64,000 bases of DNA from an uncultured bacterium (lineage in GTDB: Bacteria; Patescibacteriota; Minisyncoccia; UBA6257; 2-01-FULL-56-20), in contig CAVRXN010000002.1 of NCBI GenBank assembly GCA_963725235.1, forward strand, positions 378,902 through 442,901. The letters run 5' to 3'. The position numbers and the translations under genes were made by a program. The notes under the pieces are model-generated. The model had not been told where the DNA came from. It worked only from the letters and a program-made list of their open reading frames with translations, and ran no database searches. Shown here piece after piece: positions 1 to 64,000 of the stretch. Each line of letters begins with the position of its first letter. Positions within the stretch are counted from its first letter, which is position 1.

Positions 1-1
1 G

Positions 2-1459
2 GATTATGATGCAAGTACGGCTGTTGGCGCGCCAACGCTTGATGGATATGTCTATAACAACACGGCAGATGCGAGTAGCGATGAATTTTTGTGTAAAGCA
101 AATATAGGTAGCGCAACGGCGGCCGTTAACACATTCCCTAATGGTAAGGTCTATGGCCTAGCGAACGCTACAAATTATAGTGTATCAATAGATTGTCCTT
201 CGGGGTCTAACCCCTCCGGAATTTCTTGTTCAACGACAGAATCTGCAGCAAATGGGGCAGCTGCGACCATCAGTGCAGCAGGAGCGCCACCTGTTGTAAG
301 CAACAGTAGCGTGGCAACAATTAACGTCATATGGGAAAATTCTTTAATTGATAATGATGCATCGGTTTTGGCTCAATCAATCCCAATTGTTCTCGTGGAT
401 GGAACGAGTGTTTGCAATATCGATTTATCCACGCCCAGTTTGGGATCGGAATATGCAGCTCAAGTTGCAAAAGGAAACAATGGATTCTTACAGCAAGTCA
501 TCACACATGAAATGGGCCACTGTATGGGTCTAAGTCATGCATCCACTCCTAATAGTGTTATGTATTATGATGCTTCATCCCAACCTGCTGGGGCTACATT
601 TACATCGGATGATAAAGCTGTTCTGGCAGATCTTCGCTCCAATACAAATATTCCGGTAACGTGCACGAGTGCCAATTTATTGGGATGGAGTTGTGAAAAT
701 CCAACGCAAATATTATTGCAGAGTCCAGGTACGAATGCGTATTCTTGCCAATCATGCCCAGACGGACAACTACCGATTGCAAATGCACAGGGTGCAGTGT
801 CATGCCAGAGTTGTCCTACGGGAAATTTTTATCAAGAAGTCACGACGAATAGTGACGGCAGTCTCTCAATTCGGAATGAATGTAATGATTCCTGTTCGAC
901 GACCGGTCTCTATAATGTCGTTGGGCTCAACTGTGTTTCGTCTTGTGGTATGAATCAAGTTGCAAGTGAGAATGGGTATCAATGCGAATGTGAACCGGGG
1001 ACGACATACGACATGCATTCAGCCAAATGCGTCGAAGGGGGGAGCTTGTCTAGCCCCGGTGGAGATTGCAATTCAGGATTTTTATCGTCGAGCGGGCAAT
1101 GCTATGCAACATCAAACGGAACCTCTACGAGCAATTTATGCTTCGAGTTGAGTGATGGCACGACACAGTGTAGTTGCGCAGATGGGTATGATCAGGAAGG
1201 GAACTCTTGCGTGCCAACCGAATCCTCAACTGAGCCCCCATCCGAAGGAGGCGCCGGCTACACGTGCGCGAGCGACGGATCTTGCATTGCGGTTGAGAAC
1301 GGCGCTACATATCCAGCCGACGATTCGACATGCAGCGATGCATGCGTCGCCGAAGCTTCTTATCCACAGTATTCCTGCGAATCAAGTGTTTGCACCTATA
1401 CAGGCCAAGGACCAAACTATTCAGATCCTTCATGTAACGGCGGCTGCAGCGGGGAATAA
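2..1459 (+). CDS. Secreted zinc metalloprotease (metzincin, matrixin/M10-like motif) with a long Cys-rich EGF-like repeat region; 5' end runs off the window
   Basis: The frame is open from nt 2, upstream of listed ORF 89..1459. HEMGHCMGLSH (HExxHxxGxxH) lies at 506-538, followed by an SVMYY Met-turn. Repeated C-x-x-C and C-x-C-x-x-G modules run from ~660 to the stop. Confidence 0.75.
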   Translation, partial: DYDASTAVGAPTLDGYVYNNTADASSDEFLCKANIGSATAAVNTFPNGKVYGLANATNYSVSIDCPSGSNPSGISCSTTESAANGAAATISAAGAPPVVSNSSVATINVIWENSLIDNDASVLAQSIPIVLVDGTSVCNIDLSTPSLGSEYAAQVAKGNNGFLQQVITHEMGHCMGLSHASTPNSVMYYDASSQPAGATFTSDDKAVLADLRSNTNIPVTCTSANLLGWSCENPTQILLQSPGTNAYSCQSCPDGQLPIANAQGAVSCQSCPTGNFYQEVTTNSDGSLSIRNECNDSCSTTGLYNVVGLNCVSSCGMNQVASENGYQCECEPGTTYDMHSAKCVEGGSLSSPGGDCNSGFLSSSGQCYATSNGTSTSNLCFELSDGTTQCSCADGYDQEGNSCVPTESSTEPPSEGGAGYTCASDGSCIAVENGATYPADDSTCSDACVAEASYPQYSCESSVCTYTGQGPNYSDPSCNGGCSGE

Positions 1460-1480
1460 ATTAAGGACTGAACCAAGGTG

Positions 1481-1553
1481 TGCCCCCACGAGGATTCGAA
1501 CCTCGGACAATCTCCTTAAGAGGGAGCTGCTCTACCAACTGAGCTATAGGGGC
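1481..1553 (-). tRNA. tRNA-Lys (anticodon CTT)
   Basis: Hand-folded 73-nt cloverleaf: acceptor GCCCCTA/TGGGGGC, T-arm CGAGG-TTCGAAT-CCTCG, anticodon loop CTCTTAA. Confidence 0.9.
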
Positions 1554-1686
1554 GTGCTTCGTATGAAGCGGCTATTGATTTCCGCTCCGTTAAAATTTAT
1601 ATCATTTTCGGATTTTTGTAAAATTGCCGAACAAAAAGCTTGCATAAAAATGGGAAATGATGTATGGTTTTCGGCAGGAGATTTAT

Positions 1687-2151
1687 ATGACCTTTTTGGA
1701 ACAGTGGTCAGACGAAGAGATAGAAGAGAAGTTCAACGTATATCATCTCGAGCTGAATGGAGAGGCAGCCATCGTAGAAGCTAAAAGGGTGAAAGTCCCT
1801 TGTGGCTCTTGCTGTGTCTTGCGTGCCGATTTCGGAGCGCCCCACCAAGCCTCCATCGGCTGTAGACTCGTACTCCAAATTGATGGTGACTTGCAAGAAT
1901 TGACCGTCCGCAAAATGCTGGATCTCGTGGTTGACTGGCCATTCCTCTTAGATGGAGTGATTCAACTCAGAAAGCGTTTCGTTGCGCGCATTTTAGAGCG
2001 GCGGGGTAAAATGCTTTACGTTCAGATGGAGAAGCATACGATAAAAACATTTAAGAAGATTATCACGCTTCAATCTTCTGCGTCTGGGGCGGGCGGTTCC
2101 GGAGTGCGAGAAATTGGGCCCAGGCTCGAAGGGCGTGCATCTTTCGTCTAG
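1687..2151 (+). CDS. Hypothetical protein (no recognisable domain)
   Basis: In-frame ATG at 1687 within ORF 1657..2151, with AGGAGA (1676-1681) 5 nt upstream. The gene lies between two minus-strand tRNAs. Confidence 0.35.
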   Translation: MTFLEQWSDEEIEEKFNVYHLELNGEAAIVEAKRVKVPCGSCCVLRADFGAPHQASIGCRLVLQIDGDLQELTVRKMLDLVVDWPFLLDGVIQLRKRFVARILERRGKMLYVQMEKHTIKTFKKIITLQSSASGAGGSGVREIGPRLEGRASFV

Positions 2152-2232
2152 TATCTTTTACTCGGACATGATCGAATCAGGCTGCCTGCGTTGCGGGCGG
2201 CCTATTTTATTTCTGTTGCGGCTTTTCGAATG

Positions 2233-2304
2233 TGCCCTCGGAGGGAATCGAACCCCCACTTACTGCTTCGAAGGCAGTCGTGATATCCATTTCACTACAA
2301 GGGC
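2233..2304 (-). tRNA. tRNA-Arg (anticodon TCG)
   Basis: Hand-folded 72-nt cloverleaf: acceptor GCCCTTG/CGAGGGC, anticodon stem ACTGC/GCAGT, loop CTTCGAA, T-loop TTCGATT. Confidence 0.9.
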
Positions 2305-2330
2305 ATCATGCTCATGTTACAATTATTCCC

Positions 2331-2984
2331 ATGGATATTGCAATCGTTATCTTCGAACTCCTCGTTCTGCTCTTTTCCGCGATCCTCCACGAGATCGCAC
2401 ATGGCTACATGGCCGAGCGACTCGGCGACGACACGGCGCGGCGCGCGGGGCGGCTGACGCTGAACCCGATCGTCCATCTCGACCCGTTCGGCTCGATCCT
2501 GATGCCATTGTTGTTGCTCTGGGCGACCGGCGGTGCATTCTTTTTTGCGGCGGCGAAACCGGTGCCGTACAATCCGCGTAATTTGCAGAATCCGCGCAGC
2601 GGCTCCGCAAAGATCGCGCTCGCCGGACCGGCAACAAACTTCGGCCTGGCGCTTATCTTCGGCATTATCGTCCGGATTTTAACCGTCGTCCCGGCGTTCG
2701 CCGCGAGCTCAACCGTCGCGACGCTCGCTGGCCTCCTCGCCCTCGTCGTCTACATCAACATCATTTTAGGAATTTTTAATCTCGTCCCAATCCCGCCGCT
2801 CGACGGCTCGCGAATACTTTTTGCCGCTTTGCCACAAACGCCGGCAACATTCCGTGCATTCTATTTCCTTGAACGTTTCGGCATCTTTATCGTTTTAATT
2901 TTTGTGTTCTTCGGCTTCCAATTGCTCATTCCTTTGATCCAACTAATTTTCACGCTGTTCACCGGACAATCGTTCGGAATGTAA
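2331..2984 (+). CDS. Site-2 protease family zinc metalloprotease (peptidase M50), polytopic membrane protein
   Basis: HEIAHG (HExxH) sits in the first hydrophobic segment and NLVPIPPLDGS comes later. Listed ORF 2232.. overlaps tRNA-Arg, so I moved the start to ATG 2331 (TACAAT 2318-2323, 7 nt upstream). Confidence 0.8.
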   Translation: MDIAIVIFELLVLLFSAILHEIAHGYMAERLGDDTARRAGRLTLNPIVHLDPFGSILMPLLLLWATGGAFFFAAAKPVPYNPRNLQNPRSGSAKIALAGPATNFGLALIFGIIVRILTVVPAFAASSTVATLAGLLALVVYINIILGIFNLVPIPPLDGSRILFAALPQTPATFRAFYFLERFGIFIVLIFVFFGFQLLIPLIQLIFTLFTGQSFGM

Positions 2985-3052
2985 TCAGCGTGCCGCGCCG
3001 CGGTGCGTCTGCGCCTCGCTATTTCGGCCTATTCGTGCTACATTAAATTTAT

Positions 3053-4372
3053 ATGAATCCTCCTCGTAGCGGCTTTCAAGGACTCGGCATCTCGCCGAGT
3101 GTTTTAACATTACTCGAGAAGCTGGAATTTAAAACACCGACGCCAATCCAGGAGCAATCGATCCCGCAAGCGATCGAAGGCAAGGATGTTATCGGTGTCG
3201 CGCAGACAGGAACCGGAAAAACTTTGGCGTTTGGCATCCCGTTGATCCAGGCATTATTAAAAAATCCTCGCGCCCGCGCTCTCGTTTTGCTGCCGACACG
3301 CGACCTCGCGCTCCAGGTTGAAGAGTCACTCCGAAAAATCGGCACACCGCTCGGGCTAAAATCCGTCATTATCGTTGGTGGTGACTCGATGAACCGGCAA
3401 GTTCGCGAACTCGCTCGTCGCCCACAAATTTTGATCGCAACGCCGGGCCGCATGATCGACCACTTACAACAGAAGACAATCAATTTATCCGATGTTCGCG
3501 TTGTCGTTCTCGATGAAGCCGACCGGATGCTTGATATGGGTTTTGCACCGCAGCTGAAACGGATTTTGCCGCTCCTGCCAACGGAGCGCCAGACAATGTT
3601 GTTTTCGGCGACGATGCCGGAGAGCATCATCGGCATGGCTCGAGCGTATATGAAGTTACCCGTTCGTGTCGAGGTAGCAAGGCCGGGGACTGCGGCGAAA
3701 GATGTTACGCAGGAATTATTTATCGTCGCCCAGCCCGAGAAGCCGCGCTTGCTTGAAAAAGTTTTGCAGGAATATCGCGGATCGGTTTTGGTGTTCGCGC
3801 GGACAAAATTCTCAGCGAAACGGATCGCCGCACATCTCCGTGCGCTCGGTCATCAGTCAGTCGAATTCCATTCCAACCGTTCTTTAAGCCAACGCAAGGA
3901 AGCACTCGACGGTTTCAAAAACGGCCGCTATCGCGTTCTCGTCGCAACCGACATCGCTGCCCGCGGCATCGACGTCAAAAATATCGAACTCGTCATCAAC
4001 TACGATCTGCCAACCGTCGCCGAGGATTACGTCCATCGCATCGGCCGCACCGGCCGTGCCGGTGGTTCTGGCCACGCGATCTCCTTCGCGCGTCCCGATG
4101 AGCGCCGTGACGTCCAGGCAATCGAGCGCCTGATGCGCTCTACATTATCAGTTTCACGTTTGCCGGAATTGCCGCCGATGCGACCGGGTGTCGTCGCGGC
4201 GCCGTTAGATCGACCTGACAGACCGATGCATCGCGGGGGTGGCTCCGGCGGATATCGAGGCGGTTCAGGTGGCGGCTCACGAGGGCCAAGTCGCGGGCCG
4301 GGTGGACCAAGTCGTTTCCAGCGTGGCGGCCCCAGCAGAGGACCGAGGCCAGAACGGAGAGGGAGGTATTAA
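3053..4372 (+). CDS. DEAD-box ATP-dependent RNA helicase with a Gly/Arg-rich (RGG-like) C-terminal tail
   Basis: Motifs AQTGTGKT, DEAD, SAT and HRIGRTGRAG are present. The tail reads GGGSGGYRGGSGGGSRGPSRGPGGPSRFQRGGPSRGPRPERRGRY. Confidence 0.95.
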   Translation: MNPPRSGFQGLGISPSVLTLLEKLEFKTPTPIQEQSIPQAIEGKDVIGVAQTGTGKTLAFGIPLIQALLKNPRARALVLLPTRDLALQVEESLRKIGTPLGLKSVIIVGGDSMNRQVRELARRPQILIATPGRMIDHLQQKTINLSDVRVVVLDEADRMLDMGFAPQLKRILPLLPTERQTMLFSATMPESIIGMARAYMKLPVRVEVARPGTAAKDVTQELFIVAQPEKPRLLEKVLQEYRGSVLVFARTKFSAKRIAAHLRALGHQSVEFHSNRSLSQRKEALDGFKNGRYRVLVATDIAARGIDVKNIELVINYDLPTVAEDYVHRIGRTGRAGGSGHAISFARPDERRDVQAIERLMRSTLSVSRLPELPPMRPGVVAAPLDRPDRPMHRGGGSGGYRGGSGGGSRGPSRGPGGPSRFQRGGPSRGPRPERRGRY

Positions 4373-4390
4373 TTTTTTATAATCTTAAAT

Positions 4391-4413
4391 GGATATCACA
4401 AATTGTGATATCC
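4391..4413. repeat. Perfect palindrome GGATATCACA-aat-TGTGATATCC
   Basis: 10-nt arms with a 3-nt centre, 19 nt after the helicase stop. No T-tract follows. Confidence 0.8.
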
Positions 4414-4427
4414 AAATTGTTACCGAT

Positions 4428-4452
4428 CCAAGGTCACAGAATGTGACCTTGG
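4428..4452. repeat. Perfect palindrome CCAAGGTCACA-gaa-TGTGACCTTGG
   Basis: 11-nt arms with a 3-nt centre and the same TCACA-N3-TGTGA core as 4391-4413. It ends 5 nt before a -35 box. Confidence 0.8.
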
Positions 4453-4457
4453 AAGTC

Positions 4458-4486
4458 TTGACGGAAACGTTTTTTCATATTATATT
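4458..4486 (+). promoter_or_regulatory. Sigma70-type promoter TTGACG-N17-TATATT for the response-regulator gene
   Basis: Hexamers at 4458-4463 and 4481-4486, followed by a ~30-nt leader carrying AAGGAG (4511-4516). Confidence 0.5.
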
Positions 4487-4523
4487 GGCGGCAGTAATCG
4501 AGCACGAGTTAAGGAGATTTATA

Positions 4524-4877
4524 GTGAAGATTTTATTAGTAGACGACGATCCTGACCAGCTACTGCTCGGCGTGATACGACTATCTCGAGATGGTAGATG
4601 GCAAGTCGAAACGGCACGAAATGGAAACGAAGCTCTTTTGAAGATTCAAACATTCGCCCCGGACGTACTCATCACCGATAACGAGATGCCTGTGATGAAT
4701 GGCCCCGAACTCATTCGGTGCGCAAAGGAAATAAATCCGAAGATACTGGCGATACTTCTCAGTGGACTTTCAAGCGTTCACGAGCTCGCGAGTAGTTGTG
4801 GCGCAGATGCGTCATTTCAGAAGCCATTCCGTTGGCATGAAATGCTTTTTCCGCTTCTGGTCAGTTGGGATAAATAA
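4524..4877 (+). CDS. Receiver-only response regulator (CheY-like)
   Basis: VKILLVDDDPD, acceptor Asp in DVLITDNEMP, LLSG and QKPF. The GTG start at 4524 is preceded by AAGGAG. The upstream part of ORF 4389.. covers the palindromes and promoter. Confidence 0.8.
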   Translation: MKILLVDDDPDQLLLGVIRLSRDGRWQVETARNGNEALLKIQTFAPDVLITDNEMPVMNGPELIRCAKEINPKILAILLSGLSSVHELASSCGADASFQKPFRWHEMLFPLLVSWDK

Positions 4878-4888
4878 GCGGCAGTATT

Positions 4889-4926
4889 GTCCGTTCAAGG
4901 ATTAAAACTTTGGACGGACGTTTTTT
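4889..4926 (+). terminator. Rho-independent terminator
   Basis: Stem GTCCGT..ACGGAC followed by GTTTTTT. Confidence 0.6.
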
Positions 4927-4935
4927 ACTGCAAAG

Positions 4936-4963
4936 ATAAAAAGGAGGCGACGAAAGTCGCCTC
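4936..4963 (-). terminator. Rho-independent terminator of the 4992..5339 gene
   Basis: GAGGCGAC-GAAA-GTCGCCTC stem-loop, followed on the minus strand by CTTTTTAT. Confidence 0.7.
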
Positions 4964-4991
4964 ATCTGTTGTTCCGTCCATCAATGCCAAC

Positions 4992-5339
4992 TTAAGCGGT
5001 CACTTTCAGCCGATCCAACCAATTGGCCGCAAATTCTCGCATAGCATCACCTTTCAGCGGTTCGCGCTCTGCGAAGATGATTGCATCATTGTATAGGCAA
5101 AGATGTCCGTATCTCTCGCAAACGCGAGCCATCCTCAGCGCGGAATTATCCGTACTGGAAATGATGGAGCTGTAGTAGACGATTCCAGGTTGTCTTTCCA
5201 TAACATCGCGGGGAAACGCCCATATCCCTGCGATAAGCTCGATACCCTTTTCCGCGGTAAGATCTACGATGGTTGGATACCAAGTAGTAAAGTGCTGCAA
5301 CGTAAAATTCTTAGACGGCAAATATATTGTTAATGTCAC
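4992..5339 (-). CDS. Hypothetical protein
   Basis: 115-aa ORF with a GTG start, directly downstream of the ABC-F gene and with its own terminator. No motif recognised. Confidence 0.5.
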   Translation of the reverse strand: MTLTIYLPSKNFTLQHFTTWYPTIVDLTAEKGIELIAGIWAFPRDVMERQPGIVYYSSIISSTDNSALRMARVCERYGHLCLYNDAIIFAEREPLKGDAMREFAANWLDRLKVTA

Positions 5340-5371
5340 GTGATGACCTCTTCCGGGATTGTAACAAATCT

Positions 5372-6847
5372 CTACAATTTCTCCAAATCCAGCACCTGAT
5401 CGATCTTGATCTGTTTCACGAATTCCGGCACGTGGCTGACGAGCACCATCGCGCCTTCGTAGCGATCGAGCGCTTGGGCGATGATGGGGATGTGGCGGAA
5501 GTTAATGTGGTTGGTAGGCTCGTCGAGGATTAAAAGCCCTGGCCGCTCGAGCACGAGCTTGGCGAATGCGACAAGGCCTTTCTGGCCTTCCGACAAAACG
5601 CCGACGCGAGCTTTTAACATTTCGGCGTTCATCAAAAATCCTGCCGCGGTCGAGCGCAGTTCCTGTTCGGTTAAATTTTTCCCACCGACATCGATCGCAT
5701 CCGCGAGCGTCTTATAAACCGTTTCATCAAAATTTAATGTCGAGAAATCCTGGCGGTAGTAGCCGATCCGGACACCTTTCGCTATATGTTCGCCGGTTGC
5801 GTGACCGCTCGCCAATTTTTCGAGGAGCGTCGTTTTGCCGATACCGTTCGGACCGGACAACAGCAAGCGCTCTTTTTTCTTGAGAATAATGCCGGCGTTT
5901 GGTAATTTTTTTGTAACCGGTTTGTGTGCCTTCATGATCGACACCGAACTCAACTCCAATATCGTCCCGCTAATATCATCCTGCACTGGGATCGCGAACT
6001 GCCGGATCGTTTTATCTTCCTGCCGAACCTCGACGATATCTTCTTCGAGCGAATCGATTTTTTCATTCATCTTCCGCGCGACGTCGCGCATGTGGCCGCC
6101 TTTTTGCGCGAAAAAGTTCGCCTGGTCTTTGCGGTGCTGAATATCTTTCTGCAAGCGGACATTTAACATGCGTTCACGTTCCAACCGCGCGCCGATTTCT
6201 TCGACGACTTTCAAATAGTCACCGGTGTACTGCTCGACTTTGTGCGTGAAGATGTCGAGGTAGAGGACGCCTTGCGTGAATGAGTTTAAAAAGTCGGCGT
6301 CGTGCGAGATGACGATGACGGTTTTCTGATAGTCCTTGAGGAACTGGGTTAGGTGCGCGATGCCCTGCTTGTCGAGATTGTTCGTCGGCTCGTCGAGGAG
6401 AAGAATGTCGGGATCTTGGATGAGTGCCTGCGCGAGAAGGAGGCGCGCCTGCTGGCCGCCGCTGAGCGCAGAAAGTTTTCGATCTTGCGGGACGACGAGA
6501 TGCACGACGTCGAGAATTTTCTCGATGCGCGGTTCGATGTCGTACACTTTCTTGCCCGGGAATGCTTTTTCGAAAAATTCACGGACCGTGAGCGTCAGTT
6601 CGTCGCGGGGGAGCACCTGTCGCGCGATCGCGATCGTCGAGCCCGACGCGATGTTGATCGCGCCTTCCTCCGGCCGCAGTTCACCCGTGATCATCTTGAA
6701 GATCGTGCTCTTGCCTGCACCGTTCTGGCCCATGAGCGTAATCTTCGATCCCTCGCGCACCGAAAAATCCGCCTCGGCGAGAATTGGCTTCTGGCCGAAT
6801 TCGAACGAGGTCTTATTGAAGCGGATGATGACGTTGGTGGATGGCAT
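5372..6847 (-). CDS. ABC-F family ATPase (two ABC cassettes, no TM domain)
   Basis: GQNGAGKST with LSGGQ, and GPNGIGKTT with LSEGQK. ATG 6847 (MPSTNVIIRF) is preferred over the listed 6877 because it gives the normal distance to Walker A. Confidence 0.9.
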   Translation of the reverse strand: MPSTNVIIRFNKTSFEFGQKPILAEADFSVREGSKITLMGQNGAGKSTIFKMITGELRPEEGAINIASGSTIAIARQVLPRDELTLTVREFFEKAFPGKKVYDIEPRIEKILDVVHLVVPQDRKLSALSGGQQARLLLAQALIQDPDILLLDEPTNNLDKQGIAHLTQFLKDYQKTVIVISHDADFLNSFTQGVLYLDIFTHKVEQYTGDYLKVVEEIGARLERERMLNVRLQKDIQHRKDQANFFAQKGGHMRDVARKMNEKIDSLEEDIVEVRQEDKTIRQFAIPVQDDISGTILELSSVSIMKAHKPVTKKLPNAGIILKKKERLLLSGPNGIGKTTLLEKLASGHATGEHIAKGVRIGYYRQDFSTLNFDETVYKTLADAIDVGGKNLTEQELRSTAAGFLMNAEMLKARVGVLSEGQKGLVAFAKLVLERPGLLILDEPTNHINFRHIPIIAQALDRYEGAMVLVSHVPEFVKQIKIDQVLDLEKL

Positions 6848-6981
6848 ATGTGTAGTTGGCCGGCACCGCGCCGGCATTATAAGAAAAAGCCCTTTCCGGG
6901 CGAGTTCAAGGATAGTTTAACAGGTTTTTAAGGATTTGGGTAGGGGAGAACAGGTTTAATAGATAGGTTATAATTAATTCC

Positions 6982-7260
6982 ATGGGGTACGTTACCACGT
7001 CGAATCCAACAATAAACCTTTTAGGCTTCCCAGTAGATCTTGGTAGTTTTCTGATAACCCTCGGCGTACTTATCCTTGTTTTTTTCTTAGTTCGAGAAAT
7101 TCTTTGCTGGTATTGGAAGGTTAATAAAATCGTAGAGCTTTTGGGAGACATCAAAGATAACACCTCGACTTCCAAGGCGCTTCTCCAAAGAATGATCACA
7201 GAACCTCAGGTGCCGGCGAAAACTTCGGAGGCGGCTCCCACTGATCAATCAAAAGTTTAG
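6982..7260 (+). CDS. Small membrane protein, hypothetical
   Basis: One clear hydrophobic helix (FLITLGVLILVFFLV). TATAAT (6969-6974) lies 7 nt upstream of the ATG. Confidence 0.45.
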   Translation: MGYVTTSNPTINLLGFPVDLGSFLITLGVLILVFFLVREILCWYWKVNKIVELLGDIKDNTSTSKALLQRMITEPQVPAKTSEAAPTDQSKV

Positions 7261-7458
7261 ATCAAAGGTTTTATGCCAAAAATTCAATCAAAAAAGATAA
7301 GAGCCGTCTTGCGACAGCTCCCGGTTTTACCCATGCTTTGACACTCAAGGATTTTAGAGCAACCTTTCGGATGGGACAGCTTTTCTGGTCTGTGAAGTCC
7401 CTTTACCTGTTTATTTTTCGTCGGACGCAGCAGGCACCGACTAAGAATCCGTGAAGTA

Positions 7459-7824
7459 CTATTTCTTGGATTCTACGGCTTGTCGAACCGTCTTGGCATC
7501 AAGACCGTACATCACCATGGTGGTTGCGATGAGCAAATGCAATGCATATGCGCCGCAACCATTACATTCGATGTGGCCATCTTGATCTAAGAAGAGAGGA
7601 CGACTGTTTTCCGTGTCACGGGCAACCAACTCATTGGCTACCGCAACAATGTCAGCAATGTTGAGGCCGCCGAAATTATCTTCGACGTAACGGACGCTTT
7701 TTTCAAAGCTCCGCATATCAACACCACAATCGAGACATCCTCCCAACTTCAATTCAGAGCCAAGCGATCGACCAAGGCCGAGTACTACCCAGTCTAAACC
7801 GGGCAAACCCTGTCTCGTCATCAT
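7459..7824 (-). CDS. Hypothetical protein
   Basis: 121-aa ORF in a low-GC stretch. No motif recognised. Confidence 0.45.
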   Translation of the reverse strand: MMTRQGLPGLDWVVLGLGRSLGSELKLGGCLDCGVDMRSFEKSVRYVEDNFGGLNIADIVAVANELVARDTENSRPLFLDQDGHIECNGCGAYALHLLIATTMVMYGLDAKTVRQAVESKK

Positions 7825-7893
7825 GCTGGATACAGGATAGCATGATATGTTTATTTTGTCAATATCAGTTTATGTAGGTTTTATGGGACTTAT

Positions 7894-7934
7894 TTATCCA
7901 CAACCTGTGGATATGTTGATTTTTCTGTGGATAA
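7894..7934. promoter_or_regulatory. Cluster of three DnaA-box-like 9-mers (two perfect TTATCCACA)
   Basis: TTATCCACA at 7894-7902 (+), TGTGGATAT at 7906-7914 (ATATCCACA on the minus strand) and TGTGGATAA at 7926-7934 (perfect on the minus strand). The first two form the palindrome TATCCACA-acc-TGTGGATA. Confidence 0.6.
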
Positions 7935-7943
7935 ATGTAGAAT
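7916..7943 (+). promoter_or_regulatory. Sigma70-type promoter TTGATT-N16-TAGAAT overlapping the third DnaA-like box
   Basis: Hexamers at 7916-7921 and 7938-7943. Confidence 0.4.
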
Positions 7944-7949
7944 ATAAAT

Positions 7950-8002
7950 GTAAGCTTTGGCTTACCCGATTTTGATCAAAACCCGCCTTTCGGCGGGTTT
8001 TT
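7950..8002 (+). ncRNA. Candidate ~50-nt small RNA (promoter to terminator, no ORF)
   Basis: Downstream of the TAGAAT box there is only ATG-TAA. A GTAAGC-tttg-GCTTAC hairpin is followed by the 7978-8002 terminator. Confidence 0.25.
7978..8002 (+). terminator. Rho-independent terminator
   Basis: AAACCCGCC-tttc-GGCGGGTTT followed by TTTTT. No plus-strand CDS lies upstream. Confidence 0.7.
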
Positions 8003-8056
8003 GATTTAGTTAAGTATTTGATTAGCAAGTATGGTTGATTATTGCCAATTTTTTGA

Positions 8057-8071
8057 TAAAATATCTGCATG
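8057..8071 (+). promoter_or_regulatory. -10 box abutting the start codon (TAAAAT-N6-ATG); possible -35 TTGATT at 8035-8040
   Basis: Hexamer at 8057-8062, ATG at 8069. Confidence 0.4.
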
Positions 8072-8686
8072 ACTCACGACGATATAAAATCTTTTCTTGA
8101 AGAATTTAGCCCAAAACGTGATCGAACTATCGTGATTGTTGATTATGGAAATGTGGAAAAATGGAAACATAGTTTGGGATGGCGCGTAGGAATAAAAGAA
8201 TTAGCTGAGCTTGTTAAGAAGTTTTCGATCGGAAAGCAGCCTCTTCGAAGATTTTATTATGGGGCGGATTATGGAAAAGATGAAAAATCTGGGCTACTTA
8301 TTCCATGGTCGAAGGCTATTTTGGAAATGGCAGCAATGAATCGATTTGAAGTTATTAAGAAAAGAGTTAAGTACATCCATAATCCTGACAATACTCAGGG
8401 ATTTGAAAAGAAATGTGACCTTGATGTGGAGATGATAGTAGATTTGATAAGAGAAAGAGATAATTATGACAACATTATCTTATTCTCCGGAGATGGGGAT
8501 TTGATGTGTGGCATAAAATATCTATGTGAGGAATATAAAAAGTCGTGTATGGTATTTGGGGCAAGAAATCATACTGGTCGGGAAATTTTTGATGCGCAGA
8601 CTGCTGGATATGTCGCTAACATTTTTTATGCGGAAGATTTCGAATATCGATTAAGTCGAGATAGGCGGATACTTCCACATCGTTGA
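8069..8686 (+). CDS. NYN-domain (LabA/DUF88-like, PIN-fold) putative ribonuclease
   Basis: IVDYGN near the N-terminus, DLDVEMIVD in the middle and LFSGDGDL later, which matches the acidic-residue pattern of NYN domains. Confidence 0.65.
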   Translation: MTHDDIKSFLEEFSPKRDRTIVIVDYGNVEKWKHSLGWRVGIKELAELVKKFSIGKQPLRRFYYGADYGKDEKSGLLIPWSKAILEMAAMNRFEVIKKRVKYIHNPDNTQGFEKKCDLDVEMIVDLIRERDNYDNIILFSGDGDLMCGIKYLCEEYKKSCMVFGARNHTGREIFDAQTAGYVANIFYAEDFEYRLSRDRRILPHR

Positions 8687-8697
8687 TTGTGAGGAAG

Positions 8698-9669
8698 TTA
8701 TTTTCTAATTGATTTCCCTTTAATCCCATTCAGCACCTTCTGCACTTTCTTGATGCTCTCGTCATCCGCGATCGAAATGGCCATGACTTTTGGGTTTAGT
8801 TTCTTCAAAACAGTCAATCGCTTTTTTAATTCTTTTTCATCTAACAAATCTGCCTTCGACAAAAATAAATACTCAGGTTTCTTCAACAGCATCTTATTAT
8901 ATAAACCGAGCTCGCGGCGGATGGTTGTGTAGTCGGCGGCAGGCGACGCAGATTCGGCTGAAACGAAATGAAACAAAACGCCGGTACGTTCGATGTGCCT
9001 CAAAAACTTTATACCCAAACCGCGGCCGGTAGACGAGCCCTCAATCAGGCCAGGGATATCGGCGAGCACCAACTCATAGTAGACGCCGAGGTTTGGCTCC
9101 AATGTCGTGAAGGGGTAATTGGCGACTTTTGCGCTCGCGCGGGTCAGCGTGTTTAACATGCTCGACTTGCCGGCGTTCGGGAGGCCGACGAAGCCGACGT
9201 CGGCGATGAATTTCAGTTCGAGGCGCAGGTCATAGCTTTCGCCGGGGCGTCCGGCGTCGGACTCGCGCGGCGAGGTGTTGTGTGCGGACTTGAATTGCAG
9301 GTTGCCACGGCCGCCGATGCCGCCCTTCGCGAGCGCGATCTGAACGCCGGCCGCGACGATTTCGCTGTCTTCGCCCGTCGTCAGGTTATGTATGATCGTT
9401 CCGACCGGCAGTTTCAAAACTAAATCGGCACCGACGTGGCCATCGCGGAACTGGTCGCGCCCGTCGCGCCCATTCTCAGCGGCGAACTCTTTTTTGTAGC
9501 GGAATTGTCCCAAAGCAGAAAGATCCGAAACGCCGACAGCGAAAACGCTGCCGCCTTTGCCGCCGCTTCCGCCAGCAGGACCGAGCGACATCATGTTCTT
9601 ATTAAACGCCACCTTGCCAGCACCACCGTGGCCACCGCTGACTTTGATTGAGACCTCGTCGATTAGCAT
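8698..9669 (-). CDS. obg: GTPase Obg/CgtA
   Basis: Gly-rich Obg fold (GGHGGAG, GGSGGKGG, GGIGGRGN) followed by G-domain motifs GLPNAGKS, DIPG and SKAD. Confidence 0.95.
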   Translation of the reverse strand: MLIDEVSIKVSGGHGGAGKVAFNKNMMSLGPAGGSGGKGGSVFAVGVSDLSALGQFRYKKEFAAENGRDGRDQFRDGHVGADLVLKLPVGTIIHNLTTGEDSEIVAAGVQIALAKGGIGGRGNLQFKSAHNTSPRESDAGRPGESYDLRLELKFIADVGFVGLPNAGKSSMLNTLTRASAKVANYPFTTLEPNLGVYYELVLADIPGLIEGSSTGRGLGIKFLRHIERTGVLFHFVSAESASPAADYTTIRRELGLYNKMLLKKPEYLFLSKADLLDEKELKKRLTVLKKLNPKVMAISIADDESIKKVQKVLNGIKGKSIRK

Positions 9670-9681
9670 GAACGTATTATA
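9667..9681 (-). promoter_or_regulatory. -10 box abutting the obg start (TATAAT-N6-ATG)
   Basis: Minus-strand TATAAT at 9681-9676, ATG at 9669. Confidence 0.4.
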
Positions 9682-9743
9682 GCTCTATACTACCTGCATG
9701 GTATACTTATCACAAGGTCGATAGTTAACGAAATTAAAAAATC

Positions 9744-10004
9744 ATGAAACAAATGACGTGCCCAGCGATGGGAGGACCTGCGACGTGTACTGCGACGCTG
9801 AGCGGCAATACGCCGGAAGAGATGGTTGCGGATGGTATGAAGCATATCGAGACGGCTCATTCGGATATGGCAGCGCAAGTAAAAGCGATGTCGAAGGAAG
9901 ATACCGAGAAATGGTTTGCAGAATTCAAGACGAAGTTCGATGCTTTGCCGGAATTGCCGGCGGCACCCGCGACTCCCGCAGCTCCGACGACGCCGACGAT
10001 GTAG
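9744..10004 (+). CDS. DUF1059-family small protein with a Pro/Ala/Thr tail
   Basis: MKQMTCPAMGGPATC...TPEEMVADGMKHIETAHSD resembles the DUF1059 pattern. Confidence 0.6.
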   Translation: MKQMTCPAMGGPATCTATLSGNTPEEMVADGMKHIETAHSDMAAQVKAMSKEDTEKWFAEFKTKFDALPELPAAPATPAAPTTPTM

Positions 10005-10023
10005 GATTTGGTTTCGCTGTCAG

Positions 10024-10049
10024 AAAAATCCGGCTCGCGCCGGATTTTT
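10024..10049. terminator. Bidirectional Rho-independent terminator between convergent genes
   Basis: AAAAATCCGGC-tcgc-GCCGGATTTTT. Confidence 0.75.
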
Positions 10050-10058
10050 AATACAATC

Positions 10059-11360
10059 TTATTGCTGGCTGCTGCCGCAAACCTCGCCGTTCATGAACGC
10101 ACTGCTCGTCGCATAGGGATCGTATGCGGCGACCGGAACGGTGCAGCTCCAGGAAATCTGTGGCGCGATAAGTTTCGTCGCTATGCCGTCGCTGACGGTT
10201 ACGCTGCGGAGTGTGACATTAATCGCCGGATTCGTACCGCTGACGGCGAGGATGCTGACGCCGATCGCGTTGACCGGCAACACTTTTGCCGTGTTGGCGG
10301 GGATGGTGAATAACAAGGGAATGGAAACGCCGGTTGCGGAGCCGTCGGCCGCGGCGGTAGCGAGCGGGTAATCATAGAGCGATGCGCCGCTCACGGGGTC
10401 GGCGAAGCGCAGGACGAGCAGGCCGGTCGAGGTCGCGACGCCGGTATATGAGACGTCGACGGTCAGGCCCGTGATCGTTACAGGTTGGCTGTCCTGGTTG
10501 TCGAACGTGAAGCCGCCGTTGTTCGTGTTGTCTTGGAGCAAGCTGTCGGTTTCGGCCGCGACCGAGGCGACGAGGCGGCCGGGGTCGGTCGTGAAGTTAA
10601 AATCTTGCGAAACCGCGCGCCGGTCTGCGCCGGATTGCGGCGTGAGCGATACGGTGCAGACGTAGGCCGTTCGGACAGCGAAAATCGGATTTTGATTAGG
10701 GTCGGTCGCGAGCGCTGCCGCTGGCGGTGGAGTACACGACGTCGAAACTGCAAACCCGGCGGTTGAAGTAGTCATTAAATTCCAATTAATTTTTCCTGCC
10801 GCGCCCTCGTTTGTAACAAACGTCAGCCGTTCTGTGCTATCGAGCCCCTGCACGAGCGATACCGCCGTTTGGTCGAGGAATGATTGTGCGGTTAGGGGAG
10901 CGGTCGCTGCAGGCGTTGGTGTCGCGGGTGCCGGCACCGTTGCAAGGGATGGTTTTGCCTGGACAGTTTTTGCGACGACCTTCGGCGCTTTTATTGCAAC
11001 CGTAGTTGTCGCGGCCGTCGTCGTCGCGGTTAGTGGGAACGGCGGCAACTTAACCATCGGCAATAGATTCGGGATCACATTTGCAGTTCCGGCCGGCGTC
11101 GGTGTGGTCGAAGTTAAATTTGTCGCGGTCGACGAAGCGACCGTCGACGTCGTAAAAACCGGCAGCGGTATCATCGCGCTCTCAATAATCGCACTCTGCG
11201 CCGAAATCGCGACTGACGAAGTCGCGGCAGCAGCAGGCGTCGAGGTCGACACCTGACATGCTAAACCAGAATAGCCCGCGATCGAAAGCGTCAGCGCAAT
11301 CGCCATTTTTTGGAGAAAACCATGAACGACGTTATCAAGCAGATTGGACATCGCAAGCAT
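10059..11360 (-). CDS. Secreted/cell-surface Ala/Thr-rich protein, hypothetical
   Basis: N-terminal hydrophobic signal-like segment (MAIALTLSIAGYSGLA), then long T/A/S/P low-complexity, then a structured C-terminal half. The start at 11360 is supported by TATAAT-N6-ATG. Confidence 0.6.
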   Translation of the reverse strand: MLAMSNLLDNVVHGFLQKMAIALTLSIAGYSGLACQVSTSTPAAAATSSVAISAQSAIIESAMIPLPVFTTSTVASSTATNLTSTTPTPAGTANVIPNLLPMVKLPPFPLTATTTAATTTVAIKAPKVVAKTVQAKPSLATVPAPATPTPAATAPLTAQSFLDQTAVSLVQGLDSTERLTFVTNEGAAGKINWNLMTTSTAGFAVSTSCTPPPAAALATDPNQNPIFAVRTAYVCTVSLTPQSGADRRAVSQDFNFTTDPGRLVASVAAETDSLLQDNTNNGGFTFDNQDSQPVTITGLTVDVSYTGVATSTGLLVLRFADPVSGASLYDYPLATAAADGSATGVSIPLLFTIPANTAKVLPVNAIGVSILAVSGTNPAINVTLRSVTVSDGIATKLIAPQISWSCTVPVAAYDPYATSSAFMNGEVCGSSQQ

Positions 11361-11372
11361 TGTACTATTATA
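11358..11372 (-). promoter_or_regulatory. -10 box abutting the start codon (TATAAT-N6-ATG)
   Basis: Minus-strand TATAAT at 11372-11367, ATG at 11360. Confidence 0.4.
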
Positions 11373-11374
11373 CC

Positions 11375-11881
11375 TTACCGGATGTCGATAATGCGATATT
11401 CCTGTTCAGTGCCTGTGCCTGCTTTTATTTTCACGACATCGCCTTTCATATGTCCGATAAGCGCCGCGCCGAGCGGGGATTGGTGCGAGATACGTCCGTG
11501 CGTCGGATCCGTTTCGGCCGGACCGACAATTTCATATTTTTTTAATTTTTTGTTCAACTCCAAAACGACCGTCGATCCGAGTTGAATCGTTCCATCCCGG
11601 GCCGGCCCCGATGGAATCGCAACCGCGCGCTTCAGCTGTTGTTCGATTTCAAAAATCCGGCGATGCGCAAACCGCAGTGCACCTTTCGCCTGTTTGTACT
11701 CCGCATTGTCCGACCGATCACCATACGCAGCCGTGCGCGCCGCTTCACCCGCAAGCATCGGCACGCGCAGTTTCAAATTCGCGAGCTCCTTCTCGAGCCG
11801 CGCAATACCTGCTGGTGTCAGATGCACCGGTTCGCCATCCTGCTCACGCGATTCGTCATTTCGAAGCTTGTGGAGTTGCAT
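11375..11881 (-). CDS. GreA/GreB-family transcription elongation factor paralogue
   Basis: Coiled-coil tip reads GDRSDNAEY, and the C-terminal domain has ISHQSPLGAALIGHMKGDVV. It has a ~17-aa N-terminal extension relative to the second copy. Confidence 0.8.
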   Translation of the reverse strand: MQLHKLRNDESREQDGEPVHLTPAGIARLEKELANLKLRVPMLAGEAARTAAYGDRSDNAEYKQAKGALRFAHRRIFEIEQQLKRAVAIPSGPARDGTIQLGSTVVLELNKKLKKYEIVGPAETDPTHGRISHQSPLGAALIGHMKGDVVKIKAGTGTEQEYRIIDIR

Positions 11882-11884
11882 GGG

Positions 11885-12220
11885 TTAATACATCTCGTCC
11901 CTAATCCTCCCCAACTCCTTCACCACCTCCGCATCCGTAATCCGCATAAACCGCGGCCTCGTCACCCCATCCTTCGTCACATCCTCCATGAACATCCCGA
12001 GTGGGCGGAGATCGAACGATTTTCCGGCAATGTAAACGGAAGCAGTGTCGTACAGCGGCCGATAGACAACCATGTTCGCATCTTCTGGACGACAATCATC
12101 TTCCGTATGATGACCGACGCCCATAACTTCGTACGCATAGTTATTGATCGCGCCGTTCGGGTCGTGCTTATAGTGATAGTAAAAACCTTTTTCCGGAACG
12201 CGGTCGGGAATTTTTAACAT
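11885..12220 (-). CDS. DUF1653-domain protein
   Basis: GFYYHYKHD...YEVMGVGHHTED...VVYRPLY...RPLGMFME. ATG 12220 is preferred; the listed TTG 12265 is an alternative. Confidence 0.6.
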   Translation of the reverse strand: MLKIPDRVPEKGFYYHYKHDPNGAINNYAYEVMGVGHHTEDDCRPEDANMVVYRPLYDTASVYIAGKSFDLRPLGMFMEDVTKDGVTRPRFMRITDAEVVKELGRIRDEMY

Positions 12221-12265
12221 GATAAAATTTAATGAAAATTTAATAATCGCAAAGCGAGCAAACAA

Positions 12266-13528
12266 TTACTGATACTGAATATAACTCGGTTGCGGGCTGA
12301 GTTTCAATACCTGCGCCGGCGTCATCAAAGCGCCTAAAGGCCCAGCCGCATCATTCTTGTAGAACAACTTGAACCCCGTAAACTGGACGGGATAGGGGAC
12401 GATAACCTGCTCGTACGTGTTGATCTTTTTCGCCGGGAAGCCGAAGCCGTCCATATCCATGACGATCTGCACCGCCGGCAGCGGTTTAATCTCCGAAGTG
12501 TTCGTCACCATATCATCCGTGAACCGATGCACCACCAAGATTTTCGGCGGCAAATCATTCGCGGCGACGATGCTCGCGAGATAGTTCGCGGCCCAATTGA
12601 TATCCGACGCATCCATCGTTCCGATAACGGTACCCGGCCGTTCGCCGTTGTGCATATCGAATTCCGGATCGAGCGAAAGTTCGACATTCGGCAGCGCTAA
12701 ATATTTCTCTAAAAGCGGCACCTCGGTTTCAACATTACTCAAACCGACCTGAACATCGAGAAAAACAATTCCGTTAACCTGCTGCGCCATCGACAAGATC
12801 TGTTGAACCTGCGAGTCCGGCATTCTCAGTCGATATTTCCCATCCGGGCCCGGCGAGGCCTGTGCGGACACTACTATATAGTCGAGCGCCGGAACGACCG
12901 GCGTCGATGGATCCGCCGCAGCCCACATCGCCGTCGTCGACTCGAGCATCGCCAGAACCTGCGCCGGTGGATACTCGCCCAAAATACCCATCTGGGTCGA
13001 ATACAAATTGCCGTAATACGCGACGATGCGATGCGATGGCAATAACGCACCTTCGTCCGGATACGGCGCATTCTTCACCGGCCAACCGGTCACCGCAGTC
13101 GAGGTTACCATTATATTATGAAAAACAATCGACGATGTGCCGGTCGTCGGGTTGATAAATGTAGATGAAACGCGCAACGTCTTCGTAACGACCGGCAAGT
13201 TCGCGAGTGCGAGCATTTTCGTGTCGTACGCCATTTGCTCGGCGGATGTCAGCGGAATCAATGGCGTTGAAGAAGCGAATAAAGGAACATCCGAGACCTG
13301 CGTTAAAATCGGATCACTATTACCGTCCATACTAGTCGAACCGGTCGTGCTGGTCGCTGACGACGTTGCAGTCGTGGCCGTCGAAGTCGTCGAGCCAGAG
13401 TCCGCACCCGTATGCGAATTTTTAATAACTACAATATTCGAATTATTCATCGCAAAAAAGATAATCGCGACGATCACGACCAAAAAAAGGATGCCGCCGA
13501 CCAACCACCAAGTTCGTGATTGCTTCAT
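12266..13528 (-). CDS. Membrane-anchored extracellular protein of unknown function
   Basis: N-terminal TM helix, a Ser/Thr-rich linker, then a ~300-aa globular domain I could not assign. ATG 13528 has TATAAT 7 nt upstream; GTG 13534 is an alternative start. Confidence 0.6.
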   Translation of the reverse strand: MKQSRTWWLVGGILFLVVIVAIIFFAMNNSNIVVIKNSHTGADSGSTTSTATTATSSATSTTGSTSMDGNSDPILTQVSDVPLFASSTPLIPLTSAEQMAYDTKMLALANLPVVTKTLRVSSTFINPTTGTSSIVFHNIMVTSTAVTGWPVKNAPYPDEGALLPSHRIVAYYGNLYSTQMGILGEYPPAQVLAMLESTTAMWAAADPSTPVVPALDYIVVSAQASPGPDGKYRLRMPDSQVQQILSMAQQVNGIVFLDVQVGLSNVETEVPLLEKYLALPNVELSLDPEFDMHNGERPGTVIGTMDASDINWAANYLASIVAANDLPPKILVVHRFTDDMVTNTSEIKPLPAVQIVMDMDGFGFPAKKINTYEQVIVPYPVQFTGFKLFYKNDAAGPLGALMTPAQVLKLSPQPSYIQYQ

Positions 13529-13553
13529 TACCACAATTATATCAGAAAACTTA

Positions 13554-13580
13554 CAAAAAGAAGCCGCTATGAACGGCTTC
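13554..13580 (-). terminator. Rho-independent terminator
   Basis: GAAGCCG-N7-CGGCTTC, followed on the minus strand by TTTTTGT. Confidence 0.6.
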
Positions 13581-13608
13581 GTATGATATTCGCCGAACCT
13601 CGACGATT

Positions 13609-13794
13609 TTAGCTGCCTTGTGGCGGCGTTCGATCGCTCACCACCACACTGAAACTACCATCCGGCTTTTCCGTCGCTACGACGTTGCAGCCGTGTGCCC
13701 TATGGTACTGAGCTACTAGTGACTCCGCTATGGTTTTTCTGATTTCTGGGTCTTGAGATGCGGTTTTGAAATTGCTAACCAAGACTGTATACAT
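13609..13794 (-). CDS. Small hypothetical protein (61 aa)
   Basis: GAGGAGG lies 6 nt upstream of the ATG and a terminator lies downstream. Confidence 0.5.
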   Translation of the reverse strand: MYTVLVSNFKTASQDPEIRKTIAESLVAQYHRAHGCNVVATEKPDGSFSVVVSDRTPPQGS

Positions 13795-13837
13795 ACATTC
13801 CCTCCTCAGGAATCATAACATGAACTCAGTTATTATG

Positions 13838-15721
13838 TCAACCGTCAGCATCCCCGCCGCCGAACTGCGTTCGATAGAGCGTCGCGTACAAACCGCCGGC
13901 GGCGAGTAATTCCTTATGTCGTCCATGTTCGACGATTCGGCCTTTTTCGAGGACGAGAATTTGCGCAGCGTTTTGGATGGTCGAGAGGCGATGGGCGATG
14001 ACGAGCGACGTGCGGCCGGCGAGCGCATGGGTGAATGCCTGCTGGATGAGGCGTTCGGATTCGGAGTCGAGATGCGCGGTGGCTTCGTCGAGGATGACGA
14101 TCGGCGGAGCTTTTAATAGAACGCGCGCGATCGCGATCCGTTGTTTTTCGCCGCCGGACAAACGATACCCACGCTCGCCAATTACCGTATCGACGCCCTG
14201 CGGCAATGATTCGATCAGCGGCAAAATCTGCGCGTCGCGCAACGCGGCCGTTATCTCGGCATCGGTCGCGCCCGGCCGCGCGTAAACCAAATTCGCACGG
14301 ATCGTGTCGTGGAACATATGCGCCTCCTGCGTAACGACACCGATCATCTCGTGCAGCGAATCCTGTGTCGCCTCCCGAATGTCGACGCCATTAATTTTTA
14401 TCGCGCCCTCCTGAACATCGTACAGTCGTGGCACGAGTTGGGTTATCGTCGTTTTGCCCGCGCCGGATGGTCCGACGAGCGCGGTCAATTCGCCCGGCCG
14501 CGCGATAAAATTAACATCATGCAAAACTTCTTGCTCCGGCGCCGAGCTTAGGACGGCAACCGACTCGAGCGATGCGAGCGAAATTTCACTCGGGCGCGGA
14601 TAACTGAACGAGACATGATCGAATTCGATTTGCGCCGGCCTCTTTGGCAACGCCCTTGCGTCCGGCTTATCCACGACCATTGGCTTCAAGTCCAAAATCT
14701 CAAAAACGCGATCGAAAGAAACAAGTGTCGTCACGATATCGACTTGAACGTTCGATAACGCAGTTAGCGGCCCGTACAAGCGTGCAAGATATGCTGCGAA
14801 TGCGACGACGGTACCGACGTCGAGCAGGCCATGGATCGAGAGCACGCCACCCCAGCCATATGCTACGGCGACGGCGACCGATGCAATGAAGCCGAGACCA
14901 ACAAAAAAGAATCGCGTATAGTTCGCGAGCTTGACGCCGATATCTTTGACACGCGCCGCGCGCGTGCGGAATGCATTTTCCTCATCCGCACTGCGGCCAA
15001 AAATTTTCGCAAGCTGTGCACCCGCAACATTAAACCGCTCGACCATCAGGTCGTTCATCTCCGACGCGAGGTTGTACGATTCGCGCGTGAGCGCCTGGAT
15101 GCGCTTGGCTATGAAGCGGGCTGGGATGAGAAAAATCGGGATTAAAATTAAAGCGATGAGCGTCAGCTTCCATGACAAAATAAACATCGCGATCAAAATT
15201 AATAAGCTCGTTATAAAATTGCTGACGATCGTCGAGAGGATGTCCGTGAATGCGCTTTGTATCCCGCCGACGTCGATGTTCAGGCGCGAGACGAGAGCAC
15301 CGGTGCGCGTCCGGGTAAAGAATGCGAGCGACATTTTCTGGATGTGTGTAAAAACACGCGTACGCATCTCGTAGAGCATTTCTTGGCCGATGCGGACGGC
15401 GATGCCGCGTTCAAGGAACGTGAAGATCCCGTCGGCGAGCGCGATGAGCGCGATCCAGATCGCGACGAAAATGATCAAATGTTCATTATTTTTTAATATT
15501 CCGTTATCTATAATATCGCGATATAACAGCGGATTGATGACGCCGACGACGGCGTCGAGGATGACCCAAACCAAAAACAGGGCAAGCTGCCACTTGTATG
15601 TTTTGCCGAATTCGATTATACGTTTAGTTGTTCCGGGCGGGATAGTCTGCTTTAGGACGTCGCTATCGCGGGTGAGCGAGCGAAAGCCACCACGGCCGCC
15701 GGCGCCTCCAATATTTGCCAT
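13838..15721 (-). CDS. ABC exporter, fused permease/ATPase (MsbA-like type I exporter)
   Basis: Six-helix TM region, then GPSGAGKTT, LSGGEKQR and ILDEATAHLD. Confidence 0.9.
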   Translation of the reverse strand: MANIGGAGGRGGFRSLTRDSDVLKQTIPPGTTKRIIEFGKTYKWQLALFLVWVILDAVVGVINPLLYRDIIDNGILKNNEHLIIFVAIWIALIALADGIFTFLERGIAVRIGQEMLYEMRTRVFTHIQKMSLAFFTRTRTGALVSRLNIDVGGIQSAFTDILSTIVSNFITSLLILIAMFILSWKLTLIALILIPIFLIPARFIAKRIQALTRESYNLASEMNDLMVERFNVAGAQLAKIFGRSADEENAFRTRAARVKDIGVKLANYTRFFFVGLGFIASVAVAVAYGWGGVLSIHGLLDVGTVVAFAAYLARLYGPLTALSNVQVDIVTTLVSFDRVFEILDLKPMVVDKPDARALPKRPAQIEFDHVSFSYPRPSEISLASLESVAVLSSAPEQEVLHDVNFIARPGELTALVGPSGAGKTTITQLVPRLYDVQEGAIKINGVDIREATQDSLHEMIGVVTQEAHMFHDTIRANLVYARPGATDAEITAALRDAQILPLIESLPQGVDTVIGERGYRLSGGEKQRIAIARVLLKAPPIVILDEATAHLDSESERLIQQAFTHALAGRTSLVIAHRLSTIQNAAQILVLEKGRIVEHGRHKELLAAGGLYATLYRTQFGGGDADG

Positions 15722-15765
15722 GAGCGTTAAGAATTACTATTATACTACAGAGTGCTGCAAAAAGA

Positions 15766-15780
15766 TATTAAAAGGATATG
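15766..15780 (+). promoter_or_regulatory. -10 box abutting the start codon (TATTAA-N6-ATG)
   Basis: Hexamer at 15766-15771, ATG at 15778. Confidence 0.4.
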
Positions 15781-16890
15781 AAAAACGATAAGGAATTGAT
15801 CACGGGTTTGGCGGCGCGGGCGGGGATTGCGATCAATGGCGATGAGCCGTGGGATATTAAAGTGCATAACGAGGATTTCTATTCGCGCGTTTTACGGCAG
15901 TTATATTTAGGCCTCGGCGAATCGTACATGGATGGGTGGTGGGATTGCGACCGGTTGGATGAATTTTTTAATAAAACGATCCGCGCCGATCTCGAGGATG
16001 AACTAAAAAATTGGCGGCTGGCCGTACATTTTTTGAAAGCGCAGGTCGTCAATCGCCAGAAACGGTCGCGCTCCGCCGAAGTTGCACACAAGCATTACGA
16101 CATCGGCAACAATTTATACGAACACATGCTTGGCGAGAGCATGGCGTATACCTGCGGCTATTGGAAAGATGCGAAGACGCTCGACGAAGCGCAGAACGCG
16201 AAGTTCGATCTCGTCTGCCGGAAAGTTGGTTTGAAGCCGGGGATGAAAATTATCGATCTCGGCTGCGGCTTTGGCGGTTTTCTGAAATATGCCGCGGAGC
16301 ATTATGGCGTCAGCGGCGTCGGCATGAACCTTTCGAAAGAGCAAATTGCATTCGCGCGCGAAAAAGCAAAAGATTTGCCGCTCGAATTTCGGCTCGCCGA
16401 TTATCGCGACGCCCGCGGAAAATTCGATCGCGTCATTTCGATCGGCATGACCGAACATGTCGGCCATAAAAACTATCGTTCATTCTTGCAACTGGCACAC
16501 GATCTACTCAAGGATGACGGACTATTTTTGCTCCATACGATCGGCAACAATACGTCGGTGACTTCCGTTGATCCGTGGAGCGACAAGTATATTTTCCCGA
16601 ACGGCAATATTCCGTCGATCAAGCAGTTGGGCGGCGCGATGGAAGGATTGTTCGTCATGGAGGACTGGCATAATTTTGGCACGGACTACGATAAAACGTT
16701 GATGGCGTGGCATGAAAATTTTGTTAAAAACTGGGCGCACATTAAAAAAGATTACGATGAGCGATTCTATCGCATGTGGATTTATTATCTCTTGTCCTGC
16801 GCGGGCGCATTCCGCGCGCGAAAAATCCAGCTCTGGCAGGTAGTGTTATCAAAACAAGGCGTTCTCGGCGGCTATCAGACGGTTCGTTAA
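15778..16890 (+). CDS. cfa: Cyclopropane-fatty-acyl-phospholipid synthase family SAM-dependent methyltransferase
   Basis: HYDIGNNLYEHMLGESMAYTCGYW, DLGCGFGG and the C-terminal YYLLSCAGAFRAR are typical of the CFA synthase / mycolic acid methyltransferase family. Confidence 0.9.
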   Translation: MKNDKELITGLAARAGIAINGDEPWDIKVHNEDFYSRVLRQLYLGLGESYMDGWWDCDRLDEFFNKTIRADLEDELKNWRLAVHFLKAQVVNRQKRSRSAEVAHKHYDIGNNLYEHMLGESMAYTCGYWKDAKTLDEAQNAKFDLVCRKVGLKPGMKIIDLGCGFGGFLKYAAEHYGVSGVGMNLSKEQIAFAREKAKDLPLEFRLADYRDARGKFDRVISIGMTEHVGHKNYRSFLQLAHDLLKDDGLFLLHTIGNNTSVTSVDPWSDKYIFPNGNIPSIKQLGGAMEGLFVMEDWHNFGTDYDKTLMAWHENFVKNWAHIKKDYDERFYRMWIYYLLSCAGAFRARKIQLWQVVLSKQGVLGGYQTVR

Positions 16891-16892
16891 CT

Positions 16893-18236
16893 ATGGAAGC
16901 AACATACGAGGCGAGAAAAGCGCGTTTGTCGGAACAAATGCGGCAATCGGGAAACGTACGGCTTGGCAAGCAAACGTCAAATCTGTTTCGTGAGCGCGAT
17001 AAAGGCTCGGAGCAAACTCTGACTGTCCGTGATTTTAATCATGTTTTAACAATTAATATCGAGGAAGGGTGGGCTGAAGTCGAGGGAATGACGACATACG
17101 AAGCGTTTACGGATGAAACATTAAAATATGGTTATATGCCGGCAGTTGTTCCGCAACTGAAAACGATAACCGTCGGCGGTGCCGTTGCCGGCGTCGGCAT
17201 CGAATCGTCATCGTTCCGGTATGGCCTCGTCCACGAAACAATGTTCGAACTCGAAGTGTTACTCGCAAGCGGAGAAACGATCGTTTGCAGTCCGGCGCAG
17301 AACGCGGATCTTTTTTACGGATTCCCCAACTCATATGGAACGTTTGGCTACGCACTTCGGCTGAAAATGAAAATTGTTCCGGTGAAGCCGTTCGTGAAAA
17401 TCGAACACGCGCGCTATCGCAGCACGGAATCGTATTTCCCCGCGCTCGAAAAAACGACGAGCGGCGCGACGGAAAGTTCGGCAGCAAATCAGGCCGATTT
17501 CGTCGATGGCACGATATTCGATCCGGATGAACTGTATATTACGAAGGGGACATTCGTCGACGAAGCGCCGTTCGTCAGCGACTACACCTACATGGATATT
17601 TATTATAAATCGATTCGCGTCCGGCACGAAGACTATCTCTCTGTACGCGATTATATCTGGCGCTGGGACACGGATTGGTTTTGGTGCTCGGCGGCGTTCG
17701 GCGCACAGCATCCGTTGATCCGGTGGTTGCTCGGAAGAAAGCGGCTTAATTCAGCCGTGTACTGGAAGATTAAAAATTTTGCGCAGCGGCATCCGATTCT
17801 TATGAAAACATCCGCCGGTTTTTCGCGCCGCGAATATATTATCCAAGACGTCGACATTCCAATTGCGACCGCGCCGAAGTTTGCCGAATTTTTCTTTGAA
17901 AATATTACCATAGGGCCCATATGGATCTGTCCGTTTCGCGGTTCGCGCGAGGCCGAGAAATTTAATTTATACTCATTCGGCCCGGACAAACTCTATGTCA
18001 ATTTCGGTTTCTGGAATTCCGTTGCAACCAAACAACCGGACGGGTATTACAACCGGATGGTCGAAAAGAAAGTCGAAGAACTCGGCGGTAAAAAAAGCCT
18101 CTATTCAGATTCTTTCTATACACCGGAAGAATTTTGGAATATATTCGATAAGCCGATGTATGATCAGATGAAGCAGAAATATGATCCGCAGGAGAAATTA
18201 AAAAATTTGTATGATAAGGCAGTCCGCCGAAAATAA
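16893..18236 (+). CDS. FAD-binding (PCMH-type) oxidoreductase, DHCR24/DWF1-like
   Basis: ITVGGAVAGVGIESSSFRYGLVHE FAD-binding segment and a YIWRWDTDWFW C-terminal region. ATG 16893 lies 2 nt after the cfa stop; the upstream part of ORF 16776.. overlaps cfa. Confidence 0.8.
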   Translation: MEATYEARKARLSEQMRQSGNVRLGKQTSNLFRERDKGSEQTLTVRDFNHVLTINIEEGWAEVEGMTTYEAFTDETLKYGYMPAVVPQLKTITVGGAVAGVGIESSSFRYGLVHETMFELEVLLASGETIVCSPAQNADLFYGFPNSYGTFGYALRLKMKIVPVKPFVKIEHARYRSTESYFPALEKTTSGATESSAANQADFVDGTIFDPDELYITKGTFVDEAPFVSDYTYMDIYYKSIRVRHEDYLSVRDYIWRWDTDWFWCSAAFGAQHPLIRWLLGRKRLNSAVYWKIKNFAQRHPILMKTSAGFSRREYIIQDVDIPIATAPKFAEFFFENITIGPIWICPFRGSREAEKFNLYSFGPDKLYVNFGFWNSVATKQPDGYYNRMVEKKVEELGGKKSLYSDSFYTPEEFWNIFDKPMYDQMKQKYDPQEKLKNLYDKAVRRK

Positions 18237-18248
18237 AAAGTGCGCACG

Positions 18249-18728
18249 ATGAACAAAGAAAAACTCCATAGATTTTTCGAGGCAGGCGTCATTGTCAAAG
18301 CAATCGATAGCATTATTGAAATAACGCTTGGCATCCTGTTCTTTGTGTTGAGCTCGCAAACCGTCAATCGCGTGATATTTTATATTTTCGGCGATGAACT
18401 GGCCGAACAGCCGCGCGACATGATCTGGAACATCCTCCTGCATAACTTTAACGGATTATCCGCCGGCTCCCAACAATTTTGGGCCATCGTTTTCGTTGCG
18501 CACGGCATCGCGAAAATAATTTTACTCATCGGCCTCGTCAAAAGGAAACTGTGGATATATCTTTTCTCCGCCGTCGCCTTCGGTGCGTTCGTCATCTACC
18601 AGACCTATCATATTATTTTTTATGCGCCATCTATCATCCTCGCGCTGCTTACCGGCATCGATGCCGCCTTTACCGTCCTGATCGTGTTTGAATATCGATA
18701 TCAGCGGGGGAGGGAACTGGTGGGTTAA
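18249..18728 (+). CDS. DUF2127-like membrane protein
   Basis: Four hydrophobic segments with an N-terminus HRFFEAGVIVKAIDSIIEITLG. GTG 18240 is an alternative start. Confidence 0.55.
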   Translation: MNKEKLHRFFEAGVIVKAIDSIIEITLGILFFVLSSQTVNRVIFYIFGDELAEQPRDMIWNILLHNFNGLSAGSQQFWAIVFVAHGIAKIILLIGLVKRKLWIYLFSAVAFGAFVIYQTYHIIFYAPSIILALLTGIDAAFTVLIVFEYRYQRGRELVG

Positions 18729-18742
18729 GTGTTTTAGCTAGG

Positions 18743-18813
18743 CTGCGGGACTAGGATTCGAACCTAGATTGATGGATTCAGAGTCCATATGCCTACCGTT
18801 AGCAGATCCCGCA
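18743..18813 (-). tRNA. tRNA-Gln (anticodon CTG)
   Basis: 71-nt cloverleaf with a U1-A72 pair and G73 discriminator, as in bacterial tRNA-Gln. Acceptor TGCGGGA/TCCCGCA, anticodon loop CTCTGAA, T-arm CTAGG-TTCGAAT-CCTAG. Confidence 0.85.
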
Positions 18814-18862
18814 ATGAATCCGGAAGCATTTTCATTATATTGATTTTCAGGATTTTATCAAC

Positions 18863-18915
18863 AAAAAAAGACCCCATCGCCCGCGAACCGGATTTCGGTT
18901 CGAAGGGATGAGGTC
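18863..18915 (-). terminator. Rho-independent terminator (long compound hairpin)
   Basis: Inner stem CGAACCG/CGGTTCG plus an outer stem, followed on the minus strand by TTTTTTT. Confidence 0.7.
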
Positions 18916-18940
18916 GGAAAACAATAGAGAACGTAAGGAG

Positions 18941-19873
18941 CTAAATCGCACCGCTCGGTACATTCACCCGTTGCTGCTGAACGGGAATGGGCTGGGCCGG
19001 GGATGAAGGAGCGGTAGGAGCTCCCAGAACTCCAGCAGGAGTCGATTGCGAAGGACTATCGGCACCAGCAAGAGGTGCGGGGATGATGTCCGTAAAAAAC
19101 TGCAATTGAGTGAGCGCCGCGACACTCGCCTCATCCGCCCCGCTGATCGCGAAGAGCGGAATTGATGATGGTGTCGAAGGGGCAGGGGTTGCGAGAGCCG
19201 TCGTTACATCAGGCGCTGCCGTTGCTTCAGGCGATGCGGTCGGTGTGTCCACCTGTGCTTCTTCAACGGTTGGCAGGTTTAATACGGCGAAATCGGCATC
19301 TGGATACTTGACCCAGGTTTCTTCCACTGGCGCCGTCGGAAGGAATGCCAGCAAGGGCCGTTGCGATTTTCGGATCGGCGGATGATAGCCGCACTCAGGT
19401 GTTTGCTTCGGGATGAGGAGCACGAACCCTGCTTCCAGTTTTGTGTCCAAAGACATCTGATTCGCAGCTGCTATTGCAAGAGCGGCATGCGAGTTAAAGC
19501 GGTGAAGATCGTGAGCGACGTCAGCGAATGAAAGTTCGTTTTCGCGAACATATCGGCTGAGTTCACAAGCCGATTCGGCTTTGGCTTCCTGGGGTATTGG
19601 CGCAGCTTTGGCCAATTCGATTTCATGCCGGATATCTTCGTTATCCGAATCGAGAGCGGGTTGCGGGGTCGGAGCCGGTGCGGAAGTTTTTATCTCCGCT
19701 GGCGTTGGCGTTGATATACTTTGCGAGTCGGGTATCTGCTGATGATACACCGGTTTTTTCTGTAGCATCGGAGCCACAGCAATCCAAAGCACGAAAAGTG
19801 CCATGGCGCTAATAGCGCCGAGGGCAAAACGGTTTTGGAAGCGCTTCGTTCTTTCGTGTTCACCTACGATCAT
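18941..19873 (-). CDS. Single-pass membrane protein, Pro/Ala/Thr-rich, possible LysM-like segment
   Basis: I set the start at ATG 19873 (GGAAAGGAAA upstream) because the listed 20104 start reads through a 61-nt-period duplication in two different frames. TM helix ALGAISAMALFVLWIAV. Confidence 0.55.
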   Translation of the reverse strand: MIVGEHERTKRFQNRFALGAISAMALFVLWIAVAPMLQKKPVYHQQIPDSQSISTPTPAEIKTSAPAPTPQPALDSDNEDIRHEIELAKAAPIPQEAKAESACELSRYVRENELSFADVAHDLHRFNSHAALAIAAANQMSLDTKLEAGFVLLIPKQTPECGYHPPIRKSQRPLLAFLPTAPVEETWVKYPDADFAVLNLPTVEEAQVDTPTASPEATAAPDVTTALATPAPSTPSSIPLFAISGADEASVAALTQLQFFTDIIPAPLAGADSPSQSTPAGVLGAPTAPSSPAQPIPVQQQRVNVPSGAI

Positions 19874-19922
19874 TATATTTCCTTTCCGAAGGATCTTCGG
19901 CAAAGGGACATTTCGCTCAGTG

Positions 19923-20035
19923 TATTCAGTACGCGTTCTCGCCTCCCAAAGGGATGACAATCCACGATATGAATTTAAACTGTTATTCAGTACGCGTTCT
20001 CGCCTCCCAAAGGGATGACAATCCACGATATGAAT
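19923..20035. repeat. Two perfect 52-bp direct repeats separated by 9 bp
   Basis: tattcagtacgcgttctcgcctcccaaagggatgacaatccacgatatgaat occurs at 19923-19974 and 19984-20035, in the 5' region of the 18941..19873 gene. Confidence 0.9.
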
Positions 20036-20152
20036 ATACTCAGCGATATGACCATCTGCACTTTGCGGAAAGCAGCTTTGCTTGCGCTCGGCTAGCTTCC
20101 GCAAAGTTTTTCTAGATACTTCTTTTGTAAATGAGTTTCGGGTTTGCCGTCG

Positions 20153-20863
20153 CTAAGAAACGACAGCTTGAGATTCAAGATAGCGGGCGTGCAGCTTGCT
20201 TTTGATCACGGTAAACCGTTCACTCCAGCGAACTGTCATATCGAAGCCGATGTACTTCACGAGGGTTGCTTGATCGGCGCCGCGAACTTCGATGACAGCT
20301 TCGTATATTTCGTCGAAGTCCGAATGCTGGAAGCGTGCTCGGACGAAATTTCCGTTACGCTTAGCCGAGTCGCGCACTTTTTCCATGGTCGGGTTGAGCG
20401 GCGGCTCCATCAACACGGTTGATGATTCAAGGGTTTCCAGGATGGTTTTGGTTGTTGCCCCAGCCCCGTTCCTCTTGAGATGGAGGAAGATAGCCCCAAG
20501 GCCTACGAGGATCAAGAGGGCGAAGATGACGATAGAGATTTGAATTCGCGCCATCGATGTCTTCGTCAGGGTGCGGGTCTCATTAGTCGCGTCCACAATC
20601 GCACCTCGTGTTTCTTGCTGGTCGTTCGCTACTGCCCCGAGAGTTTGGCTCTCGTGTTTCGCTGAGCGCTTTTCCGCGTCGGTTTCGACTTCTTTTACGG
20701 CTGTCGTAACAGCCCGCTTCACACCATTTAATTCAGCGTGAAGTGCCTTTCGGCTTATTCCTGTTGCTGGACCTGCATGCTGTTGTGCTGCATCGCCTTG
20801 TTGGGCGACGAGCGGCAACACTGCCATAAAACTCAGAGCGAAAGCAATCGTGATGCGTTGCAT
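20153..20863 (-). CDS. Signal-peptide plus TM protein, hypothetical
   Basis: N-terminal signal (ITIAFALSFMAVLPLVA) and a central TM helix. GGAGAG lies 7 nt upstream of the ATG. Confidence 0.55.
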   Translation of the reverse strand: MQRITIAFALSFMAVLPLVAQQGDAAQQHAGPATGISRKALHAELNGVKRAVTTAVKEVETDAEKRSAKHESQTLGAVANDQQETRGAIVDATNETRTLTKTSMARIQISIVIFALLILVGLGAIFLHLKRNGAGATTKTILETLESSTVLMEPPLNPTMEKVRDSAKRNGNFVRARFQHSDFDEIYEAVIEVRGADQATLVKYIGFDMTVRWSERFTVIKSKLHARYLESQAVVS

Positions 20864-20975
20864 TGTTGAACTCTCCGTGTATTAATATTAAATTGTGTAA
20901 GGGCTGCTCGGGTGCCGTTTTCAAATGCACCTCGAGATATATACTATATACCACAGTTCCATGCGCAAGTCAATG

Positions 20976-21005
20976 AAAAACGCCCCGGGCAAGGAGCGTT
21001 TTTTT
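20976..21005 (-). terminator. Terminator-like hairpin after the 22266-21043 operon
   Basis: AAAAACGC-N12-GCGTTTTT with flanking T/A runs. Confidence 0.45.
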
Positions 21006-21042
21006 GTGAAGCTATTTTGCGAGGCAATACGGATTTTTAACT

Positions 21043-21924
21043 CTACAATGTCGATGTTACCGAACCCGATGTCGTGCCACTTGCCGCCGCCGAAACCTTC
21101 AGCTGGAACAACGCCTTCACGATCGTCCCTGCATCGGCGCGAGCCGCGGTCAGGTCGGCCTGGGCTGCCTGGATTTTCGTTCGTGCGTCCTTCAGTGCCG
21201 CAGTGTTCGAAGCCATGATCGTCGTATTGCCGTTGTCCGGCTGGAGCGATGCGGTTTCGCTAACTGCTGCGTTCACCTGTGTCTGCGCATCGGCAACTTT
21301 CGCGTTCATGTCGGCGAGCGCCGAAACCGACGTCGTCATATTCGCACCGGCATTTTGTGCCGCCGTGATCCGCGTTTGCAAATCGCCCGAGAGCGTCGTA
21401 AACATTCCGGCGATGTCGAGCACGCGGTCAGCCGCGGCTTCGATTGCGCCCTGCGGAATGATGAGTGCGAAGATGCGGTAGGATTTCGTGATCGACTGAA
21501 TGTCCGCCTTCAGCGACGTCGTCGAATTCGCCGCCGCATCGGCCGCGATCTGCGCCTGCAAATTCGTCATCGCCGTCACCTGCGCTGCGATCGTCGATGA
21601 GAGCGTCGCCTTATCGCTCGCCGAAATTTTCACCATCGCGTTGATGCGCGTACTGAGTGCATTCAGCGCATTCACGCGGCGCGTGATTTCGGCGTCGGCG
21701 CGGGTCTGGGCGGTCGTGACGAGTTTTGCGAGAGCGGTTGCCTTCAGGTTCGCGTTTGCGGCAGCATTCGCCCCGGCTCCGACACCCGTTCCGCCGACCG
21801 TCGCACTCGTCGAGGCGTTGACCCCGAGGCCAACGGCTGCGGCCGGCATTGACAGTGCGACTCCCGAAACGAGAAGCGCTACTCCCGCTCCTGCGGAAAT
21901 TAATTTAGTCAAATTTATTTTCAT
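21043..21924 (-). CDS. Secreted Ala-rich alpha-helical protein, hypothetical
   Basis: Signal peptide (LISAGAGVALLVSGVALSMPAAA), then heptad-like A/T/Q/N-rich sequence. Confidence 0.6.
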   Translation of the reverse strand: MKINLTKLISAGAGVALLVSGVALSMPAAAVGLGVNASTSATVGGTGVGAGANAAANANLKATALAKLVTTAQTRADAEITRRVNALNALSTRINAMVKISASDKATLSSTIAAQVTAMTNLQAQIAADAAANSTTSLKADIQSITKSYRIFALIIPQGAIEAAADRVLDIAGMFTTLSGDLQTRITAAQNAGANMTTSVSALADMNAKVADAQTQVNAAVSETASLQPDNGNTTIMASNTAALKDARTKIQAAQADLTAARADAGTIVKALFQLKVSAAASGTTSGSVTSTL

Positions 21925-21936
21925 GATTTTTTAATA
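21922..21936 (-). promoter_or_regulatory. -10 box abutting the start codon (TATTAA-N6-ATG; ATTAAAAAATCATG)
   Basis: Minus-strand TATTAA at 21936-21931, ATG at 21924. Confidence 0.4.
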
Positions 21937-21957
21937 TGAACCGTTAGATAGAAAACC

Positions 21958-22266
21958 TTAGAATTGCGACTGCTGGACTTCTTGGTCGTTCGACCCCTGA
22001 GTGATGCTCGCGTTATCCGATGAGAAACCATTCATCTGCCCATCGATATTCGAGAGGTCGGTTTGGAGCGCCGCGTTCGAACTGTCCGTTGCGGAAACTC
22101 CGGATCCGGAAACTCCGTTCGAGAGAGTCGACGTGGAAGTTGGCTGGTTCGCCTGGCCGGTCGTCGGCGCTGTCGCCGTCTGGCCCATGCTCCACCACCA
22201 CCAAACAGCGCCGATGACGACAATCGCAATGATTATCCACAGTATCGTTTTCGCTTTAGTAGTCAT
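21958..22266 (-). CDS. Small N-terminally anchored membrane protein, hypothetical
   Basis: TM helix ILWIIIAIVVIGAVWWWW followed by an S/T/N/Q-rich tail. Confidence 0.55.
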   Translation of the reverse strand: MTTKAKTILWIIIAIVVIGAVWWWWSMGQTATAPTTGQANQPTSTSTLSNGVSGSGVSATDSSNAALQTDLSNIDGQMNGFSSDNASITQGSNDQEVQQSQF

Positions 22267-22346
22267 TATATTAGTTGGAAAAGCTAGATTCGACCTTTTC
22301 GTTTATATATACAAATTGTAGCAAAAAATATTAAAAATGTGTTAAA

Positions 22347-23405
22347 ATGCGATTTGGTATGAAAAGGCGACTTTTAAATCGTAATGAAGTGGTCCAAGGC
22401 CCATCGCCCGCGGCCATACAAGCTATCCGGAAATTCAATCCAGGGAAAGCATCACTCTATTTTGATGGTTACTATGGATCATCGCTCGTCCCCGAACTGG
22501 CCCGGCGATTTAAAGTAGCGCCGGCGCAAGTTTCGGTCGGCTACGGTATAGAATTTTTTCTCCGCGCGATTTTCGATTCGCTCGTACCGCAACGCGACAT
22601 TATTTTAACCAACGTACCACACTACGGTTTTTACTCGGCGTACGCGAGCGCTAAAAGCGTGCGTATAGTGACATTTCAGATTCTCGACCGCAGCGGCCAT
22701 TTCGAATTTGACATCAATGACTGTTTGCAGAAAATAAAGAAATTTCATACGAAGGTCATTTTAATAACATCGCCGAATAATCCGACCGGAAATTCCATGG
22801 GCGCGGGGGATGTTGAGAAAATTTTAAAGTTAACCAAGTCGGCAAAATCAAAATCGTTGGTAGTCCTCGATGAAGCATATTGGGGTTTCGATCCAAAGTA
22901 TGATGAAGCGACGACCATGCGATTATTAAAAAAGTATGAAAATCTGGTCGTGTTACGCAGCTTTTCGAAACGATATGCCCTTGCCGGCCTTCGGATTGGA
23001 TTCGCGCTGTGGGGGAAAGCGGCAAAAAAGCTCATTCGCTACGACGACCTTTATCTCGGCGGTAGCCGGTTACTTGAAGAAGTCGCCGTAGCGGCACTGC
23101 GGTCGGAAAATTATTATAAAAAACTTTCTACGGATATGATTGCTGAGCGCAAGCAATTTATTGCTCGCGTCGACTGTTTACAAAATTTTATTCCTTATGA
23201 ATCGAATGCAAACTTTGTTATGGTCAAAATCGCGGAACAGGCGATAGCGGAGTTTAAAAAGCACGAAGCCAAGCTGTCTGTTACGATTTCGAAATTCACG
23301 ACCCGACAGTTCATCCGAGTTTCGCTTAGTTCGCGAAAAGACAATGAAAAATTCATTAAACTTCTCGAATCGATTGATGAAAAGCTTATTAAAAAATATG
23401 CCTGA
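22347..23405 (+). CDS. PLP-dependent class I/II aminotransferase (histidinol-phosphate aminotransferase-like)
   Basis: ITSPNNPTGN, LDEAY and SFSKRYALAGLRIG (the PLP lysine). Confidence 0.8.
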   Translation: MRFGMKRRLLNRNEVVQGPSPAAIQAIRKFNPGKASLYFDGYYGSSLVPELARRFKVAPAQVSVGYGIEFFLRAIFDSLVPQRDIILTNVPHYGFYSAYASAKSVRIVTFQILDRSGHFEFDINDCLQKIKKFHTKVILITSPNNPTGNSMGAGDVEKILKLTKSAKSKSLVVLDEAYWGFDPKYDEATTMRLLKKYENLVVLRSFSKRYALAGLRIGFALWGKAAKKLIRYDDLYLGGSRLLEEVAVAALRSENYYKKLSTDMIAERKQFIARVDCLQNFIPYESNANFVMVKIAEQAIAEFKKHEAKLSVTISKFTTRQFIRVSLSSRKDNEKFIKLLESIDEKLIKKYA

Positions 23406-24597
23406 TCCATGCCTCGACTGCGGCGAATATCCAGTCAATCATCCGAGTGAATGGTTTTCGGCGTTGTTCGAGTCGGCGATGGCGCCGGTTTCGACGGGCG
23501 TCGAATATATGATTCGCGGGGTGAAGCCATCGATTTTACGACGCGCACCCGACAGCGCGGCACTGCCATTTCTCCGCATACTGGCCGCGCTCCGGCTCGG
23601 TACGATAAAAACTGATGTCGATGAGTATGACTCCGGGCGAAATCGGTGGCTGTGGGATGCGGCGAACCGACGCGGTGTCGAGATGTATCAATTCCGATTG
23701 CTCGGCAAGCCGGATGGTACGGATTTTTTTGTTGCGCGGCTCAATGGGAAGACGGTTGCGTTCGAAGGATTGCCGCGGCCGGATCGCGGCGTTTCAAAAT
23801 CACTCGACTGGATGGATAACAAAGCAATCCTTAAAAAAAGATTAACTGCGGCAGGAATTCCGATGGCGCGCGGGCGCGCGTGCAGGACATATGACCAAGC
23901 GCTCGCGACGATGCGCGAGGTTGGCCGTGCGGAAGACGGCGCTGGGGGCACAACGATAATTCCCGTAATAACAAAACCGCACATCGGTTCCCGCAGCCGC
24001 CACTCGACGATCGGCATCCGAACGCCCGAAGAATTGTGCGTCGGATTCGACAAGGCGAAGCGATTATCGCCCTGGGTAATAGTAGAGCAAGAGCTCCAGG
24101 GATATTTATTCCGCATCCTGCTCGTTCGCGGCGAAGTCGCTGGCATCATCCGTCGTGAGCAGGCGCATGTCGTAGGCGATGGCGAGGCGACGGTCCGCGA
24201 ACTGATCGAACGGGAAAATAAAAATCCTCGACGCGGCGGGCCGACATTCCATCAGCTGCCGACCGATCGAGGGTCGGACCAAATTCCTGCCCGCGGCGAA
24301 ACAGTTATCTTGAACGAACATATCTCGCGTTACTACGGCGGCTCGACCAGCGACTTTACTAACCGCGTCCATCCCGACAACGCCGAACTGTTCCGGCATC
24401 TCGCCGACGTCCTTGGTGACTCACTCGTCGGCGTCGACTTCATCATTGGCAACATGGAGAAATCGTGGCGCGAGCAAAAACTCTGTGGCGTTATCGAATG
24501 CAACAGTTTGCCAAACATCGATCTGCATCACGACGTATTATATGGCGAGAGCCGCGACATCGGCGGCCTATTACTCGACATCGCATTTGAAAAATGA
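23398..24597 (+). CDS. Stand-alone ATP-grasp enzyme resembling the N-terminal ATP-grasp module of cyanophycin synthetase
   Basis: ITKPHIGSRSRH, VIVEQELQGYLFRILLVRGEVAGIIRREQAHVVGDGEATVRELIERENKNPRRG, and VGVDFI...GVIECNSLPNIDLHH. ATG 23398 overlaps the upstream stop (ATGCCTGA). Confidence 0.7.
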   Translation: MPDPCLDCGEYPVNHPSEWFSALFESAMAPVSTGVEYMIRGVKPSILRRAPDSAALPFLRILAALRLGTIKTDVDEYDSGRNRWLWDAANRRGVEMYQFRLLGKPDGTDFFVARLNGKTVAFEGLPRPDRGVSKSLDWMDNKAILKKRLTAAGIPMARGRACRTYDQALATMREVGRAEDGAGGTTIIPVITKPHIGSRSRHSTIGIRTPEELCVGFDKAKRLSPWVIVEQELQGYLFRILLVRGEVAGIIRREQAHVVGDGEATVRELIERENKNPRRGGPTFHQLPTDRGSDQIPARGETVILNEHISRYYGGSTSDFTNRVHPDNAELFRHLADVLGDSLVGVDFIIGNMEKSWREQKLCGVIECNSLPNIDLHHDVLYGESRDIGGLLLDIAFEK

Positions 24598-24611
24598 TAA
24601 ACTAACCATCA

Positions 24612-25709
24612 ATGGTTCCCACTCTCATCGCTGTCTTCGGCGTTTTTCAATTGATTTTGTTTTTAATGCATGCGGACATTTACCAAACGCTTGGCGCGGC
24701 GTTCGGTTGGCATTTCTCATGGCTCGAATGGCTTTTTGTATTTCTGTCGATAACATTCGTCAGCTCGTCGGTGCTCGCGTTCCGCTTTTGTAACCCATTA
24801 ACCAAATGGTATTACCGTTTTTCGATGTACTGGTTTGGCCTGACGCAATTTCTCTTCGCCGCTTCGCTCGCATATTTTATCGTCGAGTACATCGCCATTG
24901 CAGCCGGTAACTATCTTTCTCCGGTGCTCGTTGGCGGCACCTTTTTCATAATCGCAATTTTGGTCCATACGTACGCATCGTGGCAAACCGTTCATCCGCG
25001 AGTCACCCGCATATCGGTTGATTTGCCAAATCTGCCGGCAACATGGCGCGGCAAAAAAATAGTATTTGTAAGCGACGTACATCTTGGCGCCATTCTCAGT
25101 GTCGGTTTTGCACAAAAAGTTGTTTCATTCATTAAAAAAGAACATCCCGAAGCAGTTCTTATCGGTGGCGACATTTTCGACGGCGTAAAATGCCATTCCC
25201 AATCGCTCATCCAACCATTCGCGGAGTTGCGACCACCGCACGGCGTCTATTTCATAAGCGGTAACCATGAATATATAGAGGATACAGTGGAAGTGTTAAA
25301 GGAAATCCCGAATGTCGGCATTCGGGTTGTACGGAATGAAGTTATCGATATGGCCGGCATCCAGCTCGCTGGCGTTGATTGGAAAGATGCGTATAGCAAG
25401 GACCAATTTGAAAAAATAATGAGTGACATCACAATCAATCATTCGAAACCGAGCATTTTAATGCGGCATGAGCCAAATCACCTCGAGATTGCGGAAAATG
25501 CCGGCATCTCGCTTACGCTTTCCGGCCACACGCATCAGGGGCAGATCTGGCCGCTGAAATATATAACCCGTCGCGTATTCAAAGGTTTTGATTACGGACT
25601 CAAACAGCACGGCGCTATGTCGGTCTATACCTCAAGCGGCGTCGGCACATGGGGTCCGCCGCTGCGATTCGGTACAAAAGCTGAAATCGTGGCGATTACA
25701 TTGCATTGA
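24612..25709 (+). CDS. Membrane-anchored metallophosphoesterase (calcineurin-like)
   Basis: N-terminal TM helices, then VSDVHLG, GGDIFDG, GNHEY and SGHTHQGQ. Confidence 0.85.
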   Translation: MVPTLIAVFGVFQLILFLMHADIYQTLGAAFGWHFSWLEWLFVFLSITFVSSSVLAFRFCNPLTKWYYRFSMYWFGLTQFLFAASLAYFIVEYIAIAAGNYLSPVLVGGTFFIIAILVHTYASWQTVHPRVTRISVDLPNLPATWRGKKIVFVSDVHLGAILSVGFAQKVVSFIKKEHPEAVLIGGDIFDGVKCHSQSLIQPFAELRPPHGVYFISGNHEYIEDTVEVLKEIPNVGIRVVRNEVIDMAGIQLAGVDWKDAYSKDQFEKIMSDITINHSKPSILMRHEPNHLEIAENAGISLTLSGHTHQGQIWPLKYITRRVFKGFDYGLKQHGAMSVYTSSGVGTWGPPLRFGTKAEIVAITLH

Positions 25710-25737
25710 TCAAAATTAAAAAATCATTAAACAGACG

Positions 25738-26088
25738 ATGACCATCGACGAATTTAAAAACTGCGACCTGCGCGTCGGAAAAGTGATAACCGCCGAGCGC
25801 GTCGAAGGATCGGAGAAGTTGCTACGTTTGCAAATCGATCTTGGCGAAATAAATGGCTCCGGCGAAACCAGCGAACCGAAGTTGCGCCAAGTCCTTTCCG
25901 GAATCGGCAAAGTATATACGCCCGAAGAGATGGTCAACAAACAAGTCGTCATTATCGCCAACCTCGATCCGCGCATGATGATGGGATTCGAAAGCCAGGG
26001 TATGTTACTTGCGGCGAGTGGTGCCGATGGAAGACCCGTGATTTTAACGCCCGTGAGCGAAGTTGCACCCGGAACAAAAATCACATAG
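25738..26088 (+). CDS. tRNA-binding domain protein (CsaA / MetRS C-terminal-like)
   Basis: FKNCDLRVGKVITAERVEGSEKLLRLQIDLG ... ANLDPRMMMGFESQGMLLAA. Confidence 0.85.
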   Translation: MTIDEFKNCDLRVGKVITAERVEGSEKLLRLQIDLGEINGSGETSEPKLRQVLSGIGKVYTPEEMVNKQVVIIANLDPRMMMGFESQGMLLAASGADGRPVILTPVSEVAPGTKIT

Positions 26089-26096
26089 AATAAAAT

Positions 26097-26111
26097 TATT
26101 AAAAAATCATG
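26097..26111 (+). promoter_or_regulatory. -10 box abutting the start codon (TATTAA-N6-ATG)
   Basis: Hexamer at 26097-26102, ATG at 26109. Confidence 0.4.
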
Positions 26112-26600
26112 AAAAGAACTGTTTCGTTTATCTTATTCGCGATTATCGCAGTTGCACTCATTTGGTTCGGGGCATGGTATGATAATCAATCGACGGCATC
26201 GTCGAACCAACAGGAACTCGCGGCAGGTCAGGCAGCACAGCAAGTGCAAAATAATCTCATGGCAGAACTTACAATAAAAGATGATGTGGTTGGAACCGGA
26301 ACGGTCGCGCAGGCGGGCGACACGATTTCCGTTCTCTATACCGGTACGCTCGACAACGGAACAGTTTTTGATGCATCGTCGCTCCACGGCAACCAGCCAT
26401 TTTCGTTTACGCTCGGCGCCGGCCAAGTTATTCAGGGTTGGGATCTCGGCGTCGTTGGCATGAAAGTTGGCGGTACGCGCGAACTTATCATCCCTGCGAA
26501 TCTCGCCTACGGTAGCAGTTCGCCGTCTTCGGCGATCCCACCCGGTTCGACTTTACACTTCAAAATTCAGTTTCTTTCAGTTAGCTCGACCCCGCAGTAA
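26109..26600 (+). CDS. FKBP-type peptidyl-prolyl cis-trans isomerase with N-terminal membrane anchor
   Basis: VLYTGTLDNGTVFDAS ... FTLGAGQVIQGWDLGVVGMKVGGTRELIIP. Confidence 0.9.
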   Translation: MKRTVSFILFAIIAVALIWFGAWYDNQSTASSNQQELAAGQAAQQVQNNLMAELTIKDDVVGTGTVAQAGDTISVLYTGTLDNGTVFDASSLHGNQPFSFTLGAGQVIQGWDLGVVGMKVGGTRELIIPANLAYGSSSPSSAIPPGSTLHFKIQFLSVSSTPQ

Positions 26601-26616
26601 ACGCCGCGACGCCGAG

Positions 26617-26644
26617 TTGACAAGGTTTCTCAGTTTGCTACAAT
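26617..26644 (+). promoter_or_regulatory. rRNA promoter TTGACA-N16-TACAAT
   Basis: Consensus -35 at 26617-26622 and -10 at 26639-26644, ~170 nt upstream of the 16S 5' end. Confidence 0.65.
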
Positions 26645-26686
26645 AGACCCCGTGCCTGTAGCGACTGGAAGCCGCGATTTTTTTTC

Positions 26687-26704
26687 GAGAACTTTGATAA
26701 CAAT
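26687..26704 (+). promoter_or_regulatory. boxA-like antitermination element in the rRNA leader
   Basis: GAGAACTTTGATAACAAT resembles Gram-positive boxA (core CTTTGAAAAC). Confidence 0.35.
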
Positions 26705-26723
26705 AAATGAATTAAATTAGTAG

Positions 26724-26745
26724 AGAGTTTTTTAGTTGTCCCAAA
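26724..26745 (+). other. 5' strand of the 16S leader-trailer processing helix
   Basis: AGAGTTTTTTAGTTGTCCCAAA is complementary to 29285-29306, giving 22 bp with one G-U pair. Confidence 0.7.
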
Positions 26746-27844
26746 ATGTTTCTTTAGTTTGTTAGTGTTAGTCATTCGAACCCCTCGATCGAGGGTTTGA
26801 ATGCAAATTCAAATTCTTTTCAGAGGATTTGATCCTGGTCCAGGATGAACGCTGGCGGTGTGGATAAGGCATGCAAGTCGAGCGCCCCGCAAGGGGAGCG
26901 GCGAACGAGTTAGTAACACCCTGGTACGTACCTCGAAGTCGGGCATAGCTCGCCGAAAGGCGGGGTAATTCCCGATAGTCCCGCAAGGGTAAAGGTCGCA
27001 AGCCGCTTTGAGATCGGCCTAGGTCCGATCAGCTAGTTGGTAAGGTAACGGCTTACCAAGGCTATGACCGGTAGGGGAGGTGAGAGCCTGACCCCCACCG
27101 ACGAGACTGAGACACGGCTCGTACTCCTACGGGTGGCAGCAGTCGAGAATATTCGACAATGGGCGAAAGCCTGATCGAGCGACACCGCGTGCAGGATGAA
27201 GGCCTTCGGGTCGTAAACTGCGGTAGTATGAGTAACAATGCAAATGACGTGCCATATGGAAAGAGGTGGGTAACTACGTGCCAGCACCAGCGGTAATACG
27301 TAGACCTCAAGCGTTATCCGGATTTATTGGGCGTAAAGAGCATGTAGGAGGTTTTGCGCGTCTTTTGTTAAAGCCCACGGCCTAACCGTGGAACTGCAAG
27401 AGAAACGGCAGAACTAGAGGGGGTTAGAGGTGCATGGAACTCACGGTGTAGGGGTGAAATCCGTTGATATCGTGGGGAACACCAAAGGCGAAGGCAGTGC
27501 ACTGGGACCTTCCTGACTCTGAGATGCGAAAGCGTGGGGAGCAAAAAGGATTAGATACCCTTGTAGTCCACGCCCTAAACGATGTCTGTTTGCTGTTTCG
27601 AGTATCGACCCTCGGAGTGGCGTAGCTAACGCGTTAAACAGACCGCCTGGGAAGTACGGTCGCAAGGTTAAAACTCAAAGGAATAGACGGGGACTCGCAC
27701 AAGCGGTGGAACATGTGGTTTAATTCGATAGTAAGCGAGGAACCTTACCAGGGCTTGAAATGTACGTTGACGGGTCGATGGAAACGTTGCCCTTCTCACA
27801 AGGACAGTGTACGCAGGTGCTGCATGGTTGTCGTCAGCTCGTGC

Positions 27845-28739
27845 TTTGAACAACTTCGGAGCCTTCAGGAGTAATCTTGAAGTAAAATCTGGCTCATAAC
27901 GGGGGAACCGAGATATAATAAGTATTATGATTGGCAATCCCGTGGGAAGTTTGGAAGTTCCAACAATGCTTCGTGCAAGGAAAAACTTGAAGCTCGCGAT
28001 CAGCGAGCGGCAAAGGAATATTTTGATTGGTTGTGTATTGGGAGATGCATATATTTCTCCGAAAGGAAAAATCCGCATCGAACAATCTACAAAGCAATCT
28101 AAATATCTTTGGTGGAAATACGAAGAATTACATTCTTTAGCATATCCATCATTGCCGAGAGAAATTAAACACATTCACAAACCTACAGATCGAATTTATT
28201 CGTCGGAATTTTTTGATTTACGACAATATTTTCGACCATGGCGATCAATATTTTATCAAGGGAAAAAGATTTTTCCTGAAATGTTATTGATTGATTCGCT
28301 TTCATTAGCGGTATGGTATATGGATGATGGTTGCTGGACCGGTAAAAAATCGGTTATAGCAATAGAAGGATTTGATGATGAAAGCATCGAGAGAATCCAA
28401 CAAATGTTTCTAAATCATCTTGAAATAGAGACAATCGTTGGAAAGAATCGAAAACTTATCATCAGAAAAACCTCCCATGAATTATTTTATGGATTAATTT
28501 CTCCTTACATTATTCCTAGCATGCAGTATAAACTTCCAAACCCCGTAACGACTTATCCGAAAGGATGGAATGAGATTTTTGAATCTCATTAAAACGCCAG
28601 CTCCAGTGTAATGAAAATTACAGCTGGATGAAGGTATAGTCTGTGTTCTGTGAAACTTCGTTTCACGGATTGGTTCGCTCATCGAAAATGAAAATAAATT
28701 TTCATTTTCGCTTCGCTGCCAATCCTAAGAAATTTAGAA
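27845..28739 (+). mobile_element. Intervening sequence (intron-like) in 16S near E. coli position ~1075, encoding a homing endonuclease
   Basis: 16S collinearity breaks after CAGCTCGTGC and resumes at GGAAGTGTTCCCTTAAGTGGGGTAACGAGCGCAACCC. The insert is AT-rich. Boundaries are approximate (plus or minus 5 nt). Confidence 0.8.
27927..28592 (+). CDS. LAGLIDADG homing endonuclease (two-motif, monomeric type)
   Basis: ILIGCVLGDAYI and LAVWYMDDGCW motifs, located inside the 16S insertion. Confidence 0.85.
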   Translation: MIGNPVGSLEVPTMLRARKNLKLAISERQRNILIGCVLGDAYISPKGKIRIEQSTKQSKYLWWKYEELHSLAYPSLPREIKHIHKPTDRIYSSEFFDLRQYFRPWRSIFYQGKKIFPEMLLIDSLSLAVWYMDDGCWTGKKSVIAIEGFDDESIERIQQMFLNHLEIETIVGKNRKLIIRKTSHELFYGLISPYIIPSMQYKLPNPVTTYPKGWNEIFESH

Positions 28740-29284
28740 CGGAAGTGTTCCCTTAAGTGGGGTAACGAGCGCAACCCCTATTACGCGTTACAAGTGTCGC
28801 GTGAAACTGCCCCCGCTTTTGTCCGAGAGTGAATTCGACGATTGAATTCATAAACTCGCGGCCAGAAGCGGGGGAGGAAGGAGGGGATGACGTCAAATCA
28901 GCATGGCCCTTTGATGCCCTGGGCTACACACGTGTTACAATGGCGGTGACAATGGGTTGCCAACCCGCAAGGGGGAGCTAATCCCATCAAACATCGCCCC
29001 AGTTCGGATTGGGGGCTGCAACCTGCCCCCATGAAGCCGGAATCGCTAGTAATCGCAGATCAGCCACGCTGCGGTGAATACGTTCTCGAGTCCTGTACTC
29101 ACTGCCCGTCAACTCAAGGGAGCCGGTAATGGGCAAAATCTCTTTTCGGGATTAGTTCAAGATCGGTGACATGGAGTAAGTCGTAACAAGGCACCGGTAG
29201 CGGAAGCTGTCGCGTGGATCAATTAAACTACTACATCTAAGCAATGTAGTGGTGTCGCCAGCCAGACCAGTAGGGTCCGCTGAG

Positions 29285-29306
29285 TTTGGGGCAACTAAAA
29301 AACTCT
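29285..29306 (+). other. 3' strand of the 16S leader-trailer processing helix
   Basis: TTTGGGGCAACTAAAAAACTCT pairs with 26724-26745. Confidence 0.7.
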
Positions 29307-29324
29307 TTAGGTTTAGTGTGGGTA

Positions 29325-29342
29325 TGGTATAATGAAAACATG
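29325..29342 (+). promoter_or_regulatory. Extended -10 box abutting the start codon (TGgTATAAT-N6-ATG)
   Basis: TG at 29325-29326, TATAAT at 29328-29333, ATG at 29340. Confidence 0.5.
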
Positions 29343-29717
29343 CCTGACGGAATGAAAACTATTATGATCATAGAGGATGACCGGTTTTTATCATCGCTTA
29401 TGAAAGCACGCTTCGAAAAAGATGGATTTTCCATAATCCAGGCATTCGATGGCGAAGAAGCAATCCAGGTTTTTAAACAGCAAACGCCAAGTCTGATCAT
29501 TCTCGACCTCATCATGCCGAAAGTGACCGGCTTCGAGGTTTTGCAAACGATCTCGATCACGCCGCAATTGGAAAAAGTGCCGGTCGTCATTTTGTCGAAC
29601 CTCGCGCAGGATTCGGATATCGAAAAAGCGCGAGAGCTCGGTGCGAAGGAATATTTTGTAAAAGTTAAGGTTTCAATCGACGACCTCGTTGGCCGCGTCA
29701 AAACCCTGGTCGCGTAG
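29340..29717 (+). CDS. Receiver-only response regulator (CheY-like)
   Basis: IMIIEDD, acceptor Asp in LIILDLIMP, ILSN and a conserved Lys (FVKVK). The upstream part of ORF 29286.. covers the promoter. Confidence 0.85.
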   Translation: MPDGMKTIMIIEDDRFLSSLMKARFEKDGFSIIQAFDGEEAIQVFKQQTPSLIILDLIMPKVTGFEVLQTISITPQLEKVPVVILSNLAQDSDIEKARELGAKEYFVKVKVSIDDLVGRVKTLVA

Positions 29718-29779
29718 AAAAAGCTGGGCTGTCGAAGGCAGTTGCTTTTCTATGCCAAATCTGTTATTCTAACCCAATC

Positions 29780-30082
29780 ATGATTCCTGCAGATATAATG
29801 CAAAAAATAAAGCCGGGTGCGAAAGTGCGCGTCTTTGAAGGAAAAACCCCGTTCGAGGGGCTCGTTATCGCGCGTAAGCACGGTTCGGAAGCCGGTGCGA
29901 GCTTTACGGTCCGCTCGATCGTCGCTGGCGTCGGCGTCGAAAAAGTGTATCCGATCCACTCGCCGGCTATCGTAAAGCTCGAGGTTGTTTCCGCCCCGAA
30001 GAAAGTCGGCCGCTCGAAGCTCTATTTTGTCCGTACGATGTCGGGATCGCGCATTCGGCAGAAGCTTGACGTTTCGCTGTAA
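29780..30082 (+). CDS. rplS: 50S ribosomal protein L19
   Basis: FEGLVIARKHGSEAGASFTVRSIVAGVGVEKVYPIHSP ... RSKLYFVR. Confidence 0.9.
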   Translation: MIPADIMQKIKPGAKVRVFEGKTPFEGLVIARKHGSEAGASFTVRSIVAGVGVEKVYPIHSPAIVKLEVVSAPKKVGRSKLYFVRTMSGSRIRQKLDVSL

Positions 30083-30100
30083 TTATTAAAATAATATTAA

Positions 30101-30136
30101 AAACAAACCCCTTCCCACCGCGAAGGGGTTTGTTTT
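30101..30136 (+). terminator. Rho-independent terminator
   Basis: AAACAAACCCCTT-N9-AAGGGGTTTGTTT followed by T-rich sequence. Confidence 0.75.
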
Positions 30137-30166
30137 ATATCGTGAATCGTGTAAAATAGAACCACT

Positions 30167-31174
30167 ATGTTTGGCAAAAAAATCGGCATCGACTTGGGAA
30201 CGGCGAACACCGTTGTTTTTGTACCCGGCCGCGGATTTATCATCAATGAACCGACGATCGTCGCGCTGACACGTCCGGACAATGTCGTTCTCGCCGTCGG
30301 CCTCGAGGCAAAAGAAATGATCGGTCGGACGCCGGATGAAATCGTCGCATATCGGCCGTTGAAAGATGGCGTCATCGCCGACTACTATATTACGAAGGCG
30401 ATGCTGACGTACTTCATCTCGAAGGCGATCGGTTGGTTTAACATGATGAAACCCGATGTCGTCATCTCGGTTCCGGCGGGCATAACACAGACCGAGCGCC
30501 GCGCAGTCATGAACGCCGCGCGCGAAGCAGGCGCCGGCCAGGCATTCATTGTCCGCGAGCCGATCCTCGCCGCGCTCGGCGCCGGCATCCCGATCAACGC
30601 GCGCTCGGGCAACATGATCGTGAACATCGGCGGTGGCACATCCGAGCAAGCGGTCATCGCGCTCGGCAATATCGTTTCATGGAACTCGTTGCGAATCGCC
30701 GGCAACAAGTTCGACCACGCGATTATGGATTACGTTAAAAAGAAATACGCACTCGCGATCGGCGAGCAGACGGCGGAGACGGTCAAGATCGCGATCGGTT
30801 CTGCGCTGCCGACGAAGGAGAAAATGGAATATCAAATTCGTGGGCGTGACCTTGTAACCGGCCTCCCAAAGGATATTACGATAACATCAAACGAGATTGC
30901 CGAAGCACTTAATCCGCTTTTAATAGAAATCGCGCACTCGATCCAAAACGTTTTTAACGTCACCCCACCCGAACTCGTCGCCGATATTATGGAAAAGGGC
31001 ATCATCCTGTCCGGCGGCAGCGTCCAGCTGCATCATTTGCCAGAATTCCTCGAACGCTTTTTAGGCGTCCAGGCCTACGTCGCCGAGGATCCGTTATTCT
31101 GCGTTGCAAAGGGGACTGGTTTGATTCTGAATCATTTGGATACATATAAGAGGACGTTGCTGAATAAGAGGTAA
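30167..31174 (+). CDS. mreB: Rod shape-determining protein MreB (copy 1)
   Basis: IGIDLGTANTVVF, NEPTIVAL, actin-fold phosphate and adenosine motifs, 335 aa. Confidence 0.9.
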   Translation: MFGKKIGIDLGTANTVVFVPGRGFIINEPTIVALTRPDNVVLAVGLEAKEMIGRTPDEIVAYRPLKDGVIADYYITKAMLTYFISKAIGWFNMMKPDVVISVPAGITQTERRAVMNAAREAGAGQAFIVREPILAALGAGIPINARSGNMIVNIGGGTSEQAVIALGNIVSWNSLRIAGNKFDHAIMDYVKKKYALAIGEQTAETVKIAIGSALPTKEKMEYQIRGRDLVTGLPKDITITSNEIAEALNPLLIEIAHSIQNVFNVTPPELVADIMEKGIILSGGSVQLHHLPEFLERFLGVQAYVAEDPLFCVAKGTGLILNHLDTYKRTLLNKR

Positions 31175-31177
31175 AGT

Positions 31178-32011
31178 ATGATCGGCCATCAGAAAATCTT
31201 TGATGATCTGCAAAGCCTTAATGACCGGGGCTCACTCGGCCACGGTTATATTTTCCACGGGCCATCGATGGTGGGTAAAAAGCTCGCGGCGATCGAGTTT
31301 GCCAACTATCTAGAAAATGGAGTATTCGAGTCGGATAGTGGCCGCATCCTCTCCGACATGATGCTCGTCGAACCAGTCGGCAATGGTTCGATCGGAATCG
31401 ATGCGGTTCGCGAGATTAGGAATTTCCTCTGGCAAAAACCGAACGCAAGCTCGAGGCGAACCTTGATTATTGACGACGCGGAACTCGCAACAACCGAGGC
31501 GCAGAATGCGTTATTAAAAATTACCGAAGAACCACCGGTCTCGTCGCTGTTAATTTTAATAACATCCGACATAGAAAGTATTTTGCCGACGATTGCCTCG
31601 CGCTTGCCAAAAATATATTTTGGGACAGTGCCCGAAAAGGAAATTGCGACATGGCTAAAAGATCCGAAAACAGCAAAAAAAGCGGCAGGGAAACCGGGGC
31701 TCGCATGGCGATTGCTCCACGACGAAGATTTTCAAGAGCAGCTCACCCTGGCCGAAAAAGTCCTAAAATCACCCGCACCAACGCGCCGAGATCTTATTAA
31801 AAAAATATTAGAACCGGAAGATTTCAATTTCAGAAAGTTTTTGGATGCGATCATTTTGCAGCTGGCATGGCGCGAACAAACCAGGGCAGTGGCAGCGACC
31901 CAACAAGCAGCCGCACCGCTCTGGCATAAGGCGCTCGCGCTCTACGACCGCGAAACAAATTTTTCGTTAAACCCGCGGCTGCAACTTGAGGCGTTATTGG
32001 CGGGTGTTTAA
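31178..32011 (+). CDS. holB: DNA polymerase III delta-prime subunit
   Basis: GHGYIFHGPSMVGKK (P-loop-like), IIDDAE and TEAQNALLKITEEPP. Confidence 0.8.
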   Translation: MIGHQKIFDDLQSLNDRGSLGHGYIFHGPSMVGKKLAAIEFANYLENGVFESDSGRILSDMMLVEPVGNGSIGIDAVREIRNFLWQKPNASSRRTLIIDDAELATTEAQNALLKITEEPPVSSLLILITSDIESILPTIASRLPKIYFGTVPEKEIATWLKDPKTAKKAAGKPGLAWRLLHDEDFQEQLTLAEKVLKSPAPTRRDLIKKILEPEDFNFRKFLDAIILQLAWREQTRAVAATQQAAAPLWHKALALYDRETNFSLNPRLQLEALLAGV

Positions 32012-32059
32012 GCTCGTACCGGAACAAGTGTATAATAGAGTGAAAGAGTTAACGAAGGA

Positions 32060-32833
32060 ATGTCCCAACCCTATCTTTCCATTATCGTTCCCGCCTACAA
32101 CGAGGCGGAGCGGATTCCGAAGTCGCTGCTTGATATGGATAAGCGGCTTGAGCATGCGTCATATTCTTATGAAATTGTCGTCGTAAACGATGGTTCAACG
32201 GATAATACGGCGGCGATCGTTCGCAATCTAACAAAAGCGATAAAAAACCTGAAGCTGATCGACCTGACCGAAAATAGCGGCAAAGGTGGAACGGTCAGGC
32301 AGGGCATGTTGCTATCGGCCGGCAAGATCCGAATTTTTACCGACGCCGACAACTCGACATCAATCGACCAGTTCGAAAAAATGATGCCGTTCTTTAAAGA
32401 AGGCTACGATGTCGTCATCGGTTCGCGAGCCGTCAAAGGCGCTGAGCTCGATCCACCGGAATCATGGTACCGGCAGATTGCCGGCAAAATATTAAATCTT
32501 TTGGTGCAAGCATTGTTGCTGCCCGGGATCTGGGATACGCAGTGCGGTTTTAAGGCATTCACGCAGGAATCAGCGGAGAAGATATTTAAAATCTCAAGCA
32601 TATCCGGCTGGGGTTTTGACTTTGAAATTTTATCAATCGCAAGGAAGATGGGATATCGAATAAAAGAAGTTCCCGTACATTGGGTTGACGCTGCGGGTTC
32701 ACACATGACCTTGTCGGGCGGTTTGCAATTCCTCCGGGATATCGCTATAATTCGCTGGAGGTTGTGGCGGGGTGACTATGCTGCCGCGACCGATAAAGCC
32801 GCAAACGATGCGGCTCAAAATAAACTACCATGA
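32060..32833 (+). CDS. Family 2 glycosyltransferase (polyprenyl-phosphate sugar transferase-like)
   Basis: LSIIVPAYNE, VVNDGSTDNT and TDADNS. Confidence 0.85.
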   Translation: MSQPYLSIIVPAYNEAERIPKSLLDMDKRLEHASYSYEIVVVNDGSTDNTAAIVRNLTKAIKNLKLIDLTENSGKGGTVRQGMLLSAGKIRIFTDADNSTSIDQFEKMMPFFKEGYDVVIGSRAVKGAELDPPESWYRQIAGKILNLLVQALLLPGIWDTQCGFKAFTQESAEKIFKISSISGWGFDFEILSIARKMGYRIKEVPVHWVDAAGSHMTLSGGLQFLRDIAIIRWRLWRGDYAAATDKAANDAAQNKLP

Positions 32834-33288
32834 GCAAACAATACCTGACCCAAGAGCGCTTGGATGAGCTGAAAGTGGAATTGGATGAGTTGAAAAATAA
32901 AAAGCGGCAGGAGGTTGCGTTGCGCTTAAAAACCGCGAAAGAGTACGGCGATCTTTCGGAAAATTCGGAATACGTCGAAGCGCGCGAAGAGCAGGCGAAC
33001 GTTGAAGCGCGCATTTTCGAACTTGAAGAGTTGATGAAAGAAGTCGTCACGATAAAAACCGGCGAAGGCGGCGATATCGTCAGTGTCGGTTCCGTCGTTA
33101 CCGTAAAAAAAGGCGACAAGACCGTGACGTACACAATCGTCGGTTCATACGAAGCGAAGCCGGAAGAAGGGCGCATCTCGGATGAGTCACCGCTCGGCAA
33201 AGCGTTTCTCGGCAAGAAAGTCGGCGACATGGTTTCAGTCACGACACCCGGCGGTGCGATGAAGTACGAAGTATTAAAAATTGGTTAA
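32830..33288 (+). CDS. greA: Transcription elongation factor GreA (canonical copy)
   Basis: YGDLSENSEYVEAREEQ coiled-coil tip and ISDESPLGKAFLGKKVGD. Its ATG overlaps the upstream stop (ATGA). Confidence 0.9.
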   Translation: MSKQYLTQERLDELKVELDELKNKKRQEVALRLKTAKEYGDLSENSEYVEAREEQANVEARIFELEELMKEVVTIKTGEGGDIVSVGSVVTVKKGDKTVTYTIVGSYEAKPEEGRISDESPLGKAFLGKKVGDMVSVTTPGGAMKYEVLKIG

Positions 33289-33302
33289 ATGTTACCCGCG
33301 CA

Positions 33303-34526
33303 ATGCGTCAGTCGCAACTTTTCACAAAAACCGAACGAACTGCTCCGAAAGATGAGGTGGCGCTCAATGCGCAGCTTCTGACGCGGGGCGGTTTTATTTA
33401 TAAGAACTCGACAGGCGTGTACTCGTTTTTGCCGCTCGGCCTCCGCGTTTTGCGGAAAATTTCGGATATCGTACGCGAGGAGATGAATAATATTGGCGGC
33501 CAGGAAATAGCAATGCCGCTTTTGAACGATAAGCACTATTTAAAAGCGACGGGACGCTGGGATATTGATGTCGTCTATAAAGCAATAACCGGCGAGGAAA
33601 AAGATCCTTCGTTTAGTATTAGTTGGACCGGGGAAGAGATTATGAGTGAGATTGCAACACGCTACGTCGGTTCCTATAAAGATTTGCCGTTTGCCACATA
33701 TCAAATCCAGACGAAATTCCGACATGAACCACGAGCAAAATCAGGATTGCTTCGAGGTAGGGAATTTTTAATGAAAGATTTATACAGTTTCCACACGGAT
33801 GAAGCTGACCTTAAAAAATATTACGACCATGCCCGCGACGCATACTTTAAGGTATTTGAACGTTGTGGATTAAAAGCGATTTATACACTTGCTGCTGGCG
33901 GGGATTTTACCAGCAATCTCACTCATGAATTTCAAGTGGTTTCGTCGGTTGGCGAAGATACAATTTATGTTTGCGAAAAGTGCGGTTACGCTGAGAACGA
34001 CGAAATCTCGAAATTAAAAGAAGGGGAGGCATGTCCGAAATGCGGCGAAAAGATTCTTAAGGAAAAGGCGATTGAGGTCGGCAACATCTTTCCGCTGGGA
34101 ACAAAATTTTCAGAAGCGTTCAATCTGAAATTTAAAGACGAAAGCGGCGAATCGAAACTGGTCGTTATGGGTTCATACGGCATCGGCATCAGCCGCCTCA
34201 TCGGCGTCATTGTCGAAAAATTTAACGATGAAAAAGGTATTATTTGGCCCGAATCGGTTGCACCGTTCCGCGTACATTTGCTGGCGCTCAACGGCGCCGA
34301 TGGCAGCGCGGTTTACGAAGATTTACAGCACGCGGGAATCGAAGTATTATATGACGACCGGGACATGTCGGCGGGTGAAAAATTTGCCGAAGCAGATCTC
34401 CTCGGCATCCCGTGGCGCGCCGTCGTCAGTCCGAAAGTCGGCGAAGGAAAAATCGAGTTAAAAAGACGCAGCGAAAAAGAATCGCGCATTATGGACATCG
34501 CGGAAATTAAAACATTATTAAAATAA
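33303..34526 (+). CDS. proS: Prolyl-tRNA synthetase, bacterial-type but lacking the INS editing domain
   Basis: MRQSQLFTKT...LPLGLRVLRKI, YQIQTKFRHEPRAKSGLLRGREFLMKD (motif 2), GSYGIGISR (motif 3). It is only 407 aa, with CEKCG...CPKCG where INS normally sits. Confidence 0.9.
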   Translation: MRQSQLFTKTERTAPKDEVALNAQLLTRGGFIYKNSTGVYSFLPLGLRVLRKISDIVREEMNNIGGQEIAMPLLNDKHYLKATGRWDIDVVYKAITGEEKDPSFSISWTGEEIMSEIATRYVGSYKDLPFATYQIQTKFRHEPRAKSGLLRGREFLMKDLYSFHTDEADLKKYYDHARDAYFKVFERCGLKAIYTLAAGGDFTSNLTHEFQVVSSVGEDTIYVCEKCGYAENDEISKLKEGEACPKCGEKILKEKAIEVGNIFPLGTKFSEAFNLKFKDESGESKLVVMGSYGIGISRLIGVIVEKFNDEKGIIWPESVAPFRVHLLALNGADGSAVYEDLQHAGIEVLYDDRDMSAGEKFAEADLLGIPWRAVVSPKVGEGKIELKRRSEKESRIMDIAEIKTLLK

Positions 34527-34544
34527 ATTTGACATCAGAACCGT

Positions 34545-35588
34545 ATGGCACTCTTCGATAATATTTTTAAAGACATCGGCATCGACCTCGGCACGGCGAA
34601 TTCGCTTATTTACCTGAAACATAAAGGCGTCGTCGTGAATGAGCCGTCGGTTGCGGCGATGAACGCAAAAACGAACGCGATTTTGGCCGTCGGCGATGAA
34701 GCAAAAAAAATGCTCGGTCGCGTGCCACCGCATATTACGGTCGTCAGGCCGCTCGTCAACGGCGTGATTTCCGACTTCGAAATGACTGAGGAGATGCTCA
34801 GGCATTTGCTGAGCCGTCCGAAAGCGAACGGCATGACGTCGTATCGACGCGCGCTGCTCGCGATCCCGAATAATTTGACCGAAGTCGAGCGAAAATCGGT
34901 AGAAGATGCCGCGCTGAACGCTGGATGCGCGAAAGTATATCTCGTCGAGTCGCCGACAGCGGCCGCACTCGGCGCCGGTTTGCCAATAACACTCCCGGCA
35001 GCCAGCTTGATCGTCGACATCGGTGGCGGAACGACCGACATCGCAGTCATTTCGATGGGCGGCACCGTCGTTTCGCGGACGCTGAAAACCGCTGGCGATA
35101 AATTTAATGAAGATATAATAAGATTTGCACACGACGAATTCCATCTCGCGATCGGCGAGCCGTCAGCCGAATACGCGAAAATCGCGGTCGGTTCAGCGAT
35201 CCCACTCGACGAGCGATTGGAAATTGCTATCCGCGGGCGCGACATGACAACCGGCTTACCCCGCGAAGTTATGATGAAAAATAATCACGTGCGTATGGCC
35301 ATCGCGAAATCGCTGCGGACGATCGTCGACGCAGTGCGCGAAGTGATTGAGGAAACGCCGCCGGAGCTCGCGGGCGACGTCTTGCATCAAGGGATAACGC
35401 TGTGCGGCGGCGGTGCGTTGTTGCGCGGACTCGACGAGCTGCTCGAAAAAGAAACCGGCGTCGCGGTGCACATCGCCGACGATCCGCTGACCTGCGTCGT
35501 CCGCGGCCTCGGCCAGATGGTCGACGACTTCGACGCACATCGCGAACTGCTCGACAATCCGCTGAAACCGATCGCGATCAGTTTGTAG
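34545..35588 (+). CDS. mreB: Rod shape-determining protein MreB (copy 2)
   Basis: IGIDLGTANSLIY, NEPSVAAM, 347 aa. It heads the mreC/mreD-like/PBP2 cluster. Confidence 0.9.
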   Translation: MALFDNIFKDIGIDLGTANSLIYLKHKGVVVNEPSVAAMNAKTNAILAVGDEAKKMLGRVPPHITVVRPLVNGVISDFEMTEEMLRHLLSRPKANGMTSYRRALLAIPNNLTEVERKSVEDAALNAGCAKVYLVESPTAAALGAGLPITLPAASLIVDIGGGTTDIAVISMGGTVVSRTLKTAGDKFNEDIIRFAHDEFHLAIGEPSAEYAKIAVGSAIPLDERLEIAIRGRDMTTGLPREVMMKNNHVRMAIAKSLRTIVDAVREVIEETPPELAGDVLHQGITLCGGGALLRGLDELLEKETGVAVHIADDPLTCVVRGLGQMVDDFDAHRELLDNPLKPIAISL

Positions 35589-35589
35589 T

Positions 35590-36267
35590 ATGCTTAATCG
35601 GAAGCGACATGTATGGATTTTAATATTGTGCGTTCTCGCGCTCGCAATTTTAATATTCTTTGAACCAAGCTACGGCTGGCGACTCCGTGCCGCATTAACG
35701 CAGCACGACATTATCTCCGCCGATGATCCGACCTTGCCGGCGCAAAATCAAGCCCTGCAGGCGCAAATCGCGCAACTGCAAACGATAGCTGCCGAGGCGC
35801 CGCAGGCGACAACGGCAAACACGATTACCGCGATGGTGTATTCGCAATATCCATTCGGTTTCAAAAATGAATTATTGATTAACGCCGGCACGAATGAAGG
35901 AGTCGCGACCGGAAGTGCGGTAATGTATCAAGGCGTTTTTGTCGGTACCGTCACGCAGGTCTTCACCAACTCAGCGGCCGTCCAAACCGTTTTCGATCCA
36001 AACTTCAAGATGGCGGTCCGCGTCGGCAACGGTGGCATCGACGCATTGTTACAAGGCGGTGCCTATCCGAGCGCCGGCTCGATCGCCAAGGGTTCAGCCA
36101 TCGCCGCCGCCGACATCGTCTACACCGCCGCACCCGGCATCCCATACGGCCTCCCGGTCGCCGTCATCGCCGCAACGAGCACCTCCGCCGACAATCTCTT
36201 CGAAAACGCTTCATTAAATTTTGCCTACAACATCAACAACATTCAGGCCGTCGTGATACAAAAATAA
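35590..36267 (+). CDS. mreC: Rod shape-determining protein MreC
   Basis: N-terminal TM helix, a coiled-coil (QNQALQAQIAQLQ), then a beta-rich domain (GVFVGTVTQVF...). It sits directly after mreB. Confidence 0.7.
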   Translation: MLNRKRHVWILILCVLALAILIFFEPSYGWRLRAALTQHDIISADDPTLPAQNQALQAQIAQLQTIAAEAPQATTANTITAMVYSQYPFGFKNELLINAGTNEGVATGSAVMYQGVFVGTVTQVFTNSAAVQTVFDPNFKMAVRVGNGGIDALLQGGAYPSAGSIAKGSAIAAADIVYTAAPGIPYGLPVAVIAATSTSADNLFENASLNFAYNINNIQAVVIQK

Positions 36268-36276
36268 TGCGCTGCG

Positions 36277-36696
36277 ATGATTAAATTTTTCTCTGCCCTC
36301 GCCATCTTACTCCTCGCGCTCTTTGCTGAAATCGTTCTCGCCTCCGTCGGTTGGCATTTTACGCTCGCCCTCGCCGTCTTGATCGCCTTTGCCTTCGTCC
36401 TCGATTTTTGGGAATTGCTCATCCTCGACCTCGTCGCCGTGTTCATTCTCAACTGGCAGCCGGCGGCGAGTGCCGCGTTGATCGCGTTCGCCCTCGTACC
36501 GCTTCTGGCGTTCGCGTTTTATAAATTGACGCATTGGCATGGGTGGACCGGCGTTCTTGTTGCCATCATCATCGGATATTTGATTTTTTATATTGCTGCC
36601 GCGCCAGAGCAATTCGCCGGGAATTTGTTATCGTTCACACTAGATTTAATTGTCGGATTGTTAGCAGGGGAAGCAGTGCTGGCGGGGGTGGGATGA
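36277..36696 (+). CDS. MreD-like polytopic membrane protein (assigned by position)
   Basis: Four or five hydrophobic helices, located between mreC and PBP2. No diagnostic motif. Confidence 0.45.
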   Translation: MIKFFSALAILLLALFAEIVLASVGWHFTLALAVLIAFAFVLDFWELLILDLVAVFILNWQPAASAALIAFALVPLLAFAFYKLTHWHGWTGVLVAIIIGYLIFYIAAAPEQFAGNLLSFTLDLIVGLLAGEAVLAGVG

Positions 36697-36715
36697 AAAG
36701 ATTATCATATACCCC

Positions 36716-38685
36716 ATGGCAACGCATCGCAGCGGGAAAGGCGGCAAAAAAGATAACGACCTCGCATTCGAAGACGCATTGAGCGACGACTGGAACCGTG
36801 ATATCAAAGTCGCGGAGGTGCCAGTCGGCAACCGGCCATTGCTCGCGCTCGGCATCGGCGTCTTGGCAATCGCGCTCGCGATCGCCGGGCAGATTGTTAT
36901 TCTAAACATGACGAAAGGTTCATACTACGAAGCGCGCGCGGCGGACAACGTCGCGGATGAAAATGCGACGCCGGCACCGCGCGGAGAAATTTTAGACAAA
37001 GAAGGCACGGTGCTTGCCGACAGCCAAGCGGCATTCGCCGCGCTCCTGAATGCGACCGCATATATCGATGGCGATTCGATTTTACAATCGTCGACGGTCA
37101 GCGCCGCGCAATCGATTCTCGGCATCTCGACAACAACCTTCGGCGGTATTCTCGCGCAAGCGAACGCATCCAACTTTGCCGCACCGATCGTCTTGCAGGA
37201 AAATTTAACACAAACCGAACTCGTCAATTTGCAGGCGCTCAACTTGCCGACGATTATCATCCAAAATGATTTCGAGCGCTCATACCCGAACGGCCCGATC
37301 TTTTCATCCGTCGTCGGCTACGTCGGCCGCCCAACCGCAGCCGATCTCCAATCCGATTCGACACTAACAAGCGCCGGCTTCGTCGGCAAAGCTGGCATAG
37401 AAGAATACTACGACAACGAATTGCAGGGGACGCCGGGCGTTGATGTCCAGTATAAGAATGCGCAAGGGCAAGTGCTCGGCACGGGAACACAATCGCAGCC
37501 GAAGATCGGGCAAACGATAAAGCTGACAATCGATGGCGGGTTGCAAACGGAATTATATAACGCGCTGTCGAACGGCCTCAACTCGCTCGACCGCAGCGTC
37601 GGCCTCGGTCTCGCCATCGATCCGCAAAATGGCCAAATGCTCGCGCTCGTCAATTTGCCCGGCTACGACAATAATGTCTTCTCGCAATCGAATTCTAGTA
37701 CAGCAGCAATTATTAAAAATTTATTAACTTCGCCCGATGAACCATTGTTCAACCGGACCGTCAGCGGTTATTACAATCCCGGCTCGACGATCAAGCCACT
37801 CGATGCGGTCGCCGGACTAAAAGATGACATCATCGACCCGACGCAGGAAATCAATTCACCCGGCTACTTGATGGTTCCCGATCCGTATAACTCGTCGACG
37901 CCGACAAAGTATCTCGACTGGGAATCGCACGGCAACATCGACCTCGCCAATGCACTCGCACAATCATCAGACGTCTATTTCTATCTCGTCGGTGGGGGTT
38001 CGCCGCAATCGACGCCGATGCTCAACAGTCCGCTCGATTACGGTATCAGCGGCCTCGGCATCACGAAGCTCTATCAATGGTGGCAAACATTCGGCCTCGG
38101 CAAACCGACCGGCATCGACATGCCCGGATGAATCGTCCGGATTTTTGCCAACGCCAGCGTGGAAGCAATCAAAGATGGGCACGCCATGGCTGCTCGGCGA
38201 TACCTATAACGTCTCGATCGGCCAGGGCGATTTACTGCTCGGGCCGCTCCAATTGCTAAGCTATATCGACGCGATCGCGAATGGCGGAACGATTTGGCAG
38301 CCGTATCTGAACGCCAGTTCGACGCCAACAGTTAATGAAGATTTAACATCTTTATATCCGCAAATTCAGGACGTGCAGTTCGGCATGCAGGCCGGCGTCG
38401 AGTCGCCGCGCGGAACGTCGTATACGTTAAACGATTTGCCATTCGCGATTTGCGCGAAAACCGGTTCGGCACAGGTGCACGACAACTCGCAGGAAAACGC
38501 ACTGTTCGTCGGCTATGCGCCCTGTAACCCGGCGCTGTCGAACGACGACATGCCGCAGATCGCACTGCTTGATTCTGATCGAAAACTCGAAGCAAGGGAG
38601 TTTGAACGCCGTTCCGATAGCGAAGCAAGTATTAAATTGGTATTATGAGAATAGGATGACTAACACAAGTACAACATCGTCATGA
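36716..38685 (+). pseudogene. mrdA: Penicillin-binding protein 2 (elongasome transpeptidase) interrupted by two +1 frameshifts
   Basis: Frame A (36716-38131) carries STIK and SSD. Frame B (from 38130) continues ESSGFLPTPAWK...SIGQGDLL...KTGSAQ. Frame C (from 38572) gives ILIENSKQGSLNAVPIAKQVLNWYY and ends in an ATGA overlap with the next gene. The extra nucleotides are at ~38129 and ~38571. Confidence 0.8.
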
Positions 38686-39659
38686 GCGAGCTACGCCAAG
38701 ATCCTATTTCCGGCGATTGGGTCATCATCGCACCGGGCCGCAACGCCCGGCCCCATTATTTAGATAAAAAGAAAGCGAAACGCAAGCCGACGCCGAAATC
38801 GGCATGCCCATTCGAAGACCTCGCGGCTTCTCATAACGACCCGCTCGCGTTATATCCGAATGATAAAAAATGGCAGATCGCCGTAATTCCGAATAAATAT
38901 CCGGCGTTCGCGCATGAAAACGAATGCGCCGTGCCGATAGCCGAAGGCATTTACGAAAAAATGGAAGGTGTCGGCGAACATGTTCTAATCATCACGCGCA
39001 ACCACAACAAACATCTTGCCGAACTCAATCTCGACGAAGCAACAGATGTCTTTAAAGTTTTCCAGGATCGCTATCGTATCGCCGCGCAAGATCCGTGCGT
39101 TCGCTATGCAACCGCATTCTATAATTTCGGTCCCGGCGCCGGCGCCTCAGTCTGGCATCCGCACTATCAATTTATGGCTATGCCCGCGATTCCGTCGCAT
39201 AGCGTTCATTCGCTCGCCAACGCCGAAAAATATTATAAACAACACCGCCGCTGCCTGCGCTGCGATGTCATCGCGTTCGAGCGGCGAAAAAAAGTGCGTG
39301 TGTTCGCGGAAAATAAACATGCCATCGCAATCGCGCCCTATGCGTCGAAGCTCCCATTCGAACTCGGCATTATGCCCAAACAACATTTCGAATCATTCGC
39401 GACGACACCCGAGCCGATCCTGCGTGCGACCGCCGAGCTGACACAGCTCGTGATGCGTCAGCTAAAAAAGAACGTCAATGACCCCGATTTAAATTTTTTC
39501 ATCCATAGCACCTCGATCGACGGTAAACCCTACCCGCACCATCATTGGCATATCGAAATTTTCCCGCGCATCTCGACGCCCGCCGGCTTCGAGTTCTCGA
39601 CCGGCATGTATATCAACACGGTCGCGCCGGAAGATGCCGTGAAGATTCTTAAAAAATGA
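38682..39659 (+). CDS. galT: Galactose-1-phosphate uridylyltransferase family (HIT superfamily) protein
   Basis: RQDPISGDWVIIAPGRNARP, CPFE, IPNKYPAF and VWHPHYQFMAMP (HxHxQ). Confidence 0.8.
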   Translation: MSELRQDPISGDWVIIAPGRNARPHYLDKKKAKRKPTPKSACPFEDLAASHNDPLALYPNDKKWQIAVIPNKYPAFAHENECAVPIAEGIYEKMEGVGEHVLIITRNHNKHLAELNLDEATDVFKVFQDRYRIAAQDPCVRYATAFYNFGPGAGASVWHPHYQFMAMPAIPSHSVHSLANAEKYYKQHRRCLRCDVIAFERRKKVRVFAENKHAIAIAPYASKLPFELGIMPKQHFESFATTPEPILRATAELTQLVMRQLKKNVNDPDLNFFIHSTSIDGKPYPHHHWHIEIFPRISTPAGFEFSTGMYINTVAPEDAVKILKK

Positions 39660-40033
39660 TTAAAAAAATCGCCGCTCATCGGTTAATAACCGCACTCAGC
39701 GCTATAGCCATCGCATTCGTCATCGGCGGCTGCCTCTGGGCCTGCGCCGAACTCGGCGGTATCACAGGCAACCCGCTCATCCTCCACTTCAACGACTTCA
39801 ACGGCATCACGCAGGTCGGGGGACTGGCAACCCTCGCATTCATGGGCGTCTTCGGCACACTCGTCGTCCTGATGAACACCGCGATCGCACTCGAGTTCGC
39901 CGACCGCCCCGGTGCGTCCGCCCACGGCTCAGTCAATGGCCGGTTTTTCGGCAAATTCCTCGTCGCCATGACCCTCGCCTTCGCCGTCTTGCTTTTTATC
40001 GCGTTCGCGGCTATAATAAACGTCAACGTTTAG
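39656..40033 (+). CDS. Membrane protein, hypothetical
   Basis: Four hydrophobic segments. Its ATG overlaps the galT stop (ATGA). Confidence 0.5.
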   Translation: MIKKIAAHRLITALSAIAIAFVIGGCLWACAELGGITGNPLILHFNDFNGITQVGGLATLAFMGVFGTLVVLMNTAIALEFADRPGASAHGSVNGRFFGKFLVAMTLAFAVLLFIAFAAIINVNV

Positions 40034-40051
40034 TAAAACCAGCGCAAAAAT

Positions 40052-40381
40052 ATGGCAACCAAGGACTTCGCAATTATCGCAACAGGCGGCAAACAATATC
40101 GCGTTTCGGCGGGTGAAAAACTCATCGTCGAAAAACTCGACGCCTCCATAGATGCCGACGCCGGCAAGCCCATCGTCTTCGACGCCGTCTTGCTGCGCTC
40201 AATTGGCAACCAGGTGACCATCGGTGCGCCGCATATCGCCGGCGCGAAAGTCGAAGCCAAGCTCATCGGTAACTTCAAGGACCGCACCAAGATCGTTTTC
40301 AAATACCACGCTAAAGCCCGCTACAAAAAGAAAAAGGGCCACCGCCAGCCGCATACGGAGGTGGAGATTGTGAAGATCTAA
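40052..40381 (+). CDS. rplU: 50S ribosomal protein L21
   Basis: FAIIATGGKQYRVSAGEKLIVEKL ... KKKKGHRQPHTEVEI. Confidence 0.9.
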   Translation: MATKDFAIIATGGKQYRVSAGEKLIVEKLDASIDADAGKPIVFDAVLLRSIGNQVTIGAPHIAGAKVEAKLIGNFKDRTKIVFKYHAKARYKKKKGHRQPHTEVEIVKI

Positions 40382-41940
40382 TCTACATAGAAAATCGTCC
40401 CACTCGGCGTCCCAGCCGGAATCGCGCCGATCTCATCGGGCAATAAGTAGTGAATGTTATTGACATCCTTCTGCGCCACCGCATCCGGAACGAATGAGTT
40501 CGTAATATACATAACGGTTGTTGCGGGAACGGGGATGCCGTAATCGACGACACCGCCGGCTTCTACGACGACATATTTTTGCGTCGATGGCGGCAACGCG
40601 TTGATCTGTTCGCCTATCGCGACATAGTTCGCGCTGAACGCACCAGGGACGTTCGGGTTCTGTGCCCAGACGACGAAGTAATCATAGTAGCCATAGATGG
40701 TAACTGCGACGAGGAAGATGACGGCGATGGTATTCGCGATTGCTTTACCCCAATTTTTCCAGACGAAATAATGTGTTAAAAAAATATAAAGCCAAATGCC
40801 TGCGATCGCGGCGAAGACCATCGTCGGGACGACGGCGAGCAGTGAGCGGAGTGCGTGCGGGATGCCTTCGTCGGACAAAATTTCGGGCAACAGACCGAGG
40901 ATAAACCACGAACCAAGTAAACAAAGGCCGAATTCTGATTCCGAGCCGACGGCCCCGCCGACCCCAGATTTATTCTCCTTCGCACGAATCTGCATGCCGC
41001 GGAAAATCCAAACGATCGCGAGCACGATACCGAGCAGGAACAAGATGCCGACCGGCCACCAGAGTTCCGGCGCACCGGCAACGTTCTGCCGCCAGTTGCC
41101 ATCGCCGCGGAAGTTGAACATCAGTGCGGTCTTGCCGACATTAATTAAAAAATCATGAACGGGGCTCGCTGCGCTCGTTACGGAAATTTCCGAAGTACGG
41201 CCGAAGAACGCCGATGGGTTTTGGACAAAGAACAAGCCGATCGGCAACGCGACAATAAAGGTTGTTAATAAAAACATAATCGCACGTTGCCAGAAGCGCC
41301 AATTTTTTTTGAAGAACGGGAGAAAAACGAGCAGCAAAAGCGGAGCGATGCGAAAGGCGATGTACGTATAGAAACCGGCGCCGAAAATAATACCGGCGGC
41401 GATGGCGTACCAGAAGGCGGCGGGGCTGTGGTTTTTACCTTCGCGCGGTTTGGCCCGCAACGATTTGATTAAAAACCATAACGACCATGTTAAGCACAGC
41501 GGCGCGAGAATCGCACGGAAACCGATCCTAGAAAAATTAATGTGCCAAAACGATGTCGCCAACAAAAACGCAGCGAGTAGCGCGATCGCGTAACCCTCGT
41601 CACGCTCGCGGAACAGTTCAGCGACGAGTAAGTAAACGCCGAGGATAGTCAAGACACCCGCGACTGCGGCGGGGAAGCGAACGGACCACGGTGCGGTTTC
41701 AGGAAGCAAATGGAACTTGAACGCGATGGCCAAAATATTTACATATAACCCTTCGCGGCCGTTATCTTCTGGATAGAAGACCTTGAACTGGCCGGTTGCA
41801 GCAACATTCTGCGCATTCACGCCATCCATCGCTTCGTCAGGATACAAACCGGGCGGTGTGCTCGTCAGTTGATAGAAACGGAAGAAAGTTGCCAGTGCCA
41901 GGATTCCGACGAGCAGCCAGATGCGCGTTCGTTTAGACAT
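40378..41940 (-). CDS. Family 39 glycosyltransferase (ArnT/PMT-like polytopic membrane enzyme)
   Basis: FRFYQLTSTPPGLYPDEAMDGVNA in the first loop and more than 10 TM helices. ATG 41940 (MSKRTRIW) is preferred over the listed 41997. Confidence 0.8.
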   Translation of the reverse strand: MSKRTRIWLLVGILALATFFRFYQLTSTPPGLYPDEAMDGVNAQNVAATGQFKVFYPEDNGREGLYVNILAIAFKFHLLPETAPWSVRFPAAVAGVLTILGVYLLVAELFRERDEGYAIALLAAFLLATSFWHINFSRIGFRAILAPLCLTWSLWFLIKSLRAKPREGKNHSPAAFWYAIAAGIIFGAGFYTYIAFRIAPLLLLVFLPFFKKNWRFWQRAIMFLLTTFIVALPIGLFFVQNPSAFFGRTSEISVTSAASPVHDFLINVGKTALMFNFRGDGNWRQNVAGAPELWWPVGILFLLGIVLAIVWIFRGMQIRAKENKSGVGGAVGSESEFGLCLLGSWFILGLLPEILSDEGIPHALRSLLAVVPTMVFAAIAGIWLYIFLTHYFVWKNWGKAIANTIAVIFLVAVTIYGYYDYFVVWAQNPNVPGAFSANYVAIGEQINALPPSTQKYVVVEAGGVVDYGIPVPATTVMYITNSFVPDAVAQKDVNNIHYLLPDEIGAIPAGTPSGTIFYVD

Positions 41941-41942
41941 GC

Positions 41943-41952
41943 TATAATTGTA
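41943..41952. promoter_or_regulatory. Overlapping divergent -10 boxes in a 16-nt intergenic spacer
   Basis: Plus-strand TATAAT at 41943-41948 (8 nt before ATG 41957). Minus-strand TACAAT at 41952-41947 (6 nt before ATG 41940). Confidence 0.5.
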
Positions 41953-41956
41953 GCAA

Positions 41957-42388
41957 ATGGATACCCCCTCATTCGAACAATCGCTCGAAACCGACATCCA
42001 GCGCCTTGCAACGGAGATTAAGACACAGCAGGAGCGGCCGGAGATGAAGAATGCCGCCGAACAGGAATTAATTAAAGAAGCAATTCGGGCGTTTCCGGAA
42101 ATGAAAAATCAAAACGAGCAGCCGCAGGCGGCCGGGTCGACAATGACTACGACGGCAAGAGATCAATTAACCGGCAACCCATCCAGCCCACTCCCTGTTT
42201 ACGCACAAAATGCGCCAGCGGAAATAAAACTCGAAATCGAATATTTACTCGATATCGCTTTCAAGAAAGGTATTGGCACGGCTCTTACCGAATCCCAGAA
42301 ATCACCGGCATTTGTACAGGATGCATTTCATGATGCTTTGGCCGGACGATTGTATCCTGAATTGCAAAAACGTGGAATTGTGAAATAA
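41957..42388 (+). CDS. Hypothetical protein
   Basis: 143-aa ORF that looks helical and charged. No motif recognised. Confidence 0.55.
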   Translation: MDTPSFEQSLETDIQRLATEIKTQQERPEMKNAAEQELIKEAIRAFPEMKNQNEQPQAAGSTMTTTARDQLTGNPSSPLPVYAQNAPAEIKLEIEYLLDIAFKKGIGTALTESQKSPAFVQDAFHDALAGRLYPELQKRGIVK

Positions 42389-42407
42389 TTAAAGAAAAAT
42401 TAAAACT

Positions 42408-43490
42408 ATGGCAAAGGCACGTGTAGCAATTAACGGTTTTGGGCGGATTGGTCGGTTGTTTTTCCGGCAGGCATTTGAGGCGAGCGACCTCGAGATCATC
42501 GCGATCAACGATTTGGGCGATGTCGAAAATTTGGCGTACCTTTTGAAATATGACAGCGTCTATGGCCGGTATGGAAAAGAAATCACGACGGTTGCCGCGA
42601 CGGCGGGAGAAAATGGCGCACCGGGAGCGCCGGGCAAGTTAATCGTCGACGGCAAAGAAATAAATTTCATCCAGGTCAAAGATCCGGCGCTGTTGCCGTG
42701 GAAGGATATGCAGATCGACATCGTCGTCGAGTCGACGGGATTGTTCGATGCGTACGACAAATCGAAGATTCATCTGACAGCCGGCGCGAAACGCGTCGTC
42801 ATAACGGCGCCCGCGCGCGACGAGGATGGTGAAGCGGGACAGACCGTGTTGAACGGCGTGAATGAAGACAACATGAAGCTCGCGTCGATAACGTCGAACG
42901 GTTCATGCACAACGAACTCAGCCTCGCCGGTTATCCAGGTTTTAGAAGAGGCGCTCGGTATTCAGAAAGCGATGCTTTCAACGGTTCATGCGTACACCTC
43001 GACGCAGTCGCTGATCGACAGTCCGATTCGACCGGGCAGCAAGGATTTCCGCAAAGGCCGCGCGGCGGCGCACAACACGGTGCCCGAAACGACCGGTGCG
43101 GCAATTTCCGTCGCCCGCGCGATTCCGTCGCTCCGCGGAAAGTTCGATGGCGTCTCATTCCGCATCCCGAACATCACCGGTTCGATTTCGAGCTTGGCGA
43201 TTTTGACGAAACGCCCGACAACGGTGGATGAGATTAAAAAAATGTTAACTGATGCAGCGGCAAGCCCCCGCTGGCAGGGGATTTTGAAAGTGACGAACGA
43301 CCAGCTCGTTTCATCCGACATCGTCGGCGAGCCGTATGGCGCGATTGTTCCACTCGATCTAATTAAAGTTGTCGACGGCGATTTGATCAATGTTTTGTCG
43401 TGGTACGACAATGAGGCAGGGTACGTGTCGACACTGATCAAGCACGTCGAGAAAGTATCCGCACTAACAGCGATACCAACACCGGCATAA
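42408..43490 (+). CDS. gap: Glyceraldehyde-3-phosphate dehydrogenase
   Basis: INGFGRIGR, SNGSCTTNS (catalytic Cys) and WYDNEAGY. Confidence 0.95.
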   Translation: MAKARVAINGFGRIGRLFFRQAFEASDLEIIAINDLGDVENLAYLLKYDSVYGRYGKEITTVAATAGENGAPGAPGKLIVDGKEINFIQVKDPALLPWKDMQIDIVVESTGLFDAYDKSKIHLTAGAKRVVITAPARDEDGEAGQTVLNGVNEDNMKLASITSNGSCTTNSASPVIQVLEEALGIQKAMLSTVHAYTSTQSLIDSPIRPGSKDFRKGRAAAHNTVPETTGAAISVARAIPSLRGKFDGVSFRIPNITGSISSLAILTKRPTTVDEIKKMLTDAAASPRWQGILKVTNDQLVSSDIVGEPYGAIVPLDLIKVVDGDLINVLSWYDNEAGYVSTLIKHVEKVSALTAIPTPA

Positions 43491-43495
43491 GGACT

Positions 43496-43948
43496 ATGAC
43501 TATCTATCTCGGCGCCGACCATCGCGGATTCGCACTTAAGGAAAAGATTAAAGCTTTATTAACCGGAGACGCATATGACGTTGTTGATCTTGGCGCAGCT
43601 ACACTTAATCCAAGCGATGACTATCCGGATTACGGGAAAGCGGTTGCCGAAGCTGTCGGAAAAAATCTGGGATTAAACGAAGATAACGACGGCGACCGCG
43701 GCGTTATTATCTGCGGATCAGGCATCGGCATCGATATTGCAGCGAATAAATTTCCAGGCATCCGCTCGGCGCTCGCATCCGTTCCTGACCAAATATACGC
43801 CGCGCGACATGACGATAATGTAAATATTCTCGCGCTTGCCGCAGATTTTACGGATGAGGAAACGGCGATAAAACTTGTTAAAACATTCCTTTCGACGCCG
43901 TTCGCGAAAGAAGAGCGATACCGACGACGGATCGGTAAAATGATATAA
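43496..43948 (+). CDS. rpiB: Ribose-5-phosphate isomerase B
   Basis: IYLGADHRGF and ICGSGIGIDIAANKFPGIRSA. Confidence 0.9.
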   Translation: MTIYLGADHRGFALKEKIKALLTGDAYDVVDLGAATLNPSDDYPDYGKAVAEAVGKNLGLNEDNDGDRGVIICGSGIGIDIAANKFPGIRSALASVPDQIYAARHDDNVNILALAADFTDEETAIKLVKTFLSTPFAKEERYRRRIGKMI

Positions 43949-43955
43949 TACAATC

Positions 43956-44342
43956 ATGGCGCTTATACTACTGGTCGATGATGAAGAAGAATTTTTGGAA
44001 ATCGCGTCACTGAAATTAAAAGGCAAAGGCTTTGAAACCATGACGACAACCGATGGGCGTATAGCCCTCGCGAAAGCCGAAGAGCTCCAGCCGGCGCTTG
44101 TATTAAGCGATATTTTCATGGTTCCCGGACCGAGCGGCTGGGAACTCGCGCTTGAACTCCATCGTAATCCAAAAACACGCGCGATCAAGCTCGCTTTTTT
44201 CACCAGCTTGCGCAACCCATGGGCGGAGATCCCAGTTGAAGCGCGGGATAAAGTCGCCGCTGAGCTTGGGCATCCGGTTTTTTTAAGCAAAGTTGATGAC
44301 GTGGAAAGATTGGGGGAGAGGGTGGGTAGCTTGCTGAATTAA
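43956..44342 (+). CDS. Receiver-only response regulator
   Basis: ILLVDDEEE, acceptor Asp in LVLSDIFMVP, FFTS and LSKV. Confidence 0.8.
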   Translation: MALILLVDDEEEFLEIASLKLKGKGFETMTTTDGRIALAKAEELQPALVLSDIFMVPGPSGWELALELHRNPKTRAIKLAFFTSLRNPWAEIPVEARDKVAAELGHPVFLSKVDDVERLGERVGSLLN

Positions 44343-44343
44343 T

Positions 44344-45393
44344 ATGGACGATATCGCCCACCTGACTGAATTTGATAACCATGAGTTGGTCTCACTTATG
44401 GTTGATGAAATAACTGGCCTTTACGGATTTATCGCTATACACAATATCAATCTTGGTCCGGCTGTCGGAGGAACACGTTACTGGAACTATTCGAGCGAAC
44501 ATGAGGCATTGAAAGACGTTCTTCGATTATCCCGGGCTATGACTTATAAATGCGCGCTTGCGGGAGTTCCATATGGTGGTGGGAAGGCAGTCATCATCGG
44601 CAATCAAAAAACGGTAAAAGATGACAAATTTTTAAAAGCATACGGCGGGAAAATTAATTTATTAAGAGGAGGATTTTTTACCGGTGAAGATGTTGGCATC
44701 AATCAAACTGATGTTGATAAAATAGCAAATTACTCTCCGTATATTATCGGCCATAAACGTCTAGCGGGTGATCCAAGCCCATGGGCAGCGCTTGGCGTAT
44801 TCAACGCACTTCTCGCATCGGTAAAAGAAGTTTTTGGCAGCAACGATCTTCGAAATCGAACTATTGCAATCAAGGGACTGGGCAAAGTTGGTTTTCATTT
44901 GGCGCAGCTCATTGCGGAACAGGGAGGGGTAATTACTGCGGCAGATATTAACCCAGAAGCTGCACGGGCAGCCGCCAAAAAAATAAAGGGTCTTAAAATT
45001 GTCGATCCAAAAGAAATCTATCGACAAAAAGTGGATGTGTATAGTCCTAATGCTCTGGGTGCTGAAATAAGCGAACATACGATGAATGGCCTACGGTGCC
45101 ATATTATTTGTGGTGGCGCGAACAATCAGTTGCAATCGGATGCTTACGGTGGCGTATTGCAACGCCTCGGAATTCTTTATATCCCAGATTATATCGCCAA
45201 CGCTGGTGGACTTATTAATGTTATTGATGAATTGGACAAAAAGGGATATTCGAAAGAACGTGTAAAGCGAAAGGTGCTGGAAATACGGAAAACGGTAAGC
45301 AGGATCATAGAGTTGTCAAAAGAAAAGAAAAAACCAACCAACCAAATTGCTGACGAATTGGGGCGTCAAATATTCCATGCAACAAAAGGATAA
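44344..45393 (+). CDS. Glu/Leu/Phe/Val dehydrogenase family enzyme (leucine dehydrogenase-like)
   Basis: GPAVGGTRYW, YGGGKAVI (catalytic Lys) and the Rossmann motif GLGKVG. Confidence 0.9.
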   Translation: MDDIAHLTEFDNHELVSLMVDEITGLYGFIAIHNINLGPAVGGTRYWNYSSEHEALKDVLRLSRAMTYKCALAGVPYGGGKAVIIGNQKTVKDDKFLKAYGGKINLLRGGFFTGEDVGINQTDVDKIANYSPYIIGHKRLAGDPSPWAALGVFNALLASVKEVFGSNDLRNRTIAIKGLGKVGFHLAQLIAEQGGVITAADINPEAARAAAKKIKGLKIVDPKEIYRQKVDVYSPNALGAEISEHTMNGLRCHIICGGANNQLQSDAYGGVLQRLGILYIPDYIANAGGLINVIDELDKKGYSKERVKRKVLEIRKTVSRIIELSKEKKKPTNQIADELGRQIFHATKG

Positions 45394-46840
45394 AAGCTTA
45401 ACCTGGGAGAAAGAACGTAAACGAAATGCGCTCGAGCTATTTCATAAAGCAGCGCACGAAGTTCCGGCGTATAAAGATTTCTTGAGAAAGAATAAAATTA
45501 ATCCGACAAAGATCAAGACCTTTGCCGATTTCCAATTCGTACCTCCAGTTAATAAGAAAAATTATTTGCGACAATATCCGCCCGACAAATTGGTTTGGGG
45601 AGGCAAGCTCAGCAATGCAACTGTCTGGACGTCCACTTCAGGTTCTACCGGAGAACCATTTTATTTCCCGCGGACAGAGATGCTGGACAAACAATATTCT
45701 GTTTTAGCAGAAACATTCTTAAATGACAGTTCGTATGGCATCGAAAAGCCAACGCTCGTCATCGTCGGATTTGGTATGGGTGTCTGGATTGGCGGCATCT
45801 TAACTTATAAAGCATTCGAGATTGCAAGCCAGCGGGTAAAACAAGTTGTGTCTATCATAACGCCGGGAATCAATAAAGGTGAAATTTTTCATGCGCTGAA
45901 ATCACTTTCGCCGCGATTTGGTCAAACGATACTGATCGGCTATCCGCCATTTATTAAAGATGTCCTTGAGGAAGCACCTGTGCAGGGGATTGATCTTAAA
46001 AAACTTCATATCCGTCTCTTGTTTGCAGCAGAAGCATTTACCGAATCCTTTCGCGATTACCTAGCAAAGCAAGTAGGTATAAAAAACGTATATCGCGACA
46101 CGCTGAATATTTATGGTACCGCTGACATTGGTGCAATGGCATCCGAAACGCCAACAAGCATTCTTTTGCGCCGGCTTGCATTAAAGAATAACCATCTATT
46201 TGAAACACTCTTCACTAAAATAACCAAAACTCCGACGGTCGCACAATATAATCCGACGTTTATAACATTCGAGGCTCCTGAAGGTGAAATCCTATTGACC
46301 GGGAACAATACGCTACCGTTGATTCGCTATGCCGTCGGAGATCATGGTGGTATCTTTTCGATGGATGAGATGCGGGAAAAGCTCACCCAACATGAGATGG
46401 ATTTTGCAGCTGTAGCGCGACGCGTGCATGCGCCAATTAATGAAATGCCGTTCGTGTATGTCTATGAGCGCAGCGACTTCTCAGTCAAATTGTATGGTGC
46501 AATTATTTACCCTGAACACATCCGCGAAGCCCTTGCTCATCCAGCCCTGCAAACCTTCGTTACCGGTAAATTCACCATGATGACAAAATTTAATAAAAAG
46601 GAAGATGAATATTTGGAGATTGCCATAGAAATGAAACGCGGGAAGAAAGTATCAAAGTCCTTCACGCAAAAGATACAGCATCATATCGTTGAATCACTAT
46701 TAAAACGGAACGCCGAATATCGCAATAATTACCATTCCATGCCGCATAAAGTAACTCCCACCATCGTTTTGTGGAACTATGAAGATCCGCTTTATTTCCG
46801 CCCCGGCATAAAACAAAAATGGGTATTGAAGCCAATTTGA
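45377..46840 (+). CDS. Adenylate-forming ligase, phenylacetate-CoA ligase / F390 synthetase (PaaK/CapK)-like
   Basis: TSTSGSTGEPFYFP (AMP-binding P-loop-like motif) and an N-terminal AYKDFL...F..VP..K..Y pattern. ATG 45377 overlaps the upstream gene by 17 nt. Confidence 0.7.
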   Translation: MQQKDKSLTWEKERKRNALELFHKAAHEVPAYKDFLRKNKINPTKIKTFADFQFVPPVNKKNYLRQYPPDKLVWGGKLSNATVWTSTSGSTGEPFYFPRTEMLDKQYSVLAETFLNDSSYGIEKPTLVIVGFGMGVWIGGILTYKAFEIASQRVKQVVSIITPGINKGEIFHALKSLSPRFGQTILIGYPPFIKDVLEEAPVQGIDLKKLHIRLLFAAEAFTESFRDYLAKQVGIKNVYRDTLNIYGTADIGAMASETPTSILLRRLALKNNHLFETLFTKITKTPTVAQYNPTFITFEAPEGEILLTGNNTLPLIRYAVGDHGGIFSMDEMREKLTQHEMDFAAVARRVHAPINEMPFVYVYERSDFSVKLYGAIIYPEHIREALAHPALQTFVTGKFTMMTKFNKKEDEYLEIAIEMKRGKKVSKSFTQKIQHHIVESLLKRNAEYRNNYHSMPHKVTPTIVLWNYEDPLYFRPGIKQKWVLKPI

Positions 46841-46855
46841 TATAATAAGAAGATG
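46841..46855 (+). promoter_or_regulatory. -10 box abutting the start codon (TATAAT-N6-ATG)
   Basis: Hexamer at 46841-46846, directly after the upstream TGA. ATG at 46853. Confidence 0.4.
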
Positions 46856-48040
46856 GATGGAATACTTGAAGAAAAATTAACTACCACGCACGGAAGCTCG
46901 CAACCTGAATTGTTTGACCTTGCCCAGGAAAAAGATATAAATCACCTGAGCCAGCTATTCGAGGCGCACGTTATCCAGAATGTTGCCGACGATTATGAGG
47001 AACAGATACGCGAATTGTTTGCCATTAATAATCCATCGCTCGTCTACACACCCGCGTTCAAAGAGCAAACAGAAGCTCATCTTGCCGATCTAAAGAGAGA
47101 AAAACCATTGTGGCAACAAGGCCGCTGGGTTTTTTATCCATGGCTTTCGACGATTGTGCATATTCTTACCGACGAGGACTTCCAAAAGGTCCGTACGGCG
47201 CGAAATAAAAATCTTATTAATGCAGACGAGCAAGAAAAATTTTATAATGCAGTTATTGGTATCGGCGGTCTGAGCGTCGGCAATAATGTGGTTCTTGCAA
47301 TTGTCCAACAGGGAGGGGGGGAACATTTTCGGATCGCAGACTTCGATCAATTGGCGCTGACGAACATAAACCGTATCCGCGCCGGAGTTCAAAATCTTGG
47401 CCTGCTAAAAACTGAGATGACCGCACGGCAAATTTATGAATTGAACCCGTATGCAGAAGTGGAGATTTTTTCAGACGGCCTTATGAAAGAAAATCTGGAA
47501 AAGTTTTTCGCCGGGCCGCCAAAGCTGGATGTTGTCATTGACGAACTCGACAGCTTGGGCGTAAAACTTCTTATCCGTGAACAGGCCAAAAAATATGGCG
47601 TACCTTTGGTAATGGCTGCAGATAACGGGGACAACGCAGTTGTTGATGTTGAACGATATGATAAAGATCCCAATCTGCCGTTCTTTCAAGGCAGACTTGG
47701 AAATGTTACGTACGAGGAATTGACTTCACTCGATAAATTCGGGATCGGCAAAACTATTACGAAACATATCGGGCCTGAAAACATTACATCCCGAATGCAA
47801 CAATCTCTACTTGAAATGGGCAAAACCATTGTCTCGTGGCCTCAGCTTGGAGGTGCGGCATGGTTGAATGGAGCCGCAGTCGCTTATTGTGTCAGAAAGA
47901 TTGTGAATGGTGAACCTGTAGAATCGAACCGAGCCCTGATATCGCTCGACGAAAAACTTATTCCCGAATACAACTCTCCGGCTGCGGTGAAAGAGCGGGC
48001 CGATGTCGCGGATGCGTTCAGGAAAATGTTTGGGTTGTAA
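46853..48040 (+). CDS. E1-like (ThiF/MoeB/HesA family) adenylyltransferase with a ~130-aa N-terminal extension
   Basis: VIGIGGLSVGNNV (GxGxxG), ADFDQLALTNINRIRAG (NxNR arginine finger region) and VIDELDS...K. Confidence 0.7.
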   Translation: MDGILEEKLTTTHGSSQPELFDLAQEKDINHLSQLFEAHVIQNVADDYEEQIRELFAINNPSLVYTPAFKEQTEAHLADLKREKPLWQQGRWVFYPWLSTIVHILTDEDFQKVRTARNKNLINADEQEKFYNAVIGIGGLSVGNNVVLAIVQQGGGEHFRIADFDQLALTNINRIRAGVQNLGLLKTEMTARQIYELNPYAEVEIFSDGLMKENLEKFFAGPPKLDVVIDELDSLGVKLLIREQAKKYGVPLVMAADNGDNAVVDVERYDKDPNLPFFQGRLGNVTYEELTSLDKFGIGKTITKHIGPENITSRMQQSLLEMGKTIVSWPQLGGAAWLNGAAVAYCVRKIVNGEPVESNRALISLDEKLIPEYNSPAAVKERADVADAFRKMFGL

Positions 48041-48054
48041 GATTGAGGCCGTTT

Positions 48055-48651
48055 TTATTGTTTCCTTGCGATGATATGAAAGATATGTATGTGTAGCGGT
48101 TTTAAAGAAAGGGTTGTGTAATCATTTTTTTCTTGCTCAAACAGTTCAATGATTTCCATATCTGATAGCAATGCTTCTACCTCTGTCTTTTTTTGAAAAA
48201 TGATACTTCGCGACGGAGTATTCCTTTCGTCACGCTCTCCAAAAAGTTGACCTACAAAAATACCATCTTTTACGAGTGATTGTTTTATTTTTGCAAATAT
48301 AGAGTCAAAATTTTTTTTGGAAGAAAAAGGTAATGCATATTGGGCATTCACAATATCATATCGATCCTCAGGAAATTCGAAATCTTCGAAAGACGAAATA
48401 ATATAAGAGAAACGATCAGTTCGTAGTTCCAATGCTATTTCTTTGGCGACAGGCTCTTTATCGACTGCCGTGACATGGCGAAATCCTTCTTCCAATAGAT
48501 ATTTGGTATCATTCAGTGCGCTTGCACCAAGATCGAGCGCCTCATCTTGTCGAAGAACATAAGCCAGAGCTTTCACTAAAAGCTCCCGAGGTGCTTGTCC
48601 TTTTGTCTTTTTAAAATATTCTTGCCAAGAATTATCAAAGCTTTTTTTCAT
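48055..48651 (-). CDS. Class I methyltransferase-like protein (TehB-like fold, degenerate SAM motif I)
   Basis: ALDLGASALNDTKYLLEEGFRHVTAVD occupies the place of DLGCGxGxN...V.AVD. DIVNAQYALPF and LVKDGIFV are also present. Confidence 0.55.
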   Translation of the reverse strand: MKKSFDNSWQEYFKKTKGQAPRELLVKALAYVLRQDEALDLGASALNDTKYLLEEGFRHVTAVDKEPVAKEIALELRTDRFSYIISSFEDFEFPEDRYDIVNAQYALPFSSKKNFDSIFAKIKQSLVKDGIFVGQLFGERDERNTPSRSIIFQKKTEVEALLSDMEIIELFEQEKNDYTTLSLKPLHIHIFHIIARKQ

Positions 48652-48739
48652 GCGTAAACTAATTTTATATTAATTTTAATTTTCTTATAACATAAACGAG
48701 TAAGGGACTCTCCTTGCGGTTAGTCCCTTGGTCGTTGAA

Positions 48740-49216
48740 TCATGCGAAAGCAGGATTCATGAATTCTGTGCAATGCGTTATCTTGCCGCAAGCGCAGCAG
48801 CAGGTAACGTTCTCTTCGAGTCGCATCAGGTCGTGCCGTAGGTTTTTCCCGAATGTCGCCTCGAGTCGTCTTAACGCATAGTTGGCGTAGACCCGCTTCG
48901 CTTCCTGGGAATTTGCAAGATCCGCCGGATCGTGATCGACGAATCGTCCTGCGAATTCTTCACAAAATTCACGATAGAACTGCGTATTCAATACAAAGCT
49001 ATGCCAGATGCGATCCACTGATTGAAGCATTTGGATCGGTTGTGTTGCTTCCGGGACGAGCGAAAACCATTGCAGAAACGCATCCAAAAGTTCCTTGGCG
49101 CGCTTCTTTGATTTTACGTCGCATTCACGCATGGCGGTTTCGAGGATGGGAGAATAATCTCGTGCCCTCTTCATCTTCCGATACAATCGATAGGTTCTTT
49201 TGTCAAGATCCGTCAT
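48740..49216 (-). CDS. Hypothetical protein (resembles glycine-rich-domain / COG4278-type proteins)
   Basis: VDRIWHSFVLNTQFYREFCEEFAGRFVDHDP and a C-terminal CCCACG...C cluster. AGGAGG lies 8 nt upstream of the ATG. Confidence 0.5.
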   Translation of the reverse strand: MTDLDKRTYRLYRKMKRARDYSPILETAMRECDVKSKKRAKELLDAFLQWFSLVPEATQPIQMLQSVDRIWHSFVLNTQFYREFCEEFAGRFVDHDPADLANSQEAKRVYANYALRRLEATFGKNLRHDLMRLEENVTCCCACGKITHCTEFMNPAFA

Positions 49217-49289
49217 CTAGACACCCTCCTGAGGTGCTTTCGTTAGTATGGCATATATAAAATAGACGTCAAATCTTTATAAAATCTGC

Positions 49290-49304
49290 TATACTGAAAA
49301 CATG
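49290..49304 (+). promoter_or_regulatory. -10 box abutting the start codon (TATACT-N6-ATG)
   Basis: Hexamer at 49290-49295, ATG at 49302. Confidence 0.4.
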
Positions 49305-50336
49305 AACCCAAATTATCGCGCCTGGGATGTTCCCTTTGATGCTTTTCCTCTCGGGGAAACTGAAATGGATAAGTTAAAATTTTTACTCCGTTTTGCTATA
49401 CTGGCACCTTCTGGACATAATACGCAACCTTGGAATTTTTCGATCACTAGAAATGAGATTTCACTTTTAGTGAATCGTGAACGCTCGCTTGAAGGAAGTG
49501 ATCCGCATAGACGTCAACTTTTGATTGCTTTCGGATGCATGATCGAAAATTTATTTATTTCTGCAAATCATTACGGCTACGAAGCTAATATTAACTATTT
49601 TCCCAATTCGCAAAATCATGATCTGATTGCCAAGATTTCTATTGTTGAGAGCAGTGGAAATCATAAAAACAATAACAATGATTTATTTTTTGCAATTTCT
49701 GCGCGCCATACGAATCGGGGAAAATATCTCGACCGATCACTGCCGGAGAATTTTCTTCAACGCATCGAGCGATACGAAGAAAAAGATTTAAAAATTTCTA
49801 TCGTCACAGATAATGCTCAAAAACATATCATCGCTGACATCATCAATGAGGCGCAGATCGAAACTATGGATAGTTCAGAATTCCGCGAAGAACTCTCGCA
49901 GTATATTAAATCTAGTTTTACTCGGGAAACTACTGGCATGCCTGGTTTTGTATTAGAGATTCCTGCGCCAATATCTCTTTTTGCTTCTCGCTTAATAAAA
50001 AAGATAAATCTTTCTCGGAAGAGCCGAAAGAAAGATGATGCCTTACTTAAACAATATACCCCGGCCGCTTTCATAATTATTAGTTCGCGAGATAATGACC
50101 GAGGAAGTTGGCTTGCGGCTGGAAGATTATTCGAGAAATTATGGCTCACTGCTACGGCTGAAGGGTTAAATTGCTCACCGATGGCCGCAGCAATACAATC
50201 CCCAATATATAATAAGAGGCTTCGGGAATCTCTCGGTATCGATTTCGAGCCCCAGGTTTTTTTTCGCATCGGTTATGGGCGGAGACAGTTTCACCATAGC
50301 CCTCGATTTTCCGTGGAAGAACTTTTAAAAAAATAG
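49302..50336 (+). CDS. Acg-family (tandem nitroreductase-fold) putative FMN-binding oxidoreductase
   Basis: LRFAILAPSGHNTQPWNF, ISARHTNRG and ~340 aa in two nitroreductase-like halves. Confidence 0.7.
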   Translation: MNPNYRAWDVPFDAFPLGETEMDKLKFLLRFAILAPSGHNTQPWNFSITRNEISLLVNRERSLEGSDPHRRQLLIAFGCMIENLFISANHYGYEANINYFPNSQNHDLIAKISIVESSGNHKNNNNDLFFAISARHTNRGKYLDRSLPENFLQRIERYEEKDLKISIVTDNAQKHIIADIINEAQIETMDSSEFREELSQYIKSSFTRETTGMPGFVLEIPAPISLFASRLIKKINLSRKSRKKDDALLKQYTPAAFIIISSRDNDRGSWLAAGRLFEKLWLTATAEGLNCSPMAAAIQSPIYNKRLRESLGIDFEPQVFFRIGYGRRQFHHSPRFSVEELLKK

Positions 50337-52019
50337 ATGTCTACCATCACCAACATCGATCTCTTCGCTGTAGGTATCGTAGCGGCCGCAAGTTTAATTT
50401 TAGGCATCGCGGTTTTCATTAGTAATCGAAAAAGTGTAACTAGCACACTCTTTTTATTTTTTGTACTAATGAGTGTTGCTTGGAGTATCGTTAATTATCT
50501 TAGCTACCAAACTAACGATCTCGATTTCAAGTTATGGACAATTCGACTTGTATTATTCTTTGCGGCATTTTTTGTCCTTTCGTTCTTCATGCTTATGAAA
50601 ACATTTCCTGAGGAAAAAATGGATATGTCATGGAGTGCAAGATGGATTTTATTAGGGATAACCTCTGCCGTCGCGTTTTTCAGCCTTTCTCCATACGTCT
50701 TCCCAGACGTCATTCTAAGCCCAACTAGTCAGATAGCTCAGCCAGTGCCAGCATTTGGCATAGGAATATTTGGAATATTTGTAGTCTCGCTGATTATTGC
50801 TGGTATCGTGTCTCTAGTTAAAAAAATGAGAAGTGCTGAAACTCATCTAGCAAAAGTGCAGTTCGGCTATCTTTTGATTGGAGTGACGATAATGTTTGCG
50901 TTAATCATAGTTTTCAATTTTCTTTTTCCGGTCATTCTGCAGGATTCAAGATTTGTACCACTCGCTCCCATTTTCATTTTTATATTCATCGCATGTACCG
51001 CCTACGCCATTTTTAAGCATCACCTTTTAAACGTAAAGGTTATCACGACGGAGATTTTGGCCTTTTTGCTTACGGTGGCAACTTTTTCAGAAATAATATT
51101 TTCACAAACTTTGGTTGAAGTTTTATTTAGGGTTGGCGAATTCATCTTGGTCCTAATTTTCAGCCTACTCCTCATTAAAAGCGTATTAAAAGAGGTGGAG
51201 CAGCGTGAAGAGCTCGAACGCCTCAACAAACAAATCAATGAACAGAACGCCAAACTCGAAGATCTCTCGCACTTTAAGTCAGAGCTGCTCTCGCTTGCGT
51301 CACATCAGATAAAATCACCACTCGCGGCGATCAAGGGTTTTGCATCGCTGATCGGCGAAGGTTCGTATGGCGAGGTTGGCGCGCCCGTTAAAGAAGCGAT
51401 CGGTAAAATTCAAAAATCGGCGGATGGCCTGATCGGCCTCATCAACACGCTCCTCGACGTCCGCAAAGTCGAGGAGGGCAAGATGGAATACAAGTTCGAG
51501 CGGACGGACTTGAACGCGATGGTCGCCGGCTTTATGGATTTACTCAAACCGCTCGCGGATCAGAAGAAGCTCGAATTTACATTCGTCTCGCCGCGCGACA
51601 CCGATGGCAAACCGAAGCCAGTCTGGGTGAACGCCGATCCGGAGAAGTTAAAGCAGGTCGTCCAAAATCTTACGGATAACGCGATCAAATACACACCGAG
51701 TGGATTTGTTAAAGTTACATTAAAAGAAGGGCCGCCAGTTCCGGGCGCAGCAAACGCCGATGCAAATACAGCCGGCGCAATCGGCACCGCCACCGTCTCC
51801 GTCAACGACTCAGGCCTCGGCGTCGCCGCCGACCTGATCCCGCATCTCTTCGAGGAGTTCGTCCGCGATGAGCGCGTCAAAAAAGAAATCCGCGGCACCG
51901 GCCTCGGATTGTATATCGCGCGGAAGATCGCCGAAGCGCACGGCGGCAAAATCTGGGCCGAGTCACCCGGCGAAGGCAAGGGAAGCACGTTTAGCGTCAG
52001 CGTGCCGGAAATTAAATAA
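50337..52019 (+). CDS. Sensor histidine kinase with a multi-pass membrane N-terminal sensor region
   Basis: About 8 TM helices, a coiled coil, the H-box LASHQIKSPLAAI, the N-box NLTDNAIKYTP, and GTGLGLYIARKIAEAHGG. The ATG follows the upstream TAG with no gap. Confidence 0.9.
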   Translation: MSTITNIDLFAVGIVAAASLILGIAVFISNRKSVTSTLFLFFVLMSVAWSIVNYLSYQTNDLDFKLWTIRLVLFFAAFFVLSFFMLMKTFPEEKMDMSWSARWILLGITSAVAFFSLSPYVFPDVILSPTSQIAQPVPAFGIGIFGIFVVSLIIAGIVSLVKKMRSAETHLAKVQFGYLLIGVTIMFALIIVFNFLFPVILQDSRFVPLAPIFIFIFIACTAYAIFKHHLLNVKVITTEILAFLLTVATFSEIIFSQTLVEVLFRVGEFILVLIFSLLLIKSVLKEVEQREELERLNKQINEQNAKLEDLSHFKSELLSLASHQIKSPLAAIKGFASLIGEGSYGEVGAPVKEAIGKIQKSADGLIGLINTLLDVRKVEEGKMEYKFERTDLNAMVAGFMDLLKPLADQKKLEFTFVSPRDTDGKPKPVWVNADPEKLKQVVQNLTDNAIKYTPSGFVKVTLKEGPPVPGAANADANTAGAIGTATVSVNDSGLGVAADLIPHLFEEFVRDERVKKEIRGTGLGLYIARKIAEAHGGKIWAESPGEGKGSTFSVSVPEIK

Positions 52020-52042
52020 TTGCTACTCTATTCCGCCTATGG

Positions 52043-52057
52043 TAAAATAGTTCCATG
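52043..52057 (+). promoter_or_regulatory. -10 box abutting the start codon (TAAAAT-N6-ATG)
   Basis: Hexamer at 52043-52048, ATG at 52055. Confidence 0.4.
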
Positions 52058-52261
52058 GCGAAAAATTGGGTCACCGTTTGCCTCGGTTTTTGGCTGATTA
52101 TCTCGCCATGGATTCTCGGCTTTGCCGAAATCTCGGTCGCGAAGTGGAGCAATGTGCTGATCGGGCTCATGCTGATCATAATAAGCGTATGGGGAATTTC
52201 TGGAAGCACTGCCGTGGATACGGAAAAAGGTCGGGGAGAGCAATCGAAGATTAAAAAATAA
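52055..52261 (+). CDS. SPW-repeat small membrane protein
   Basis: NWVTVCLGFWLIISPWILGF carries the signature SPW. Confidence 0.6.
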   Translation: MAKNWVTVCLGFWLIISPWILGFAEISVAKWSNVLIGLMLIIISVWGISGSTAVDTEKGRGEQSKIKK

Positions 52262-52273
52262 TTAAATTAATAT

Positions 52274-52522
52274 ATGCATAAAGTTATCATTTATACCACC
52301 CCATCCTGCGTTTATTGCAAGATGACAAAAGATTTTTTTGCGAAAAATAATGTCCAGTATGAAGAGAAAAATGTAGCCACCGACATGCAGGCTCGCGAGG
52401 ACATGCTCGAAAAGTCCCAGCAGCTTGGCGTTCCGGTCATCGAAGTCGACGACACGATCATTATCGGTTTCGATAAAAAGAACTTGGAAACGGCGCTCGG
52501 ATTAGGCGCAGCGGCGAAATAG
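52274..52522 (+). CDS. Glutaredoxin-like protein
   Basis: VIIYTTPSCVYCK (CxxC), GVPVIEV and 82 aa. Confidence 0.9.
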   Translation: MHKVIIYTTPSCVYCKMTKDFFAKNNVQYEEKNVATDMQAREDMLEKSQQLGVPVIEVDDTIIIGFDKKNLETALGLGAAAK

Positions 52523-52561
52523 ATTGATGTGTGCGGCAATTTCATATAATTTTAACGAGCT

Positions 52562-53506
52562 ATGTACGACCTCATTATCATCGGCGGCGGACCCGGCGGC
52601 GTTGCTGCCGGTGTTTACGCTGCCCGGAAAAAGATTAAAACATTATTAATAACCGACACCTTCGGCGGCCAATCTTTGGTTTCGAACGATATCCAAAACT
52701 GGATCGGCACGAAATCGATTTCTGGTTTTGATCTTGGGAAATCGCTCGAGGAACATTTGCGCGCGCAAGAAGGAATCGAGATCGTTGATGGTGAACTCGT
52801 AGTAAGCATTTCAAAAAAAGATAACGCTGGCGCGGCGAGCAGTTTCACCATAACAACCAACGGCGGAAAAACATTTGATACAAAATATATTCTTTTAACG
52901 TCCGGTTCACGCCGGAAGCGGCTTGGCGTACCCGGTGAAGACCAGTTCGACGGCAAAGGCGTCGTGTTTTGCACGACCTGCGATGCGCCTTTGTTCGGCG
53001 GCAAAACCGTTGTCGTTGTCGGTGGTGGAAACTCGGCGCTCGAGGGCATCCTCGACCTGATCCCGTACGCAACGAAAATCTATTTAATGGTTCGCTCCGA
53101 GGTTTTGCGCGGCGATCCGACAACGCAGGAAAAAATAAAATCGCATCCGCAAGTCGAAATTTTATGGAACAGCGCGATCGAAGAGATAAAAGGGGATAAG
53201 CTCGTAACGGGAATCCGTTATAAAGATTCGAAAGCGAACGGCGGCGCAGGCGAGTCAAAAGATCTCCCACTCGACGGCGTCTTCGTCGAAATCGGCCTCA
53301 TCCCAAACTCCGATTTCGTCAAAGATCTCGTGAAGCTCGACGATTATGGTCATATCGCTGTCGACCATAAAACCCAAGCAACCTCGCAACCCGGCATCTG
53401 GGCCGCCGGCGACGTAAGCGATGTTTTATATGACCAGAACAATATTTCGGTCGGCGACTCGATCAAAGCCGTGCTCAATATCTATGATCAGTTGAAAAAG
53501 ACCTGA
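52562..53506 (+). CDS. trxB: Thioredoxin-disulfide reductase
   Basis: IIIGGGPGG, redox-active CTTCDA, VVGGGNSALE and GIWAAGD. Confidence 0.9.
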   Translation: MYDLIIIGGGPGGVAAGVYAARKKIKTLLITDTFGGQSLVSNDIQNWIGTKSISGFDLGKSLEEHLRAQEGIEIVDGELVVSISKKDNAGAASSFTITTNGGKTFDTKYILLTSGSRRKRLGVPGEDQFDGKGVVFCTTCDAPLFGGKTVVVVGGGNSALEGILDLIPYATKIYLMVRSEVLRGDPTTQEKIKSHPQVEILWNSAIEEIKGDKLVTGIRYKDSKANGGAGESKDLPLDGVFVEIGLIPNSDFVKDLVKLDDYGHIAVDHKTQATSQPGIWAAGDVSDVLYDQNNISVGDSIKAVLNIYDQLKKT

Positions 53507-53634
53507 AATCGCCGACAAATTTTACATTTTTGCCCATTTTTTGCCCAAAGATTAAAAAAATATTAAATGATTTTTGACGTTAGTTCTTGATGTGTTTACA
53601 CTAAAAGAAAAGTCGTAAAAAGTTATAAATAATA

Positions 53635-53649
53635 TATAATAAGAATATG
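53635..53649 (+). promoter_or_regulatory. -10 box abutting the start codon (TATAAT-N6-ATG)
   Basis: Hexamer at 53635-53640, ATG at 53647. Confidence 0.4.
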
Positions 53650-54015
53650 GAAAACCAAGGTGTAACACTCGAAAAATTGGGCGAGGGAATCGAAAAACTA
53701 AATAAACGGTTTGATAAGGTTGATAAACGTTTTGACAGTATGGAAAACAACGTTAATAAGCGATTTGATAAATTAACCACAGCTTTTGGGTCGCTGGAAG
53801 TCGATATGATTGATGTAAAAACAGATCTTGCGGGGATGGATAAGAAATATGATGGTGCATTTGAGAAGCTCGATAAATTCCTTGGACGGCTGACAGATCA
53901 GGAATCCGAGTCAACGCTCCTGAAAAATGAGCAGAGCGTCATAAAAACAGCCCTAAATCATAAGCTTGGCTTGAATATCGACTCTCCAGAATTCCGTTGG
54001 GGTGCGAAAGATTAA
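53647..54015 (+). CDS. Coiled-coil protein with KRFDK repeats, hypothetical
   Basis: LNKRFDKVDKRFDSMENNVNKRFDKL. Lies in a low-GC stretch. Confidence 0.5.
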   Translation: MENQGVTLEKLGEGIEKLNKRFDKVDKRFDSMENNVNKRFDKLTTAFGSLEVDMIDVKTDLAGMDKKYDGAFEKLDKFLGRLTDQESESTLLKNEQSVIKTALNHKLGLNIDSPEFRWGAKD

Positions 54016-54149
54016 AAAATCATTAAAAAGTTTTTGGCAGATGGTAATCGACCTCTCTATGCTGAATAGAAAGGTCGATTTCGCGTCCTACTCTGCGAAA
54101 ATTGCGGCAAATACATCAAACGTATAACTTTATTTCGCCACGATGGATA

Positions 54150-54188
54150 TAAAAAGAACCGGGGCGATGCGATATGCGTCGCGCCCGG
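54150..54188 (-). terminator. Rho-independent terminator
   Basis: CCGGGCGCGA..TCGCCCCGG stem with one bulge, followed on the minus strand by TTCTTTTTAT. Confidence 0.6.
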
Positions 54189-54198
54189 CTTGTTTCTC

Positions 54199-54477
54199 TT
54201 ACGAAGCACCAAGAGTGCCCAATTGAACTTGTAGTGCCTTAATAGTTTCTCTAACAATCTTTACTGCCTCACGAGTACAGGTCAATCCAGGCTTCAGCTC
54301 CTCTAGCTCCTCTAAAACGGCGACCCGCTCTTCTTCTGGGATTACCATTTCTCGCAAAAGATAACAGCATGCGTGGATCTCTCCGGTTGCACAACCAACG
54401 GCGTAATCCGTGAGATAATCTCGACCGCAGACTTTTCGCAAACAATCTAGCGCGGCTCGATATGGTACTGAGGGCAT
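54199..54477 (-). CDS. Small Cys-rich hypothetical protein (92 aa)
   Basis: GGAGG lies 8 nt upstream of the ATG and a terminator lies downstream. Seven Cys. Confidence 0.5.
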   Translation of the reverse strand: MPSVPYRAALDCLRKVCGRDYLTDYAVGCATGEIHACCYLLREMVIPEEERVAVLEELEELKPGLTCTREAVKIVRETIKALQVQLGTLGAS

Positions 54478-54528
54478 TTGGAATACCTCCGCTTAATAAT
54501 TTGCATCAAGAATTTTCATTTGTCAATA

Positions 54529-54556
54529 TTGACTCGAAAACTATTTCGGTTACAAT
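54529..54556 (+). promoter_or_regulatory. groESL promoter TTGACT-N16-TACAAT
   Basis: Hexamers at 54529-54534 and 54551-54556. Confidence 0.65.
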
Positions 54557-54561
54557 TCTCA

Positions 54562-54588
54562 TTGGCACTCCGCGGTCGTGAGTGCCAA
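54562..54588 (+). promoter_or_regulatory. CIRCE operator (HrcA binding site)
   Basis: TTGGCACTC-N9-GAGTGCCAA compared with the consensus TTAGCACTC-N9-GAGTGCTAA, 5 nt after the -10 box. Confidence 0.85.
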
Positions 54589-54634
54589 ATTGCCGGCAAC
54601 GGCAGTTTTAATAAAAATTAAATCAATAAAATAA

Positions 54635-54925
54635 ATGGCATTTAAACCATTATCGAATCATGTGTTCATCGAAGCGCTCGAGGAAGAAAAAACAACGAAG
54701 AGCGGCATTGTTTTGCCAGATAGCGCCGAAAGGAAGAAGCCGATAAAAGGAAAAGTGCTCGCGGTCGGCCCGGGCAAGATACAAGAAAATGGGACAGTCA
54801 GACCGATGGCGGTGAAAATCGGCGACCAGGTGCTTTTTAAAAAATATGGTCCGGATGAAATTGAGATCGACGGGAAGAAATATTTGGTTGGCGACGAAGA
54901 CGACATTTTGGCAATTATTTCATAA
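54635..54925 (+). CDS. groES: Co-chaperonin GroES
   Basis: KPLSNHVFIE...TKSGIVLPDSA...GKVLAVGPG, 96 aa. Confidence 0.95.
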   Translation: MAFKPLSNHVFIEALEEEKTTKSGIVLPDSAERKKPIKGKVLAVGPGKIQENGTVRPMAVKIGDQVLFKKYGPDEIEIDGKKYLVGDEDDILAIIS

Positions 54926-54955
54926 TTTTTTAATCAAGCGTAACAAACCACCACT

Positions 54956-56596
54956 ATGGCAAAACAGATTAAATTCAACGAAGACGCACGCTCGGCGATC
55001 AAGCGCGGCATCGATAAACTGGCTCAGGCGGTCATCATGACGCTCGGACCGCGCGGCCGGGCGGTTGTCATCGAAAAGGGCTATGGCGCGCCTCAGGTGA
55101 CGTTTGACGGGGTTACGGTCGCGAAGGAGATCGAATTCGAGGACAAATGGGAGAATGTCGGCGCGGAATTCATCAAACAGGCAGCCGACAAGACGAACGA
55201 CGTCGCGGGCGACGGCACGACGACAGCAACGGTTTTGGCGCACGCGATGATCGACGAGGGCGAAAAAGTGATCCGAGAAAAAGGTTTTAACGTCATCCAA
55301 CTCGCGGAGGAATTGAAAAAAGCGGGCGCGTCGGTTGTTAAAGCGCTCGAAGCCCAGCGTGAGGTCATTAACGACAATCGCAAAATAAAAGAAGTTGCAA
55401 CGTTGTCGGCAAAGGATGAAGAGATCGGCGCGCTAATCGCAACGGTCATGGAAAAAATTGGCAAGGAAGGCGTCGTAACCGTCGAGGACTCGAACACGAT
55501 CGGCAACTCATTCGAAGTCGTCGAAGGCATGCAGTTCGACCGCGGCTACACGTCACAATATATGGTGACGAACCAAGACCGGATGGAAGCCGTGCTCGAA
55601 GATCCGTATATCCTCGTAACCGACAAAAAGATCTCGTCAATCCAGGACATTTTGCAATTGTTGGAAAAGATCGTTGCAAGCGGTAAAAAAGAATTGTTGA
55701 TCGTTGCCGAGGAAGTTGAAGGGGAAGCGTTAACGACGTTGGTGTTAAATAAACTGCGCGGCGTGTTCAACGTCCTTGCGGTCAAAGCGCCGGGCTTCGG
55801 CGATCGCCGGAAAGAAATGTTGCAGGACATCGCAATCGTTACGGGTGGAACCTTTATTACCGAAGAGCTCGGCAAAAAACTTGAGACCGCAGAAATCGAA
55901 GATCTCGGCCGCGCACATCGTGTTGTTTCGAACAAAGATACGACAACGATCGTCGGAGGTAAGGGTGAGAAAAAAGACATCGATGCACGCATTGCCGCGA
56001 TCAAGGCGCAGATAAAGAAAACGGAATCCGATTTCGACAAAGAGAAATTACAGGAGCGCTTGGGCAAACTTTCCGGTGGCGTCGCTGTCATTAAAGTGGG
56101 CGCCCCGACCGAGTCGGCGCAGAAGGAATTGAAACAGCGCGTCGAAGACGCGGTTGCCGCAACCCGCGCCGCGATGGAAGAAGGTATCGTCCCGGGCGGC
56201 GGCATCGCGTTGTTTAACGTCATCATGGATCCCGCGATCAAGCTCGATCCTGCCATCGTCCGCATTCTTGGCCGCGCTTTGCAGGCACCGATCCGCGCGA
56301 TCGTCGAGAATAGCGGTGAGTCACCGGATCGCGTCGTTGCCGAGCTCCAGACGCGTAAGAACACGCCGTGGATCGGCTTCAACGCCGTCACGAACAAGAT
56401 GGCCGACCTCAAAGAAGCCGGCATCATCGACCCGTTGAAGGTTACGAAGATGGCGTTTACGAATGCTTTATCCGTCGCGGCCAACTACTTAACAATCGGC
56501 GCGGCGATAACGAATGTTCCGGAAAAGAAAACCGCCTCGGGTGGAGGCGGAATGGGGGGCGGCATGCCGGGCATGATGGGAGGGGAGGATTATTAA
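54956..56596 (+). CDS. groEL: Chaperonin GroEL
   Basis: AKQIKFNEDAR, DGTTTATVLA and a C-terminal GGM-type tail (GGGGMGGGMPGMMGG). Confidence 0.98.
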   Translation: MAKQIKFNEDARSAIKRGIDKLAQAVIMTLGPRGRAVVIEKGYGAPQVTFDGVTVAKEIEFEDKWENVGAEFIKQAADKTNDVAGDGTTTATVLAHAMIDEGEKVIREKGFNVIQLAEELKKAGASVVKALEAQREVINDNRKIKEVATLSAKDEEIGALIATVMEKIGKEGVVTVEDSNTIGNSFEVVEGMQFDRGYTSQYMVTNQDRMEAVLEDPYILVTDKKISSIQDILQLLEKIVASGKKELLIVAEEVEGEALTTLVLNKLRGVFNVLAVKAPGFGDRRKEMLQDIAIVTGGTFITEELGKKLETAEIEDLGRAHRVVSNKDTTTIVGGKGEKKDIDARIAAIKAQIKKTESDFDKEKLQERLGKLSGGVAVIKVGAPTESAQKELKQRVEDAVAATRAAMEEGIVPGGGIALFNVIMDPAIKLDPAIVRILGRALQAPIRAIVENSGESPDRVVAELQTRKNTPWIGFNAVTNKMADLKEAGIIDPLKVTKMAFTNALSVAANYLTIGAAITNVPEKKTASGGGGMGGGMPGMMGGEDY

Positions 56597-57847
56597 CTAC
56601 TCATACCTCAGCGCCTCTATCGGACTTTTCCGCGCCGCCTGTCGCGCAGGATAAATCCCGAACACAATACCGGTAACCGAAGAAACAAGCACGGCAATAA
56701 TGACCGCGGACAACGGGAATTCGAACGCCCACGCGGCGACGGCGAAAATCTTCGCGACTAAGAGATAAGTGAGCGCAACAAAGAACGCACCGATCGCGAT
56801 ACCGATGATGCCGCCGATGAACGTCAGCGCGACGGATTCGACAAGAAATTGTTGGAGGATATCGTTATCGGTGGCGCCGACAGCTTTGCGCAAACCGATT
56901 TCACGCGTGCGCTCGATGACTGAGACAAGCATGATGTTCATGATGCCAATGCCGCCGACGACCAACGAAATCGACGCGATGGCCGCGAGGAAGATCGTCA
57001 AAACAGAAGTTATATTGCCGAGGAGCGAAAGGATGTCGGCTTCGGTTTCGATCGTGAAATCATATTGGTTCGGGTCGGTGATGCCATGGTCTTGAGCGAG
57101 GACGGACGTTATACGATCCTGTACGAAGGTGATATCGTAGCTCGGATTTGCCTGTACTTCCATCATCTGAAAATATGTAATGCCAAGCATCTGGCTTTGC
57201 GCAACCGTTATCGGAATGAGCGCGAGGTCATCCTCATTCACGCCGCCAGGCCCGGTTCCTTTCGGTTCGAGGACGCCGACGACGCGAAAGTCGACGTTCG
57301 CCAACCGGATCGTTTGGCCGACCGGATCGCTATTGGCGCCGAACAGTGTTGTCGCCAAATCGGAGCCGATGACTACAACGTGATTCAAGGAATCGACGTC
57401 GTTCTGCGTAAACGGATAACCCTGTGTCACGCCAAAGTTTTGAACCGGGAAAATGTTCGCGGTCGCGCCTTCGTAGGTGACGATCAAACTGTTGTCGCCA
57501 TAGATGGCGTTGCCCTGGCCGCGCACGATCGGAACGACAGCGCTGACGGACGGTTCGCGGGCGAGCGCATCGGCGTCCTGCTGGTTGAGCGTCGTGATGA
57601 CAATGCCTTGCGCCGAAGCCGGCGATGAGAATTTTCCATTCGTCGTTCCGCCCGGAATGATGAAAATAAGGTTCGAGCCGACGCCTTCGACTTGATTCAA
57701 AATATATTGTTGTGCCGACGCACCGATGGACATCAAAATGATGACCGACGAGATGCCGATCACGATGCCGAGCATGGTTAACAAAGAACGCGTTTTGCCG
57801 TGCTTGAGCGTCGCTCGTGAAGATTTAATTAAATCGTTGAATCGCAT
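56597..57847 (-). CDS. MacB-type (FtsX family) ABC transporter permease
   Basis: N-terminal TM helix (SLLTMLGIVIGISSVI), a large extracytoplasmic domain, and a C-terminal 3-TM FtsX bundle with REIGLRKAVGA. Confidence 0.9.
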   Translation of the reverse strand: MRFNDLIKSSRATLKHGKTRSLLTMLGIVIGISSVIILMSIGASAQQYILNQVEGVGSNLIFIIPGGTTNGKFSSPASAQGIVITTLNQQDADALAREPSVSAVVPIVRGQGNAIYGDNSLIVTYEGATANIFPVQNFGVTQGYPFTQNDVDSLNHVVVIGSDLATTLFGANSDPVGQTIRLANVDFRVVGVLEPKGTGPGGVNEDDLALIPITVAQSQMLGITYFQMMEVQANPSYDITFVQDRITSVLAQDHGITDPNQYDFTIETEADILSLLGNITSVLTIFLAAIASISLVVGGIGIMNIMLVSVIERTREIGLRKAVGATDNDILQQFLVESVALTFIGGIIGIAIGAFFVALTYLLVAKIFAVAAWAFEFPLSAVIIAVLVSSVTGIVFGIYPARQAARKSPIEALRYE

Positions 57848-57863
57848 CGTGATCGTTTAATAA

Positions 57864-58574
57864 TTATTTAATAAACTCATCCGTAGAATGACGGGGGTTC
57901 GCGACTGGCCGGTCACTTTCAATCAACCCGTCGCGCAACGTAAGAATGCGGTCCGCAAACTCGGCGGTGTTGGTTTCGTGGGTAACGAGGATAATCGTGT
58001 GGCCGTGATGATTCAGGCCATCGAGGATCGCCATAACCTGCGCGCCGGATTTAGAATCGAGATTGCCGGTCGGTTCATCCGCGAAAATGATGTTCGGCTT
58101 GTTAACGAGCGCACGCGCGATCGCAATACGCTGCTTCTGGCCACCGGATAACTTCGCCGTCTCGACGTATAATTTTTCCGAGAGGCCGACCGAAGCGACG
58201 GAGTCTTCGATAAGTTTTTTTCGCGCCGCCGGTTCGACATCGGAGTAAATCAGGGGAATCTCGACATTCTCGTAAACTGTTAAACGGGATAGTAAATTGA
58301 ATGATTGGAATACGAATCCCATCTCTTTATTGCGGACATGGGCGAGCTCAACGTCAGACATCTGGTCGATGCCTTTGCCGTTAAATTTATAGGTGCCACC
58401 GGTCGGCCGGTCGAGAAAGCTTAAAATCTGCAACAAGGTCGATTTTCCAGAACCCGAAGGGCCAATAATCGAAACGAAATCGCCTTTGTTGATTGTGAAA
58501 GAGACGCCGCGGAGCGCGGACGTTACTTCGCCTTCTTCGTCGTAATCTTTTTTAAGTCCTTTAAGTTCAAGCAT
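57864..58574 (-). CDS. ABC transporter ATP-binding protein (MacB/LolD-type)
   Basis: GPSGSGKST, LSGGQKQR and IFADEPTGNLD. Confidence 0.9.
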   Translation of the reverse strand: MLELKGLKKDYDEEGEVTSALRGVSFTINKGDFVSIIGPSGSGKSTLLQILSFLDRPTGGTYKFNGKGIDQMSDVELAHVRNKEMGFVFQSFNLLSRLTVYENVEIPLIYSDVEPAARKKLIEDSVASVGLSEKLYVETAKLSGGQKQRIAIARALVNKPNIIFADEPTGNLDSKSGAQVMAILDGLNHHGHTIILVTHETNTAEFADRILTLRDGLIESDRPVANPRHSTDEFIK

Positions 58575-58592
58575 GGAGACATTCCGGGGCAG

Positions 58593-60152
58593 CTATTGCG
58601 CTTTTAATCCGATGTTAATAACTTGTTCACCGGCGGTAACTCCGGAAGTAATCTCCGCATTGCCATTATTATCCTGGATGCCAAGCGTGACCGGAATCTG
58701 CGTTTCGGCGCCATTCTGCAATACGGCGACGAACGTTCCGCTCGCGTTCTGGATAATCGCGTACTGCGGCAAAATCAAGGCGTTCTGGTCGGTTTGCGTA
58801 TCGATCGTAAGGTTCGCCGTTAATCCACTTTTAATATTCGCGGCACTCGCTGCGGTCGAAGTCGGCGTATCCATCGAAACCTTAATTAAATAATCAACGA
58901 CGCCACCGATGTCCGTCTGTGCGGGATCAATATAAAATACTTTCCCGCTAAAGGTCTGGCCGGGAAACGCGTCGTACGCTATCGAAACCGGATTGCCGAT
59001 TGCAACCTTGCCGATATCGGTTTCCGGAACATCCGCATCGACTTCCAAATTATTGCTCGAGATAACCGATGTCATCGTTTGCCCGGCGACCGCGATCTCG
59101 CCAACTTTTGCATTCTGGACCGTCACGACGCCCGCGATGGGGGAGACGAGTGCGGCCTGATTTATCTCAACCTGGATTTGCTGGGCGCTCGCCTGCGCCT
59201 GCGCGACAGCCGCTTGCTGGGCCGCAATATCCTGCGACGTCGAACCAGCGAGCGTAACATTTAACGATGCCTGCGCCTGCGCGATCGCCGCCTGATCCGA
59301 GGCGATAGCTTGTTGCGCGCCACTGACGGAACCAGCCGAATCCTCGACTTCGCCAATCGCCGTCGAAATATCATTCTTATACGTAGCCGCAGTCGCCGCC
59401 GGCAAACTGATCGCATCATTCGTCGCCACCGAATCCGTTTCGAGTAACGTTTCAATAACCGTCAGATGGTTGGTCGCGTCGATTAATGACTGCGCAAGCG
59501 ACGATGTCGAAATATTCGGAGTAAAATTCATAATCTCGGCTTGCCATGCGTTCAATTCACCACTCGCGCTCACCCGTTCGAACTCCGCATTGTTCAAGAC
59601 CTGCGAATCACTGACCGAGAACGTGAGCTGCGGATTGCTGGACTCCGGATTGGCATAAAAAGCTGAGAGTTGGTTGCGGACGGCATCATTGGCTTTTGCG
59701 AGTGCCGCCGTCACCGTATCTTCAACGCTGCCATATTCGTTAGCCAGCGATTGCTGTGCCGAAGCCAGCGCCGTTTGCGAAACCTGGATATTTTGCGGCG
59801 TCGGCCCCGCTTGCAAACCTTCGAGCTTCGCCTGTTCCGCTTGGACATTAGCCTGCGCCTGCGCGAGCTGGGCATGCAAGCTGCTCGTGTCGAGGACGGC
59901 TAAGGTATCGCCGGGCGCAACCGTATCGCCCGCGTTTCTATAGACCGCAGCAATCGTGCCGCCGCTCTGGAACGCGAGATCCAAACTGTTGACCGGCGTC
60001 GTATTGCCCGTGACATCGACGGTTTCGGTAATCGATCCTTGGGTCACGGTAACAAACTGATACTGGCTGCCACGATTCTTGGCGGCGGAAAAAATAATGA
60101 TGCCGACGACAGCCACGATACAGACAAGAACGATAATTGTTTTGCGTTTCAT
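58593..60152 (-). CDS. Membrane-fusion (HlyD/MacA/YknX-type) periplasmic adaptor with a very long coiled-coil hairpin
   Basis: N-terminal anchor, a lipoyl-like GDTVAPGDTLAVLD, ~250 aa of A/Q-rich coiled coil, then beta-barrel and MP domains. Confidence 0.8.
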   Translation of the reverse strand: MKRKTIIVLVCIVAVVGIIIFSAAKNRGSQYQFVTVTQGSITETVDVTGNTTPVNSLDLAFQSGGTIAAVYRNAGDTVAPGDTLAVLDTSSLHAQLAQAQANVQAEQAKLEGLQAGPTPQNIQVSQTALASAQQSLANEYGSVEDTVTAALAKANDAVRNQLSAFYANPESSNPQLTFSVSDSQVLNNAEFERVSASGELNAWQAEIMNFTPNISTSSLAQSLIDATNHLTVIETLLETDSVATNDAISLPAATAATYKNDISTAIGEVEDSAGSVSGAQQAIASDQAAIAQAQASLNVTLAGSTSQDIAAQQAAVAQAQASAQQIQVEINQAALVSPIAGVVTVQNAKVGEIAVAGQTMTSVISSNNLEVDADVPETDIGKVAIGNPVSIAYDAFPGQTFSGKVFYIDPAQTDIGGVVDYLIKVSMDTPTSTAASAANIKSGLTANLTIDTQTDQNALILPQYAIIQNASGTFVAVLQNGAETQIPVTLGIQDNNGNAEITSGVTAGEQVINIGLKAQ

Positions 60153-60199
60153 TGTATTATTCAGTATAGCACGGATATCTGCTATCCACAGGCAACACG

Positions 60200-60227
60200 T
60201 TGACAGCAGATGGTTAACTGATAGAAT
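60200..60227 (+). promoter_or_regulatory. Promoter TTGACA-N16-TAGAAT for the ABC-2 operon
   Basis: Hexamers at 60200-60205 and 60222-60227. Confidence 0.6.
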
Positions 60228-60250
60228 AGTTAAGTAACTTAATAATTATT

Positions 60251-61057
60251 ATGGAAAACATCATAGAAGTCAAACAGTTGGTCAAGAAGTTCGGAGATTT
60301 CACGGCGGTCGACGATATCTCGTTTTCGGTTAAACCGGGCGAGATTTTCGCGTTTCTCGGGCCAAACGGCGCCGGGAAATCGACGACCATCAAGATGCTG
60401 ACGACGCTGTTGCATCCGACGACCGGTTCGATCGTCCTGAATGGTGCGAATGTCGTCGAAAATCCCGAAGAGGTCCGGCGCTCGTTTGGTATCGTGTTCC
60501 AGGATCCGAGCTTGGACGACGAACTGACCGCAAAAGAAAATATGGAGTTCCACGGAGTGTTATACAATGTCCCGGCAAAACTTCGTCACGAACGCGTCGA
60601 GCAGCTGATGAAATTTGTCGAACTCTGGGATCGGCGCGATAGTTTGGTGAAAGAATTTTCCGGCGGCATGAAACGGCGGCTCGAGATCGCGCGCGGCCTA
60701 TTGCATCATCCGAAAGTAATTTTCCTCGACGAGCCAACACTCGGCCTCGATCCGCAGACACGCAACCATATGTGGAGCTATTTGCAGGAATTAAATAAAA
60801 ACGAAGGCGTCACGGTCTTCTTTACGACGCATTATATGGAAGAAGCCGCACGCATCGCCCAGCGGATCGCAATCATCGACCATGGCAAGATTATCGCTTC
60901 AGGCACGGCGCAGGAATTAATGGCAAAAACCGGCAAGTCGTCGCTCGAAGATGCGTTCCTCGAATTGACGGGGAGTGAGATTCGGGATGAAGATGCGAGC
61001 TCGGCGGACCACATGCGCCAGGCGGGTAAAATGTTCCGTGGAACTGGTCGCCGCTAG
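60251..61057 (+). CDS. ABC-2-type transporter ATP-binding protein (DrrA-like)
   Basis: GPNGAGKST, FSGGMKRR and IFLDEPTLGLD. Confidence 0.9.
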   Translation: MENIIEVKQLVKKFGDFTAVDDISFSVKPGEIFAFLGPNGAGKSTTIKMLTTLLHPTTGSIVLNGANVVENPEEVRRSFGIVFQDPSLDDELTAKENMEFHGVLYNVPAKLRHERVEQLMKFVELWDRRDSLVKEFSGGMKRRLEIARGLLHHPKVIFLDEPTLGLDPQTRNHMWSYLQELNKNEGVTVFFTTHYMEEAARIAQRIAIIDHGKIIASGTAQELMAKTGKSSLEDAFLELTGSEIRDEDASSADHMRQAGKMFRGTGRR

Positions 61058-61069
61058 CGCAAAAATATT

Positions 61070-61084
61070 TATTAAAAAATCATG
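61070..61084 (+). promoter_or_regulatory. -10-like box abutting the start codon (TATTAA-N6-ATG)
   Basis: Hexamer at 61070-61075, ATG at 61082. It could equally be an internal operon junction. Confidence 0.3.
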
Positions 61085-61828
61085 AAAACCATCTACATAA
61101 TGTGGCTCCGCGAATTGAAGCGATACATCCGCTCGAAATCACGAATCCTTGGCTCGCTTGGCCAACCGCTCTTATTCCTGCTCGCACTCGGCTACGGACT
61201 CGGCTCGGTCTTCGCGGCAGCAGGGCAGGGGAATTATTTTAAATTTCTCGCGCCGGGCATTATCGGCATGAGCATTATTTTCACCGCAATCTTCTCCGGC
61301 ATCCAATTGATTTGGGATCGCCAATTCGGCTTCTTGAAAGAAACGCTCGTCGCGCCTGTCAATCGATTCAACATCATGCTCGGCCGGACGCTCGGTGGCG
61401 CAACCGTCGCAACCATCCAGGGCATCGTCGTTTTTCTTCTCGCCGTCATCTTCGGCTTCCGCCCCGATAACTGGGCGCTTCTCCCCGTCGCCATAGTCTT
61501 CATGCTCCTCGTCGCCCTGCTTTTCACCGCGCTCGGCACCGGCATCGCATCGCTCCTGGACGACATGCAGGGCTTCCAGCTAATCATGAACTTCCTCGTC
61601 ATGCCGCTATTTTTCCTTTCCGGCGCACTCTTCCCATTGACCGGCCTGCCCGCTATCCTTTCCGACCTGACAGTCATCGATCCGCTCTCGTACGGCATCG
61701 ACTCATTCCGCGCCCTGCTCGTTAACAGCACCCACTTCGGCCTCGTAACCGACACCAGCGTCCTCGTCATCGTTACGCTCGTCTTCCTCGGCATCGGAAC
61801 GTATTTGTTCTCGAAGATTGAGGTGTAA
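61082..61828 (+). CDS. ABC-2-type transporter permease
   Basis: Six TM helices with an N-terminal WLRELKRYIRSKSRILG, typical of ABC-2 permeases. Confidence 0.9.
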   Translation: MKTIYIMWLRELKRYIRSKSRILGSLGQPLLFLLALGYGLGSVFAAAGQGNYFKFLAPGIIGMSIIFTAIFSGIQLIWDRQFGFLKETLVAPVNRFNIMLGRTLGGATVATIQGIVVFLLAVIFGFRPDNWALLPVAIVFMLLVALLFTALGTGIASLLDDMQGFQLIMNFLVMPLFFLSGALFPLTGLPAILSDLTVIDPLSYGIDSFRALLVNSTHFGLVTDTSVLVIVTLVFLGIGTYLFSKIEV

Positions 61829-61837
61829 GTTTGTTGC

Positions 61838-61872
61838 AAAAAAAGGACGATAACGCTTACGCGCAATCGTCC
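61838..61872 (-). terminator. Rho-independent terminator
   Basis: GGACGAT-N14-ATCGTCC, followed on the minus strand by TTTTTTT. Confidence 0.6.
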
Positions 61873-61888
61873 AATGGTTTCCGTTGCA

Positions 61889-62275
61889 TTACGGGATCAT
61901 GTACATGCCAAGAATATTGGCCCCAATAGCAAAGACAATGCAAGGATAAGCAAAAATCTTGTGGAACTTCTCAGACCGAGTTCCGGAAAAACGAAATTTG
62001 ATCAGGGAAAGCGTAATCGCAAAACCCGGCGCGAAAAAATACAGATGGGCTTTGACGATCGGTGTATTTCTGTCGAGAGAAGGAAGAAAAGCGATGGACA
62101 CGAGGACAGCTATAACGACCGCAACCGTCACGTTGAACAGCCCAATCTTTCCGTTGACAAGTACCCGGTGAAGATCGACGGCTGGCATATGGCGGCCGCG
62201 GTTAAGCTTCGTCCAAATCCCGGTCGTTGCGATACAAACGACTAGAAACAATGACCAAACGGTCGCAACATTCAT
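61889..62275 (-). CDS. Membrane protein, hypothetical
   Basis: Four hydrophobic helices. ATG 62275 is preferred over the listed 62368, which would overlap the divergent promoter. Confidence 0.5.
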   Translation of the reverse strand: MNVATVWSLFLVVCIATTGIWTKLNRGRHMPAVDLHRVLVNGKIGLFNVTVAVVIAVLVSIAFLPSLDRNTPIVKAHLYFFAPGFAITLSLIKFRFSGTRSEKFHKIFAYPCIVFAIGANILGMYMIP

Positions 62276-62350
62276 GAAACACCTGAAAAAAACTATCATA
62301 CCGCTCCTTTCCGCGACTAATATCGCATTTGAGCTAATGGAAATATAGCA

Positions 62351-62365
62351 TATAATTACATCATG
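62351..62365 (+). promoter_or_regulatory. -10 box abutting the start codon (TATAAT-N6-ATG)
   Basis: Hexamer at 62351-62356, ATG at 62363. Confidence 0.4.
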
Positions 62366-63058
62366 CAAAAGCTCTCCCGTTCCAAGCTCGAGTTATTTAC
62401 CGAGTGCCAACGCTGTTTTTGGCTGGATGTAAAAATGGGCGTCAAGCGGCCGCCGGGGTTTCCGTTCACGATCAACAACGCGATCGACTTCCTGCTCAAG
62501 GCCGAGTTTGATGCCCATCGCGAAAAGGGGACAAAGCATGCCGTCATGGAAAAGAATAAGATCGACGCGATTCCGTTCGCGCACGAAAACTTAAACAAGT
62601 GGCGGCATAATTTTACCGGCATCCAGTTCGAACATAAGCCGACAGATTTCCTCGTCTATGGCGCCGTTGACGATCTTTGGATCAACCCTGATGGCGAACT
62701 GATGGTCGTCGATTATAAAGCGACGGGCGCGAAACAGCATCAGATTTACGATTCGTACGGCCGGCAGATGGAAATTTATCAATGGCTCCTGCGCCAAAAC
62801 GGTTTCGAAGTCTCGCGAACCGGCTACTTCGTTTTCGCGCAGGTGAATAAAGGCGAGGGATTTGGCAATGGAACTGCAGCGCTTGCATTCGATCTCTACG
62901 TCGAGCCATACACCGCCGCGGACGATGGCGGCGAATCGTGGATCGACCATGCTCTGATGAACGCCAAAAAAACATACGATAAAACCACCGCCCCCGAAGC
63001 AACGCCAACCTGCGATTACTGCAATTATCGCGACGCGGCGGCGAAGGCGACTGGGTAA
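62363..63058 (+). CDS. PD-(D/E)XK nuclease superfamily protein (Cas4/RecB-like, four-Cys cluster)
   Basis: ECQRCFW near the N-terminus, GAVDDLW, MVVDYKATG (D/ExK) and a C-terminal CDYCNY. Confidence 0.7.
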   Translation: MQKLSRSKLELFTECQRCFWLDVKMGVKRPPGFPFTINNAIDFLLKAEFDAHREKGTKHAVMEKNKIDAIPFAHENLNKWRHNFTGIQFEHKPTDFLVYGAVDDLWINPDGELMVVDYKATGAKQHQIYDSYGRQMEIYQWLLRQNGFEVSRTGYFVFAQVNKGEGFGNGTAALAFDLYVEPYTAADDGGESWIDHALMNAKKTYDKTTAPEATPTCDYCNYRDAAAKATG

Positions 63059-63071
63059 CAAGATCTTAACA

Positions 63072-63419
63072 ATGCCATTCATTCAAAAAACTAAACCGTT
63101 TAGTTGGACTGCGCACGCGAAGGCGAAAATGCAGTTTTATAAATTGTCGCCATCACGCGTGCGGCATGTCCTCCATACGCCAAAGCGTATCGAGGAAGGT
63201 GTCGCGCCAAAAACGGTTGCGGCCATGCAACCCGGCTCAATCAAAAAAGTCGGGCAAAAAGAAATATGGTCGCAGGAAATCTGGGTGATGTTTCAGGATT
63301 CGCCACGTGAGCGGAAAATAATCAGCGCCTGGCGCTATCCGGGAGTAACAAAACCACGCGATGTGATGGTTCGAAAACTGGTCATGCAAGAATTAAAGGA
63401 ATATCGTGGTACTAAATAA
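63072..63419 (+). CDS. Hypothetical protein (DUF4258-like N-terminus)
   Basis: TAHAKAKMQFYKLSPSRVRHVL resembles the DUF4258 pattern. This is a weak call. Confidence 0.45.
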   Translation: MPFIQKTKPFSWTAHAKAKMQFYKLSPSRVRHVLHTPKRIEEGVAPKTVAAMQPGSIKKVGQKEIWSQEIWVMFQDSPRERKIISAWRYPGVTKPRDVMVRKLVMQELKEYRGTK

Positions 63420-63423
63420 CGTC

Positions 63424-63873
63424 ATGCTTATTACCAGCCCATCATTCGAAAACGACGGCACAATCCCGAAAAAGTTCACGTGCGAAGCAGGGAACATCAA
63501 TCCCGAATTGCAGATCCAGAACGTCCCGCCGGGTGCCAAAAGTTTGGCGCTTATTATGCACGACCCCGATGCACCACGCGATGGGGGATTTACGCACTGG
63601 GTTGTGTGGAATATTGACCCTGCAACGCCGTTTATAAAAGAAGAAAGCATTCCGGCCGGCGCGACCGAAGGAACGAACGGCGCGGGAAAAATTGGCTACA
63701 TGGGTCCATGCCCGCCGCCCGGCCATGGCGTCCACCATTACCAGTTCCGGCTCTATGCACTCGATAGCCTGCTCGACCTGCTATCGACAACGCCCGTGGT
63801 GGCTCTGGAAGCCGAAATTGAGAAGCACTTGCTAGAAACCGCAGAATTGGTAGGATTATACAGTAGGGAATAG
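63424..63873 (+). CDS. YbhB/YbcL family Raf-kinase-inhibitor-like (PEBP) protein
   Basis: LALIMHDPDAP, GGFTHWVVWNI and GYMGPCPPPGHGVHHYQFRLYALD. Confidence 0.9.
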   Translation: MLITSPSFENDGTIPKKFTCEAGNINPELQIQNVPPGAKSLALIMHDPDAPRDGGFTHWVVWNIDPATPFIKEESIPAGATEGTNGAGKIGYMGPCPPPGHGVHHYQFRLYALDSLLDLLSTTPVVALEAEIEKHLLETAELVGLYSRE

Positions 63874-63888
63874 TTAACTAACTAAACC

Positions 63889-64000
63889 ATGGAATTAACA
63901 AGCTTAACCGACGCACAATTAGTAATAGAATCGCTGGCCGGCACGCAGGAATCGTTTGCGGAGTTGGTGACCCGGCATTTAAGCGGCGTGTACAATTTTT
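63889..64000 (+). CDS. ECF-type RNA polymerase sigma factor, N-terminal fragment (runs off the window)
   Basis: LTDAQLVIESLAGTQESFAELVTRHLSGVYNF matches the start of sigma-70 region 2. Confidence 0.6.
   Translation, partial: MELTSLTDAQLVIESLAGTQESFAELVTRHLSGVYNF

Follow-up and report, generated by a model that had tools for sequence, protein, structure and literature searches.

Does a bacterium with an otherwise complete elongasome carry a broken PBP2, or is the break a feature of the sequence record? The question is raised by a stretch of 64 kb (hereafter the window) on a contig from a Paceibacterota (CPR) bacterium, in which the gene for the elongasome transpeptidase is written in pieces. 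We examined the gene and its surroundings, compared it with homologous proteins and DNAs including a nearly identical contig from an independent assembly, and weighed a consensus error against pseudogene formation, retention of a truncated protein, programmed frameshifting and a deviating genetic code.

An ordinary PBP2 gene spread over three reading frames

The list of open reading frames and their translations showed that the coding sequence of the PBP2 (mrdA-like) gene runs through three consecutive reading frames (Table 1). The layout described by a sequence-only reading of this DNA, with a first frame ending GIDMPG-TGA, continuations from 38130 and from 38572, and a native stop that overlaps the start codon of galT (ATGA, 38682), agrees with the sequence. 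The first fragment covers the membrane anchor and the pedestal (PBP_dimer) domain and extends halfway through the transpeptidase domain, including the STIK and SSD motifs. The KTGS motif is located past the first frameshift, and the 471-aa product as written is therefore without the KTG motif. The protein sequence of the third fragment is identical to that encoded by L018, a contig assembled from sequencing run ERR11523662 that is described below.

A single protein of 655 aa results when one base is taken out near 38128 and another near 38567-38571. When searched against Pfam, this corrected protein matched PBP_dimer (PF03717, E = 4.8e-29, profile positions 2-178 of 180) and Transpeptidase (PF00905, E = 6.7e-48, profile positions 4-298 of 299), and it carries all three catalytic motifs of the family, SxxK as STIK at aa 357, SxN/D as SSD at aa 417 and KTG(T/S) as KTGS at aa 581. 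Both domains from end to end and the three motifs confirm the gene identity proposed from the letters alone, and the motifs that had been called intact are indeed so on the corrected protein. The one feature of a class B PBP that is missing from the window is an uninterrupted frame, the coding sequence occupying three.

The genes around PBP2 are those expected of an elongasome locus, with mreB, mreC and a gene for an mreD-like small membrane protein directly upstream in an order that is equal in L017 and L002, contigs of two relatives. The ORF list and Pfam matches also bear out the earlier statement that these genes and a second mreB copy are intact. The order mreC, mreD-like, PBP2, galT is found in L002 and L017 as well, and the order PBP2, galT, L21 in L001, L017, L018 and L021. 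In contrast to the usual context of PBP2 (MrdA), the gene has no rodA next to it in the window, and its downstream neighbour is galT, a position that galT also has in the relatives L001, L002 and L017. We conclude that this is an ordinary Paceibacterota (CPR) gene for a class B penicillin-binding protein of the PBP2/MrdA type, located downstream of mreB-mreC-mreD. It has the PBP_dimer and Transpeptidase architecture, the STIK, SSD and KTGS motifs and the place directly after mreB-mreC-mreD in common with the elongasome transpeptidase PBP2 (MrdA), and differs from PBP2 elsewhere in that the ORF is broken by two single-base insertions, in this assembly alone.

Table 1. Features of the PBP2 locus in the window (positions are those of the window)
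Feature	Position	Strand	Remarks
mreB (second copy)	30167-31174		intact
mreB (MreB_Mbl)	34545-35588	+	intact
mreC (MreC)	35590-36267	+	intact
mreD-like small membrane ORF	36277-36696	+	intact
PBP2 (mrdA-like) gene	36716-38685	+	coding sequence in three frames
PBP2 fragment 1 (frame 1)	36716-38131	+	ATG at 36716; 471-aa ORF; ends ...KPTGIDMPG, then TGA 38129-38131
PBP2 fragment 2 (frame 2)	38130-38570	+	from ESSGFLPTPAWK to ...DMPQIALL; bears KTGS
PBP2 fragment 3 (frame 3)	38572-38685	+	begins ILIENSKQGSLNAVPIAKQVLNWYYENR...; native C-terminus ILIENSKQGSLNAVPIAKQVLNWYYENRMTNTSTTSS; TGA 38683-38685
Frameshift site 1	38128-38129	+	window CCCGG-AT-GAATC; L018 CCCGG-T-GAATC; other relatives CCCGG-C/A-GA
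Frameshift site 2	38565-38574	+	window CTGCTTGATT; L018 CT-CTTGATT (CTC TTG ATT); L002 TTGCTT-ATT (TTG CTT ATT)
galT-like gene (GalP_UDP_transf)	38682-39659	+	intact; protein identical in ERR11523662 contig
Block of differences between window and ERR11523662	35042-38575	.	4 synonymous (mreB, mreD-like); 12 substitution events and 2 insertions in PBP2

Both insertions are private to this assembly

The corrected PBP2 has 983 homologues at E <= 0.001, and the best of these are Paceibacterota/Minisyncoccia (CPR) proteins that are 60-90% identical and in many cases named penicillin-binding protein 2; Paceibacterota proteins annotated in this way and within this range of identity number in the hundreds. 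Among the 120 best of the 983, 119 are encoded by single ORFs of 604-674 aa. The sole exception (P0009, 471 aa, 100% identical) is the assembly's own truncated product, which is recorded only from the source contig (510,887-bp, NCBI/ENA).

At the DNA level, we aligned the gene with six homologues, comprising the JGI metagenome contigs L001, L002 and L017, the Logan contig L021 and the NCBI sequence L022, all with 76-82% nucleotide identity to the window gene, and the Logan contig L018 from ERR11523662, which corresponds to window positions 37002-40618 at 99.6% identity. The two +1 shifts deduced from the window alone reappear in these alignments as exactly two single-base gaps. Both extra bases are absent from all six homologous DNAs, with no further gap that disturbs the frame, and a comparison with strain-level variants or relatives, which had been suggested as a check, thus finds every one of them, including the 99.6%-identical L018, one base shorter at each site. 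L018 encodes ...GIDMPGESSGF...PQIALLILIENS... in one frame, up to the same stop overlapping galT.

A scan of contigs for copies with the same frameshifts gave only relatives at <=75% identity, and a pattern scan of JGI metagenomes across site 1 returned one distant relative only, which was intact. Protein look-ups with GroEL, the first MreB (mreB-1) and PMT_2 found no further contigs of ERR11523662 on record. The frameshifts are unique to this assembly and a near-identical intact allele exists. As the gene is intact in a 99.6%-identical assembly and in every relative, a consensus error is the most likely cause, or else a very young strain-specific pseudogene.

The extra bases probably combine two in-frame alleles

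The window letters that bear the extra bases are CCCGGATGAATC and CACTGCTTGATTC, and L018 reads CCCGG-TGAATC (GGT GAA TCG) and GCACT-CTTGATT (CTC TTG ATT) across the two sites. When compared with L018, the closest sequence, the extra base at site 1 is A38128, which matches neither of its neighbours (G-A-T); dropping the A leaves GGT and dropping the T leaves GGA, a glycine codon either way. At site 2, the extra base is G38567 in comparison with L018, and the alignments with the more distant relatives place the gap at 38571, the same position (~38571) as in the sequence-only reading. This G, too, matches neither neighbour (T-G-C), and both sites lie outside homopolymers, as had been noted before. 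The string at site 2, CTGCTTGATT, corresponds exactly to two registers merged into one, CTG/TTG CTT ATT (found in L002) and CTC TTG ATT (found in L018); it includes the G of both registers and is in this way one base too long. At both sites, dropping either of two adjacent bases produces a synonymous in-frame codon.

The frameshift sites fall in a strain-polymorphic stretch

Three Logan contigs of ERR11523662 (L023, L019 and L018) span window positions 31400-40618. The first of them (L023, 31400-35040) is 100% identical across 3,641 nt. L019 (35011-37006) shows four differences from the window, three in mreB (35042, 35087 and 35483) and one in the mreD-like gene (36336); each is a third-codon-position transition that is scored as synonymous. 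L018 differs by 12 substitution events (transitions in 9 of the 11 simple ones) and the two insertions, all within 37015-38575, and its other 2,043 nt are identical. No indels were present outside PBP2 in the 7.6 kb compared with these contigs. The differences are confined to 35042-38575, a block bordered by 100% identity over 3.6 kb (31400-35040) and 2.0 kb (38576-40618), 5.7 kb in total, and hence the frameshifts fall in the sole polymorphic stretch of the population. Since each of the four differences in the flanking genes is a synonymous transition, the window represents a truly distinct strain and is no noisy copy of L018. The 3.5-kb block, reaching from the 3' part of mreB through PBP2, shows the pattern left by recombination of a segment or by two strains that occur together and differ only locally.

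SNPs private to the window are T37098, A37521, A37637, GAC37835-37837, T37925 and C38575. The group of three bases in this list, at 37835-37837, is a complex variant, with GAC (Asp) in the window vs ACG (Thr) in L018 and close relatives. The change equals one G shifted by two bases, which is similar to the pattern at site 2 in the same gene. Among 40 homologues, the residue at this position is D in 28 and T in 9.

Substitutions between the window and the ERR11523662 contigs were counted by the Nei-Gojobori method. PBP2 has 5.5 synonymous (Sd) and 8.5 nonsynonymous (Nd) differences, corresponding to a pS of 0.0118, a pN of 0.0057 and a pN/pS of 0.48. The flanking genes have an Sd of 4 and an Nd of 0 in 5,270 nonsynonymous sites, with a pS of 0.0025. 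Both frameshifts and all nonsynonymous differences of the 9.2 kb compared thus fall in PBP2 (Fisher p ~2e-7). When the replacements were polarised with the relatives, five were derived in the window lineage (A128V, T269K, V308M, T374D and P404S) and one or two in L018. M308 and S404 are unique to the window among 40 homologues, the others having V or I and Y or P, respectively. As a measure of relaxed selection, the pN/pS of 0.48 in PBP2 vs 0 in the flanks is based on small counts and is accompanied by a raised pS, which in PBP2 exceeds that of the flanks ~4.7-fold. Such an increase is not explicable by relaxed selection and points to a locally divergent allele or local noise. We therefore rejected the idea that relaxed selection alone accounts for the excess differences.

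The remainder of the window is clean. Among ~50 further ORFs from all parts of it that were compared with Pfam, we found no other broken gene, each domain match running from end to end, which shows that the assembly is not generally indel-ridden. With one gene struck twice within 440 nt of a clean assembly, a local cause is needed. Switches of frame in a plot of codon usage at 15.8-17, 22.4-23.4 and 43.5-45.4 kb were resolved by ORF lists and Pfam as adjacent or overlapping intact genes, and the 16S rRNA gene accounts for the lack of protein-coding ORFs at 26.8-29.2 kb.

Consensus error or recent pseudogene?

We favour, with a probability of about 0.58, the explanation that the two extra bases are an assembly or consensus artefact in a strain-polymorphic stretch. 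An assembler or polisher probably combined reads of two alleles of this stretch that co-exist and differ slightly, and the consensus would then have retained one base of each allele, GG[A|T] at site 1 and CTG CTT ATT together with CTC TTG ATT at site 2. The true form would be one base shorter, CCCGG(A or T)GAATC at site 1 and CACTG(C)TTGATTC or CACTGCTTATTC at site 2, and the cells would have a normal single PBP2 ORF of ~655 aa. The source, a single CPR contig of 510,887 bp, was plausibly assembled from long reads. Metagenome assemblies from long reads at low depth are known to suffer from frameshifts (PMC13543314), and our case resembles such long-read or strain-mixed errors in that a conserved gene, otherwise perfect, is broken by single-base indels which an independent assembly of this population, L018, lacks; L018 is 100% identical over the 2 kb downstream. 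The indels also sit where two alleles co-occur. Classical long-read errors occur in homopolymers and genome-wide, whereas both indels here avoid runs and PBP2 is the only gene in the 64 kb that is hit; the search for similar indel errors elsewhere in the assembly, in the ~50 ORFs and the 7.6 kb outside PBP2, found none. Spontaneous 1-bp indel rates climb exponentially with homopolymer length (PMC8510543), and insertions of non-duplicative bases outside runs are therefore atypical as real mutations. A merging of two alleles would produce just such insertions.

The strongest competitor, which we consider plausible though less probable than an artefact, is a real and very recent inactivation that made PBP2 a young strain-specific pseudogene. 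The stop at 38131 would then give the 471-aa product without KTG, and the second insertion and several amino acid changes would have accumulated later under relaxed selection in a strain that uses another transpeptidase instead or that represents a deleterious variant of short duration. Several observations speak for a pseudogene and against an artefact. PBP2 was struck twice within 440 nt in a window in which no other gene is broken and random assembly error is thus infrequent; its 8.5 nonsynonymous differences from L018 cluster together with the frameshifts, and the five replacements that arose in the window lineage, including two that are unique among the 40 homologues, look like relaxed constraint; the substitutions are mostly transitions; and the purely synonymous flank differences mark the window as a distinct strain, as for a genuine sister strain. 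Private frameshifts, a premature stop that costs a catalytic motif and extra replacements in the same gene are also properties of young strain-specific pseudogenes. On the other hand, very close strains often show a pN/pS near 0.5 although no function has been lost, and synonymous divergence is raised in PBP2 as well. The remaining elongasome genes, two mreB, mreC and mreD-like, are without decay, and a double break of a normally essential gene in the dominant population, beside undecayed mreBCD, is a priori unlikely. The insertions also differ from those of young pseudogenes in their type, real 1-bp indels being concentrated in runs (PMC8510543). Thus, of the three options left by the sequence-only reading, pseudogene and sequencing or assembly error are both still live, with the evidence leaning to error, and a gene needing two frameshift events is effectively ruled out for the reasons given below.

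A different source of error could be methylation. The two sites are located 2 and 4 nt 5' of GANTC, and 1.6% of positions fall <=5 nt upstream of this motif. GANTC is depleted in the window, with 200 sites vs 330 +/- 16 expected from dinucleotide-preserving shuffles (100 of 100 shuffles had more), suggesting that GANTC may be methylated, which could disturb nanopore base calling. A methylation-linked nanopore error at GANTC is a weak, post hoc explanation, against which stand 17 other GANTC sites in the compared flanks without any discrepancy and two window-specific substitutions that create GANTC and do not corrupt it. As an observation in its own right, the scarcity of GANTC across the whole window suggests pressure from a HinfI/CcrM-type restriction-modification system.

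Should the insertions be real, it is also conceivable, though in our view improbable, that PBP2 cut after residue 471 has been kept in a non-catalytic role, as a partner of MreC and RodA, with cross-linking done by another enzyme. Still less likely, and close to negligible, are two programmed +1 ribosomal frameshifts that would produce full-length PBP2 from the sequence as written, in the manner of prfB or antizyme. Skipping one base per site restores the conserved protein exactly, and an in-frame UGA lies right at the shift point of site 1 (GGA UGA A), where a sense codon is followed by UGA and the product resumes one base on. This layout of site 1 is the only likeness to prfB and antizyme; conservation, slippery re-pairing and a stimulator, either a Shine-Dalgarno sequence or a structure, are missing, and a second, unrelated site is needed. 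None of the six homologous DNAs bears either insertion. At site 1, in spite of the stop, GGA is unable to re-pair in the +1 frame (GAU), and at site 2 CUG/CUU followed by GAU offers no stop or obvious pause codon and poor re-pairing, the old frame staying open for 26 more codons. No AGGAGG-like (Shine-Dalgarno) stimulator precedes either site, and the 100 nt downstream are no more stably folded than shuffled sequences (z = -0.94 and +1.37). Moreover, two inefficient events in series would yield very little product. The programmed double frameshift was therefore rejected for lack of conservation, of slippery codons and of a stimulator.

In some CPR lineages (Gracilibacteria, Absconditabacteria), UGA encodes glycine, and with UGA as a sense codon (genetic code 25 or 4) the first stop would be read through. 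This is the least probable of all explanations considered. Reading on in frame 1 past the TGA at 38129 gives the non-homologous IVRIFANASVEAIKDG... and not the conserved ESSGFLPTPAWK, and the relatives have the continuation in the next frame; UGA as sense is refuted by the frame of the homologous continuation. In addition, the lineage is Paceibacterota, long ORFs in the standard code cover the window, and the native stop of PBP2 is itself TGA. Recoding and any other readings together deserve hardly any weight beside an artefact and a pseudogene.

Other features of the window

The 16S rRNA gene (26822-29227, +) has its best match in the archaeal SSU model. Its span of 2,406 nt vs the 1,478 positions of the model implies an insertion of ~0.9 kb, and the product of an ORF within it (27927-28592) contains a complete LAGLIDADG_2 homing-endonuclease domain. 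Insertions in rRNA genes that encode such homing endonucleases are known from CPR bacteria. Two complete genes for GreA/GreB-type transcript cleavage factors (11375-11881, -, and 32830-33288, +) lie within these 64 kb of a very small genome, accompanied by the two MreB paralogues listed in Table 1. A 344-aa protein encoded at 49302-50336 (+), directly 5' of a 7TM histidine kinase gene (50337-52019), has two nitroreductase-type stretches (a Nitroreductase and a partial TM1586_NiRdase match) and may be a fused or duplicated nitroreductase. The partial ORF at 2-1459 (+) encodes a large Cys/Ser/Thr-rich protein that is probably secreted and contains an HExxH-like motif (ITHEMGHCMGLSH); its codon usage deviates from that of the remaining window.

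Significance

The interruption of PBP2 is most likely a consensus error, which we favour, or a very recent strain-specific pseudogene, and neither would represent a new kind of system or biology. The finding matters mainly as quality control. Frameshifts in the sole strain-polymorphic block, extra bases that match neither neighbour and a string that is the union of two in-frame alleles form a diagnostic pattern for a suspected artefact, and this pattern applies even where the rest of an assembly is clean. If the insertions are real, a normally essential gene would have become a pseudogene very recently, an ordinary case of modest interest; if a truncated PBP2 were retained, the locus would be a snapshot of a CPR lineage starting to dismantle or rewire its elongasome. 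The deposited sequence would lead to annotation of this bacterium as lacking a functional elongasome transpeptidase and could mislead inferences about the cell wall and cell shape of CPR bacteria.
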